DNA from: Octopus vulgaris
Taxonomy: Eukaryota
Direction: 5' to 3'
Length of the DNA stretch: 64,000 bases
NCBI GenBank assembly: GCA_951406725.2
Contig: OX597817.1
Coordinates: 2,852,001 to 2,916,000, forward strand
Part shown: in pieces, positions 1-64,000 of the stretch
How the letters are laid out: the number at the start of each line of letters is the position of its first letter
How positions within the stretch are numbered: the first letter of the stretch is position 1
Translations under genes and position numbers: made by a program
The notes under the pieces: generated by a model
Seen by the model: only the letters and a program-made list of their open reading frames with translations
Databases searched by the model: none
Told to the model about the DNA's origin: nothing

Positions 1-487
1 CAAGGAAGCAAATAGATTTATAGTGGTAGGTGGGAGCATTCACATGGCTACAGTGTTTGAATATTCAAGAAGTGGTTATGGTGTGAGGCAAGTTATAAGT
101 AATCATGTGTAAAATAAGAGATATCAAAATGTCTGCAAGAAATATCAAAGCCGTAAGATCTTCTCCAGTCTAGCTGTAACTTATTCTGAGATCGAATAAT
201 TAAAATATTGTTTGGTGGTCTGCAATTTTGACTCAACGATTTTGAAATTGCATTTCTATATGTTTCAGTCATGAGTTGTTGCTTGAATATTTAGGGATAT
301 ACTCCTGATGGTACAAAAGACTCGGTGTTCTAATCTTAATTTCAAATAGCATTTTCTTCGGAAGTCTTGAGCTCCATTTTTCTTTCTCTTTCTGTGTCGC
401 TATCTCTCTTTCTTTTCAACACTCATATGCGTCTGTGTCTGTGTGAGAGTGGGTATATTAAACATTGTTTTCTTTGAAAACATATAA

Positions 488-702
488 TGGTTTCAAATTT
501 TGGCACAAGGCCAGCACGTTCGGGAAAGGGAGATAATCGATTACATCGACTCAAGTGCTCGACTGGTACTTATTTTATTGACCCCGAAAAGATGAAAGGC
601 AAAGTCAACCACGGCAGAATTTGAACTCAGAACGTGAAGACGGATGTAATGCCGCTAGGCATTTTACCTGGTATGCCAACGGTTCTACTAGCCCGCCGCC
701 TT
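488..702 (-). mobile_element. tRNA-derived SINE, family A (tail type 2, ...GGCCTTGTGCCAAAATTTGAAACC)
   Basis: Reverse complement matches the copies at 1156 and 44774: AAGGCGGCG.GCT.G.AGAA.CGTT head, GAGTTCAAATTC B-box-like motif, central GACTTTGCCTTTCATC..TTCGGGGTC.ATAAA.TAAGTACC block. Confidence 0.85.
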
Positions 703-1155
703 GCAAACAAGCTATATTAAAAACTCAAATATGTTCAAGTTTACTTATCTTCATTAATGATTTTTCATATTTCCCTGTCAGCCCTTTATGTTTTTATTAA
801 AATAATACCGTTTCTAAACCTATTAATATTTCCGGGCGTTCTCAGACGTAGCTAGATGTAGTATAAATTTTAGGCCGTCTTCTAACTGCCGCCTTTTCAT
901 AGTGATCATCTAGGCTCATGGGAATGGTAAAACCCGCAGACAGATTGATATCCCTAGGTTCTTTCTTATTGCTCTTCGTCCTTCGTTTCATTCTTCATTA
1001 AAATTTACCTAGGTTCAAAAACAATAAAATTGTGTGGTGTTCAATATTTCTAGAGATCCTCGGAAAGGTAACTGAAAGGAATCTTTTCAAGCAAAAACGA
1101 AATTCGCTTCCATATTCAACAGCTACGAGGCTAGGTCAATATTCTTAGGTCAGTG

Positions 1156-1368
1156 AAGGCAACGAGCTGGCAGAAACGTTAGCACGCCGGGCGAAATACT
1201 TAGCGATATTTCGTCTGTCTTTACGTTCTGAGTTCAAATACCGCCGAGGTCGACTATGCCTTTTGTCCTTTCGGGGTCGATAAATTAACTACCAGTTGCG
1301 TACTGGGGTCGATCTAATCGACTGCCGTCTCCTCCAAAATTTCGGGCCTTGTACCTAGAGTAGAAAAG
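1156..1368 (+). mobile_element. tRNA-derived SINE, family A, with 18-bp target-site duplication
   Basis: Head AAGGCAACGAGCTGGCAGAAACGTTAGCACGCCGGGCG, B-box-like GAGTTCAAATACC. Flanked by AATATTCTTAGGTCAGTG (1138-1155) and AATATTCATAGGTCAGTG (1369-1386). Confidence 0.9.
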
Positions 1369-1416
1369 AATATTCATAGGTCAGTGGGAGATCAGGACTG
1401 GGAGGTTATATTCTTG

Positions 1417-1808
1417 GGAGCAGGCATGGCTATGAGGGTAAGAAGCTCACTTTTGCAGTCACGGGGTTTCGAGTTCAGTCCCAATGCGTGGTACCTTAAG
1501 CAAATGGCTTCCATTATAGCCCCGGGTTAACCAATATCTTGTTAGTGGATTTGGCAGACAGAAACTGTGTAGAAGCCCATCTCATATGTACGTATCTGTG
1601 TGCGCGCGCGTATGTTTGTGTGAGAGACATTTTCCTTACCACCAGTTTTCATAATCGGCGTTGGTTTGTTTACGTCATCGTAACCTAGCGGCTAGGCAAA
1701 AGAAGCTGATTGAATAAGACTTTCTATTTGTTCGACTAAAACCCTTCAAGGATTGCCCTAGCATGGCTGCCGTCCAACGACTGATACAAGTAGAAAAAAT
1801 AAAAGATT
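1417..1808 (+). mobile_element. tRNA-derived SINE, family B (CORE-like, internal microsatellite)
   Basis: Matches the best copy at 59461: GCAGG..TGGCT head, GGTTCAGTCCCA.TGCGTGG.ACCTT..GCAA.TG CORE-like block, tail CATGGC.GC.GTC...ACTGA.ACAAGTA.AA. Confidence 0.85.
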
Positions 1809-1929
1809 TTAAAAATATATATTTTTGGCACCTCATTGCACGTTCATTTCTCCCTGAAGCAAACAACTGCTGGCAGTGGTAATGGAGTCAATGAATTACT
1901 TAGAACACATCTTTATCATATATCGTTTA

Positions 1930-2318
1930 TTTATTTCCTTGTTTCAGACATCGGACTGCGGCCACGCCGGGGCACCGCCCTGAAAGATTTAGTCGAACAA
2001 ATCGCCCCTAGTACTTATTTTTTAAGTCTGATACTTATTCTATTAGTCTCTTTGGCCGAACTGCTAAGTTACGGGGACCTAAACAAACCAACACCGGTTG
2101 TCAGGCTGTGGGCGAACAACCGCAGTCACAAAGAGATACACAGACACACATATACATATACAATGGGCTTACATACTATTTCTTTTTAGCAAGTCCACTC
2201 ACAAGGCATTGGTAGGTTCGGGGCTATCGCAGAAGCCATTTTCACAAAGTGTTGCGAAGTGTGACTGAACCCGAAACCGCGTGGTTACTAACCGGGTTTC
2301 TTAACCACGCAACCATAA
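1930..2318 (-). mobile_element. tRNA-derived SINE, family B
   Basis: Reverse complement of the family B consensus; lies tail-to-tail with the 1417-1808 copy. Explains ORF 1836..2189. Confidence 0.85.
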
Positions 2319-2819
2319 CTATCTATTTAATCAAGGTTGACCTGGAGTTAAACAGCGACTGCAATATAGTCTTGATCCCGTTCTAAGATTATAAATTAAT
2401 AAAAATAAAGCTCGAGAACACATATTTATAGTATTTTGTAATTTTCAAGTGTTTCAGAATGTGTGAGCTTCGTACAGTCCGTAAGCTGTTAGAAGCGTAA
2501 AAGATATTAATAGAACCCAGACTTACTTTACAGGATATGTCCCCATGGGAGGTTACTGCTAACACCGTTTTATCTTCTGTTAGGTTTTCTTTTTAATTGT
2601 GTATTACTTCAATTATTTTTCAGATATTTAGTTAATGAACGATAATACATAATTCATACAAATTTCCTTATGACAGAAAATGTATTTGGTACAGATTATA
2701 AGTAGTTTTGTTCATAAAGAGATGTAGTCTAGGACAAAGTTTTAAGCAAAATAAAAAAAAAAAAATGTTACTGACAATATGATATTGATTTTTGTTTTGT
2801 TCTTTTTGTTTTTACTTAG

Positions 2820-2845
2820 GCAACATGCCACAAATAATTTATAAG
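2820..2845 (+). CDS. Candidate micro-exon containing a start codon (MPQIIYK, ATG at 2825)
   Basis: Branch-like TACTGAC (~2769-2775), long T-rich tract, TTAG acceptor at 2816-2819, CAACATG context, AAG|GTAGGT donor in phase 0. No downstream partner exon identified. Confidence 0.35.
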
Positions 2846-3064
2846 GTAGGTGATTGATGTAATATTTATTACCGTTTCAAGGACATTTGTGGCATAATTG
2901 AATTGTCGTTCATCAAGAGTTGAGACAGACGCACTGCGTCACGGAGCCATTATGGTTTGCCTCCTGCATTTACCTCATTCGCAATACTGACTTCATTTTA
3001 CTAAACAAAATTTTTCGATGATGTTGTTGCCGTTATTCTTGCTGCAGCTGTTGTTGTTTTTGTC

Positions 3065-3528
3065 GGTACTATTTAAGAAGAGTGGTCCCGGTACGCGCAC
3101 TCGCGTACTCGCGCACCCGCGCTAGCAAGTCGTGACTACTCGATCCTACAACGACTACCTATCCTATAACAAGTGTTCATACAAATACTGTTGAAAGTTA
3201 TTAGAAGTTATTAGATAACCGTTTGGTACCCCCATCATAACTTAGATGGGTTTTTTTTTTAAACAAATAGTGTTTTCTTTAAACAAAATAAATAATTTTT
3301 TACACAAAGTAAATATTTTTTTTTAAACAAAGTAAATACATTTTTTTTCTAAACGTAAATAATTTTTTTTTAAACAAATTAAATAAAAATAACACACTAC
3401 ATGTTTTTGGTACCCCCCTCAGGTTATAGGATAGGTAGTCGTTGTAGGATCGACTAGTCACGACTAGCTAGCTCGGATGCGCGAGTGTGCGAGTGCGCGC
3501 ACTGGGACCACTCTTCTTAAATAATACC
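3065..3528. mobile_element. MITE with 106-bp terminal inverted repeats, Merlin-like
   Basis: 3065-3170 and 3423-3528 are inverted copies starting GGTAC/ending ATACC. Flanks TTTTTGTC (3057-3064) and ATTTTGTC (3529-3536) give an 8-bp TSD (7/8). GG termini plus 8-bp TSD fit Merlin; the AT-rich interior is non-coding. Confidence 0.85.
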
Positions 3529-4086
3529 ATTTTGTCGCTGCTGCTGTTGATAAGCTTGATGTAAGCTCTGGTCCGGTAGACCAATGATCAAAACCGTTCT
3601 AGCAGTAACCATTTCGTTTTCTTTTACTCGGAATTAATGTATCTAGGACTGCATGACCTAATAACGTGTCTTTCCTTTTGTAAAAACAGTAGAGTTGTGA
3701 TGTAAAGACACATTTAACTGATATTTTTAGCAGGCCGACTGGCAACATAATTGGTCAGTGGTTAGTTTGGTTTTCCTTGGGGGTTTGCCCAATCGTTTTA
3801 ATCGAACTCGGAATATAACAGAACTCCATGTATTATCTCCAGACGAATAACTCAGTACTGAGAAGACCAAAATTTAATTCAGTAATTTAGTATTGTACTT
3901 TAGATGTTTAAGTATGTGGTTGGTGCTCTATCTTTACTGTAAGGAAACAACCATCACAATACTCTTAAACCGTATATCAAATCTTTCAAAAATTTTTTTT
4001 AAATACAAGAAAACTGGTTTTGTAAAGAAAAACGGTAGAGAATGAGATATTAAAGATCGAATCTATCCCCCGATATTTATGTTCTT

Positions 4087-4494
4087 ATTTCTTTACTGCC
4101 CACAAGGGGCTATACACAGAGGGGACAAACAAGGACAGACAAACGGATTAAGTCGATTATATCGAACCCAGTGCGTAACTGGTACTTATTTAATCGACCC
4201 CGAAAGGATGAAAGGCAAAGTCAACCTCAGCGGAATTTGAACTCAGAACGTAGCGGCAGACGAAATACCTATTTCTTTACTACCCACAAGGGGCTAAACA
4301 CAGAGGGAACAATCAAGGACAGACGAACGGATTAAGTCGATTACATCGACCCCAGTGCGTAACTGGTACTTAATTTATCGACCCCGAAAGGATGAAAGGA
4401 AAAGTCGACCTCGGCGGAATTTGAACTTGGAACGCAGCGACGGACGAAATACCGCTAAGCATTTCGCCTGGCGCGCTAACGTTTGTGCCAGCTC
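4087..4494 (-). mobile_element. Family A SINE, head-to-tail dimer of the 183-bp body with tail type 1
   Basis: Units 4087-4269 and 4270-4452 are near-identical; a single head lies at 4453-4494. The minus-strand junction reads AAAGAAATA|GGTATTTCGTC. Confidence 0.9.
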
Positions 4495-5446
4495 CTGCGA
4501 CAAATAAAGACAAAGGCTAAGCAAAAGGAATTTGAACCAATATTCTTAAACCGTACATAACTAGATAGCTGAAAAACATTTGATCCGACTTGCCATTCCT
4601 ATTCACTTTCCGCTCTTCGATATTCTGCAAAATCTCCAACAAGCTGTTCCATGTTCGTAGGAGAAAAATTCCACGGCTTTGTGTTCAACTTCAGAAAGGA
4701 TTCTACTAAAAGTTTACCGGTTAAGTCGACTACCCAAGAACAAATAGAAGCCGACGGGGCTTTGCACAGTTTCTACCTACCTAATTTCACTGATAAGGCT
4801 TGGATTGATGCTTTATTATGGTAGAAAATACTTTCTGTAGATACTGGGTAGGGAGTTCAAAATCAAACACAAATTTTTGCCCTACGTGCTGTGTAAGGAT
4901 TCAAGCCCAAACACAAATTCTTTGAAACATGAACCCTTTAAGATAATTTGAATAATTTATGACTTGGTATTCCTTTTAGACTTGCAATAATCGAGTAAAG
5001 TCTGGTTCGATTTCATGTCACAATAAAATTATGAAAACTTTGTTTAGCAACCGATGCGAACTTGTTACCTGATATGCTCATATTGGCATATTTATGAAAT
5101 GGGGCATATTTCTGTAACAGCATAATATTTCTATACCTTTTCTTCTATTTCTAACGTGCTTTCTATTGTTGAATTTCTCGTAGTTAAGATCAAAAGAAAT
5201 ATCTTACATTGCCATATAAAGATTTAGTTTCTTCTCGTGGTTTCAAGAAACTGCAGTAAGTATTCTCCCGGGATTCATAACTAAGAAACAACTTCAAACG
5301 CTACCTGAGTTTCAAACTACAGAAGCTAGCATGTTGTAAACTATATATAATACATTCGATATTGAATACGAATAGAGCAGATATAAAAACAGAAAGCATT
5401 AGAGGTGATAACTTTCATATATACAATGAAATAATGTTCGTTCTTC

Positions 5447-5479
<33 letters not shown>

Positions 5480-5670
5480 ACTCACTTTCTCTACTTCACA
5501 TTCACCGCTCTCCTTCTATGTATGTGTGACTATATGTGAAAGTGTTTCTCTTTTTTTATGGCTATGCGTATGCATATATATGTATGCATGACATTTTATG
5601 TGCGTTTACACACATATACAGATACATACTCATATATATATATAAGAGAAAGGGAGTGACTTAAAAGTGA

Positions 5671-5703
<33 letters not shown>

Positions 5704-6416
5704 ATGCATGTGTATACATATGTATGTATGCATGTATACACACATACAAGCATATGCACATAGTGTTAGGTATGTGGGTCTGTATATATATATAAATATT
5801 TATATATATATATATATATATATATCATATATATACGTAGATACATACATATATGTGTGTGTGTGCGCGTGAAACATTGGTTTCGAATGGCGAGAAGTTG
5901 ATTGTTATGAATATTCAATGAACCGCATCCATCCACTCAGCATTAATCAATAATCAGAAGTAATCGTTAATTCGATACTGGAAAAAACCTGACAGTCAGT
6001 CCGTTTATCAACCATTAGATATTTACCAAGGGAATGTAAAATCTGCGATGGATATCCGTTTAGAAACCGAAACCGGTATAGACATTGACTGATGCAAAAA
6101 AGAAAATCGTATTAGACGAAAAAACAAAAGCCTATGTTGAATTTGCTTCCCGAAGTACATAATTTCATAAAACATGAAGCTTAATCAAAGATGATGTCTC
6201 GCTTGCTCGCTGTTGAAAACCTACCTTATCAAATTTAAACAGTAGAAATCGGGCACTGCATGAAGACCTACGACATCAAACAGAAGTTTCTAACTCTCCA
6301 CAGAATTGAATATAATATGTGTGCATGTATGTATGTATGTATGTATGTATGTTTGTATGTATGTATGTATGTATGTATGTACGTATATATATGTCTGTGT
6401 ATGTATGTATGTATGA

Positions 6417-6740
6417 AGGCGCGTGGCTTAGTGGTTAGGGGTATTCGACTCATGATCGTAAGGTCATGAGTTCAATTCCCGGCGGCGCGTAGTGTCCATG
6501 AGCAAGACACAATATTTCACGTTGCTCCAGTCCACTCAGCTAGCAAAAATGATTAGTACCTGTATTTCAAAGGGCCGGTCTTGTCACACACTGCGTCACG
6601 CTGAATCTCCCCGAGAACTTCGTTAAGGGTACACGTGTATGTGGAGTGCTCAGCCACTTGCACTTTAATTTCACGAGCAGGCTGTTCCGTTGATTCGGAT
6701 CAGCTGGGACCCTCGTCGTCGCAACAGACGGAGTGCTCCT
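6417..6740 (+). mobile_element. tRNA-derived SINE, family C
   Basis: A-box TGGCTTAGTGGTT, B-box GAGTTCAATTCCC, then GTGTCC.TGAGCAAGACAC..CCACTCAGCT central block. The 3' half recurs at 21025-21230. Confidence 0.85.
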
Positions 6741-6843
6741 ATGCATGTGTGTATGTGTGTGGGTGTACGTGTGTTTGAGTGTGTGTGTGTGTGTGTGGGT
6801 GGGTGTACGTGTATTTGTGTGTGTCTGTGTGTGTGTGTGTGTC

Positions 6844-7110
6844 CGCATGGCTATGTGGGTAAAGCATCGGGCTCAATCACAATCAGGAAGTAGTGAGTTC
6901 GACTTCCTGACCGGGCTGTGCTTTGTGTTCTTGTGCAAGACCCTTGCTCAAGAACATTGCTCCAGTTCACTCAGTTGCAGAAATGAGGTGCGCCGCCACT
7001 GGTGCCAGGCTGTATCGGCTTTTGTCTTTCCCTTGATTAACATCGGTGGCGTGGAAAGCGGAGGCTGGTCATCTACAAACAACCTTGTCAGGACTTGTGC
7101 CTCCGAGGGG
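6844..7110 (+). mobile_element. tRNA-derived SINE related to family C (different tail)
   Basis: TGGCTATGTGGGTAAAGC A-box-like and GAGTTCGACTTCC B-box-like motifs, followed by GTGTTCTTGTGCAAGAC..TTGCTCCAGTTCACTCAG block. Confidence 0.65.
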
Positions 7111-7126
7111 AGCTTTCTTGGGGTCT

Positions 7127-7273
<147 letters not shown>

Positions 7274-7381
7274 TAAATATAAATTATAAATTACAAAATA
7301 TATATATATATATATATGTTTAAATATTTGTTGTGCAAAATGACCATTCCGAACTATAAAAATATATATATATATATATAT

Positions 7382-8130
7382 AGCAATAATAATTCTCTAA
7401 ATGAGATATAGACAGTGACTGCTCCATAACATAAGGGAAATTAGCCAACTGAATATGGCTAGGGACAGGGCAGGTGGTGGGGGTGTCACTGTTGCATTTA
7501 GCCCCAGGCGAACATCAACGTCACCAGATAGGCCGACGCCATCACGGCGTCCTCTATCTTGCAAAGGGAGATCATTCCCCAAGAAGCGGATGCCACATAC
7601 GGACCTAGGTTTCTAGGTGTATTGCCTATTATCAACGTATGGTAGGCACCGCTTCTCGACGAACAACTCACCGTGCAAGATATATATAAAGATTTTCAAG
7701 TAAATACATTTACTGATTTCGAAAATCTGTTCGACAGCAATAATAATTCTCTAAATGAGATATAGACAGTGACTGCTCCATAACATAAGGGACATTAGCC
7801 AACTGAATATGGCTAGGGACAGGGCAGGGTGGTGGGGGTGTAACTGTTGCATTTAGCCCCAGGCGAACATCAACGTCACCAGATAGGCCGACGCCATCAC
7901 GGCGTCCTCTATCTTGCAAAGGGAGTGATAATAGGCAATACACCTTGAAACCTAGGTCCGTATGTGGCATCCGCTTCTTGGGGAATGATCTCCCTTTGCA
8001 AGATAGAGGACGCCGTGATGGCGTCGGCCTATCTGGTGACGTTGATGTTCGCCTGGGGCTAAATGCAACAGTGACACCCCCACCACCTGCCCTGTCCCTA
8101 GCCATATTCAGTTGGCTAATGTCCCTTATG

Positions 8131-8134
<4 letters not shown>
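7382..8134. repeat. 354-bp unit in tandem plus inverted arrangement inside (TA)n; Penelope pseudo-LTR-like
   Basis: Unit 1 at 7382-7735; partial direct copy at 7736-7925; inverted copy at 7926-8134 (reverse complement of ~7426-7633). (TA)n on both sides. Confidence 0.85.
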
Positions 8135-8210
<76 letters not shown>

Positions 8211-9146
8211 GTCGACTAAAATACAGTTTCCCAAACGCAGTCCGTTTATAACTCCTAGCAATACAATGGATTCGTTTCTATGCCTAAACATTAAGACAGA
8301 GTATACAAACACCTGTACTTTCATGTACACGCAGAATTTAAACGATTTTGAAGAGCGAAATTCCTACCTAAAAGAGAATTTAGATTTTTCTCGAAAAATG
8401 ATTCACCGCATAAAGAAATAAAAAATAGGTATTTTGATAAACTACTATACCATGCAATAGAGCAGTATTATTACAAATGCGGCATAATATTACTCCTATT
8501 AAAAATACACAAAACAGAAAAAAATGTGCTTTGTATGAATCAAACCCAAACTATCAATAAAATTAATGATGAATGCATTATCAAAAGCTACAAAAAAGCA
8601 TAACACAAAGTGCATCACAATGGTACTAAAAAACTGATACAAAAATTATACGGCAAAACCTCAAAAGCAAAAAAGTTTTATTACCAAAAACCATCGACTG
8701 GCTTGTAAGGCTTCTAGCGAGAATCGAATGACTAATTTAATTAATATTTAAAGTTGAATTCAATTTCCAAACTTTGCAATTCGTATTGTTATATTGAGTA
8801 TAAAGATATAGTAATCATATCTATTTTTTTTTACGAAACTGTTTAAACCAAATGACAAAAAAATAAATAAATAAATTCAAATTTCGGTGATAATAATAAC
8901 ACCTGTCATTTGACCTCTGATGACTGTAGAGCGGGAAGAATACATGCAAAGACAGTCTGATAGAGAGGAGGAGTCTGAAGAGGAAACTCGTGCAAAAATA
9001 TTTTTAAACCATTAATACAATATTATGTAACTAAAACCTAGTCATGTTTTCAATGCTTGCGTGCGTGTGTATGTGTGTGTGGGCGCGTGTGTGAATGTGT
9101 GTGTGTGTGGTGTGTGTATGTGTGTATGTGTGTCTGTGTGCATGTC

Positions 9147-9203
<57 letters not shown>

Positions 9204-9227
9204 CATCATACATACATACATACATAC

Positions 9228-9263
<36 letters not shown>

Positions 9264-9397
9264 AGGAGAGAGAGCGTTTGTTAAATAGAGCCTGTCAGAT
9301 TAGGTAACAAAACATTATGAATTACACTGCATTATTTCCAGTTTCTCTTTTTGCTATTCAAGCATTTTGGACTGGTTAAAAGCAAAATAATAACATC

Positions 9398-9400
<3 letters not shown>

Positions 9401-9479
<79 letters not shown>

Positions 9480-9488
9480 GTAGTAGTA

Positions 9489-9559
<71 letters not shown>

Positions 9560-9613
9560 AAGAAGAAGAAGAAGAAGAAGAAGAAGAAGAAGAAAATGAA
9601 AATATTGAAAAGA

Positions 9614-9648
<35 letters not shown>

Positions 9649-9670
9649 ACAAATAAATAAATAAATAAAT
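9401..9670. repeat. Compound microsatellite (TAA)n(TAG)n(GAA)n(TAAA)n
   Basis: Directly visible; produces the poly-I/R/L ORFs 9332..9796 and 9351..9599. Confidence 0.97.
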
Positions 9671-9974
9671 GAAAGAGAACTTAGAAGTTGTCTGACTTAC
9701 TGAATAAATAAATTTAATGCTCTGAATGATTTTTGTTTGCGTATTATTAATTTGGAGAAACGTACAGTAATACTTTTTGCCTTTTATCTTAATCATTGCG
9801 TTGCGCTTTATTATTGCGTGGCATAAATAAAAAGTTTGTAAGCAACAATTGATATTTAAAAACTCTACATTACAAATGCGCAGATTAATATAAGTGTACG
9901 CATGCTAACTGTCCAGAAATATATACATCCACTTACATACACGCATAGATACGAAGTTTAATGTAATATAACAT

Positions 9975-10155
9975 ACTCTTTTACCTTTTACGTGTGTCAG
10001 CTATTGGCTTGGGACCATGCTGTAGCCTCGCTGTAAATAGTTTAGTCGAACAAATCAACCTATGACTTACCTTTAAACCTGGTTCTTCTACCGAATACCA
10101 CTTACGGATGCGTCATGTGATGATGGGGGAAACAAACACACACACACACACACGC
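9975..10155 (-). mobile_element. Family B SINE, degenerate 3' part
   Basis: CTCTTTTAC...CCATGCTG...TTTAGTCGAACAAATCAACC matches the reverse complement of the family B tail. Confidence 0.65.
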
Positions 10156-10240
10156 TTTTTTTTTTTTTTAGCTATGAACTACTTTTAAGTATAAACATGA
10201 ACATTACAGATTTTACCCTGAATCTTATCGTTTTTATACT

Positions 10241-10397
10241 ACAGGAGTGAATGTGTGGTAAGTAGCTTGCTTATGAACCATATGGTTCTGGATTCAGTCC
10301 CACTGCGTGGCACCTGGGGCAAGTGTGTTCTACTATAGCTTCGGGCCGACCAAAGCCTTGAGTGGATTTGGTAGACAGAAACTGAAAGAAGCCCGTC

Positions 10398-10487
<90 letters not shown>

Positions 10488-10690
10488 TTGTGTGTGTGTG
10501 TGTGTTTGTCCCCCCAACATCGCTTGACAACCTATGCTGGTGTGTTACGTCCCCTTAACTTAGCGGTTCGGCAAAAAAGACCGATAGAATAAGTACTAGG
10601 CTTACAAAGAATAAGTCCTGGGGTCGATTTGCTCGACTAAAGGCGGTGCTCCAGCATGGCCACAGTCAAATGACTGAAACAAGTAAAAGA
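10241..10690 (+). mobile_element. tRNA-derived SINE, family B, full length with internal (TA)n(TG)n
   Basis: High similarity to 59461-59860 and 42167-42575 over the whole length. Confidence 0.92.
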
Positions 10691-12244
10691 GCACCCTTGC
10701 AGGAAGTGTAATGAAACTCTTAGTTTTATGGCTAAACAGTCTAATGATCCTAAAAATATCTTTAAGAATTTTATTTAAACAACATCTAGCAACGAACACA
10801 TGCTTTAACTCTTCCTCCAGTTCCCACAAATACGTACTTATATAACACTGAAGAATAAAGTACCTAAACATTATTAAGCATAATTAAAGAGGAAACCACT
10901 AAACACGACTGACAACCAAACATCTCACCATTGAAATAGAAAAGGTAACATTTGATGGTTCAATCCACGATACAATTTATTTGTAACTAAATTCATAGCA
11001 AAACTTAATGCTTCCCTTATAAAAGAAATCTGCCATGATGCTGAAATTATAGAACTTCTAATATGAGAGTTGTCAAGATTTTATATTCTACTACACTAAA
11101 CTTTCAATAAATTATTATTTCTTTTCATCAAATTAAATACGAGATCTGCACCTACCAGACCTACAAACTGCAGCTTCACTATCCCAACTAATTACTTTTT
11201 GAATTTTAACTATTTAGCAAAGGATATAGTTTACAAATATAATGTGTACACTGCAAATACTGTAAAAATATCTATTTCCCTTATTGCTAGTCCCTTTCCT
11301 TTTAACTAAAAGGGACATACATAATCGTCTGAAATTATTCCAAAAGTATTTCCACTTTGATTTCTGATTACGTTGTAATTTAAAATTAAAGAATTCGAAA
11401 CTGAAGAAAATTTTCCCTAGAGCTTTTATATTATAGCCAGACGTAAAGAACCATGCAATCTTTGTACGACCAGTAACCCGAGCCCACACTCGAAACTCAA
11501 CCAAGAAGAACTAAAATACATTTAAACGTTATAAAGCCTCACTACTGGATAAATATCAAAACGAATCTATTCTTTTTGTACTAGTGTCGTTACCAACAAA
11601 GGAGGACGTGTGTGTATGAGAGAGAGTGTTTTTGTGTGTAGATGTACGTATGTGTGTGTGTACGTACATATGTGTGTGCTTTTGTGTGTCTGTATATGTG
11701 TTTGAATTCGTGTTCCTGTGTGTTTTGTTTACAAATCAGAATTGTTGTCGTAACTGCATCTCCTAATTGCATTTCTCAGATATCAACCCAGATGCAAACA
11801 AATCTATTTTTTGTTTTTATCTATACTGAGCAATATATGAAAATAAAATTTGCTCTACTTAAAACTCAAGACTTTTTAGTAATAAAATACGACATGCTAA
11901 TAAGTCGAGGTCAATTTTCTGCCTAGAAATGCCAAGCTGAACATGATATTGCAGTAATATGAAAACACATAAGCAATAAAAGAAATAAAAGCGGAATTAA
12001 CAAACGCAATAGAAAAGAAAGACAGCGATAAGGTCATAGTGATCTTTTACAGCTAAGAGATTCTATTTCTTTTTTAAATGGAATTATTTCAAAAGCAATT
12101 TGTTTTCAATTTCCAAAAAGTGCATTTGAAGTTTCGTTTGTTGATAATTTCGTATGTTTGTGTACTCTTTTCTTACATCTATTTTATAAATCTAATCTTC
12201 ATCCCTTATCTGATTTCTTTGCATCTGCGACTTCCTTTTTTTTC

Positions 12245-12298
<54 letters not shown>

Positions 12299-12490
12299 TA
12301 TTCTTGTTATTATTCAATTAACACATTGATAAGACTTCACAATTCAATCCGATAGATATCTCGTACAAGAAAAGATATCACCAATTCTGCTTCTTTCAGT
12401 ATTCTAATAATTCTTCTATTTACGTATGCACACGCGTGTGTGTGTGTGTGTGTGTGTGTGTCTCTGCTTGTTCAACGGTGCGTCAGTATT

Positions 12491-12700
12491 CTTTTACTCT
12501 TTTACTTCTTTCAGTCATTTTTACTGTAGCCATGCTGGAGCAACGCATTTTAGTCAAACAAATTGACCTCTGGACTTATTCCTTGCAAGCCTGGCACATA
12601 TTCTATCGGTTTCCTTTGCCGAAACGCTAAGTTACGGGGATATAAACTCACCAAATTCGGTTGTCAAGCAATGATGGACAACGAACATAGATACAAACAC
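12491..12700 (-). mobile_element. Family B SINE, 3' half
   Basis: CTTTTACTT.TTTCAGTCATT...GCCATGCTGGAGCA...GCCGAAACGCTAAGTTACGGGGA matches the reverse complement of the family B tail. Confidence 0.8.
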
Positions 12701-12740
12701 AAATATATATATATAAATAGAGAGGGAGAGAGAGAGAGAG

Positions 12741-12811
<71 letters not shown>

Positions 12812-12849
12812 AAGAGAGAGAGAGGGAGAGAAAGAGAGAGGGAGAGAGA

Positions 12850-13109
12850 TACCCACCAGAGTAAACAAGAGAGACAGAAACAGGCAGTAGCAAGGAAAAT
12901 GCCACTTGTATTTGAAAACTATGCAAATATTCTTTTAGAAAACATTTCTCTTAATTTTTCCAAAATTCAGTTGTTTTCCATACTTGCTGTTGAAAAAGTC
13001 TCAATGACTGAAACCGGTACTGAAATGTTTTTTTATAAAATTATTTTAGCATTTTCTACCTTGACATTTTTTCCATATATATCAACTCGTGTGTTCCTTT
13101 TCAACCTTC

Positions 13110-13110
<1 letters not shown>
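12850..13110 (+). mobile_element. Solo 3' end (pseudo-LTR) of a Penelope-like element related to the 24209-27130 element
   Basis: 12926-13070 aligns to 26979-27120 (AATATTCTTTTA...GAAACCGGTACTGAAATGTT...TATAAAATTATTTTAGCATTTTCTA). Sits between (GA)n and (TA)n. Confidence 0.8.
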
Positions 13111-13154
<44 letters not shown>

Positions 13155-13160
13155 GTTTAT

Positions 13161-13360
13161 TCTTTTACTTGTTTCAGTCATTTTGACTGTGGCCATGGTG
13201 GAGCACCGCCTTTTAGTTGAAGAAAGCGACCCTAGACTTATTCTTTGCAAGCCTTGTACTTATTCTATCGTTTCTTTTTGCCGAACCGCTAAGTTACACG
13301 GACGTAAATACACCGGTTGTCAGGCGATGGCGGGGGCGACAAACAGACACAAACACTCAA
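13161..13360 (-). mobile_element. Family B SINE, 3' half
   Basis: TCTTTTACTTGTTTCAGTCATTTTGACTGTGGCCATGGTGGAGCACCGCC matches the reverse complement of the family B tail. Confidence 0.85.
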
Positions 13361-13369
13361 ATATATGCA

Positions 13370-13410
<41 letters not shown>

Positions 13411-15046
13411 TTGCTATTACTTTCTCTCACTTTCTCTCAGTCAGGGCTATTACTCTCACTACTCTCCTTCACTAAATTACTATTTTCTCTCCTCTCCTTT
13501 CACTTATACTACTCTTCATCCTACTCTTTCTGCTTGGTTTTGGACAAATATATATATATTTATATATTTGTATGTACACATACCAACATTCATACATACG
13601 TACATACGTACATACATACATACATACATACATACATACATACATACATACGTACATACATACATACATACATACATACATACATACATCTCATACATAC
13701 AGAGACCAAGAAGTAAAAGAAGGTGAGTAGATGGAAATGAGAGAGGAGAAGGAGAGAAAGAGTGATAGAGAAAGAATTGTGTGATTGCAAAACAGCGTCA
13801 GTTTTTCTAAAGTCTTCTTTTGTTCAGGATTTCTCATATTTCTGTGCCAGTCTTTATTAGATTTATTAGAAACATTTAATTTACGCGGTCCTATCTATGC
13901 AGCCCTTTCTGATTCCAGATTCTGTAAGGAACACTTTTTGCGACTGGTGATATTACTGTTTTATTTAAGGCAAAATTCATTGAAACATAGATTTTGCGTG
14001 TTTTCACAAGAACTTGCTGTCAGAAAATTGATTTCATCTTCGAGAATGATGTTAACAGCTGTTGTTCAAACTCAGATCAAGCTTGATTGAAGAAATTTAC
14101 GAACAAACGGAGTCCTGCCGTGACCATCTCATTTTCCAGATATTGTGCATTGATGTTAATATCAACTGATGTGTCATCCTATTCTTAAGCTGCCTTGGAA
14201 TAATTGGAATACTTACTTCTAGCACAGGAACAGGGTTTCAATTTTCGGGAGTAAATGATAGCCAATAGTGTCGGTGTCACTATTTGATTGGTATTATATA
14301 TTGTCGATCCCAGAGGGACAAAATGCAATATTGATCTCAGCAGGACATGAAATCAAAACCTAAAATGCTGAAACAAATACTGCAAGGTATTTTTTCGATA
14401 TTCTATCGATTTTGCTCATCCATTTCTTTATTGCTCGGGGATGATACAAAGGAAATTTATCTAGTATTTCAAGATGGTCAAGTAACCACGGAGACTCTCA
14501 CTTCTTTCGTGATTTACTACATGTTCCCTGTATTACTTCGGCATTATATTTGCATTACGTTTGCATCAGCTTTGATTAACACGGCGTCCCAAATATTCTG
14601 ATCTTTTCGAAATTTCATACAAAATACTTGTCCTCTACTAATGCTTTTCCACTAAGTTGTCTTTTGTGCTGTACAATATAATGGGTTACATTGACTCGTT
14701 GTAGAAACATAGAGAACCAGTGGGGAAATGCGGTATCTGTATGGCCGATATAACAGTTCAAACCCATTATATTTACAACTTTCAAATTTGATATTATAAA
14801 TTTGAAAATTAATTTTTTTTCTTCGTTTACCGATCTGAGAACGATGTAAAACAAAGGGTACTTTAGTGGGGATTCGAATTCACAATATAAATACCCACAA
14901 CAAATATTGCAGCATTTATTCTGATTCTGCTAAACCACGACTCTAATTTGTAAATTAAATTCGCAGAAGATTATTTGGTTTGGTGCATGTTAATTTTGCA
15001 TGTTTTATGAAATAACATTAATGCAAGATAATATTGTAATATAATT

Positions 15047-15293
15047 AAGGCGGCGAATGGCAGAAACGTTAGCACGCCGGGCGAAATGCGTAGCCGTATT
15101 TCGTCTGCCGTTACGTTCTGAGTTCACATTCCATCGAGGTCGACTTTACCTGTCATCCTTTCAGGGTCGATAAATAAAGTAGCAGTTACGCACTGGGGAC
15201 GATATAATTGACTTAATCCGTTTGTCTGTCCTTGTTTGTCCTCTCTGTGTTTAGCCCCTTGTGGGTAGTAAAGAAATAGGTATTTCGTCTGTC
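15047..15293 (+). mobile_element. Family A SINE with tail type 1, followed by a short re-start of the body
   Basis: Full head and body, tail ...TTTAGCCCCTTGTGGGTAGTAAAGAAATA, then GGTATTTCGTCTGTC. Confidence 0.9.
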
Positions 15294-16244
15294 TGTTATT
15301 GAAAATTTATTGTTGGAGTCTGTTCGTAAAGTAAGTTTCTCTTGATCGTTGTATCGTTATATCTCTTGTTGTGCCTATTGTTGGACTTATTGTTTAAAAA
15401 TTGCATTATAGTTTTCTTTCGAAAGCTATCTATAGTTTTCCCCTGTGAGTGAAAACATTAATTGCCGGCAAGATGCCGAAAAAGTGTGTTTTAGTCGTGT
15501 GAAGATTCATCGACCGAGCGGTATACGAGGAAGATTGAAAGTTTAATTTTTGATGAAGTTTCTGATGTTCCGGAAAGTGAATTCCCTGCATTACCAAAAA
15601 GTTACGGATACGAAAAGAAATATACGGATACCAAAGTTACGGAAAAGTTACGGATACCAAAAGAACCCTAAAACAATGGGGTGGCCTAATACTTTTGGCC
15701 AAGGCTATAACACTCTTCTCTGTACGTATTTACAATGAATAAACTATTGCTGTATCGATCTATGATTTGAACTACTTCATTATGGTTATATCTGTTATTG
15801 AATACCTATTGTTTCTCTGTCGTCACCGTCTCTGTTATATCATTAATTACTTTTTGCAAATTTTCGTACTAAGGAGTGTATAATTGATATTTCACACTTA
15901 TGTAGATATTGAGTTTATTAAGACACCTATAGATAATTATTGATGAATTTATTGATTTCATAGTACGAAGAGACACTTGAATTCTTATCGATATTAATCT
16001 GAAGATTATAGTTATTTACAGACAATTTTATTTCTTTATCTATATTTTCTTATTTGAATAAAAGAGTAAGTATGTCATCCGTGTATCTGGTAGGAATTAT
16101 TTGTCAGTAATTTAATTTCGTTTGATTTTTCAAGGTGTCTATGCAGAACATGCAAATTCAGATCCAAGCTGTGAACTTGTCGCCACTGTGATATTGATGA
16201 AAAAAAAAAAGCAGAAAGAGATAAACACCGTTCTGTGTCATACC

Positions 16245-16442
16245 GCCGGTTTTCTGGATTCTGTGGTGTATACATCTCCCTCTTGGCGGCACGTCAGTCC
16301 GTCATTTTTCCAGCTGAGTGGAGTAACGTGAAATGAAGTGTTTTGCTCAAAAACACAACGCATCACCGGATCCAGGAATTGAAATCACAATCTTACGATC
16401 ATGAGTATAATAATCTAACCACCAAACCACGCATCTCCACAT
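16245..16442 (-). mobile_element. Family C-related tRNA SINE
   Basis: Minus strand reads GCGTGGTTTGGTGGTTAG...CTCATGATCGTAAGATTGTGATTTCAATTCC...TTGAGCAAAACACTT, homologous to the 6417 head. Confidence 0.75.
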
Positions 16443-16899
16443 GTGATACTGAGGATATCAAATATACATGCATATAATCACATAAATTATATAATACAAA
16501 ATGTGGACAAATGTACATGTTTGCATTATGAATATTATATGTAGGACGGTGGATTGAGAGAATCGTGGGTTCTGGTAAAAATGCTTCTTCTGGCGCGTTA
16601 CATCCAGACTTCAAATCCCGCTGGTATCAACTCTTCCTCTCATTCGTTCGGTGTCGATAAAAGAAATTACCATAATCAAATATGAGAGAAATTATAATAT
16701 CTGTTACATAATTGGCAGAGTCTTTCAATGTCTCTATATGTCCGTTCTCTGATGTTAGAAAATTCTGTTCTTGCAGGATTTATCTCCCTTGATTACTGTA
16801 TACTTCAGTGTTACCTAGCATAGGACGATTAACGTTGGATACGTACATTCGTTAGTGTTGATAATATCAAGTAATATTACATTCGTAGTTGATTGATAG

Positions 16900-18470
16900 C
16901 GAAACAGCATCCTTGTTATTGATAACACATATTTATTGAAAATTTGCTTGAATTTATTTTGAAAGGGCCGAGAGTTCAGATATCGGAGACGCCTGGAAAC
17001 AGTGCGCACATGATGTCGAAAACGTTTCCACAGTTCTTTTCTAAACTTTCAAATGCATACTTATCAACTTAGCAGGCAAGATTTGAACATTTATTTTCAT
17101 GAACTTATGAAATGAACTTTAAGTTTTTGAAATTAGTAAATCTTGATTTTGCGTTCTTCCGTATGTCATCCAAAATTACACCAAATATTCCCATTTTTTT
17201 CTTCTTTAATTGAACCTTTCGTATGAGATTTTGATTTAGTTAAGTTATTTTCTTTTCAAAGTTTACATACAAATCTGCGAAACTTTTGTCTAGATTCTCA
17301 AGTAAATTTATTATTCCATTAATTGTCTTAATGAAGTATGAAATTTTGATTTGTAGGACATCAAAAAGTGTGTCAGTTTTAATGAAAATCATTATAAATC
17401 ATCAGAGAAAAGTATGTTGAGTCTTTTGTTAGCTTCTCATAAAACCCCCATTGCTTCTCACTAAAGTATCTGGATCGCACTATATGGGATTATTGCTCAT
17501 ACTGCTGAAGAGTTTTCAAAGGTCACTATAGTATTGTAAAATAGTCTGGATTAGTTTTGAATTCGAAGTCCATTTCGTTGGCGCTGCCTTTGAAATGCGT
17601 TTTCTCACTATCTCACTATCAAGATGTTGCGTTCGTTTCGTCGAGAGATGGAAAAATGAGGCAAGTGTCTCACTGGTCTCCAAAAAGCTTGTACGTCTAG
17701 GTATGCATTTTGCTGGCAGAAATAGAACAAGATTTAATTAATGAGTATAGTAGTGAGTAAATACAGCTACTGTTGCCTTTTCTCACACTTTAACTTGAAC
17801 ACCATTTAAATTGGATGCCATCACTATTACCCCATCGTACGTCTGTGCTACAAGTTTCTCGCAACAGTCGAATCAATCTTAATTATTAAATATACACTGT
17901 TACACCTCCAACAGTTCTGTCCTTAAGAATGTCAAATCCTATATAGACTTCTTTGTTATGAGTGTCCAACACGCACCTCAATACTGTAGAACACTGAGCT
18001 GTATAGGAAATATTTGTTGTTTCATCCAATTCTATGGCAATGAACGAGGCTTATGCAACTTCTTTAATATTATTTTCTACGATCGTACCTACAGTTTCTA
18101 TCAAGTTATTTTTATCTTATTAGAAAAAAAAGCTGAAAAAATGACGATGAATTCTGTAAATGTTGTGCCAATTTGTCATCAAATTTTGCAGTATAGTTCA
18201 GTAACTCAACATAGTTTCCGCGATTTAACGATTATTTCTGTTCATTATCTCCGCGAAAAGCAAGTTCCTGTTTAATTAAGAAACAAGTAGCATAAATCAA
18301 TCTTTTTGATATAGCTCTGTTCTCTTTAACCTTTTTATTGTGAACTTCAATGCCGACAGACATCTGTTTATCTAAGAGCAAGTCGATTTGTGTAGAGCCA
18401 AATATTTTCAATGATATTTGGCTTTCATAATGTGCTGCTGCTGGTTTGTTCGTGTTTACTTAAAGCATTG
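16900..18470 (-). pseudogene. Decayed hAT transposase (DUF4371/ZMYM1-like group)
   Basis: Manual minus-strand translation gives ordered hAT motifs with stops and frameshifts: ELAFRGDNE..SLNRGNYVELL (~18260-18195), LDETTNIS (~18030), KLVAQTYDGVIVMASNLNGVQ (~17860-17800), FTHYYTH*LNLVL, SFFHLSTKRTQHLD..RKRISKAAPTKW (~17660-17570). No TIRs recognised. Confidence 0.85.
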
Positions 18471-18494
18471 AGCAAATCATTTAAATCACACACG

Positions 18495-18690
18495 CGTGTG
18501 TCTCCCTGCCATCGCTTGACAACTGATGTTGATGTGTTTCCGTCCCCGAAACTTAACAGTTTGGCAAAAGAGACGGATAGAATAAGTACTAGACTTACAA
18601 AGAATAAGTCCTCGGGTCGATTTGTTCGACTAAAGGCTGTGCTCCAGTATGACCGGAGTCAAATGACTGAAACAAGTAAAAGATTAAAAA
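18495..18690 (+). mobile_element. Family B SINE, 3' half
   Basis: CATCGCTTGACAAC...GATAGAATAAGTACTAG.CTTACAAAGAATAAGTCCT...AAATGACTGAAACAAGTAAAAGA. Confidence 0.85.
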
Positions 18691-18757
18691 AATATATTAA
18701 TTCAATTATTTTTTCATTAAGTTCTGCAACATCATAGATTAACTACGAGCTAATTTA

Positions 18758-20395
18758 CATTGGTCAGCAAAAAACATTATGAAATGGTGTCGAGACACTA
18801 AACCTCTCTTTTAGCTAATTTGAGGGCGCTGAATCTGAAAATGACCTTACTTTTTCTTGCTTAGCTACCGTTTTTGCTGTCCAGAAATGCTTCATTTGAT
18901 ATTGTATATTTGATATTGACCGATAGCAATATTTCTCAAAATAAAATCATAGAAACTTCTCAATTCGGATTTAAACCAACAAATATTGGTCTGCTCATTG
19001 AGGAATACTATTTTTGCAATAACAACCAGACCCTAAGTCTTTAAAAATAACACGATTGAATATACCAAGACCAACAAGTATTTTCATTAAATCATTAGAT
19101 AAACTAACAGCAGAAATAAAACCTTCGTGAACATAAGACCTATGGTAAAATTTTCCTCTTTCTTGATTGTCAGTCATGTTCGATATTATCTAAGTCCCTT
19201 TTGATACCCCAGCAGTAGTCAACCATCATTCGTTTGTCCCACCATCCCTGGTAGCGCTCTTCCATTGTTTTGATAAACTGATGGAATCGTTCTCGTTGCT
19301 CATCACTCATATCGTCGCAATTATATGGAAATTTACCTAGATAGCTATGTAAAAAATTAACCTTAATGCTCATAGTAGCGCCTATGTTCTGTAAACTTTT
19401 CAACAGCTTTTCCACAAACTCATTGTAGTTTTCGACCCAGCGATTGCCTAAGAAGTTTTTCACCATGTCAACAAACGATGTCAAAGCGGGTAATTCCACG
19501 TCATTCATTGAATTAACAAATTCATCATCCTTAATGAGTTTCCTGATATCAGGACCGTCAAACACTCCTGCTTTGAGTTTTTTGGTGCTAAGTCCTGGAA
19601 ACGATTTACATATATACTCAAAACGTTTACTTTCTTTGTCGAGTAATTTTACAAAATATTTCATTAATCCCAATTTGTTATGCAAAGGAGGGAAGATGAT
19701 TTTCTCTCTCGGAACTAGCGCTACACTAATAATGGTCTTTCCTCTAACCTTCAACTCTCGGGATGGCCAATCTATCCTTTTCCAGTGCTCCTCTCAAGCA
19801 GGAAATTTACCATTTTCAAATCGACCACCCATTTATGTTTGGTGTAGTCAATCTGTTCCATAACCTGTTTGATGGCATCATTTATTTTTTTCAATGTTGT
19901 TGAATGACCTATCGGTATTGGTGCATACATGTTGGTATTATGGATTAAACACATTTCAAACTACGCTTTGAACTATCGATGAACAATTTCCATTCATCAG
20001 GATCGTATTTGTGGGCACTTATTTGTGTTTACTAAAGTATATTACTAATAAAGTTTATCAGTTAATTTGAATTTTGGCAATAAATTGGAAAATTCGGTAC
20101 TTCTATTTTAAAAGGTTTGACTCAAAAATACTTTTTTCTTATGAAAATAGTTCATTTCAGGTGGCTGACATAAATTGCTCAGCCTACCTAAAAATTCATG
20201 GGTTTCTATTACATTTTTAAGCTAAATTTTGCGATCAGTCAATATCGTAAATTGATCTTTTTACCAAAAATGAGCTATTTCAGTACACGGTAGCTAACAA
20301 TGAAAAACTAAGATCATTTTCGGAATCAGCACCATCACATTAGCTAAAAGAAAACGTATTTGACCAGTGTTATGATATTATATTGTTGACCAGTG
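18758..20395 (-). mobile_element. Chapaev3-like (CMC) DNA transposon, internally deleted
   Basis: Imperfect TIRs of ~120 bp (CATTGGTCAGCAA.../...TTGTTGACCAGTG; 18810-18880 mirrors 20281-20350). TTA on both flanks (18755-18757, 20396-20398). CA(C/T)..GTG ends with a 3-bp TWA TSD fit Chapaev3. Confidence 0.8.
19170..20010 (-). pseudogene. Chapaev-type DDE transposase, C-terminal half, frameshifted
   Basis: Motifs WKLFIDSSKRSLK, PIPIGHS, PPLHNKLGLMKYFVK, GVFDGPDIRKL, MSIKVNFLHS, SDEQRERFHQ, RYQGWW..M..DYCW across ORFs 19772..19954 and 19170..19754. Confidence 0.85.
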
Positions 20396-20689
20396 TTATG
20401 ATATTATATTGTAATGACTAATATAAGCGTTGTCAATGATACATAATATGGTACAAATTGATAAATACACCCCTACCAAAATATATGGCACCCCTCCTCC
20501 ACTTTATTGATTAGAGACCAGTATTGATTTTGCATCCATATCCTTTTCGTCATGATGACGAACAAGTTTAAGAAGTCGTGAGCCACATTAATTTCAGTAA
20601 ACATGGCGATCTGTCTGTTATCACAACTCTCCTGCCAGTGTGTCTGGCCGTACATATTAGAAATACAGTTACTATCAGCGATCATTGTA

Positions 20690-20875
<186 letters not shown>

Positions 20876-21024
20876 TTGTAAGAGACAGAACCACCTTCAA
20901 GCAACTCAATCAACATTGAGCGACATTATCTATGATAGAGATATATAAGATAAAATTTTATCAAAATTAATATCTACTATTACTATTCTGAATCATATAT
21001 TAAATTGTTTCATATTGTTCCATT

Positions 21025-21230
21025 ACACTCAGCTGGCAAAAATGAGTTGTATTTGAATTCAGGGCGCCAGCTTCGTCACATTCTGTGTCACGCTGAATCT
21101 TTCTGAGAATTGCGTTAAGGGCATACGTGTTCGTGGAATACTTAGCCACTTGCACGTTAATTTCACGAGCAGGATGTTTCGTTGATCGGATCAATTGGGA
21201 CAATCGTTGTCGTGGCCGATGGAATACCAG
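21025..21230 (+). mobile_element. Family C SINE, 5'-truncated
   Basis: Aligns to 6533-6735 (CACTCAGCT..CAAAAATGA...GTCACGCTGAATCT...CCACTTGCAC.TTAATTTCACGAGCAGG). Confidence 0.85.
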
Positions 21231-21310
21231 TTTATAATAATGTAACGTTATTGTATGCTAAACACAATATTTCGAATTAGTACCTACATAATCATAAGAC
21301 TTAACATATA

Positions 21311-22568
21311 CAGGGTTTGACAAAATAATGGAAACACCTAGTATCATAGCATCATAATTTTGAAATTTCTATAACACCGACAAAAGTTTGTTTATTTTTA
21401 TGTTGTCTTTTTTTAATTTATTATTAGTATTGCTTAATATATTTTGCTAAAATTGCTGTTTCTTTTCAGATATCATCAGAAAAGGTAATTAAAATTCATT
21501 AAAATAATAGATCTATCGAACTTTCGAAGAGGTCAAATTATTGGTGCTCGTATGGCAGGCTCTAGCGTAGCGAAAACAGCTGAAATGTTTGGGGGTATCA
21601 CGAAGTAATGACTGCCTTTGAGAAAGAGGGGAAAACCCCCTCATCAAAGCAAAACTCCGGAAGAAAACCAAAACTTTCAGATAAGGACTGTCGGACCCTT
21701 ACGCGAATTGTTAGAAAGGATCGCAAAAGTACAACTCCCAAAATTACTGCAGAGCTTAATGACCACCTCGAGAACCTAGTTTCCACAAAAACTGTTCACC
21801 GGTAGCTGCACAAAACCGGATTTCACAGGAGGGCTGCAATCAGAAAACCACTACTTTCAAAAACAAACGTTGCAAAGCGTTTTGAGTGGAGTAAAAGCCT
21901 ACAGAATTGGTCCCTAGAGCAGTTGAAAAATGTTATTTTCTCGGATGAGTCATCCTTTACTTTATTTCCGATCACCAGCCGAGTATACGTGTGGAGATAG
22001 CCAAAAGAAGCATTTGACCCAGACTGCTTTCTTCCAACTGTTAAACGTGGAGGAGGATATGTGATGTTCTGGTGGGGGGGGCTATATCTTGGAAATCCGC
22101 CGACCCAATGGTTTCCCTTCATGGCAGAATTAATAGTCAAGACTATTTAAGCATTTACTCTGATCAAATTCATTCTATGGTTGTGGAACTGTTTCCTGAA
22201 GGAAACACAATCTTTCAGGATGATAATGCACCAATTCACACAGCTGAAGTTGTTACTGAATGGCACAAAGAACATTCTAGTGAAGTTGAACAGCTTATCT
22301 GGCCACCACAGTCCCTAGATCTTAATATTATTGAATATTTATGGTGCATTTTAGAAAAACAAGTAAGGAGTCGATAGCCTCCACCATCACCACTATACTA
22401 GACTGTTTTAGCTGAAGAATGGACAAAAATTTCTTTGGAAACAATTCAAACTTTGTACAAGTCTATACCTCGTAGAATTCAAATTGTAATTACTGTCAAA
22501 GGCGGTCCTGTGTATGTATGTGTGTGTACGTTCATGCATAATGTTTCCACTATTTTGTCTAACCCCTG
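21311..22568 (+). mobile_element. Full-length Tc1-family DNA transposon (1258 bp)
   Basis: ~27-bp TIRs (CAGGGTTTGACAAAATAATGGAAACA / TGTTTCCACTATTTTGTCTAACCCCTG). TA at the left flank, TG at the right. Internal transposase relic. Confidence 0.92.
21510..22510 (+). pseudogene. Tc1 transposase pseudogene, DD36E catalytic spacing
   Basis: HTH region DLSNFRRGQIIGAR, GRKPKLS, VIFSDES, FQDDNAPIH, WPPQSLDLNIIE. Several stops and frameshifts (ORFs 21608.., 22072.., 22435..). Confidence 0.9.
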
Positions 22569-24170
22569 TGTAAACTCCCACACTTTCCGATGTAAGAGTA
22601 CTCTACGCATATATCTTTATTCTATGAGTGTACAGGATATGAACATCCCCTTGCATTCTCGTGTGCTGACGTGGAATGTGATCATCAGAAAGACGTACCC
22701 ATGAGTAAGGACTTCCCAAAAGTATCAACAGGTTTTTGCTGGGCCCCGATTAGTTGAAGCAGATTAGAACACAATCTCTCATTCTGCCAAACGGAGATAG
22801 ATTTGAGCTCAGAGCACTGATGATGACACAATGCCGCAAGTCAATTGTATCCAAGGTTCCAATGATTGTGCTGTTACGACACATTTACATACGCACACAC
22901 ACACGCGTATTCATATACACACATACACATACATACACAGATACATACATACAGGCAGAGAGCTGACATTTGCGATAATTCAAAGCAATCAACTATCATT
23001 TTGTTTTTCTGCAACATATCGAATGTTTATAAATATATCGATTTTGTGTATAGTAAAGGATACATTACTATATTGACTACAGAATGGAGGTCAATGACAG
23101 AAACAGTACATCATACGACAAAATAATTTGTAATATTTGATTACATGTCCTTAAGTTCGAAGTTCAGATCCCGCCCAGGTCGAATTCACTTTTCATCTAT
23201 CTGCGGTTGGTAAAATAATTATATTTCTAATATTGGGAGCCGATATAATCGAATGTACACGTGAAAGTGGTGTCCCAGGGGTCCAAAGTTCAATGCCTGC
23301 AACCAGTAACAGAATATCGTTTTATCATCTGTACTTTTGTTTCATTTTATAATTATTTAACGCTCACATACCAATGGTTCCTCCGTCGATGTCGACTATG
23401 CTCGATTCAATAGTTCGATCATTTGAGCTACTCTCTCATTCTATTAGTATAATAGTGGCTTTATATTCGCCGGGTGATGGTACCCTTATGAAGAATTCTG
23501 AGGCAAAATCAATGTGAAAAAGCTGACGTTTTCTGTTAACGGTTTCGAGGCTTAAGATAAACATTCCGCTAAAACATGCATCGAGAACACACCTCTCTCA
23601 TTTGTTCGACACAATCCGACATTTTGTGTGTGTGTGTGTGTGTACGTTCATGCATACACATACATATACACGCTGAACAACAAAAATAAACTTTTAAAAA
23701 ATAGGTATCGATTTTGACTTGGTTATATGGAAAAGCGTAAGAATTCTTTATGTATTTCTGAGTGTTGATCAAAGACCTGTGCTTCAATACAAGAATGAAG
23801 ATTTCAGAGAGATAGTCAACGGTTTCGTACGCTCGTATTTGTATTGAGTGAGTTTCATTTTGTCATCATAGCAATTTATTTCGAAACTTTGCTCGTCAAT
23901 CTGATGACTAGAGGAATTTCAGTTCGAGGGGGTCTGTAATACATAGATTATGGTTTTGAAAGGCTTGAACTGTTCAAACACGAAAATAGGCGATACATAC
24001 AGAATGAAACATATACAAACATGCACAGCATATACATATACATATATATATGTATATATATAAAAAGGACTGAAACCTCTGGAGCTGGTACCTCACAACA
24101 GTCACGGCTATTGTATATATATATACACACACACATATATAGATACACGCCTACCTACTTACTTATGCAC

Positions 24171-24209
<39 letters not shown>

Positions 24210-24211
24210 AA

Positions 24212-26303
24212 TACAACGAGGACGAATCGTTAGCCAGAAATAGGAGTAACTACACCCCCTCGAAAGGTAAGAATAAAACACTTGATGATTTCTGTGACCA
24301 CATATCAAATTACCCATATCAACATATGCACAAACAAAAACACAAACCAAACTTCAGCAAAAAAGAATGGGCTGAGTTGAACAAATTAAAACTAGATAAA
24401 ACAATAACAATCAAAGAGGCCGATAAAGGGAGTACAGTTGTCTTAATGGATACGACATTTTACATAACTTTGGTACTTTCTATGCTGGAAGACACAACAT
24501 ACTATGAAAAGGCACAAAACTACAGTCAACAAAAAATAATGAGGGAACTAAAATCCATATTAAACCCATACAAAGCAGGGCTCACCGACAAAGAATATGA
24601 TTATATGACCAATTTCACAAGTAAAACTAGCCAATTCTACGGTATACCTAAGATCCACAAAAGTGAAAAAATAAGCAACGCATGCAAGATAGCTACAGAC
24701 AAAATAATTAAAGTCCCTAATCCTAATGACCTCAAATTGAGACCCATAATAGCAGGTCCCGCATGCGAAACCCACCGCCTCAGTAACTTTTTAGACACCC
24801 TGTTAAAACCACTCCTCAAACATGTCAAAAGCTATATAAGGGACGACTTAGATATGCTCAATCACCTACCGAATACTATAAACAAAAACACCATACTGGT
24901 ATCCTTCGATGTAGTCAACCTCTACTCCAATATCCCCCACAACCTAGGACTAGAGGCAATCCAATTCTGGCTAGAGAATCACGCCAACGAACTACCACAC
25001 CGCATCAAAAAAGAATTTGTGATAGAAGGGGTTAAATTCATCCTGGAAAATAACTTCTTCGCCTTCAATGACAACTTCTACCGACAAAAATCGGGGACTG
25101 CGATGGGTACACGAATGGCCCCCTCCTTTGCCAACCTAGTCATAGGATACCTAGAGATCAGTCTGTATCGTAAGGTTCTAGAAAGATATGGCAGCCCTTT
25201 CTCCATCTACATAGAAAACAACTGGAAGAGATATCTAGATGACTGTTTCATCCTTTGGCATAAAAATATAGAAAAACTCATAGAATTCCAGAAAATTTTA
25301 AACGGACTGGACGTAAACATCCAATTCACGATGGAATATAGCCAACAACAACTCCCCTTCCTCGATATCCTCATTAAGAAAGCTAATAATATAATAGAAA
25401 CAGACATATACTATAAGCCTACAGACTCTAAGCAATATCTTCCATTCAATTCATGCCACCCCAGACACACCAGGATGAATATCCCCTTCAATCTAGCAAA
25501 AAGGATATGCACTATAGTCTCTAACGCAAACACCAGAGACACACGACTACAAGAACTAAAAGATACCCTAATCACCAGGAACTATCCACCTTCACTTATT
25601 GACAAGTGCATTCAACGTGCCCTTCAACTTAACATCAAGGAACTGAGACATCCCAAATCAAAGAAAAACTTACAACCAAAAGCCTTACCATACATCTCCA
25701 CACACAACCCTCTCAATAACGAAGCCTTCGACACCATCCTCCACAACATACCCCTCCTAAAAAAAGACCACAGAATGAACACAATCCTCCAAACACACAC
25801 GATCATAAAAAGCAAAAGACAGCCTAGATCCATGAAAAGTCTCCTTACACAAGCCCGAATTCACTCTTCAACACAGAAGCCGACAGTAAAAAAATGTGGA
25901 AGACCCAATTGCGGGATATGCGACTATCTAATCGAGGGTTCTGAGTTCTCCTTCAAACAGGGACAACGGTTTACAGTGAAAAGCAACTTCACATGTGCTT
26001 CGGAGAACCTAATATACTCACTAACCTGCTCCGGGTGTCAAGAGCAGTACATAGGCCAAACAAAAAATGGTTTGCGTAAACGAATGGCCCTGCACAGATC
26101 CCAGATAAAAATTCCCCAAAACAGAAAAATAGTTTTTAGCCAACACATAGATACTTGCGCCAACAAAAAAACACCAAACTTCAGAATTTTTCCCCCTCTA
26201 CCAATTTAGGGACGATACAACCTCGAGACAACGAATAAGTAAAGAAAATCTCTTTATTACAAAATACAAGCCACTTCTTAACGGGTCTACGACAAACAAT
26301 TAA
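24212..26303 (+). CDS. Penelope-like reverse transcriptase + GIY-YIG endonuclease (N-terminally truncated, one terminal frameshift)
   Basis: ADKG motif, FYGIPKIHK, LRPII, SFDVVNLY, GTAMG, RYLDD, LPFLD, YKPT, CGRPNCGIC linker, LIY..C..C..QYIGQT..R..H. The frame is open upstream of the track ATG (24326) back to 24212. Removing one base in TTTTTCCCCC (~26187-26196) continues to ..RISKENLFITKYKPLLN..TAA at 26303. Confidence 0.93.
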
Positions 26304-26434
26304 TATACCTCAACTTTAGAATAAAAGAAAAAAATATATATACACACACAAATACTACACTCCATAGAATCCATTACTAATCAGCCCCTTCATAGCTATA
26401 TTTACACCCATTCATATTCTCCCTTCTCTGTTTT

Positions 26435-26685
26435 TTTCTTCTTCTTCTTCTTCCTCTTCTTCTTCATCATCATCATTATCATCATCATCGGCGTCATCAT
26501 CATCACCACCATCATCACCACCATCTTCTCCTTCTCCTCCTTCTTCTTCTTCTTCTTCTTCTTCTTCATCATCATCATTATCATCATCATCGTCGTCATA
26601 ATCATCACCACCATCACCATCATCGTCATCTTCTCCTTCTCCTTCTTCTTCTTCTTCTTCTTCTTCTTCTTCTTCTTCTTCTTCT
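26435..26685. repeat. Compound (TTC)n/(ATC)n/(ACC)n array, internally duplicated, within the PLE 3' region
   Basis: Directly visible; source of the poly-K/M and poly-E/D ORFs. Confidence 0.95.
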
Positions 26686-27036
26686 CCACCCCTACCCCTT
26701 AAGTTTGTCACTAATGTTTTTTAGTATAACACCTACGCTAATTCTATAAACAAGCCTGTCAATATAAATATTCTCCTGAATTGAACTGAGACTGCCAGCC
26801 GCCACTGACCATTCAAAATACGACCATCAGGGCACTCCCAGATTCTCCCACCCCCTTTCCTCACCAGCCTTCCCTCTACTACCCTACCAAGAACTCACAA
26901 CTACCTCGAACACACAAGTGCAAACAAGGGAGTCAGAGAAAGGCAGAATGCCTCTTAAATCTGAACACTACTATAGAAATATTCTTTTAAAAAAACTTTT
27001 CTTCTAATTTTTCTAAATTTAATTATTTAATCGTTA

Positions 27037-27074
27037 CAGTTGAAAAGGTCTCAAAATGACCGAAACCGGTACTG
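27037..27074 (+). ncRNA. Non-canonical minimal hammerhead-like motif at the PLE 3' end
   Basis: CAG-TTGAAAA-GGTC-tcaaaat-GACC-GAAA-CCGG-TA-CTG: stem I, degenerate core, stem II, GAAA, palindromic stem III (ACCGGT), UH. Activity untested. Confidence 0.5.
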
Positions 27075-27148
27075 AAATGTTCACTATAAAATTATTTTAG
27101 CATTTTCTATTTTTTACTTGTTTTTTCATATATATATATATATATATA

Positions 27149-27324
27149 GGGGAGAATTCACAAAAAAAAGACGACGACGTATGGTGTAGACAACAAACAG
27201 ATGTATTAGTTTAACGCTCGGGAAATGAAAAAGTCTTTAACATTTCGAGCCTACGCTCTTCCACAGGAAGAAACAAGGAGAGAAAATAAAGAACGTTTTG
27301 GGGCTAGCGATCTATCATGGTGAA

Positions 27325-27327
<3 letters not shown>
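27149..27327 (-). mobile_element. Short Penelope pseudo-LTR-like element in (TA)n with hammerhead-like motif
   Basis: Reverse complement is homologous to 38268-38432; motif CTGTGGAA-GAGC-GTAG-GCTC-GAAA-TG-TT at 27234-27270. Confidence 0.7.
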
Positions 27328-27380
<53 letters not shown>

Positions 27381-28307
27381 GCATAACTATCGACTTAACT
27401 ATGCCTACCTATAAGTAGCTATATTAACATATATACATATGTTATATAAGCATAGGTAGGTAGGCAGGTAGGTAGGTAGGCAGGTAGGTAGGTAGGTATT
27501 CGCGTGCTTAATTATATGTGTATACATTTATATACATAGATATGTATTTGTATAAAAAGTACTGAAACCTCTGGAGCTGGTACCTCACAACAGTTACGGC
27601 AATTGATTAAAACCAAACAAATTATGGTTTCAAAGGAGAACCAAAATTTAGTCATATTCTCGGCATTTATGAAATATCATGATGAGGTGATCCCTATTCT
27701 CAGCCTCGTCTTCTTGTCATGTCTCTGCTAAATTAACGGGCGGAAACATACTGCGTAGTTAAGAGGCTTGTTTTGTAATCACATAGTTCTGAGTGCGATC
27801 CTCATTAGCTCACCAAGGTTAATTTTGCCTTCTGGAGTCAATGAAATATAGTACAAGATTCTCAAGTGATCCAAATGTTTTAAGTGAAATTTGGCGGAGG
27901 GAAATTGTGCCAAAACTCCAGTTTGATTGGTTTAACAAGTTTTCGTGCGATGGAGTTAATCCATCGCACACCTTACGTGAGTTTAACAGATTCCACTATA
28001 TTGCAAACACTTAGGCTAAATATCCGGTCAGTGTATAGAAGGTCATTTGCGGATGTGGGATTTTAAAGTTATTAAAAATGACATGAAAGCATCGTCTCTT
28101 CTTCAAGCTAAATTTAGTGACTCAAATTTCGACATGATTAGGCTATTGAAGTTAAGATCATAAAAGCGTGAGATGGACTCTTGAGTGAGTGGTGCGTTGT
28201 ATCCCGGAAAAAGGCACTTTATTTAAAGTTGCTCCAGATTATTCAGCTGAAAATGAATAGCAAAAGAATGTTGCTACGGCACCGGCTTCCCACTTACATA
28301 CACGATT

Positions 28308-28368
<61 letters not shown>

Positions 28369-28393
28369 GCTACTGGGTCAATGGCGGGAGAGG

Positions 28394-28470
<77 letters not shown>

Positions 28471-28485
28471 ATCTATCTATCTATA

Positions 28486-28965
28486 GGATTAGAGACAAAC
28501 ACTTTCCTCTCTGGTCAATCTCTCATCAACTTCAAGTATCACTTGAAAAGGAAAGTGAGAGTAGAGAAGCAAGTTTTGTCTAGCGAATGTTTCAAAAAAA
28601 GAATGGATGAATGTAACAAGGATAGCACGTATGAATGACGAAGCCACCTTGAGCATGATCCTATGAACCCGGAAAAATTTAAAACAGACAGTTACTTGCA
28701 AATAAATGTGTTAACATGTGACATTATTGACCGAGGTTGCCGTGGTCTTTTCCGTAGGCTTTTCTTTCCACGGATAAACCTTATCTGTTTCCTCCTTTAC
28801 ACTTTACATCATGACATTTCTGTGATACACGATCCTTATTGATCGTTTTTTTTTTTCGAAAACCTACCTCCACCTTATTTTCTTTTTTTTTCTCCCCAAA
28901 AAGAAAAGCTCTACTTTGTAATTTGTCCCCTCTGTGTTCAGCCCTGTGTGGCTAATAAAGAAACA
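28486..28965 (+). mobile_element. 5'-truncated 3' end of a Tx1-like (L1 clade) LINE
   Basis: Translates SLINFKYHLKRKVRVEKQVLSSECFKK(fs)RWMNV..MIL*, resembling Tx1 ORF2 C-termini from memory. Pyrimidine-rich 3' UTR ending AATAAAGAAA. Begins directly after (TCTA)n and is followed by TATCTATC. Confidence 0.6.
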
Positions 28966-29783
28966 TATCTATCCTCGCCACTGCTCACATTCCTAAAACA
29001 ATTAGCGAAATCACAGCCCTGTAGCTAGAGTGTGTGCAGCCCGTCAGAAGCCTTGAGTGCATTGCCATTCCCAGCCCGGACTCCAAACCTATACAGGAGG
29101 ATAATATACAGGTTTATAGAGCAGACTCAAAAATGCCTTCCTCGTGAAAGTGCCGCCCAGAAACCCAATCCACCACTTCTGTCAGAATGGTACATGTATT
29201 CAGGTCATACTCGCTGGCGTGGGACAGAGTTAACGTAGAAAATCTTGAACTTAGAAAATACATATTAATGAAACACTCGGCAATGATTTGCAAAATTATA
29301 ATAGTGTGAAACACTGAGTAGGCTGTTCACAAGTAATCCCATTGTTTATAAACAAGGCATATTCTGAAGGCAGTATACGAATTGCCGATCCTTCAACTCA
29401 AAGTCCGGTTAACTATCGACCAGGCTGAATGGAAACACTAAAATAGAATAGATATATGTATAGGTTATTTTATTTTTATAAAACATATTAGATAACTATG
29501 AACTTTTATCTTTACAAACAAATCACAAGAATGTCGCGGTTGTGTATGTGTAACAAGGTTATATGTATGTATATATGTATGTACGTAAGAAGTACGTACG
29601 TATTTATGTATGTATATATATTTTCATGTATAAATATACATATATTTACATATATATGTGTTTTTGTGCGTATATATATTTCTATCCGTATCTACATGTT
29701 TATGCATATATATATATGCTTATACACACACATACACACATGTATATATATATATACATACTTACATATACATACATACATGC

Positions 29784-29819
<36 letters not shown>

Positions 29820-29916
29820 GGATGTATGTATATACATACATGTGTATATGCGTATATATATATATGTCTATATATCTATACATATATGAGTTTATGTAAA
29901 CATATATATGTGTACG

Positions 29917-29956
<40 letters not shown>

Positions 29957-31081
29957 TGCACGCACACATACACACAACACACAACACATACACACAGAAG
30001 CTGTTTAAAATATCTCAGTACCATCACATGATTAAATACGTCGAGTGACATTTCGGAGTTGGCTCTTTTAGTCTCTAAGAGTATTTAGAGTAACTCTAAA
30101 TGTAAGATAAAAAAGCAAAAAAATACAAAACAAAAACAGAAAATCCAGATTACAAAATATATATATATATAAAATAAACAATAGCAAACAAAAAAAAATG
30201 CCGAAAAGGACATTCAGAAGTTTCGGGGAAACGAAATTTGATACGGACTATTTTTAGGTATAATAAATACATACATCTATGCTTCCCTATCTCCTCCTTC
30301 TTCTCCAGCTCCTGATCCTGCCCCTCCAGCTCCTCCTTGTGCTCCTCCTCCCCTCTATCTTTCTTTGTTTGTCTATCTATCTATCTATCTCACACTATTT
30401 ATCAAGCTCTTTACAGAAACACACACACACACACACACACACACCATACTACACCTACACACACGTGTGTAGGCGTACTTGTTATCCTGCATGAAACTGT
30501 GTGTCAATCTCTCTCTCTCCCCCCACTCTCTCTTTCAGACACAGATTGTCTGAAAAATAAACTTGCTCTCCGTCGGCAAAATAGAAGCAGTGATTAGCAT
30601 ATACACGTTCGAATCTAGCGGAGCATATTAGGAATGAATATGCTCATCACTGTTGCAAAATTATAATAATGTGAAACACTGAGTAGGCTGTTCCCTTGAC
30701 GATTTATTATCGGTTTGACATGCATCCAACATGCATCAGTAAATAATTTCTTTAGTGATGTCTATAAACATAGACCAAAGCCTTTCATCAGATTCATTGA
30801 TACAGGCTTCCTTCAACTGACGAGACACAGCCTGCGTGAAATAACGCGCTGTGTCGTTGTCCCCTTGCATCCATGAATCGAGTGTACTGTGCATACACAT
30901 AGAAGAATTTGACGTCCGTAGACAAAATACTACAGACATTAGCTTATTCACGCATTAAGAATGAATATGTACATCTATGTTTTCTTTTACGCTGTCCTCC
31001 GTGCGCCTGACGATTAATTATGTATACATACATACATATGTACATACATATATACATACATGCAGACATACATACATACAT

Positions 31082-31250
31082 AATAAAAAATACTGGTGGA
31101 ATGTCCCAGTGAAAACCTCAATAAAATGTAAATATGATAGACCTGGTATAATATTTTGAGACAGAGAAGAGGAACTGTGTACAGTTATGGAAATCAGCTG
31201 CCTAGCGGATATTAATATAACGCTGAAGATGAGTGAAAAAGAGAATACGG
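31082..31250 (+). pseudogene. R4/Dong-like LINE fragment (restriction-like endonuclease part)
   Basis: KKYWWNVPVKTSIKCKYDRPGIIF*DREE..VMEISC.ADIN..LK.SEKENT; homologous to 36590-36760; starts right after (CATA)n. Confidence 0.8.
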
Positions 31251-32022
31251 TGCTTATATACCAATCATATATAGCAATAGACGCGGATATCATTCAAGCA
31301 CTTAGCAATAATCCAGGTTAAGGCTAACTGAATTGGGTTGTAAGTGAGCACCTAGAATTACTTGAGATAGTCAATTCCACTGGGTATTATCCGATGGGTG
31401 AATCCTGGGTTCGCTTCTCTGTGTTATGAATAACCGACTGCATATCGAATATAGAAATAATGAATACCGAGATTAGTACATTTGCATAATTTTTTAATTA
31501 AGCTATAATCTATTTAAATGGATAGACATTGGATAAAGGTGCATGGACTAATCACTATTAAAAGTAGCTAGATGCAAATGCGGTCGTTAGATGTCTATTC
31601 AGCAGAAACGTACGTCAGGCAATATGCGGCAATTGACTGAAAGTTTATACAAATGTACTAATTTCCGAATTCATCGATACTATTTTGTGTGTGTGTGTGT
31701 ATGTATGTGTGTGTGTATGTGTGTTTGTGTGTGTGTGTTTGTATGTGTGTGTGTATATATATATATATATTGTTTGATAGAAACTCTCAGCTTATTTTGC
31801 TGGGTATGATGGAAAGTGTCAGCTGACCACAACCAGCAAAGTAAGGTGACACTTGTTCAATGGTCATGCTTTAAGAACCCTGCTAAGTGCTCTTGCAGAT
31901 CTAAGCAATGCTGGTTTTTGTAGGTATTCTATCTTTACATTTGTACCAATCTTTTTTTAGCCATGCTGGTAGTTTATCGCTGATACTTCTAAGTATGTCA
32001 ATTACTATTGGTATCACGTCTA

Positions 32023-32542
32023 CCGTAAGTCCTTGAGTATAGTCTGCCCTTGCGTATAATACGCAGGGGATTTTTAGGGGACTGTACTTCTGAAAAACCT
32101 AAACTTGTGTATAATACGCACCTCTTCTCTAACTTGAGTCGTGCGTAATTAAGCCAGCAGCACCTAGTCGAACAAATACTTCCGTGCATGCGTAATACAA
32201 TAATGGTGATGTTCTTAACTGTTATATGGGAATGTAAATATGTTTGCAAATTGTTTTCTTACATGTTTTTCTGTGTTCTGAATACTTTTATTTTAATAAA
32301 TGTTGCTTACTGCAAGTTATGGATGATTCTTTTATGACTTCATTGCTTTCAGGCTTAGCTTAAGGTATTTTCGCGCCCGACATCACAAAATGCGTCTGAA
32401 TAAACATTGCCAGAAAGCAAATAGAGACTCGGATATTGCTTAGAAAATATTTTTCATTTTTAACCTCGTATAAGGTAGGTATTAGGGATTTTAACCTTTA
32501 AATTTTTGGAAATAAATGCGTATTATACTCGAGGATTTATGG
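32023..32542. mobile_element. pogo/Tigger-type MITE
   Basis: TA|CCGTAAGTCCTTGAGTATA ... TATACTCGAGGATTTATGG|TA; subterminal GTATAATACGCA repeats; TA TSD. Confidence 0.85.
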
Positions 32543-33106
32543 TACTCTCCTCATTGATCACAACCTTCATATTTCCGCTTCAAATCATTGTAGTTGTTCA
32601 GTTTTTCTTCTTTCTCTTTAATTCTGTTCTCACCGGTACATACTGTGTCGATTATCATACAATTTTCTTTCTTTCTTATTCACTACAACAATGTCCAGTT
32701 ATATTCCATGTTATATTCTATAAATTGCATAGGTTATTAAGCGCGGGTAAAACTACATCCACACCATTTTATGGCTCAATTTCCTAGCACAATTTTTCAT
32801 TTCAAATATTTGATTAGTTCCATACAATGCATGCTAAGAGCAGAATACAGTAAGAAAAACACAAAACAAACAATTTCAATAGAATTTTAAAATGTTCATT
32901 TTTCAACATTTTTCTCAATATCTTATACGAAATGTCAACAATATTACACAATATTACATACATTTTTTATCGTATTATTAAATTAATTTAAATGAATTTA
33001 GCATGAAGGTGATTTTATCGAAAATATTTCTGATATGCAAAAATGTTTTCCAGTTTCCAAACAACTCAGTGGATTACTGTTCTTTTCATAATCATTCTCT
33101 ATGCTA

Positions 33107-33206
33107 TACATACATGCATACATACATACATACATACATACATACATACATACATACATACATACATACATACATACATACATACATACATACATACATA
33201 CATACA

Positions 33207-33237
<31 letters not shown>
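33107..33237. repeat. (CATA)n microsatellite
   Basis: Directly visible; source of the HTYI/MYVC ORFs. Confidence 0.97.
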
Positions 33238-33238
<1 letters not shown>

Positions 33239-33444
33239 CGATGGCTGCAAAGTCATGATCGAGTATTGCCATCGCCTGATCGAAAGTCTCATACATGCAA
33301 AGGCTACGACCAGCCATTTTTGTAATATGTCTTACTTGTTTTCCAAACGATACCTATACATGATGTTTGTTTTGTATTGGGAAAAGAACTACCAAGGTAC
33401 TGCCAATTCGGATAGCTTGTTCCTCTGTTGGGTCGACATTCGGC

Positions 33445-34800
33445 ATAGTCTCTCTCATTTATTCTCTTCATTTAGCAACCTTTTATTATGGGGCCTCCAA
33501 GTCTCTCTCTTTGCAGCCTCATTAAATGCAAGTGATCCATCATCCATGCGGACACATTTCTCTCCTATGATATCACGATTCTCTCTCAATCACTGTCTTG
33601 CAACATGAAACACTTCAAGTCTTTGGTCCTCACGACGCAGAACATTGGCAAATGTTTTCTTATCAGTTTCCCTTCTGGCTAAATAAACCTGACTCCTAGC
33701 TTCCCTTCTGGCAATGTGATGCAATTCCCTGCTACCATCGTTCTTCCATGCCAGTTTCTTTTCCTTATTGGCCCTGTCAACTACATTGTTCCATCACTTT
33801 ACCTTAGGTCGAGAGGGGACTTTGCACCATCCACAGATCTGGTTAGTAGCCCTCAACAGGTTGTCCTGTAGGAACCTTCAGTTTCTTCCACATCGTGTGA
33901 TGCTATATCCTCTATTTCGAGTAATACGTCTCTAAATCTCTAAATCCTTAAGCTTCCAAACCCTTCTTCCCTATCCTGGTCATCTTCTAGGCATCCATTT
34001 AGCCCTGATCCTGAAGTCGCTAACAACTAATCTATGTTGTGGGGGTGCAATCTTCACCTGGGAAGGTTTTGGCATTTATAAGTAGCCATCTTTCCCGTTT
34101 CCTAGCAAGGATGTAGTCAATTTCACTAGTGTGTCCACAAGACCGGTACGTGAATAGGCGACTGGCAGGTTTCCTAAAGTTAGTATTACAAACCGTTAGA
34201 TCATTTACATCGCAGAACTCCAGCAGCCTGATTCCCTCAGCAGCCGGAACCAAAACTATACCTAACATGTACGCCATAGAAGACCCCTGCATGTGTTCCA
34301 ACATGCCCAGTGAAGTCGCCAACCACAAAGAGAAGGCCCCTGTCATTCGTCAACGAGGTAGTCTGCAAGAGGATGTCATAAAATCGGTCTTTCTGTTCAT
34401 CCTGTAGCCCTGGTTGAGGAGTATAGGCCGAGATAATGGTTGCTAATCCATGTTGTAGAACTAATTTAATTTTAAGTATTCTATCACACACTCTGACTAC
34501 CTCGATCACCTTATCAATCCATTTCTCTGCAAGAAGTATACCCACACCCCGACCCCGTCAGTGTTCCCTACCCAGAAATTCTTATGCTTATGTTCTTTGC
34601 CTGTGAAGAACCTAGCAGAACTTCTCCTTCACCTTACTTATTGGGTACAGCACAAATCTATGCGTCTCCGTTCAAGCATCTCAACAATCTCAACAGACCC
34701 ACCTTTCAATGTGCCAACATTAAGTGTGCCAACTCTGATGGTGTGGAAGGTGACCCTGGGATGGGGGACAGCAGCGTCATGTACCTGAAAAGAAAGCTCG
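33445..34800 (-). pseudogene. RTE-clade LINE fragment: AP-endonuclease and linker, RT missing
   Basis: IRVGTLNVGTL..EMLERRRIDLCC.Q, VGILLAEKW, ISAYTPQPG, VGDFTGHVG, LLEFC..NTNFRK, IDYIL across frameshifted ORFs 34638.., 34237.., 34032..; the probable 5' UTR extends to ~35250. Confidence 0.9.
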
Positions 34801-35418
34801 TATTTGGTGGAACTCATAAACATACAATAGCTTTCAACCTGCATGCATTACACCATCATTTTATGCGCTACATAATCACTACATTACATGGGAGATAAAC
34901 CCTAAGTAGTGATGGGGGAACATTATGCCTTTGGAGGTGTCCATGAGAAAGACATCAGATAGAGGTCAGAGGATAAAGACTTCTGGTGCAGGTGGTTGGG
35001 GTGGGAAGGTCAGGAGCACCACGAAACAGCTAAAACTCAGACTGCCGGTGTGAAAGAATAGTAATAATAATAATGAGATAGAATGAATTGGGTATTTGCA
35101 TTCTTAACTAGAGTTTAACCAACAGTTTTCGGTCAGCCAAACTTTGACAAAATTAGACAAGTGAATAAATGACAATAATAAATGAGCGTGAAAGAGAGGG
35201 AGAAGGGAGAGGAGAAGGGAGAGTTGGATTGAGCGTCGGGTTCTTAAGTTTTTTCTCTAAACAAACGGCATGGAAGACGAAACTGTGTTTACTTAGATAG
35301 ATAATGAAATGAAATAATAAAAGTAATTATAATTTGCGCTGAAAAAGAGTTCCTAGAAGTGTGCTAGGTTGGAAAACGAAGTTGCTTATCTGAACATCTG
35401 ATTTCTACTCTATGTGCG

Positions 35419-35481
<63 letters not shown>

Positions 35482-35573
35482 AATATATATATATAAATGT
35501 GTGTGTGTGCGTGTGATGATTGCTCCATCTTGACAGATGATAGCCGTCCCATCAACACACACACCACACACCA

Positions 35574-35915
35574 TCACAAGGTACAATCACTCCGCTGGTG
35601 TGCCCTCAGATGACTTTTAAAACCGGCTGCTGACTGACAGGGTTTTAAACACAAGTGACAGATATTATTCAAGTTTCTTCTCTCTCTTTGTCCTTTGGAA
35701 TCTGATTCTGAAGGAATGTTCTTCTGAACTAGCATATATCCTTTCAGTCCAAATATTACAAGTTTTGTGACATATGACACACAAGTCGTAAGAGGCGGTT
35801 GGTGTTCAATATTATTACCTACCTGGGCATTTCGGTTTTCGTGTGATTTCATATGATTCACATATCCTGATTTTGATAACATAACACGATCATCTTTTGC
35901 TCTCAGGCATTGCAA
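35574..35915 (-). pseudogene. C2H2 zinc-finger cluster, probable C-terminus of an RTE-type LINE ORF
   Basis: SKSGYVNHMKSH and CHLCLKPCQSAAGFKSHLRAH, plus a decayed middle finger. S..G..SH.R.H fingers are typical of LINE C-termini; no TGEKP linkers. Confidence 0.6.
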
Positions 35916-35970
35916 TCAGTCCTAACAAGTACCTCTCCACTTGTTCCGATCCAGAACATCAATTTCCCAA

Positions 35971-36180
35971 TGTATGTATGTATGTATGTATGTATGTATG
36001 TATGTATGTATGTATGTGTGTGTATGTATGCATGTATGTACGTATGTATGTATGTATGTATGTATGTATGTATGTATGTATGTATGTATGTTTGTATGTA
36101 TGTATGTATGTATGTATGTATGTGTGTGTGTGTGTGTGTATGTTTGTATGTACGTATGTATGTATATATGCACGCATGTA
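35971..36180. repeat. (TATG)n microsatellite
   Basis: Directly visible. Confidence 0.97.
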
Positions 36181-36189
36181 TATATGTCA

Positions 36190-37695
36190 TTGTTCAGTTT
36201 TATTTCAAGATTCTTGCCAATTGAGAAAGAGTCGGCTTCTAACCTAGATCCAAGACTCTTTCATTGGAATTTCATCATTGCTTTATGTATTTGTGCAGAT
36301 TTGTATGTTTTGTTTTATGTGTGTATTCTCATGCACATAGCTGCCTATCAGTCCTGCTCCTAAATGTTTAAATGACGAACTTCTGGAAAGTTTTGCATAT
36401 CCTTATAGTTCCAGTGATGGTTGTTTCAGTCTTCGAATTAGCATTCTCCATTCTAGGTTTGAGAAGCCTAATTTCTCAAGGCTGGTATTTGGGCAGTGTA
36501 TTATATATCCCAGGGCCCGAACGATTACAGGTATAAATCTGAAATTGTAATCTGGATAGAGTAACTGCAGATTTCTCAATAGTTAAGTGTAGGTATTCTC
36601 TTTTTCACTGATCACCAGCTTCATGTTAACATCCGCTGGGGAGCAAATTTCCACAGCTGCGCACAGTTTCTCTTCTCTATCCCAAATCATTATATCAAGT
36701 CTGTTGTGCTTACATGTTATTGAGGTCTTCTCTGGTACATTCCACCAGTACTTCTTTTTATTGAGTGGCAATGGCTTCTACCATACCGTGGGTTTTTATT
36801 TCTTTGTCCTCGGGATTATCCTTCCGACGGATTTCATTATAGAGTGCCCGAGCTACAACATCATGTCTCATCGGTAGATAATACCGTGATGACATTTTCG
36901 GACAACTGCCTATGACGTGGGTGATTTCTTCGGTGTTAACTCCACAAAGTCTGCATTGGTTGTCACATCTTACTGCTTTTCCTGCATCTCTATCCTTTTG
37001 TGCATCAGGTATTTGGTTGATATTTTCTGTTCCTGGATAGCAAACACATACCCTTCAAAGTGGGAGGTAATAAACCGGCTATTGGTCCATGAGAGACTGC
37101 TTTGATGATCAATGTTACTATCATCTCGTAGCTTTCTACTGACATATCCATGCATAGTCTTCTGCTCATATAGGCTCATCCTTTGATCTGATGATACGTT
37201 GCGGTAGAGTCGTGCGACTTTTTTGGGCAGGTATTCTAGGTTATCAGTCAAGGAATGTTGCTTAAGGAGTTGCCATCCAAGTCTTGGGAAGTTATCAGCC
37301 TCGTGTATGCAAACTTGGTCAAGGAATGCACTTCGACATATTTTAGTTAAAAGATATTGCCGAAGCGATATGATACGACATTGAAAGGCATTTTGGATCG
37401 ATGTTAAGCCTCTGCCGCCTTGTTTTCATTATAGGTAGTGGTGGTCTGCATCACTGTTTATGTGGAAATTACCTGTGCTTGTTAATATTTTTCAGGTTTT
37501 CACATCAATAGCTCGGATCTCAGCAAGAGTCCAATCAAGTAGCCCAAATTTTGATATGAGTACTGGCACTGCAAATACATTGTGAGCCACGGGTTTATTT
37601 ATTGCAGAGAGTTCTGAGGTCCCCGTTTTCTTTATTCCGCTGTTATATTCTTTAGTGGTAAGTGTTTTGTTACAGGTGCTATTGTAAGATGTAAG
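36190..37695 (-). mobile_element. R4/Dong-like (RLE) non-LTR retrotransposon, 5'-truncated, decayed
   Basis: Minus strand: post-RT SELSAINK..N.FAVPVL..FGLLDW, GGRGL, MHG, EGYVFAIQEQ, CRLCG...E.ITHVIGSC zinc knuckle, RHD.V, RLE motif RLD..WD..VEICSPAD.N..EKENTY; then a 3' UTR running into (CATA)n. Confidence 0.88.
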
Positions 37696-37868
37696 TGTGT
37701 GTTTATACACTGGTGGTCCAAATCGGATGTGCAACCAATGTGGCTGTCTTTTCAATGCATTGTCTGGTTTAAAAAGCCACAGCAAACGTCATGATGGATC
37801 TAAGGTGTAGGTACAAGAGGTGGTCAGACTCTGCATAAGGAGTACACAACCACCATACACACACACGT

Positions 37869-37940
<72 letters not shown>

Positions 37941-38150
37941 TGAAAATGGATGAGGATGTTTGTTTCTCGAAGACACATCTTGTAATTGCTCGAAATGTGG
38001 AGTAGATAAAACAGCCAACAACTGATGAAGGGTCGTTCTTTATGTGACTTGTCCTGTTCTCCATTTGTTTCTTTCGTTGTTCACAAAAAATGTTCGTTTC
38101 GTATTTCGTATTTCATGTTGTTTACTTTTTATTACGTCCTGTACCCATAT
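37941..38150 (+). repeat. Short element between (TA)-rich tracts, probably another pseudo-LTR-type repeat
   Basis: Bounded by (TA)n and ATATAT tracts, with a T-rich 3' half like the other PLE ends. Single copy in this window. Confidence 0.35.
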
Positions 38151-38267
38151 ATGCTTATATATATGTATGTATATATGCACCTCTCCTTCACGGATCAAAG
38201 TGACTTTGTTATTGATGTGAAATCCTTAAAATATACCACGACGTCTATACATTTTTAACCTTGAACT

Positions 38268-38432
38268 TTCCACCTTGCTCCCCTTGTTTCTTTTCTGTGT
38301 ATCTTTCTGTCGAAGAGCGTAGGCTCGAAACGTAAAAGACTTGTTTTATTTCTATTCCTGAGCGCCAAACTAATATAATTGTTTGTACTCCACCTGCCTT
38401 CGTCTTTTGATTATTTTCGTAAACCTTCCCGT
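38268..38432 (+). mobile_element. Short Penelope pseudo-LTR-like element ending in (TA)n, with hammerhead-like motif
   Basis: TCTTT-CTGTCGAA-GAGC-GTAG-GCTC-GAAA-CG-TA-AAAGA at 38302-38339; homologous to the 27149 and 41915 elements (shared CC.GAGCG block downstream). Confidence 0.72.
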
Positions 38433-38479
38433 TATATATATATATATATATATATACGTACATACATACAAACAAAAAT

Positions 38480-38585
38480 ACCCTGTTGTTGATGTTGAAA
38501 TTCTAATGAAGGAACCTTGGATCTAGGTTAGAAACCGGCTCTTTCTCTATTGGCGAGAAATCTTGAAATAAAATTGAAGAGCGAC
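38480..38585 (+). mobile_element. Isolated 3' UTR end of the R4/Dong-like LINE
   Basis: Reverse complement of 36190-36280 (GAAATTC.AATGAA..A..CTTGGATCTAGGTTAGAA.CCG.CTCTTTCTC.ATTGGC.AGAA.TCTTGAAATAAAA.TGAA); preceded by CATACATACA. Confidence 0.8.
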
Positions 38586-39913
38586 ATATATATACCCAAA
38601 ATAAACTTATATATTTACGCAGAGTTCATTTATCGATATCTGTCTATCTTTCTATCAATCTCTAACTCTTTCTGTGTGTATATTTGTGTGTGTTTGTGTG
38701 TTTCTATCTGTGTATGTGTCAGTGTGTGTATCTGTGTTTGTGTATGTGTGTGTGTGTCTAACTACGTATACACACAAATTTGCATTTTTAAATTTTTTCT
38801 TTCTTCATCACAATTCCGTTTTTTCACATCTACTTTTCTTTATCCCCTTCCTTTCCCCTTCCTACTTTTCTAGCTTATATTCTCTGTCACATCGTGCAGA
38901 AATATATGAAGGGAGGTGTGTGTATATGTGTGTGTGTGCGCGAGCGCGCACGTGTGTGACTGGCTCCTGCCCTCCCCTCTCTCACTATTCACCCCTATTC
39001 TTTCTTTTCTTTCCTCGTTTCTTTCTCACCCTCGCCTTCCTTTTTGTGCCCTTCTCACATCGTCTACGACTTTAGTTTCTCTCCTTCAACATGACCTTTC
39101 ATTACCTTTTAACAAACGTACGTTTACCATATCTAGGTCAATGCTACCTTTTCTCAATTAACCGTAGTATCTTCCACGTACTTACCATTATATTGAACGT
39201 GTTGAATGTCAAGAATCTTTGGGTATACCTCAGTCAGTATCAAGTTTCGGCTTTCCATACTTCCATTGACAACACTGAACATAATTTATAGCATTAATGC
39301 CTTTGTCAGAATCCATAAACCAAATGTACTTCTAAAAATGTACCACAGGTAAACATAGCTCAGGGTAGCGTTCTGAATACTATAGATACACGGTCTGGTT
39401 TCACATGTGTTATAGATAAGTAAACTAAATAGCGTCGGTTAATTGTCCATGCAATTAATAGACAAAACCGCCTTCAAGATTTGTCTAAAACGTAAAACAT
39501 AAGAATCAAGGGAAGTAATTCTAACAACGTAAGACTTGAAATTTTGTGGTAAATATATTCGGAATTCCTGTTTTGGTTGACAGTCTTGAATAATACCTTC
39601 CTTTCTTACCTTTCCATCTGGTACTTCTGCTTGACCGCTACTCACATTTAGCTCAACAACACACGCACGCGCATGCACGCCACTTGTCTTGTTGTTTGCG
39701 TCGTCTTACACTCCAATCTTCTCTCAAAAAAAAGAAATTTTGTTCTCTCAGCCATTTTCTTTCTATAAATACGTGCGTTACGTTTAGATTTTCACTTCAT
39801 TAAAATAATTTTTTTCTATGGATTTTTACCAGCATCTTCAACACAGTTATGACTTCGCTTTCTGGAACTTTACCAATCTCATACCATATTCCGGATAGCC
39901 TATAAAACTCTCC

Positions 39914-39940
<27 letters not shown>

Positions 39941-39949
<9 letters not shown>

Positions 39950-40828
39950 GAAAACTACAAACTGGGACAAGAACGTAAAACATTTAGAAGACGATACAAT
40001 AAAATACGGACGAAACATTCGAAGCCTTCAATCTTCAGTCAAGATCCGGATCATCCTAGTAATTTCGGCTGATTAATCTTGAGATCGCTACGATCCGGCT
40101 AGCCCCAAGGAAAACCTAAGCTACGAGCATTAGATTTCTTGGAAGAAGGATCGAATGTATACGAAACAGGGACAGAAAAACGGACGATGCCACACGAATA
40201 TAAAATACAAAAAACAATAATCGTAAAAACAGGACAAAAACAGCGGGTGTCGTACGACTAATAAACAGTACAACAAGTTTAGCTGGCGTATTTGGAAAAA
40301 ATGCCTTTATCGGCAGACGAAGACAACGATGTTCTCGGCAGTGGTCGGAGGCCAAAAGGCTGATTTGACCAGCGGTCACGTGAGAGAAGGGAGAGAAAAG
40401 AAAGGGGGCAAAGGAAACTAAGAGAGAGAGAAAGAGGGACGAAGGCAACAAAGGGGGGAGAAGAGAGGGAAAGAAGGAATTAAAGAGGGGAGAAGAAAGA
40501 GTGCGTGCCAAGGATTGGCTATTGAGTGCAAAGTGAGAAAGACAGAGAAATGTGAGAGAGTGGGGGGAAGAGTAGACCAAAGAATCAGAGGCAAGGAAAA
40601 AGAAAAGGAGGAGAAGTAGAGAGAGAGAGAGAAGGGGACAGATCAAAGTAGAGTGCAAAATGTGAAAGGCAGAGAAATGTACGAGAGAGACAGTGTGTAG
40701 AGTCGTACCAAATTTACAGGAATATGTACTTACATAAGGCCAACGAGGGTACGGACGTCGCTATATATATTATATGTAGAAAAATACAAACTGGGACAAG
40801 AACGTAAAACATTTAGAAGACGATACAA
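39941..40828 (-). mobile_element. Non-coding element with 59-bp direct terminal repeats in (TA)n; Penelope-type
   Basis: 39941-39999 equals 40770-40828 (58/59), each preceded by (TA)n. A diverged homologue lies at 54430-54765. Confidence 0.7.
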
Positions 40829-40867
40829 AAAACATATATATATATATATATAAGTATATATGCATGT

Positions 40868-41625
40868 ATGAGGATATCATTGTTTATAATAATATCAGTG
40901 ACTTAGTATGCGCAAAAAGACCATAACAGTAAAATATTATCAATTAATAACTAAGGCTACTAACAGGTAGTGCAGGCATGCTAAATATAACAGTCAAAAT
41001 GACCAAACGACAAAATTTTCACTTAAACACACAGTTGAAAGCGAGCAAATGAATAGAAATCCTAAGACCCCGTACCAATGACGAAAATAATCGAAAATTG
41101 AAGAAGTCAAACATACGTGTATCACTGTGATTTAGAACTTTGAGAAATACTCTTATTTCATCTTCAGCAAGTCTTACTGGACCCAGGGTCATAGCGTTTA
41201 TTCATCTCAACTAATGTGTACGGTGACCTTTTTAAATGCCGCAGCAAATTTTAAAAGGTGATCGAAGTGAATAAAAAATACATATTTATATACGAGGATA
41301 TTGTTTATAATAACATCATTGGGTTCGCCTGTATAAAATAACCCATGACGATAAAAACAATTATCAATCAATAATTAAGGGTACCACTAACAGGCAATAC
41401 TGACATGCTAAATATAGCAGTCAAAATGACCGAACCACAAGTTTTCACTTAAACACAAAGATGAAAGCGTGTTTTTATTCATTTATCTGCTTTCACCTTT
41501 GTGTTTACGTAAAAACTTGTAGTTTGGTCATTTTGACTGCTATATTTAAGATGCCGGTGCTGCTTGTTAGTACACTTAATCATTAATATATGTGTGTTTT
41601 GTTCGAGATTTTTGGCCCACCCTGT
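40868..41625. repeat. Cluster of direct and inverted copies of a Tc1/mariner-type MITE segment
   Basis: 40868-41043 and 41292-41469 are direct copies. 41489-41575 is inverted and continues to ..TTTTGGCCCACCCTG|TA (41625), a Tc1/mariner-type end; CAGGGTGGGCCAAAA recurs at 42118. Confidence 0.7.
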
Positions 41626-41633
41626 AAATATAT

Positions 41634-41741
<108 letters not shown>

Positions 41742-41819
41742 GGATAGATAGATAGATAGATAGATAGGTAGATAGATGGAAAGATAGATATACACACACA
41801 TATATAAACACATATATAT

Positions 41820-41864
<45 letters not shown>

Positions 41865-41914
41865 GTATATGTATATGTATATATATATGTATATATATAT
41901 GTATATATATATAT

Positions 41915-42117
41915 AGTTAATCCAAACAAGAAAGCACAAAAAAACACAACAACGCGAGGACGTGGAACAAATATAGTATTATTGGACGCTCAGGAAAGAA
42001 GGAAAGAAGGAGGGTTTAACGTTTCGAGCGGAGCTCTTCTCAGAAACATAGGAGAAGGAAAGATCCAGAGAAGGGAAGACAGAGGGAAAAAAATCGCCAA
42101 CGGTACACACGCGGTCA
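41915..42117 (-). mobile_element. Short Penelope pseudo-LTR-like element with hammerhead-like motif
   Basis: Minus strand GTTT-CTGAGAA-GAGC-TCC-GCTC-GAAA-CG-TT-AAAC at 42014-42047; the 3' end abuts a (TA)-rich tract. Confidence 0.72.
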
Positions 42118-42166
42118 CAGGGTGGGCCAAAACAGGGTCCGAAATTGTCAATGGCATGCTTCAAAT

Positions 42167-42575
42167 TGGAGTGGCTGTGTGGTAAGTAGCTTGCTTACAA
42201 ACCACATGGTTCTGGGTTCGGTCCCACTGCGTGGCACCTTGGACAAGTGTCCTCTACAATGCCCTTGGGCGACCGAAGCCTTGTGAGTGGATTTGGTAGA
42301 CGGAAGCTGAAAGAAGCCCGTGGTATATAAGTATATATATGTATGTATGTGTGTATGTGTATGTTTGTGTGTCTGTGTTTGTCACCGCCACCATCATCAC
42401 TTGACAACCGATGCTGGTGTGTTTACGTTCCCGTAACTTAGCAATTCGGCAAAAGAGACGGATAGAATAAGTACTAGGCTTACAAAGAATAAGTCCTGGG
42501 GTCGATTTGCTCGACTAAAAGGTGGTGCTCCAGCATGGCCGCAGTCAAATGACTGAAACGAGTAAAAGAGTAAAA
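42167..42575 (+). mobile_element. Family B SINE, near full length
   Basis: High similarity to the 59461 copy. Confidence 0.92.
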
Positions 42576-44028
42576 TACATAGAATATTGATAAATACACA
42601 CGTACTTGTACATGAACAAAATGAATAATTATAATAATAACGTTATATAAATAAAATGTCAAATATTTTGGTGCTTGACTTTTGGCTCACAGTATGTGTG
42701 TGTGTTTGTGTGTTGTATTGTATAGTGTCTGCTGTTTATTTACATTAATATGAAGGCATTTTACTTCAATATTTTACTATCAAATGATTTTTTTTTAAAA
42801 TTATATCACAAAATCAGTGCATTATATTACAGTTTTTACTTGGTTCCGTCTGCTATGCTTATCATTCTCTGCACACGTTTTCCTGTCGTCATGATAAAAA
42901 TAAGATACTGAATCAGAGAAAGTGATTAAAATGGAAAAATAATTCGTTTTTATCATAAGAATTTAGAAACTTCGTGAGTCGTGAAATAATTTCTTTTGAT
43001 AGTAGAACTCGCAGGTGAGGACGAAGTTGTTGAATGGCAAAATTCGAATGATCGCCTTCTAACAATGGAAAAACTTTTGTCTTGTTTATAGATGTAGGTT
43101 CGAGTGCCACGGGTAGCCGCCGTCTATTTCCACCCAAAGAGTTTTTAACCCACTATTTACACGCTGTTATTTATAGTTTTATCTATTTCGAGATGCACCG
43201 TTGAAAATATTTGGAGTTTTTAAAGTTTAGCCCCAAGGTGACCCTATCGAGCAGACCTATTATAATAGACATTCTGGCCATTTTTTCCCCGGACATTAAG
43301 TATTCCACTCTACATTAAACAATATGTCCTTCCTTTCTTAAGGCAATTGGATGATTGATTCATGTAGATTTGGCATCTGTTTCTAGCCCATCGAACAAAT
43401 ACTTAGAGGGTTCTTCCTATTATATAATCTCTTCCATTAATTGCTATACATGAAGCCGAGCTTCTTGCTGTAGAATTCAGATGTGAATTATTCAGCAAGA
43501 AAAGCCCAGGTTTTGGTTTCTAAAAAGAATAATTACCCTTTATTTACGGAGTTAAATTTCTTACCGAGAAAACTTCCATAACATGCCTTTATAAATGTTT
43601 CTCTTTAAATGTGAAACCTTCTCTTCCATTGTAAATAATTACCTTTATTTCTAAAGAAGCGTGATTTGACACGAACGTTCAAGCTTCAGAATTAATCGCT
43701 TATCATATTTTGTTTTGATTCCTTATATTCTGAGCTCAGATCTTGTAGTCAAGATTATCTTTTATGATTGCTAGTCAATGAAAAGATGTTTCTCTTTAAC
43801 AGGATGCTCCACATTTTTAGAAATAGTTGATTGAAACTATCTCAGTGCATGATTTGCTTTTATATACAGACTCCAGAAGGATGAAAGACAAAACTGTTTC
43901 AAGTGGAATTGGTACATGAAATAAAATGTGTCGTAAATAAAAACTTAACGACATCTGGCCCAGTACTTTTGATGTTTTTGCCATCGCACCTTTCCTGCGA
44001 CGATAAAGTAGATACAAGAAATAAATTG

Positions 44029-44226
44029 GTTTAAAATTTGGGTACATGGCCAGGAATTTCGGTGACGAGGTAAGTCAATTATGTTGACTCCATTGCTCAC
44101 CTGGTGCTATATTATCAATGTATTTCATCGATGAAAGGCAAAGTCGACCTCGGCAGAATTTGAACTCAGAACGTAAAGACGGACGACATGCTGCTAAGCA
44201 TTTTGCGGGGGCGGTAACGATTCAGC
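44029..44226 (-). mobile_element. Family A SINE (tail type 2) with TSD
   Basis: Central block GATGAAAGGCAAAGTCGACCTCGGCAGAATTTGAACTCAGAACG; flanked by TACAAGAAATA(A/T)ATTG at 44013-44028 and 44227-44242. Confidence 0.85.
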
Positions 44227-44773
44227 TACAAGAAATATATTGAAGTAAATTCAGTCAAATATATATCCGTCCCAAAAACGTTGGTTCTGTGCCGGTAAGA
44301 AAAACAGTTACCCTGTTTGTAACTTGATAAGCATCTAAGTATATTAAAGTAAGCAACAACACCTACAACCAATTACACAACGCAGTTTGTCTTCTTGATT
44401 GTCACCTTTTGACTAATGAGTCAACGATGGTGCTTCTGTGCGGTCATTCGCTTCCTAAAAATAGCAGTTAAGTCTTCCCTAAATACCTCTTTACTAAAAT
44501 AAATGGCGTCATATTAGCTAATTGAGTCCCTTGTGCCTGAAAAAGATGAGGTCGTTAAGGATAAAATGCCTTTCATCATAATACTGCTCTATCAGAGATG
44601 ATCTGAGAAAAAATAGCATACAATCTTAACGTTCTAAAACTGTGTATATGAAACAGTCCCACTACACACACAGATAAACATGATGTTTATTATCCAAAAA
44701 GAATCCTTTGTATTTAGTACAAGTTGCGTTTATGTTTTCATAAATCGATCTCAATACTGGTTTCTTTTGTTAT

Positions 44774-45172
44774 AAAGCGGCGAGCTGGCAGAAACGTTAG
44801 TACGCTGATTGAAATGCTTAGCGGTATTATCGTCTGCCGCTACGTTCTGCGTTCAAATTCCGCCGAGGTCGACTTTGCCTTTCACCCTTTCGGGGTCAAT
44901 AAATTAAGTACCAGTTACGCACTGGGGTCGATGTAATAGACTTAATCCGTTTGTCTGTCCTTGTTTGCCCCCTCTGTGTTTAGCCCCTTGTGGGTAGTAA
45001 CGAAATAGATATTTCGTCCGTCTTTAAGTCCTGAGTTCAAATTCTGTGGAGGACGACTTTGTCTTAATACTCTCAGGGTCAATAAAATAAGTACCATTTG
45101 AACACTGGGATCGATGTAATCGACTTTGCCCCTTCCCTAGAACTGCTGGCCTTAAGCCAAAATTTGAAACCA
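44774..45172 (+). mobile_element. Composite family A SINE: head + tail-1 unit + diverged tail-2 unit
   Basis: First body is near consensus and ends GTGGGTAGTAACGAAATA (~45008). It is immediately followed by GATATTTCGTC and a more diverged body ending GCCAAAATTTGAAACC. Confidence 0.9.
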
Positions 45173-47854
45173 ATATCGGTTTGTTATATAAAACTGAGTT
45201 ATGATTTTACTATTACTTGAACTCAGACTAACATGTTATTAGGACAATTGTTTTGAAGTCTGGACAAAGTTACAAAAGTATTTTGTTGTATGTAATCCCT
45301 TGCGTTCTGATTCTAAATCCTGCCGAGGCTAACGTTGTCTCTCATCTCTTTTAGGGCCAATAAAATGGTATTACCAATCAACTATTCGCTGCGAATTAAT
45401 AGACCTATGAAACATACTATAAACTAATAAAATAAAAGACAAGAAGATTAGAGTTTTCTTCGCCCCATAGATATAATAGATAATGATGACAGTATATATA
45501 TCCCCGTTCGAGACAGAATTGCTACATTAGGTTACAAGTAGAGGATTATGTTAGTTTTCAAAGTTGTACATTATTACTCTTATTTTTGTTGTTTGTTATT
45601 TGCTTCTAATTTGAGCTACTTGCTACTTTAATATTTTAATACCCCATTTTAAAAATAAAAGATAATCCTATTGGATAGCTTAAATTACCATCTAAGAAAA
45701 CAAGCAATCCGAATGCGTATATGCGCATTACAGAGAGCGAAAGAGATACGTTTTCACACACACACACACACCTATGGTGCTATCTAGTGCTCGCTATAAC
45801 GAAATCAATCCGACAACCGGGATTGGCGATGAAAGTTGTTTTAGATTTTTTACAACACCAATCGGTTTCATTTTCGATTGGATTCGGTGATTTATTGCTG
45901 AATGTTTACCTGACTGGATTGCAAGAAAGCGCTTTTATTTATAAACAGCGTAATAATGGTATTACTTTCAACTCTACATACTAATTAATTACAAAAGTTC
46001 TGCAAGTCATGTCACTTTCTTTCTTCTCTTCTTTGAAAGCGATGTTAGACTTTCATCTGTCGGATCAGCTAATCATCGCCTGCTCTTTCCCCTGTGTAAA
46101 ATTAGTTACACTTCCTATCTCCTATCCTGCTACTTTCTTTGATATAATTATGTCAAGGACTGTCTATAATAATCTGCTTTGTTTCTGATTTATACAGTCA
46201 TTATTTGCATTAGTCATTAATTGCTGATGAGGATGCTTAACCCCGCGGCAACTCTGATCAAGCAAATCTGTGATCAAAATTGTTTCAGCTCGATCTTCCC
46301 GTCCCGTCCAGTCCTTTATTTAGAGATACTATAGCTATTGCTACACTAATATGTTCTTTCTGTTTTAATACTATCGGCGTTTAACACTAGTTTCGTTGGC
46401 ATTTTCTTAAATGCAGAATAATCATCAAAAAACTCCCACCTTGGGTCCTAGTCCGTAATATAAATGATCGTGTAATAAACTGTATAATATACAGCATTAA
46501 GCCAAACACACAGTACAGGATAATTTGCACAAATTGCATGGGTTTTCTGCCTTCAAGAAACAGTAACCCAGTCTCATTTAAATAACACTATATTGAATTT
46601 AAAAGGAAGTACGCGTCAGATAATGTAGATTTAATACGCTAATTCTTAAAAGAGACGGAGTGGTCATGTCTGGAGATCTTTTATCATGGTCCTGCGAAAG
46701 TAGTGCTGTCCTGGGTCTAAATAACAACATAGCAGAAAATCCTAACTAACAATTAGTTTAATAAATATCTGTTAATGACTATTAAATAGGATTCTGCTAA
46801 TTATTATTGTAAACAAGTGGGAGTAACATCACGGATAATTGAAATGGTAATGCCGCAGACAAAGAGCTTAAGTGTTTGTGGTTATCAATTCTGTTGCATC
46901 TGTGACTTAGATATCCCAGCCTTAAAGTCCTTGTTTCCTTGGCCCTAAATAAATAACGCATTGATACGTAACGTTGACAAGTGTTTTGTTCAAGAAGCTG
47001 ATAGTCATTTCGTGACTCTCCTGCATAGGGAAAATGCCCATCCTCTATTGAAGGGCGTATTTGTTAAATACATAAATCTACACTAGCCAACGAGGAAAAC
47101 CACTGTATCATGGTTCACCTTGCTACAAGCAGCAGGCAAATTCACACTAAGAACACCTTGTCGTGATAAAAAATAAAAAAGACTGATATAATAAGTGTTG
47201 TAATCCATGATAAACAAGACATCAAGGCGACGGACAGTGATTGAATACTTTTGAAAGTATGTTTACTCAGTCAGCACTAACTTGGGACTATACAACAACA
47301 ACAGCAGAAGCAGCAGCAGCAGTAGCACCAACAGCATCAGTTGCAGCAGCAGTAGCAGCTGTAGAAATCAATGAAGTTGACCTGGTATTTGGACGATCAA
47401 CTGAAGAATGGAAATGTATTGATATAATCAGATACAGCTTTAAAATGTATGACAATGCTTAGCAATTTGAAGCAGGTTGTATTGCATTTCACTTGACACC
47501 ATTATCACTTTTTTCAGACAATGAAGCCTCGCTGACATAGAGGTGCGATAGCAGCAAACCTATTGTTTTGGCAATCAATGTTTTAAGCTAACTAGAAAGT
47601 TACATTAGTTCTAATATATGTTTAATATGAATATCGATCGAAGCGAAAATATTTATCATCATTTGTGGCGTGTTGATATTGATCATATGAGTCAATAACA
47701 GGATGCATATTTTGACGAGATATTATATTGGTAGAAAGTTATCCTTTGCAGCCATTCGGTCACGAAGTTCAACTTTCTCCATAGTTTGAATATTTTCTTC
47801 CAGCCACAATATTTATGACTTTTTTTGACTTTGGCTTTTCTTTTCCTTCTTTTT

Positions 47855-48099
47855 TTAAAAATTTGTTCTAATCATTGGACGACATCTTTGAATGGTTTTA
47901 ATCGAACAAATCAACCCTGAATTCTTATTTTTCTATTTTTCTTCATATATCTGGTACTTATTCTATTGGTTTATTTAACCAAACCGCTCAGTTAAGGAAC
48001 GTAAGCAATCCTCCAATACCGGCTCTCGTGCAGTGGTGGAATGAACTCTAACACAGGCATAAAAACATATACGTACACACACGTACACACACACACACA

Positions 48100-48130
<31 letters not shown>

Positions 48131-48208
48131 TACATATACACAGCATACCCACGCACATGAAAAATACATTCACACACAAGCATACACATGCACACACACA
48201 CACATATA

Positions 48209-48297
<89 letters not shown>

Positions 48298-48428
48298 ATG
48301 TGACGGGCTTCCACACAGTTTCTGTCAACCAAATTATCTCACAAGGCATTGATAAACCCTTGTTTATTGTAAAAGACACCTGCTCAAGGTGCCACGTAGT
48401 GAAATTGAGCCAGAACTCACGTGGTTGT
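47855..48428 (-). mobile_element. Family B SINE, degenerate, with expanded internal microsatellite
   Basis: Tail-side motifs at 47860-48030; head-side GACGGGCTT..CAGTTTCTGTC.ACCAAAT..CTCACAAGGC..CAAGGTGCCACG at 48300-48428. Confidence 0.75.
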
Positions 48429-48965
48429 GCTTTTATATTTTCTTCTTAGCACACTGAAGGAGAGAACAATGAAATATATGTCCGCCTTTTCACGTAAAAA
48501 AACAATAATAATAATAATAATAAGTATCATATGTCTTATTATTGTTTCCTTTTTGTATCTCGTAAACGTTTTAGGGGAGTGTTTACGGCCAAAGCACTTT
48601 CTACTATTACTAGTAGTCCCAGTATTACAAGTTGAAAATAAATATCTTCAGCTGTTACACCTGACTGCTATAAGCAGCTACAGCAGTATTTATTTAAGAA
48701 TTGTTTTGCTAGTTTAAAATACAGGTGTTTAAATTCTCCTTTCTAACAAAAGATACCTGAAGGAACGTGTTATGGTGTGTTTCGCTAAAATTTCTAAGCT
48801 GTTTCAACTACAACGTCATCAGGACTTTATCTCTATCTCAGTGTTGAATTAGTCTTTTTTTAATTATTATTTCATCATATCAGATTTAATCTATACAAGT
48901 GAACAGTGACCCTCTTTCATTACCTACATGTAATGTTTTCTTTAGTTAACACTTAATTCACTGGG

Positions 48966-49415
48966 AGATCTTTTCGGTTTGAACGGCAGTTTTTCCTAGC
49001 GGTGTCATATGAAATTGTCACCCATAATTATGACCCTAGTATCGATCTATTGCATTTCAATCTGTTTTAGGGTTTAGGGTTAGTTAGGGTTTAGGGTTAG
49101 TTAGGGTTAGGGTTAGGATTGGGGGGAAGGGTATCTTTTTTTATTCACAAATGCAAATAAATCCAATCTGTTTCTTAAACGAGGGACATATTCATTCGGC
49201 ACAGAATGCTTTTTAACTCAATGGACGTCATTGATTGGTTGAAATTGCAGAAATTGAAGAAAAAAACAGCAAATATCGTACAAACTATAGAATTTTCTCA
49301 ATAAAGCCAAGAGAAAAAGATGTTTTATAAACACATTCTACTAGTATACGAAGTTTAAAATATTTTAGTTACCTAGAAATTATGTTAAAAACTGCCGTTC
49401 AAACTGAAAAGATCC
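48966..49415. mobile_element. MITE with ~29-bp TIRs and internal telomere-like repeats
   Basis: (A)GATCTTTTCGGTTTGAACGGCAGTTTTT ... AAAAACTGCCGTTCAAACTGAAAAGATCC. Flanks TCACTGGG/TCACAGGT give a degenerate 8-bp TSD. TTAGGG-like tract at 49067-49118. Confidence 0.85.
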
Positions 49416-49719
49416 TCACAGGTATTCTTGATATAACTTTTGTATATCTTGTAAAACAAGTCAGAAAAATTACGAACCAAATGTGGGTAAAATATTAGAA
49501 AGCATTAACTGGCCATTTGATTGCGGCTTTTATCAAATACAATTAAGAATTGAAATAGCATCAACATAAAACAACTTTAAAAGTAACCATTAGCTAAAAG
49601 AGAGGTTTTATACAGTCGTCGATAAAAGGCTTCGTAGTAGCGTTCATGATCATGAATTAAACAGGATTCTGTATGAGAAATTATATCGATCCTGAAACAC
49701 AAAAGAACGAACACGCGCG

Positions 49720-49817
49720 CGCACGGCCATATCACGTTCAATGCACCGGTTCTTGTCCGATCACCAGGTTAAGCAACGTTGTGCCTGACCGAATGGGAAA
49801 CCAAAGAGGCATAAGCA
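49720..49817 (+). pseudogene. 5S rRNA pseudogene with internal deletion
   Basis: ACGGCCATATCACGTTCAATGCACCGGTTCTTGTCCGATCACC-AGGTTAAGCAACGT closely follows the invertebrate 5S 5' half as I recall it, then jumps to TGACCG..TGGGAA.ACC; the GTTAGTACTTGGATGG segment is missing. Confidence 0.85.
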
Positions 49818-49828
49818 TCGCTTTGTTA

Positions 49829-50086
49829 CAGGCGCAGGGCGTGGCTGTTGCTACCCAACCACATAATTCATCATGTGACACTGGGCAAGTATCTTCTACT
49901 CTAGTCTCTCGGGCCGATCAAAGTCTTGTAAATGGATTTGGTAGACAGAAACTGAAAGATTGTATGTACATATATATTCACACACACACATACATACACA
50001 CACACACACACACGCACACACACATACACACAAACACACACACACAAACACACACATATATATATACATACCTATACATATATACT

Positions 50087-50142
<56 letters not shown>

Positions 50143-50380
50143 CACACATATGTGTGTGTGTGTCTTTGTGCCTGTATTTGTCCTCCAGCACCGCTTAACA
50201 ACCAGTGTTTGTATGTTTACGTCCCTGTAACATAGCTGTTCGACAAAAGAGACCGATATAATAAGTACCAAGCTTTTAATAAAAATAAATACTGGGGGTC
50301 GATTCATTCCACTAAAACTTCTTCTATGTGCTGCCCCAGCATGGTCAGTCTTGTAACTGAAGCAAGTGAAAGATAAAAGA
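49829..50380 (+). mobile_element. Family B SINE with small deletions in the head
   Basis: AGGCGCAGG..TGGCTGT head, GGGCAAGT.TCTTCTACT, GGATTTGGTAGACAGAAACTGAAAGA, internal microsatellite, family B tail. Confidence 0.85.
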
Positions 50381-50414
50381 TGTTTGTGTGTGCGCGTGTG
50401 CGTGTGTGTGTGTG

Positions 50415-50614
50415 TAAAAGGGGTGCTCAAAATTTTCTGGTTTTAAGGATATCGCGTAAAGTTTGGTTGGAGGCCCAATCCTCCGAGTTCTTTTACAGTG
50501 TTTAGAAAAACTGAAGGACAGGACCGCTGCAGTAAGTATGTGAATCTGTTGAATAAAATTACAATTGACTGGTCCTCCCACATTTTCTTTTACCGAAAGC
50601 CAAGAGGTTTTCAG
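50415..50614 (+). mobile_element. Mariner-derived non-autonomous element
   Basis: Left end AGGGGTGCTCAAAATTTTCTGGTTTT mirrored by AAAGCCAAGAGGTTTTCAG. The interior resembles the mariner C-terminus (FFY..LEKL..R..KCV...VE*) with frameshifts. Confidence 0.6.
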
Positions 50615-50980
50615 AGAAAATGAAGCATGAGAAGATTAAGAGAAGGTTTAAAAGGAATGAACTTGTGGAAAATGAGGGATGGTTGCCTTTTGCGTGTGAT
50701 TTGTGGGAGGAAATGCTTGAGACGTGCAGGCCTGGTCAGCCATCTGAGAACCCATATGAATCAACTCATTGTAAATTGTGATATGGCTTTTGTTCGCAGC
50801 AGAACAAGTGCCAGCTCTGTAAAAGGTGTACCTTTCAGCTGGAGGACTGAAAAGGCATGTGAAAGGGGTTGATACTGTGGCACCTGTTCCTTCTGCCAGC
50901 CAGCACAGCTGTGCATTATGTAATAGAATGTGCAAATCTTTGGCCGGGTTCAAGAGTCATATAAGGGCCTCACATTTCAT
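50615..50980 (+). pseudogene. C2H2 zinc-finger cluster, probable RTE LINE C-terminus
   Basis: ICGRKCLRRAGLVSHLRTH, a decayed GLKRHVK finger, and CALCNRMCKSLAGFKSHIRASH in different frames. Confidence 0.65.
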
Positions 50981-52204
50981 CAACGATGACTCATTTCGGT
51001 GACTCTTTCTAGCAATGGCTTTGCTCGTATACGAGAAAATAACTAAGATACATGTGCATGTATGTATGTATGTATGTACATATGAATGTAAAGCTGTGTG
51101 TGTGTGTTTGCGTCCGAGCGTGTATGATTGTTGAAACAATTTTGTTTCTAGCTGGTGCAAACTGTAGTGTCAAATTCAATATCACGAGTAAACTTTATCT
51201 AAGCTAAGAGAAACCATTTATCTGTGTCCTTCCTAGAACCTTGGAACGATCTTCAGAATTTCGAACCCACAGAGACACTGTCACTATTATAAAACAGTGA
51301 AGAAGACGAGGGAGGTAGAAGAGGAAGTAGAGGAAAATTTGATGATAATGATTTCGTAGGTAATTGTTATAGGAGAGTTAAAACATTATATTTGTCAATG
51401 CTTATCTTCCAAAATTTACATTAGAAATTTCACCCACCCCATGGCACGCACAGTTAATACGTTCCTTTATAATCTTTTGTTGTAATACATGAACATTTCT
51501 ATATTTATATACGCTGCTGAAATATGCCGATATAGCAGCATTCGGGGATGGGGGACAGGATGATATCACATTATTAGATCTATTGACTATTTATAGCTAA
51601 ACACAAATGATACCTTTCATCGTTTTAGGATCGGGAAAATGAACATAGCTAGATATATGTATTGATTAAATTCCTAAAGCCCCTTTAAAGCAACAATAAG
51701 CCTTAAAATTCCTGCAGTGAGTGCTACGATTCCCGGTCTTCGTTAAATCCATTTCGCTTAAGGCTGTTTTTAAATCATATGAATGTTGAAATTTTACTTT
51801 TATTTCTCTAGAAATTATGAGTTTATATTTACATAGTTTTAATAAAATGTGTTGCTTCCCAAAAATTTGATTTGGAGAAAATCTAACCTCAAATATTCTG
51901 AACTCTTCAATCAGTGAGCCAGTGAGTCAGTACTCATGAATCTTTTCAGCTTCACGTGTCAAAGTTCAATTTCTTTAATAATCCTGTCGTTGAAGTGCCA
52001 CGCGTAATTAAGTATTAGCTAAATGTTTATAGAGAAGCATTGCAGGGAAATATCATTAAAAGTTTATCGCATTTCACCTGAAAACCCGTGACGTACCTCT
52101 GCTGATATGTATAGCGTAAGTTTACTGACGCTGCTTTTAGTGGTCTTTCGCTCTATAAGTAATAGATGTCTATAAGTAATAGATGTCGGGTTGCGATTTC
52201 AACC

Positions 52205-52375
52205 AGCTAAGAACTACCTTGGTACCGATGCTGTTTTGATACCAGGAACTACCCTTGTACAAAGCTGCTTTGTTACTGAGAGCAACCTTGGTACTGCAGC
52301 TTCATTGATAACAATAACTATCTTAGTCCTAAAATTGCCTTGACACCGAGAAGTATGTTGCTCGACACCTTGGCT
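52205..52375. repeat. Degenerate ~18/36-bp minisatellite
   Basis: Recurring (A)CCTTGGTACC/GCTTTG.TAC-like words at ~18-bp spacing; a 17-bp tandem duplication TCTATAAGTAATAGATG lies just upstream (~52152-52185). Confidence 0.5.
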
Positions 52376-53396
52376 CTCACCACTTTCCATTTAATTTTAT
52401 TTATTTATATATTTATTTTGATTATGTACAATCAATACTTGCTTATCGCAAGTATTGAGTGTACTTCGTCAAAACAAGTCGGCCATTTGCTGAAGTTGGG
52501 CTCGAAAAGAAAGAGAAATCGAAATAAATATAGTAAAACACATTATCCAACGACCTTAAAGAGCAATGTTAGCAAGCCTATGACATACACACCAGCAGAG
52601 ACACATTGGTTTTCAAGTGATATTCGATGGACTTTGATAAAATCGCCTTCCAATATCATGCTATGAAATGCTTATTTATAAACATTTACCTTAAACTAAA
52701 TTACAGGTGACATTTCAATTACCGAATGCTTTTGTTAACAATCTAGCTGCAATTTTAAAGTTATTTGTAACAATTTATAAATGTGATTTCTTTCAACAGA
52801 AAAAGCCTGTGCCTTTTGGGAACGGCTATAATCTAGACACGGGCAACCTTCTTCGAGTAGGGGGCTGCATAAGGCATGGCTTATCCTCGGGGTTGGGTGG
52901 GGGTTGTACTACAATAAAAAAAATTATCCTAATTTTTCGCAAGGCATACACCATTTAACAAGTCCGGCGAGCCACACTTTGCCCATGACCTGTATAGTCC
53001 ACTAAACCGATTGCAATAGGTGACTGCTGCTAATGTTACTTCAACATGATTTGGACCTAGAAGGTAAAGGACTGGAACTACACAGCGACGTACTAACTAT
53101 TTTACCAATCCCATTCCTGTATTGATTTCTAATATTAAAACAATACCAGAAGTCTAAATGTTTCATGGACGTGCTGTGGTCGATTGAAGTGACTCAGTAC
53201 TCAGTTTAGTGGTTGTTTTATCGGGTTGGGAAGAAGAAAAAATTGATTACAGCACCGTTTTATACTAACACAAGAGTATTATTATAATATATTATCTCGG
53301 TAACCACAGGAGCTATAAAAAAATACAAAGCCCAGCATCACCACCGGATCATTCTACGCATCTGTGTAATTTTTTCCCATGTCAAATTTATATACT

Positions 53397-53780
53397 CTTG
53401 TACTTGTTTCAGTCATTTGAATGTGGCCATGCTGGAGCACCGCCTTTAGTCGAGCAAATTGTAAGCCTAGTACTTATTCTGTCGGTCTATTTTGCCGAAC
53501 CGCTAAGTTACGGGGACGTAAACACACCAGCATCAGTTGTCAAGCGACGTTGGAGGGACAAACACAGGCACACAAACATATACACACACACATACTCACA
53601 TATATATACATATATTCGACGGGTTTCTTTCAGTTTCCGTTTACCATATCCACTCACAAAGCTTTGGTCGACCCGAAGCTATAGTAGAAGACACTTGCCC
53701 AAGGTGCCACGCAGTGAGACTGAACCCGGAACCATGTGGTTCGTAGGCAAGCTACTTACCATACAGCTACACTTACACCT
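53397..53780 (-). mobile_element. Family B SINE, full length
   Basis: Reverse complement of the 59461 copy. Confidence 0.92.
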
Positions 53781-54341
53781 ATATTTATAGATAACAAAAT
53801 AACGAAGTTGTGTAAAATGCAGACCGTACGGTATTACATATCTTATACTTTCTATTCGCCAACGTATCCTGAAACGGTTTTCACTGATTAACAAAAACAA
53901 AGATAACGTTGAATTGGCAGAGGATAAAATTCACGTTAAAACAAACGTAGATATTAGTTGCTGTCAGTTTACACTTCCAATAATAACCAAGGAAAGTTAA
54001 TTATTATTTCTTCCATTTATTCAATAGAGTCAAGTACTGTAATATTGTTGCTGCTATTGTTGTGTCTGCATACAATCAGACAAACTCCGATTGAACAACA
54101 ACATGTATCCACCGTGACCACTGCGTTAATATATATTTTCAACTAGACATACTGCATCTGTTACCACATCGCTTAATGTTTTTCTTCTTCTTTTCTTCTG
54201 ACGGTTGGGTGTGATTTGAAGGAGATTTGTCTACTGTTTCAAGCAAACTGAGAGACTGCATAGAGGCTACCTCGTTTTCTTCTGTAAGTAGTAGTAACAG
54301 TAATAGCAGTAGTAGCAGCAGCAGTAGTAGGGGCAGTGGCG

Positions 54342-54379
<38 letters not shown>

Positions 54380-54429
54380 TGTTTACGTTTCGAACCTGTG
54401 TAAAGCTTCACTTCCACACACACCAGCCT

Positions 54430-54886
<457 letters not shown>

Positions 54887-56042
54887 TCAATGTTTGTTTT
54901 TATGTTCAGTTATATTAAAAACAATTTTACATTAATCCAATGGGATACGCTATACGAGCTTCTGACGAGATTCAGTTTTCACCCGCCAAAACCACTCACA
55001 AGACTTAAATCGGTTTAGGTTGACAGAAAAAGATACTAGCCCAAGGTTCTGCGCAGTGGAACTGAATCCAAGCTTCTTAACCACACAGCCTCGCCTAGAA
55101 TAAAACGACAATTCGGTTTGATCTTGGTCTGTCCTTTATATATGACGCTTTCCTTATTGATGTATTCATTCTTATTTGAAGATTAAATGATCAATCGCTT
55201 TGCTCGTGTGTGCGACTATGCGTGAGTTTATCACGCTAACTGCTTTAATGTATGGAGTTACAAGTGTGTATAAATTAAATAATCAAATGCATTTCTTTCT
55301 TTCTATCTCTCTCTATGTATGTATGTATGTATGTATGTATGTATGTATGTATGTATGTATGTATGTATGTATGTATGTATGTAGGCATGCATGTATGTAT
55401 GTATATAGGTATGTATGTATAATCTATAATATTATTCTCCGCGTTTCTGCGTTACTACCTGTTTAGTCCGTGTGTTACGCTGTCGTCAAGGGAGGTAATA
55501 ACCCGAATGGTGAATTATATGCAGAGAAAGAATGAAGGGGAAAGGGGAAACTAGGAAGGAGTGAGAAAGGAAGAGGGGGGAGAGGAGACGGTCTCTATTA
55601 TTCTGTGTTTTTGCGTTCAAATCGCAGGCGCAGTCCTGATGTTTCACATAGTGAAACAATATCGTGAAAATTTATAAATCTATTCCTTTAATGATATATC
55701 GAGAGATAATTAAATATAGATATATAAAAGTTTATACTTTTATCTTTTATATGTTCCTGAACATAGGCTGTATTCGGTTTAAATACTTTATCAGTATTAT
55801 GAGAGCAAATGAGGAAAGGAATTTAGATATGATAATTAATTAACTAGTTAGCTGGATAGATAGTCAGGTACGCAGGTGAGTCTACAGATATATCAACAGA
55901 TATGCACGTAGAGAGGTATATTAATAAACATACAAACAGATATGCGGCTGAACTGAACTGAAATGAAAACAGAAATGAAAATAATCTCAATTAGTAAATA
56001 ACTTTGACTGAACTTTGGTGGTGGTTAAACAGCTAACAGTGT

Positions 56043-56044
<2 letters not shown>

Positions 56045-56122
<78 letters not shown>
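56045..56122. repeat. (GT)n microsatellite
   Basis: Directly visible. Confidence 0.98.
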
Positions 56123-56125
<3 letters not shown>

Positions 56126-56510
56126 ACGTTTCATCATTTTAATTTATCTTTTATTTCCTGAAACTATAAAGCATATCATATCTGTCAAATATATCAAAAG
56201 AGGTAAAATAAGCAATATTTTCTAAGTTCATTTCCATAATATTTGAAAGTACAGTTTTGATTAAATAGCAGAATTTCAAAAGATTTTTTTTTCTTTGAAA
56301 TTTCTGGCTTGTGTTTAATATAGCATACGACTTTCAAATACGTTGAGTTACGCAGTGGAATTTCCATAGGTCCGGCTTGTAAATGTGAATGGATGTAAAC
56401 CTATCCCTACATATATATATATGATATATGATATATTTCAGCCGGTGTTAATGTGTAGACATAACCTACATTAAACGATATAAATCGTAAGTACATATGC
56501 AAATATATGA

Positions 56511-56542
<32 letters not shown>

Positions 56543-57010
56543 GTGTGTGTGTGTGGGCGTATGTGTGCGTCATAGCGTTTGTGAATTAACCTAGCCTAGA
56601 CATTGAGCGTAAAGTGTCCATTGATATAAAGGGAGATTTATAAAACAGTTATCCTCAGAGATCGATAGACAAGTATTGAAGCGGATATTATGTAGATTAA
56701 GGGAGTCTCATGTGCAGTATAGACTTGTTGTTTAGCCTCAGATCAACTCTAATCGGGCAAAGCGGCCGACTCATGATCATACGCCTTCCGACCATTTAGA
56801 AATATGTAAAGCTACATTTTTAAATGTGTTATTTCCTTATTTAAGGTGGTGGAGCATGATCTGAGCGGGATTTCACAGATATTTCTAGCTGACTGATCGA
56901 CTACATAAAAACGTTCTTGTTGCTTGAAATATTGTAGAATTATGAGTAGATATGAAGTCTCGAGTAGAGCAAAATGTGTTGAGTATGTGGCATAATGCTC
57001 TGAATATATT

Positions 57011-57203
57011 AGATTAAAATTTTGGCACAAGGCCAGCAAGGCCAATAAGGCCAGCAATTTCGACCTCAGTGCTCAACTGGTACTTATTTTATTGACCCCG
57101 GAAAGATGAAAGGCGAAGTCGAGCATGGCGGCATTTGAACTCAGAAGAAATGTTGCTAAGCATTTTTTTCAGGTGCAGTAACGATTCTGCCTGTTGGCCA
57201 CCT
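57011..57203 (-). mobile_element. Family A SINE (tail type 2) with perfect 18-bp TSD
   Basis: TAATGCTCTGAATATATT at 56993-57010 and 57204-57221; family A central block in between. Confidence 0.88.
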
Positions 57204-57299
57204 TAATGCTCTGAATATATTGCTAGTTTATGATTCATGGTGTAACAGATTTCATGAAAATGGTTATATCATGTGCATCGAAGTTTCTTCTGGATGGAC

Positions 57300-57900
57300 G
57301 TCTATGACAAAGGTTTAAGTAATCTAAAAATTTATTTAGGATAGAGGTTTATGCTGTGAATAAGTTTGTTTAGATCATAGGTTCCTGTAGTGTAAGGGAC
57401 TGCATAAGATAAAAGTTTACTTAAGGTAGATGTATGTGTTTGGTAGAAGTTTGTTTAGTAGAGAAGTTTGTAATATGTCGACGTTTCTATAGAACAAAAG
57501 CTTATGACACAGATTTGTGCAACGTAGAAGATTGTTTCGTACAGAAGTTTGTTTAGTGAAGAAGTTTATTTAGAGTAAAGTTTGTAGAGTGTGAATGTTT
57601 GTATGACAGGTTTTTGTGGTATAAATTTCGTATTTATGTTGTATAAAGTTTGGATAGTATAAATTTCGTATTCTATTCAAATGCTGTCTCAAAAAAGGTT
57701 TGTTTAAAATAGATATTTCTGTGGTGTAACATACATGACTGTATAATATAGATGTTCATAACATGTAAAGCTGTATGTAAGTAGAAGTTTGTTTAGAGTG
57801 AATGCTTCCGTAATTTAAAGTTCTACAAGTTTGGGAATGAGTACAAAAGTGTTGAGTAGGAGTTATGTAGAATCAAATTCGGGTATTATAGGGATGTGGA
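57300..57900. repeat. Degenerate T/G-skewed minisatellite (TAGAAGTTTGTTTAG-like words)
   Basis: AGAAGTTTGTTTAG or close variants at ~57445, 57543, 57561, 57783 and nearby; strong C depletion on the + strand. Confidence 0.6.
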
Positions 57901-58338
57901 TAATATTTCTATAAGGGAGTAATGATTCAACAATGTTAGGGTTGGTACACAGCAAAGGTTATATAGAGATGTATGAGAGACGTTGTGCAGAGTTGGAGTT
58001 GTTCGAACATATCGAAGACGAAGTTCAGCATAGATCGTGTAGTGTTAAAGTTAAGAACAATATATTCATTCTACAGAGAAAATGCTAGCGAAGAAGATGC
58101 GACGATCTAAGAGTCGGTGTTGAAAACAAAAGAGGTTGTGTAGATCGAAGGTTAGGTGCAAGAAACGAAATACATTGTCCGAGTTGGGTATGGTTGTATT
58201 TTTGAAGAATACGTTTGATGAGAACACTTGGGTTTTGTTATTGGGTGAAGGTGCAAATTCTCAGGAACCTCACGCAAACATAAAACTGCAGTTGAACACA
58301 GTTACACACGCACGCACGCACACAAGGACACGCACACA

Positions 58339-58387
<49 letters not shown>

Positions 58388-58800
58388 ACATGTACATATG
58401 CTGCCATGCTCCAGCATAATCTTGGCTTTGGTGACTTGAACGAAGTACAGAACTAAATAAGCAACACTCAAATACACATTCACACATATGCTAGCATGTC
58501 ACACACACACACGCACACACACACACACACACACATTCTTCCTTATACACAAATATCCCTTCCCCATGCATGCGCACACGTTAGCATACACAGGTGTGCA
58601 TGCGGGTGTATATATGCATGAGTATGTATGCGTTCGATTACAAAACGCACGCAGCTGCATACAGACGGGAAGACATCAAAGAGAAACCTGTACAGTCGAA
58701 TGCAGAAGCTATTTGAAAAACTGATCATTACAAAGTAGGAGCAAGAAAAAAAAGAATATTTTCCAAAAGTGCATAAACTGACAAACACCATATCCTGGTA

Positions 58801-58855
<55 letters not shown>

Positions 58856-58864
58856 CAGAGACAG

Positions 58865-58944
58865 ACAGACAGAGAAGGGCGTGATAGAGAATGTATGAAC
58901 GAGTTAGGGAGGTTGAGAAGCAGAGAGAGAGAGAGAGCGGAAGA

Positions 58945-58993
<49 letters not shown>

Positions 58994-59180
58994 TAGACAG
59001 AGAAGGGCGTGATAGAGAATGTATGAACGAGTTAGGGAGGTTGAGAAGCAGAGAGAGAGAGCGGAAGAAGAGAGAGAGAGAGATAGAGATAGAGAGACAG
59101 ACAGATAGACAGAGAAGGGTGATAGAGAATGTATGAACGAGTTAGGGAGGTTGAGAAGCAGAGAGAGAGAGAGAGCGGAA
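58865..59180. repeat. Three tandem ~110-130-bp units with (GA)n spacers
   Basis: GACAGAGAAGGG(CG)TGATAGAGAATGTATGAACGAGTTAGGGAGGTTGAGAAGCAGAGAG at ~58867, ~58996 and ~59107. Confidence 0.92.
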
Positions 59181-59376
59181 AGAAGAGAGAGAGAGAGAGA
59201 GAGAGACAGATAGAGAAACAGATTTAGAGGAAGAAAGAGAAAATGTTTAGGAGTAAAAGAGAGCAATGATGGAAGAAGAAGCGAGAGGAGGATGTACTGA
59301 TGCAGCGAGTACAAAAGAGAGATAGAGAGAGAATAAAATAGTGCGAGAGAGATATGTGTCTGAGAGAAAATTGTAC

Positions 59377-59457
<81 letters not shown>

Positions 59458-59460
59458 TAT

Positions 59461-59860
59461 AGGCGCAGAAGTGGCTGTGTGATAAGTAGCTTGCTTACCA
59501 GCCACATGGTTCCGGGTTCAGTCCCACTGCGTGGCACCTTGGGCAAGTGTCTTCTACTATAGCCACGGGCCGACCAAAGCCTTGTGAGTGGATTTGGTAG
59601 ACGGAAACTGAAAGAAGCCCATCGTATATATGTATATATATATATATATATGCGTGTGTGTGTGTCTGTGTTTGTTTCCCCCAACATCGCTCGACAACCG
59701 ATGCTGGTATGTTTACGTCCTCGTAACTTAGCGGTTTGGCAAAAGAGACGGGTAGAATACGTACTAGGCTTACACAGAATAAGTCCTGGGGTCAAGTTTC
59801 TCGATTAAAGGTGGTGCTCCAGCATGGCCGCAGTCAAATGACTGAAACAAATAAAAGTAT
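59461..59860 (+). mobile_element. Family B SINE, best-preserved full-length copy
   Basis: AGGCGCAGAAGTGGCTGTGTG A-box-like, GGGTTCAGTCCC B-box-like, ACCTTGGGCAAGTG CORE-like block, tail CTCCAGCATGGCCGCAGTCAAATGACTGAAACAA. Confidence 0.93.
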
Positions 59861-59876
59861 AATAGAATAAAAAAGA

Positions 59877-59946
<70 letters not shown>

Positions 59947-60135
59947 ATATGTGTACATGTGTATGTGTATGCATGTGTGTGTGTGTATTGAAAGATGGAA
60001 AGAGAAGAAACAGAAATTTAGTAACATATGGAATTAGAGATTCACTAAAGAACATTGTATGTATGTATGTATGTATGTATGTATGCATGCATGTATGTAC
60101 GTATGTATGTAAAGATATATGTGTGTGAGTGTGTG

Positions 60136-60175
<40 letters not shown>

Positions 60176-61150
60176 GGAAGAGAGAGAGAGAGAGAGAGAG
60201 AAATAATGGAAAAAGAATGAGACGGAACAGACGTTATAATAATATTAATATTGTTGCTTTTGTTGCTTACCTGCCCAAATCCAATTCAGGTCATCCCTGA
60301 TCGAACAGCAGACCTATTAATAAACATATTCCAACCATCAACGTCCTGTATTTTTTAAGATACAGTGTGCATCTGGGATCACTTTAATTTAATGTGTTCT
60401 TCCTTTTTTGCAACAATAGGTGAGATTCTACAAATATCTGGTCACTATTTCTAGCTGGTTGAATATACCTGCTGCTGGTGCTGTTGTTTTTATTTTGGTT
60501 ACTGGTCAGCACTGGTTTACCAAATCTGATATTAAAGCCGTTCCAGGCATGACTGTTACATTTTTTTTATGTATTACAGTCACGTAGCTTGAGTGTGCAT
60601 CATTCGGGTAAGCCCTTGAGTTTTCTCGCCCAATGACCCCTCTACAAGCTTACACAGTAGACCCCAAAGTGTCACTCAGGGTGAACCTTCCCACTGCTTC
60701 CTACTCTCTACTCTGCCTCCAGTCTCTTCATACCCCTTCCTGTTTTCTACTCCTTGCGTCATCCGCAGGTATGCTACTGATGTGCAAAAAAAAATTTGGA
60801 CTACATAAGCTATTGGTTCTTTGTGATCCGAGAAAGACTGAGCTGGTATTTTACGCTGATCGGAAATCTAATATTGACTCCAAGAAAATACCCGTAGGTT
60901 CTGTGTGGAAGCGGGTATGGTACGTCAGGTGGAAGCGAATGTGACGTAGTGGATAGAGGTGCAACAGTGTTGAAGTTTGCACTTAGCTTTGGTGATGATC
61001 ACCCTTGCAGTGTTAAATGTGACGCAGATAAGCAAGAAGTTATTTCAAACGTCCTAGATGTTGTTCTTGAACCACCGCTCAGATCTGATACAATAAAGCT
61101 ATGAACAAAGGCTTCCCAAACATGACCATTCCATCTTGCTTTTTAACAGA

Positions 61151-61490
61151 TGCAGGCATGGCTAGGCGAAGGCACACATGGCTATTGCTATGTTCGACAA
61201 AAAAGACCGATAGAATAAGCACGAGATTTATGAAATATGTATTGGTGTCGACTTGTTCGACTAAACCCTTCAGGCAAGATCGTCGTAAGGAATGGTCACA
61301 CTGGCCAGTTGCCCAGAGATTTCATGGGGTGTAGGGGCCCAATTCTGATTTACGTATACTGTGGTTTATTGTCAATAAATATATATATATACTACAGGGC
61401 CTAATGCATTGATTTTCCCCGAGGCCTACAATGTTCATTAACACAGCTTTATTCTCAAGGCAGTGTCCCTGTATGGCTGCATAAAAGACA
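61151..61490 (+). mobile_element. Deleted family B SINE interrupted by a ~175-bp hAT-type MITE (~61276-61451)
   Basis: SINE text CTAAAACCCTTCAGG resumes as TCTCAAGGCAGTGTCCC.GTATGGCTGCA. The insert carries GGGGCCC/GGCCTACAATG motifs and weak terminal complementarity (CGTCGTAA/TTAACACAG). Confidence 0.5.
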
Positions 61491-61666
61491 AAATAGGGCT
61501 TGTAGGAGCAGATTATCGAATTTGTCTCCGTTTAACACAGTAAGATGTGGTTGAGAACGAGATGAGCTCTTCTTCTAATGATGGTGACGTGGTCCCTACA
61601 TTAATGTAAGGTAAATGGTATTGAAAGTGGCGGTGTTGTTACTGCTGCTGTTACTGCTACTGCTGA

Positions 61667-61696
<30 letters not shown>

Positions 61697-61697
<1 letters not shown>

Positions 61698-62222
61698 CTT
61701 CTTCTTCTTCTTCTTCTTCTTCTTCTTCTTCTTCTTCTTCTTCTTCCAATCAGGACTCACGCCGTTAGCCACAAAGAATAATCTCTAATTCGAGCCTACT
61801 CTAAGCTACTAAGAATGCGTGTGGCAACTTGAAGATCCACCCACCACACGCGATGATAGACTGGCGGTTGCACGGGCGCGAAAGCTACGTTGTTATCCTC
61901 ATTCCGTAAACGGTGGCTTTTAACGGGTGGAGAGCTGAACCATCCTGGGGTACAGAGGATTCGCAAACTAGACTAGGGTCTGAAAGTTTACTACACCATA
62001 GTGGGTTACACCATGGTTTCTCTGCTTTGTGGCAGAAGTAGGAAGAAAGAGTGAGAGAAAGTTGAGGTGAAAGAGTACAGCGGGGTTCACCCCGCCGGAG
62101 CCTCGTGGAGCCTAGGTATTTTTGCTCAATAAACACTCACAATGCCCGGTCTGGGAATCGAAACCGCATTCTTACAATCGAGAGTCCGCTGCCCTAACCA
62201 CTGGGTCATTACGCCTCCACCA
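61697..62222 (-). mobile_element. tRNA-derived SINE with a long body ending in (GAA)n
   Basis: Minus strand GTGGAGGCGTAATGACCCAGTGGTTAGGGCAGCGG...GGTTTCGATTCCC (A and B boxes); 3' end CTAACGGCGTGAGTCCTGATTGG(AAG)n. It splits a (GTT/GCT)n tract. Confidence 0.75.
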
Positions 62223-63759
62223 CTGCTGCTGTTGCTGTTGTTGTTGTTGGTGTTAAGCAACAAGACGGGTAAGGGTGATTAGGTGATGGTCAATGGCTTA
62301 GGGGAGGGAGACCCCAGACCTTGGAAAAAAAATCTTTGGTCGTCTTGTTGTAGTCGAGGGCTCTTCGTTGACGCCCGACACCACTGGGAGGTGGCCCTCG
62401 AAGTCGCTGGAAATGGAGATCTCCAGGTCCAAATTCTTGGACGGCTGCTGCTGTTGCTGCTGTTACTGCTACTGCTGATGCTGCTGCTGCTGTCGCTAGC
62501 AGTGGTGATGCGATGGTGATGATGTTTCTCTTATTGTTATTTAGCCCCCAGGTCAACAATGAGTAAACCCATGATCATGAGGCTGCAGTGATGATCATCC
62601 TCTCTTATTTAAAGATGTTTAAAATACCATACGCTATCGAATATGGTATTTTTACAATACCTATGACAGTGTATGCTTTAGAGTATATATGTCTGCTATT
62701 TCTTGCAAATCAAGTGAACACGCCGAAGCTCTCTGTTTGTTATGTAATATTGTTTAAACCAAACTCTACTTTGGTGGAAAGGACTTATAATTAACAGTTT
62801 TCCACTCTTGACCTTCTGTCTTTTTATTCTGCGCTATCAAATACTGCGCAATCCAACAGAGGACCTTACTGATGAAAATCAGCAATAGGGTTTCGATTTC
62901 TCCATTCTTTGTGTTTTTAAAGACAATGACAGTGTACTTTGAAGGGAATTTCGATGCTAATTTTAGCAGCTAGAGCAACCACTTAGACGTTCGTGGTTTA
63001 TGCTATTGTTGTTATTTAGCCCCAGGTCAAACCTGATTAAGCAAATTTAAGATGACTTTTTAGGACAGTCATGGACAAATGTCAACCGCAGTACTTTCTG
63101 AATGGCTTTCCTAGCGAAAAATCACCTTGAATGTTTTCAGTAATATGTTGTAGTTCAGCTGATAATGACTCATGTCTCACGCAGCCCGTTTTTCGAAAAA
63201 GGTTGCCTATGGTTGTTTTTTGAGGTGTGTAAGACTTACAATATCCAACGTCTTTTTCCGTTCTGAGGTTGATTTAGTTGCTATTTCTCACAGGTAAACC
63301 GACCACATATAAGCAAGAAGTTTTTATTTGTGATGTCTATTAGTGGCCATGATGACGAAGGCGTAGTGCGGGATAAAACAGTTGACTAGTCTGTTTAATA
63401 ATAACAAATGAGACTTGATAAAAGAAACATGGTGGATGAAACGAATAAAATCGATGATATGATAAATAAATAACTGACAAAACTGACACAAATGAGTTAA
63501 TGGCTCTTGTTTCCTAAGTGATGCAAGGTTCAAGCTATGTCGGAAACACTGAGTGTATCTTCAATTATTTACTTATGCATGTTTCTATTGATTTTCTTTT
63601 AAATTTACAGTCCTTGAATCTTGCGTAAAAAGCTTAAAAAGCTTAGCCGTCACTTGCAAACGAGTGTGACCTGGTAGCGCATACCTTGTTTTTGCTAATT
63701 GTTTTAGGCGCCTCTATAGTCGTGAGCAGATATAGACACCGTCAATTTCGAGCAATAGA

Positions 63760-63965
63760 ACAAGCGGTGGTATGACAGCTAGAAGGGCGAAAGAGCTGCA
63801 TCAGCAATTGGCTGGTACTCGTTTTTTTTTTTAGCTGAATAGATTGAAGCAACGTGAAACTATGTACCTTGATCAGGGATACAACAGGTAACAGTCCAGG
63901 AATTCAACCCATGGTCCCTACACTCCGTGAGCCCTACACTCAAACCACTAAGCTATTCTCTTTCA
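63760..63965 (-). mobile_element. Degenerate family C-related SINE
   Basis: Minus strand GCTTAGTGGTT..GTGTAGGGCTCACG...GGGTTGAATTCC...GTTTCACGTTGCTTCAATC..TTCAGCT..GAGTACC. Confidence 0.6.
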
Positions 63966-64000
63966 CAAAATGCCATTCTAAAAGAAGTCTCTAGTGAAGA

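What the first reader, a model, noticed from the sequence alone, without database searches (positions are those of the whole stretch)
28921..28965. SINE tail type 1 matches the 3' terminus of a Tx1-like LINE in the same window
Seen: the LINE end TTTGTCCCCTCTGTGTTCAGCCCTGTGTGGCTAATAAAGAAACA aligns without gaps to the SINE tail TTTGTCCCCTCTGTGTTTAGCCCCTTGTGGGTAGTAAAGAAATA (about 38/44 by eye against the copy consensus). Established: SINEs borrow the 3' end of their partner LINE, and Tx1-group elements are often sequence-specific (tRNA, snRNA, 5S, microsatellite targets). Inference: tail swapping put family A under a site-specific Tx1 endonuclease, which would explain the fixed nesting site. The Tx1 assignment rests on a short C-terminal peptide.
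Basis: partly seen in the sequence, partly recalled or inferred. Interest (0 to 1): 0.75.

Follow-up and report, generated by a model that had tools for sequence, protein, structure and literature searches.

The report
Octopus SINE borrows Tx1-like LINE tail
A short jumping repeat, likely from an octopus, shares its last 44 letters with a high-copy jumping gene that sits in TATC repeats, so it likely borrows that lineage's enzymes, yet it is joined at a different fixed spot inside its own relatives, which this jumping gene's target does not explain.

Summary
The 44 nt at 28922-28965 match four SINE tails without gaps (36-37/44; 38/44 to their consensus; 200 shuffles reach at most 29), and the likeness stops sharply upstream. 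28486-28965 is the 5'-cut end of a high-copy LINE. Its peptide matches the C-terminus of cephalopod APE-RT-zinc-finger ORF2 proteins, which score nearer to Tx1-like proteins than to human L1; no reference tree was possible. The SINE junction does not resemble (TATC)n. The junction is still nucleotide-precise in 3 of 4 SINE ends, with three different downstream partners. At 44773 a young unit is joined to an old copy and the pair is flanked by a 9-nt repeat. The SINE tail differs from this LINE at six consensus positions. Most likely a sister Tx1-like family drives it; a junction carried in the SINE RNA is the close rival. I found no animal SINE with a Tx1-like tail in the papers searched; Repbase and Dfam could not be searched.

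The parts
28394..28485 (+). (CTAT)n microsatellite, 5' flank of the LINE piece; likely the insertion target
   Evidence: TRF, 23 copies, 97%; sequence
28486..28666 (+). Broken C-terminal end of an L1/Tx1-group ORF2, 5'-truncated; the reading frame shifts near 28602 and the stop is read from the sequence
   Evidence: tblastn 65% over 40 aa to P0070, E 2e-9; hits; translations
28667..28921 (+). LINE 3' untranslated region, T-rich, high-copy
   Evidence: summed contig depth about 1e5-3.5e6 in X1 against about 55 on the flank
28922..28965 (+). 44-nt terminus shared with the SINE tail; no poly(A)
28966..28973 (+). TATCTATC, 3' remnant of the microsatellite
   Evidence: other copies continue as (TATC)n, and X8 record 24 starts matching at 28966
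15046..15278 (+). Full-length tail-1 SINE (tRNA-like head, body, Tx1-like tail)
15279..15294 (+). 16 nt of SINE body from the fixed junction, then unique DNA
44773..45007 (+). Young tail-1 SINE unit (7 of 183 body differences from the other tail-1 units)
45008..45182 (+). Older tail-2 SINE copy that starts at the fixed junction and lacks its own head; a 9-nt repeat flanks the whole composite
   Evidence: 21 of 113 differences from the other tail-2 copies; flanking repeat
4270..4494 (-). Tail-1 SINE unit, first of a tandem pair
4086..4269 (-). Second tail-1 unit starting at the fixed junction; its own tail ends in unique DNA
   Evidence: 184-nt period
1156..1380 (+). Un-nested relative with a third tail and a 10-nt target-site duplication (comparison copy)
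478..702 (-). Un-nested older tail-2 relative (comparison copy; others at 44021-44226 and 57004-57146)

Best explanation
The fragment is the 3' end of a high-copy, likely Tx1-group LINE whose copies sit in (TATC)n, and the SINE that shares its last 44 nt is likely moved by a sister LINE of that lineage, one predicted to nick SINE heads at the fixed site rather than microsatellites. Shown: the shared tail, the LINE nature of the piece, the (TATC)n flanks, and the precise SINE junction with three different partners. Inferred: the SINE gained the tail by a tail swap, and ORF2 recognises that tail. The endonuclease would nick a resident SINE copy just after the loop of the predicted head hairpin (TAGC|GGTATTTC), and reverse transcription would start there. 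The new DNA would then join upstream by pairing with the resident head, leaving one head, two bodies and the host's outer duplication.
For: Tail match with a sharp edge. The peptide matches the C-terminus of APE-RT-zf ORF2 proteins. Those score 314 bits against a TX1-named coral protein and 291-352 against named fish proteins, against 175 for human L1 ORF2. (TATC)n follows the LINE end in X1, X4 and X8 (131, 92, 66 contigs, plus 27 for a variant end). The SINE tail differs from this LINE at 6 consensus positions while copies differ from their consensus by 1-2, which points to another donor. O. vulgaris has 80 L1-Tx1 families (PMC13282606 supplement). At 44773 a unit with 7/183 differences is joined to one with 21/113, inside a 9-nt flanking repeat (33 of 2000 random pairs reach 9). 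Precedent: SINEU and Tx1-Mar insert into another repeat (PMC4494074).
Against: No LINE copy followed by GGTATTTCGTC was seen among the 18 of 935 loose-end rows shown; one mixed row (X4, 80 contigs, agreement 0.43) is ambiguous. The sister family is therefore unobserved. Only 3 junctions were seen. At 15046 the downstream host stops after 16 nt, which needs a later deletion, and the end at 4086 is off-site. The head at 44773 looks young rather than host-like (5/40 differences against 8-11 for old heads; non-CpG Fisher p 0.13). The head hairpin is weak statistically (z about -1.6 in two copies, -0.4 in a third), and its loop edge falls on the junction in only 2 of 6 folded heads. The tail stem-loop is not significant (z -1.6 to +0.2).
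Confidence: 0.45

Rival explanations
1. The junction is carried in the SINE RNA. One founding nested copy is transcribed through its tail into GGTATTTCGTC, and this short extension would pair with the same site in any relative and guide priming there, so no endonuclease specific for the site is needed.
For: It explains 15046, which ends 16 nt past the junction in unique DNA, and the single head. PMC4494074 notes that co-transcription with target RNA can strengthen target-specific integration.
Against: The three downstream units share only about 11 nt and then follow different subfamilies, so priming must fall within about 11 nt of the junction. The end at 4086 has no extension.
Confidence: 0.3
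2. Template jumping: reverse transcriptase copies a SINE RNA that is cut or stalled at the head hairpin, then jumps to the 3' end of a tail-1 RNA, and the dimer inserts as one piece.
For: One head and one outer duplication. The junction lies at the predicted loop edge in 2 of 6 heads. Repeated 5' additions by template jumping are described for SINEU-2.
Against: At 44773 the downstream unit is far more decayed than the upstream one, which is unexpected if both were copied together. In SINEU-2 such junctions vary by up to 22 nt, whereas here 3 of 3 are identical.
Confidence: 0.1
3. This same (TATC)n-targeting LINE moves the SINE, and its endonuclease also cuts the SINE head as a degenerate site.
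For: 86% tail identity; the family is abundant.
Against: The junction scores 4-6 of 12 against (TATC)n, a value reached by 68-220 of about 190-220 sites per copy. 0 of 3 tail-1 SINE loci lie in TATC arrays. The LINE's own flanks are (TATC)n.
Confidence: 0.1

Closest known systems
Microsatellite-targeting Tx1 elements: Kibi (TC)n, Koshi (TTC)n, crocodilian Tx1 in (TTCC)n/(TTTC)n (PMC4494074, passages)
   Same: L1/Tx1-type ORF2 in relatives; copies sit in a simple repeat; no poly(A) at the end
   Different: The target here is (TATC)n, which is not among the repeats named in the passages read; the host is a cephalopod; kinship to Kibi/Koshi was not tested
SINEU and Tx1-Mar of crocodilians (PMC4494074, passages and parts 3-4 of 5)
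   Same: A SINE tied to Tx1 machinery that inserts at preferred sites in another repeat, often in tandem
   Different: SINEU has snRNA heads, and no LINE sharing the SINEU-1 3' end was found; here the head is tRNA-like, the tail is shared in sequence, and the site lies inside the SINE's own family
Stringent SINE/LINE pairs (PMC3747384, Table 1)
   Same: About 45 nt of shared 3' end, as in the maize SINE/L1 pair
   Different: No Tx1 partner is listed in that table; its L1-named partners are from maize and Chlamydomonas only
Octopus OR1 / tRNA-Core SINEs and MetaSINEs (PMC4824008, PMC8967140, passages)
   Same: tRNA-like head, common body, exchangeable tails (three tails in this window)
   Different: Identity with OR1 or with a named domain could not be tested; no partner LINE or nesting was mentioned in the passages read

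Membership tests
Tx1-group LINE | ORF2 with APE endonuclease, RT and C-terminal zinc finger | tested here: met
   Met only through relatives. The window holds about 60 codons, which match the C-terminus of P0070 at 65%; P0070 has PF03372, PF00078 and PF13966.
Tx1-group LINE | RT phylogeny inside the Tx1 clade rather than L1 | tested here: inconclusive
   The tree of 36 RT regions had no curated Tx1 or L1 reference, and its backbone is weak (77/82). Scores favour Tx1-like proteins: 314 bits against 175 for human L1. 'TX1' there is an automatic name.
Tx1-group LINE | Sequence-specific insertion | tested here: met
   (TATC)n on both sides here and behind the end in three runs. The share of copies cannot be given, because the 28973 rows are selected for TATC.
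Tx1-group LINE | ORF1 with zinc knuckles | not tested
   No DNA of a full-length copy was obtained.
Stringent SINE/LINE pair | Shared 3'-terminal sequence | tested here: met
   38/44, sharp edge, far above shuffles
Stringent SINE/LINE pair | Conserved 3' stem-loop | tested here: inconclusive
   A short hairpin is predicted in all five tails, but z is -1.6 to +0.2 and the register differs.
Stringent SINE/LINE pair | SINE and LINE share the insertion signature | tested here: not met
   LINE in (TATC)n; SINE ends at G[G/A]TATTTCGTC in 3 of 4
Stringent SINE/LINE pair | Mobilisation in trans | not testable with these tools
   Needs a retrotransposition assay
tRNA-derived SINE | tRNA-derived head with A and B boxes | tested here: inconclusive
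   Box-like motifs by eye, against consensus recalled from knowledge; no ARAGORN or Rfam tRNA hit
CORE-SINE or MetaSINE | Conserved central domain | not testable with these tools
   Consensus figures are not held; the supplement search gave no match and one file was not searched.

The most novel reading that the evidence does not exclude
A cephalopod Tx1 lineage has split into a (TATC)n-targeting branch and a branch that targets the tRNA-like head of the genome's main SINE family. A SINE subfamily captured the latter's tail and so inserts into its own relatives at one nucleotide: a self-targeting SINE that builds its own dimers and tandem arrays.
Probability: 0.4. Interest if true: 0.7.

Novelty: new variant of a known kind. 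Interest (0 to 1): 0.48.

Why it matters
A sequence-level SINE tail from a Tx1-like LINE in an animal was not found in the papers searched. It would show that this group recognises its RNA by the 3' end, unlike mammalian L1. The LINE adds (TATC)n to the microsatellite targets read about here. The mismatch between LINE target and SINE site gives a direct test of whether the endonuclease or the RNA sets the target. SINEs make up about 12% of the O. vulgaris genome (PMC13282606), so self-nesting would affect repeat libraries and age estimates.

Tried and rejected
No genome is held for the window. The tail pattern found 0 matches in genome, viral and metagenome contigs. The ORF2 C-terminal alignment gave no confirmed locus in the same three collections. 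The raw-read run X22 laid 0 reads, so it is no test. Summed contig depth is not a copy number and was not converted. The junction as a degenerate (TATC)n site was rejected. Duplication of one old nested locus was rejected because the three downstream units differ. Chance tail match was rejected. (TATC)n as the LINE's own tail is disfavoured but not excluded: the array also lies 5', and X8 record 24 matches from 28966 with 20 unseen letters before it. The ESM Atlas gave only unnamed RT clusters. 'TX1' in PMC4176376 is the name of a mutant protein and is irrelevant. Earlier-finding look-ups by place and sequence were empty.

Full report
Setting. The window is AT-rich, microsatellite-dense animal DNA with no tRNA or Rfam gene. 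It is inferred to be octopod: the LINE peptide hits an Octopus bimaculoides protein at 93% over 70% of 40 aa, and a related ORF2 is named from Argonauta. No genome is held.

Observation. The 44-mer is at 28922-28965. It matches four SINE tails ungapped at 37, 36, 36 and 36 of 44, and the next best place scores 26. It matches their majority at 38/44; 200 shuffles reach at most 29; the 40 nt upstream share 7-10. The four tails differ from their majority by 1-2 bases, but the majority differs from the LINE at 6.

The fragment is a LINE end. A two-sequence profile of the peptide found 65 proteins at E up to 0.001. The best, P0003, carries zf-RVT (1 of 12 proteins scanned had it). Its cluster member P0070 (1111 aa) has APE endonuclease, RT and zf-RVT, and its C-terminus matches the window at 65% over 40 aa. 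P0070 scores 175 bits against human L1 ORF2. It scores 314 against a coral protein with the automatic name TX1 and 291-352 against four named fish proteins; two of these that I scanned carry ZCCHC3-type and zinc-knuckle domains. A tree of 36 of these RT regions groups P0070, P0079 and the Argonauta protein (100/100), but it has no curated reference and a weak backbone. 'Tx1-like' is likely, not shown. The window copy is 5'-truncated and frameshifted.

At this locus the LINE lies between (CTAT)23 and TATCTATC. I laid four runs on 28486-29200 at 85%. The raw-read run laid nothing. Three contig runs, of three organism codes, laid 20555, 8971 and 3837 records. Depth is thousands of times higher over the element than over the flank and drops at 28966-28990. 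Of 935 loose-end rows 18 were shown, and 5 of these lie behind the 3' end. Four read (TATC)n: 131, 92 and 66 contigs behind 28973, and 27 behind 28959. One row (X4, 80 contigs, agreement 0.43) is mixed and begins TAAGTATTT; it may hold SINE ends or varied flanks. No row reads GGTATTTCGTC. The 28973 rows are selected for TATC, so no fraction can be given. One X8 contig matches from 28966 onward with 20 unmatched letters before it, while the X1 and X4 contigs carry the tail. This suggests an empty site in organism C, and so a target rather than a tail repeat, but the letters were not shown.

The SINE junction. The family has one head and body with three tails in the window. Three of four tail-1 ends join a headless body at the same base, 49-50 nt into the element. 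The partners differ: an old tail-2 copy (45008), a young tail-1 copy (4269) and a 16-nt stub (15279). At 44773 the upstream body has 7/183 differences from its group and the downstream one 21/113 from its own, noisier group. A 9-nt repeat flanks the pair (33 of 2000 random pairs reach 9). This fits insertion into a resident copy. The resident's head is missing or replaced: the head there has 5/40 differences, against 8-11 for old heads. The junction is not TATC-like. It falls at the loop edge of a predicted hairpin in 2 of 6 heads, with weak z-scores.

Mechanism. Tail sharing implies use of the LINE's ORF2; this is established for other pairs (PMC3747384, PMC4824008) and inferred here. Because SINE and LINE do not share a target, this family is unlikely to set the site (0.1). 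I favour a sister family that nicks SINE heads, with the 5' end joined by homology to the resident head (0.45). The six consensus tail differences, the 80 L1-Tx1 families in O. vulgaris and the SINEU/Tx1-Mar precedent support it, but the family itself was not seen. A junction carried in read-through RNA explains the stub better (0.3). Template jumping fits poorly with the age gap at 44773 (0.1).

Literature seen. PMC4494074: passages and parts 3-4 of 5. PMC3747384: passages and Table 1; no Tx1 partner is listed there. PMC13282606: part 1 of 3, passages and a supplement search. PMC4824008: passages and a supplement search with one file unsearched. PMC5786205, PMC4758252, PMC8967140, PMC4176376: passages. 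Searches showed no paper on an octopus SINE with a Tx1 tail or on a (TATC)n-targeting Tx1. The original octopus SINE paper (Ohshima and Okada 1994) was seen only as a citation. Repbase, Dfam and subscription journals could not be searched and may already record this. One earlier AI note from another genome warns that duplication can mimic targeting; here the partners differ.

Verdict. The feature is real and is a new variant of a known kind. The shared tail and the (TATC)n preference are solid; the cause of the fixed SINE junction is open but directly testable.

Noticed in passing
window 24185-26209 +: Open frame of 674 aa with RT and a weak GIY-YIG hit: a Penelope-like element, nearly intact.
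   Followed up: partly
window 6843-7128 +: A different SINE-like element, by eye, wedged between (TG)n and (TATC)15; its tail is unrelated to tail 1.
   Followed up: no
window 10242-10691, 42168-42596, 53386-53788, 59453-59915 and others: A second abundant SINE-like family with a microsatellite in its middle.
   Followed up: no
window 49067-49117: Short degenerate (TTAGGG)n array, telomere-like, inside the window.
   Followed up: no
window 15273-15286 and 4262-4275: The joined tail and body form a small inverted repeat across the junction; folding is not significant.
   Followed up: partly
window 7382-8134: Sequence repeated in opposite orientation around 7700-8130, seen as near-identical text in ORFs on the minus strand and in the self-comparison.
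   Followed up: no
window 19170-19793, 22045-22704, 34032-34557, 36970-37425: Fragments that look by eye like DNA-transposase and other LINE coding remnants; family names were not tested.
   Followed up: no

Follow-up and report, generated by a model that had tools for sequence, protein, structure and literature searches.

An octopus SINE subfamily that may insert at a fixed site within its own family

SINE copies in the window

The window, by which we mean the whole 64-kb stretch of octopus DNA analyzed here, has a GC content of 36.7%, is rich in microsatellites and carries retroelement remnants. It contains copies of a SINE whose unit of about 215–235 nt consists of a tRNA-like head, a common body and one of three tails. 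Two motifs of this unit, spotted by eye, resemble the consensus of an A box and a B box. ARAGORN returned no tRNA gene in the window, and an Rfam scan of the whole window at the gathering score gave no match, including to ribozymes. SINEBase defines a tRNA-derived SINE as an interspersed element shorter than 1 kb, with at least 100 copies and a head at least 60% identical to a tRNA (PMC3531059); the size, dispersal and abundance of the octopus repeat agree with this definition. SINE-matching contigs number 55,506–240,607 per run in four runs, and the tail-1 copies can be roughly estimated at 55,000–217,000 genome-wide (about 10^5). Exact SINE motifs were found at no locus in metagenome, viral and prokaryote genome contigs.

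Four standalone monomers, delimited by copy search and TSD alignment, served as controls. The tail-2 monomer at 57011..57204 (minus strand), the tail-3 monomer at 1156..1368 (plus strand) and the 5'-truncated tail-2 monomer at 44029..44226 (minus strand) are flanked by TPRT-type TSDs that match at 18 of 18, 17 of 18 and 15 of 16 positions, respectively, and all three TSDs begin with AAT, letters that match the tail end. The fourth, a tail-2 monomer at 488..702 (minus strand), has a weaker TSD-like repeat. As the earlier note had stated, none of these copies carries the junction described below; each ends in its TSD or TSD-like repeat. An older lone tail-1 fragment, also without the junction, was placed at 28922..28963 (plus strand) by tail search and tail comparison. 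Heavily decayed further copies of the same family lie at 16544–16665, 23152–23221 and 45303–45366.

A fixed junction behind tail 1

Tail 1 terminates in AAAGAAATA. Of the five tail-1 ends that the window holds, three continue with G(G/A)TATTTCGTC, the sequence at a head/body position about 49 nt into the SINE. These junctions lie at 4270/4269 (minus strand), 15278/15279 and 45007/45008, which bears out the earlier claim that tail 1 is joined to a fixed head base at three loci. The other two ends, at 4086 and 28963, adjoin unrelated flank and had been left out of that count. The junction 10-mer occurs with at most one mismatch at 13 of 127,980 positions in the window, and the probability that three of five tail-1 ends fall at a fixed offset by chance is about 1e-11. 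This value, together with a genome-wide excess over random insertion, rules out a chance origin: the junction is real, far beyond chance.

Each of the three composites has one head only. Their downstream partners differ: the body at 44774 is a decayed one with tail 2, that at 4087 a young one with tail 1, and at 15047 the partner amounts to 16 nt of the 1156-copy type. Each locus is a different combination of an upstream allele set, of which there are two, and a downstream type, which points to repeated formation of the junction. With at most two units at each of the three loci, the composites fall short of SINE satellites, which are arrays of more than four similar units.

The composite at 44774

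Based on local alignment, a degenerate TSD brackets the whole composite, as proposed earlier: its left copy at 44752..44773 aligns to its right copy at 45171..45192. Between them, all on the plus strand, a lone tRNA-like head with the A-box-like motif occupies 44774..44822 and spans the head hairpin from its 5' arm through its loop. It is followed by the upstream body with the B-box-like motif (44823..44943), tail 1 (44944..45007, 95% identical to tail 1 at 15215–15278), a downstream tail-2-type body that starts at the fixed junction base (45008..45126) and tail 2 (45127..45171, with 87% identity to that of the 488 copy). The downstream body has tail-2 letters at columns 67, 69, 71, 72, 93, 130, 136, 150 and 151.

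The upstream body differs from its leave-one-out consensus at 5 of 117 positions and the downstream body from the tail-2 consensus at 19 of 116 (p = 0.002), divergence figures that are noisy with consensus sequences built from three or four copies. The inner body is thus younger than the outer one, as had been suggested. The head had likewise been described as diverged, and it does show 6 changes in 45 positions from the tail-1 consensus, against 7 in 181 for the upstream body and tail (p = 0.025). However, it carries tail-1-type letters at alignment columns 25, 43 and 57, found in none of three tail-2 monomers; among the rows listed, the loose-end consensus lines suggest one of these three letters also before tail-2-type bodies. 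On these letters, the head need not belong to the outer element. The decay of the TSD equals or exceeds that seen around old monomers, which would fit an origin together with the old element. Over 30 positions, the downstream body departs at 7 from the loose-end consensus that follows 15294, which argues that it was not the main template.

The composites at 4087 and 15047

The composite at 4087, on the minus strand, consists of two tail-1 units. The first (4270..4494) comprises head, body and tail 1 and differs from the consensus at 7 of 117 positions; the second (4086..4269) is a headless body with tail 1, followed by unrelated flank, and differs at 6 of 117. The tail allele of the second unit is the type commoner in organism E, one of the organisms compared below. 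The two units are equally young and 10% apart, and this difference led us to reject a local tandem duplication. In the composite at 15047, on the plus strand, a unit of head, body and tail 1 (15047..15278) with subfamily alleles unlike those at 44774 and 4494 is followed by a 16-nt junction arm of the 1156-copy type (15279..15294) and then by a different repeat. Local alignment of the flanks revealed no TSD at either composite, and no convincing distant TSD was present within 9 kb of the 15047 composite or 4 kb of the 4494 composite.

The earlier proposal of a younger SINE inside an older one therefore holds at 44774, whereas the units at 4087 are of equal age and the second unit at 15047 is only 16 nt long. 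An age gap at one of three loci and missing TSDs at two of three cut against simple nesting. The missing TSDs, as well as the mixed partners, could be explained if a founding junction had been copied at the DNA level by ectopic gene conversion or unequal exchange, with head and body as homology arms, and SINE-derived tandem arrays are known from the available text of PMC10702118 and PMC11481361. However, such copying would have to have happened at scattered places an estimated tens of thousands of times, the 10% difference between the 4087 units is unlike a local duplication, and the window holds no array longer than two units. We regard such a spread as very unlikely.

Some further features adjoin these composites. 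Just upstream of the 4494 head, at 4495–4540 (minus strand), lie SINE-like scraps with an 11-nt B-box-like stretch and two 8-nt matches. A 21-nt direct repeat of 90% identity (4558–4538 and 3977–3957) distantly surrounds the 4087 composite (E = 0.01); the scraps and the repeat may be due to chance. The segment behind the 15047 arm (15295–15707) belongs to an element of moderate repetition, and its stretch at 15679–15707 resembles a Tc1-type terminal repeat, to which the window contains no partner end.

Junction frequency in genome-wide contigs

To estimate how common the junction is, we compared all contigs of four of 24 public runs (X1 from organism A, X4 from B, X7 from D and X13 from E) over 14950–15399, a stretch picked because one 15-nt depth bin holds the junction arm alone. 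Contigs give no per-locus pairing of upstream and downstream unit ages, and none among the matches listed spans the whole stretch. X1, X4 and X7 share an arm/tail depth ratio of 0.266, and X13 has a ratio of 0.129; just past the arm, the depth falls below 0.001 of the tail bin. Two simulations with our own contig-placement rule were used to convert depth ratios into junction fractions. Without junctions, the simulated arm/tail ratio is at most 0.016. A ratio of 0.266 corresponds to a true fraction of 0.3–0.4 for fully fragmented contigs with a minimum match of 20–25, above 0.5 for unitigs and above 0.7 for a minimum match of 31, while the tail/core depth ratio of 0.70 corresponds to about 0.7 or more. 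Collectively, these values, which derive from summed contig depth and our own aligner model and disagree between the two ratios, suggest that about 0.3–0.7 of tail-1 copies stand at the junction in organisms A, B and D, with a lower share in E. The fraction expected from random insertion is at most 0.0002; such an excess at one position within a repeat is what a target-specific SINE should show.

The junction was seen from both sides in contigs of organisms A, B and D. Among the best 24 of 1,682 loose-end rows, tail-1 sequence precedes the body start in at least 224, 185 and 405 contigs of X1, X4 and X7, respectively; behind the arm, a tail-1-type body follows in at least 229, 189 and 534 and a GTCTTT-type body in at least 246, 195 and 376, all numbers for these runs being lower bounds. 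The same rows give a random A/T-rich flank at the tail end 15278 in at least 538, 419, 575 and 241 contigs of X1, X4, X7 and X13. The joint of 15279 to 15096 occurs in at least 8, 6, 11 and 0 contigs in the same order (best 15 of 233 joints). The downstream bodies thus fall into two or more types with comparable counts, to which 44774 adds a third, decayed tail-2 type; this again points to repeated formation. The flanks behind tail 1 are thus nonrandom genome-wide, with the junction common in three of four organisms and several body types behind it; random flanks were one outcome that the earlier note had named as fatal to its proposal.

In organism E, no contig appears in the four listed joint rows and no loose end among the top six rows; nevertheless, its ratio of 0.129 lies above the simulated baseline, and the junction is likely present. 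The letter at 15266 is C in 11–13% of the depth in organisms A, B and D versus 78% in E; in the window it is T in all three junction-forming tails and C in the non-forming tail at 4086. At 15242, 15247 and 15266 alike, the allele shares of organism E stand well apart from those of organisms A, B and D, as would follow from a lineage-specific subfamily burst. Judged by the letter at 15266, the junction seems tied to a subfamily whose expansion came after the split of organism E.

Other contigs carry private variants. A five-letter variant directly behind the arm has a depth of 765 in X1 and 1,294 in X7, or about 47 and 27 single-copy equivalents, and X7 has two smaller ones (best 12 of 606 rows in each case). 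The join of tail, arm and flank at 15047 recurs in at least two X7 contigs, with 9 and 12 differences, among the matches listed. Such shared variants after the junction indicate that some composites, or arms, were multiplied as a unit from a common source. The proposed comparison of inner and outer divergence is therefore mixed: the units are unequal at 44774 and equal at 4087, and private variants are common to some composites.

These observations bear on a serious rival explanation, though a less probable one, in which a few compound sources (head, body, tail 1, body and a further tail), formed on one or several occasions, were retrotransposed whole, as in dimeric Alu. Monomers would then come from priming that starts at the internal tail 1, and unusual partners from recombination afterwards. 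Compound sources would account for the base-exact junction, the single head without a special step, the equal unit ages at 4087, the private variants common to about 27–47 copies and the identical arm/tail ratio of 0.266 in three organisms. However, several upstream and downstream types would call for several masters with an identical junction, the downstream body at 44774 is 16% decayed and unlike the genome-wide consensus, and TSDs are degenerate at 44774 and absent at 4087 and 15047. A dimeric SINE has a constant second monomer of equal age; in this respect, 44774 and the several downstream types differ, whereas the equal ages at 4087 and the variants shared among contigs agree. The single dimeric master or simple tandem duplication that the earlier note had set against its own proposal fails on the several downstream body types and the 10% difference between the 4087 units.

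A second tandem type, in which tail 1 is followed by a full head, was also observed. Its joints, 15278 or 15275 to 15062, occur in all four runs, including that of organism E, in at least 11, 7, 20 and 8 contigs.

Hairpin, tail end and transcript termination

Folding places the junction where loop and stem meet in an 11–12-bp head hairpin. The tail end mimics the 5' arm of this hairpin (five of six letters) and could pair weakly with the 3' arm: the native head stem has −14.3 kcal/mol versus −3.6 kcal/mol for the 6 bp between tail end and arm. Covariation in the hairpin does not exceed that of shuffles (168 of 500), and the whole unit folds only weakly better than shuffles (z of −2.07 and −1.06). 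The target base at the junction does not match the tail-end letters, unlike the ordinary TSDs that start with AAT, which favors an arm borne by the RNA. Canonical priming at an AAAT microhomology in the 5' stem of the head was rejected, as the loop would remain and the product is absent among the best 15 of 233 joints.

The position at the hairpin border would suit insertion by an endonuclease of a partner LINE that nicks the head by its sequence or as an extruded hairpin, with an RNA that ends at tail 1. In X7, a joint of 15109 to 15057 runs about 16 nt past the site and then into a full second head; this double-head contig (depth 850, about 18 copies, at least one contig in one of four runs among the joints listed) fits a full-length insertion at the site with a 15–18-nt TSD. 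A precedent is the SINEU family with its Tx1-type partner, according to the available text of PMC4494074. In contrast, the many tail-1 ends with random A/T-rich flanks (at least 538, 419, 575 and 241 contigs, as above), a site unlike the AAT-starting TSDs, hairpin covariation no better than shuffles and the lack of a tail-1-ending partner LINE in the 64-kb window all argue against it, and we consider it improbable.

The pairing of tail end and arm would also be compatible with an RNA chimera, for which SINE RNA cut in the head loop would be ligated by an RtcB-like enzyme, or joined by template jumping, to the 3' end of tail-1 RNA and the product inserted in a single step. This would explain why there is one head, of the young type, a lone TSD around the whole and a mixture of partners, and the available text of PMC6789731 offers a precedent in U6/L1 chimeras. 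However, the pairing is much weaker than the native stem, abundant RNA of decayed copies such as the outer body at 44774 would be needed, young TSDs are predicted, and Rfam found no ribozyme or other RNA family in the whole window. This origin seems quite improbable. On the same Rfam result, we rejected a known RNA family (hammerhead or other) at the unit border, where an undescribed ribozyme could still act.

TTTT is absent from tail 1. Counted from the head, the first TTTT comes after 431 nt at 44774, beyond the whole composite, and after 365 nt at 15047, past the junction; the 4494 unit has a private TTTT at 91. Pol III transcripts of a nested copy would consequently run on into the next body. 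The idea that the target supplies a Pol III promoter survives only for 5'-truncated cDNAs, as a full-length copy already carries both boxes.

A proposed model of homology-primed nesting

We give a probability of roughly 40% to the reading that a young tail-1 subfamily repeatedly retro-inserts into existing relatives, probably primed through homology by read-through RNA. Nesting altogether, with the homology-primed and endonuclease-driven variants taken together, is slightly favored. The self-targeting proposed at the outset thus finds partial support: the junction is fixed genome-wide, whereas a younger unit within an older one is found at one of three loci.

In the homology-primed model, Pol III transcripts of nested copies would pass tail 1 into the next body and thereby carry a 3' homology arm. 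The reverse transcriptase of a partner LINE would prime on A-rich sites from the tail end, which yields the ordinary monomers flanked by AAT TSDs, or alternatively where the arm is annealed to a nicked family member. The single head requires a homology-based joining on the 5' side or a join at the RNA level; here, the 5' end of the cDNA might anneal to the head of the target, leaving one head and the old TSD. Each product would again have a full promoter and an arm, and the junction would feed itself; some composites may additionally have been copied whole. Such nesting would account for the base-exact junction with mixed partners and, through the feedback, for its high frequency. The aged downstream body at 44774 with its worn TSD and the donor variants behind the junction would follow from it as well, and the double-head contig of X7 would fit a full-length insertion of this kind. 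In a wider claim, which is possible though doubtful, a non-coding SINE would have gained RNA-guided retrohoming to its own relatives, with the head of the target captured as promoter and each product serving as a further donor with an arm; this feedback would have converted older copies by the tens of thousands within a single octopus lineage.

If nesting is true, the choice of target would be written in the SINE RNA and not in the LINE endonuclease. The octopus would then offer a natural case of retro-insertion directed by homology, open to counts over thousands of loci and to assays in vitro, and its self-targeting would be an uncommon mode of spread. Furthermore, octopus repeat-age profiles and SINE presence/absence markers would be distorted because the same base is hit repeatedly. 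If compound masters are true instead, the composites form an undescribed dimeric SINE group, useful for annotation and ordinary in kind.

Comparison with known systems

By analogy, the octopus element acts like a target-preferring SINE aimed at its own family and is a candidate member of that class. The nearest known case found is crocodilian SINEU, which targets another repeat: in the available text of PMC4494074, 13–90% of SINEU-1/-2/-3 copies sit at a site in Mariner-N4_AMi, a target common to Tx1-Mar. Both elements strongly prefer a site in an abundant repeat, and the tandem SINEU copies that arise through sequential insertion (PMC4494074) are a further likeness. In contrast, the SINEU target is a Mariner transposon with a known partner of the same target, whereas the octopus SINE targets its own family and gives one-head products. 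Similar to the octopus SINE, Alu shows SINE-in-SINE nesting and dimers amplified as a unit; however, the text available for PMC3014933 puts Alu nested in Alu at 2,268 of 1,004,931 copies (0.2%), with A-rich linkers preferred, whereas an estimated 30% or more of the octopus copies are at one base that is not A-rich.

Multimers of the form TSD-(SINE)n-TSD in the clam S. broughtonii (PMC11481361) and sSat arrays in squamates (PMC10702118), as far as the available text of these papers goes, resemble the octopus composites in having one complete head, later units cut at a fixed head position and a single TSD pair. They differ in that their first tail is truncated, a segment of one family is repeated and 3% of copies are tandem or palindromic, whereas in octopus the first tail is whole and the joined partners belong to several subfamilies and differ in age. 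For R2, co-transcribed target sequence is reported to strengthen targeting (cited in the available text of PMC4494074), a role for target-homologous RNA flanks like that proposed here, but R2 codes for a specific endonuclease of its own and is directed at 28S rDNA, whereas the octopus SINE is non-coding. U6/L1 chimeras, which arise through RtcB ligation (PMC6789731, available text), similarly join a complete small-RNA 3' end to a 5'-truncated retroelement in a one-unit insertion, but the L1 truncation varies, whereas the octopus join is base-exact and within one family.

The octopus SINEs OK, OR1 and OR2 (Ohshima and Okada 1994; cited in the available text of PMC4824008, PMC4758252 and PMC3531059) are tRNA-derived like the present element, a likeness drawn from their description and not from consensus sequences. 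The available text of PMC9977147 holds nothing on self-targeting, and the literature searched gives no account of the junction or of a SINE that targets a fixed base of its own family, although subscription papers, Repbase or supplements may have one.

Other repeats in the window

A LINE-like C-terminal fragment lies at about 36400–37425 (minus strand), with no SINE tail match on its 3' side; outside SINE copies, the tails matched nowhere in the 64-kb window, this fragment included. By its motifs it looks R4/Dong-like, and its part at 36973–37425 best matches an Octopus bimaculoides protein at 76% identity (two hits among 106 candidates). A 207-codon frame at 19170–19793 (minus strand) has no Pfam match and is presumably transposon-derived. 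An open 674-codon frame at 24185–26209 (plus strand) matches RVT_1 and, weakly, GIY-YIG, which indicates a Penelope-like element. Finally, an inverted repeat of 209 nt (7426–7634 and 7926–8134) is 99% complementary with a spacing of 291 nt.
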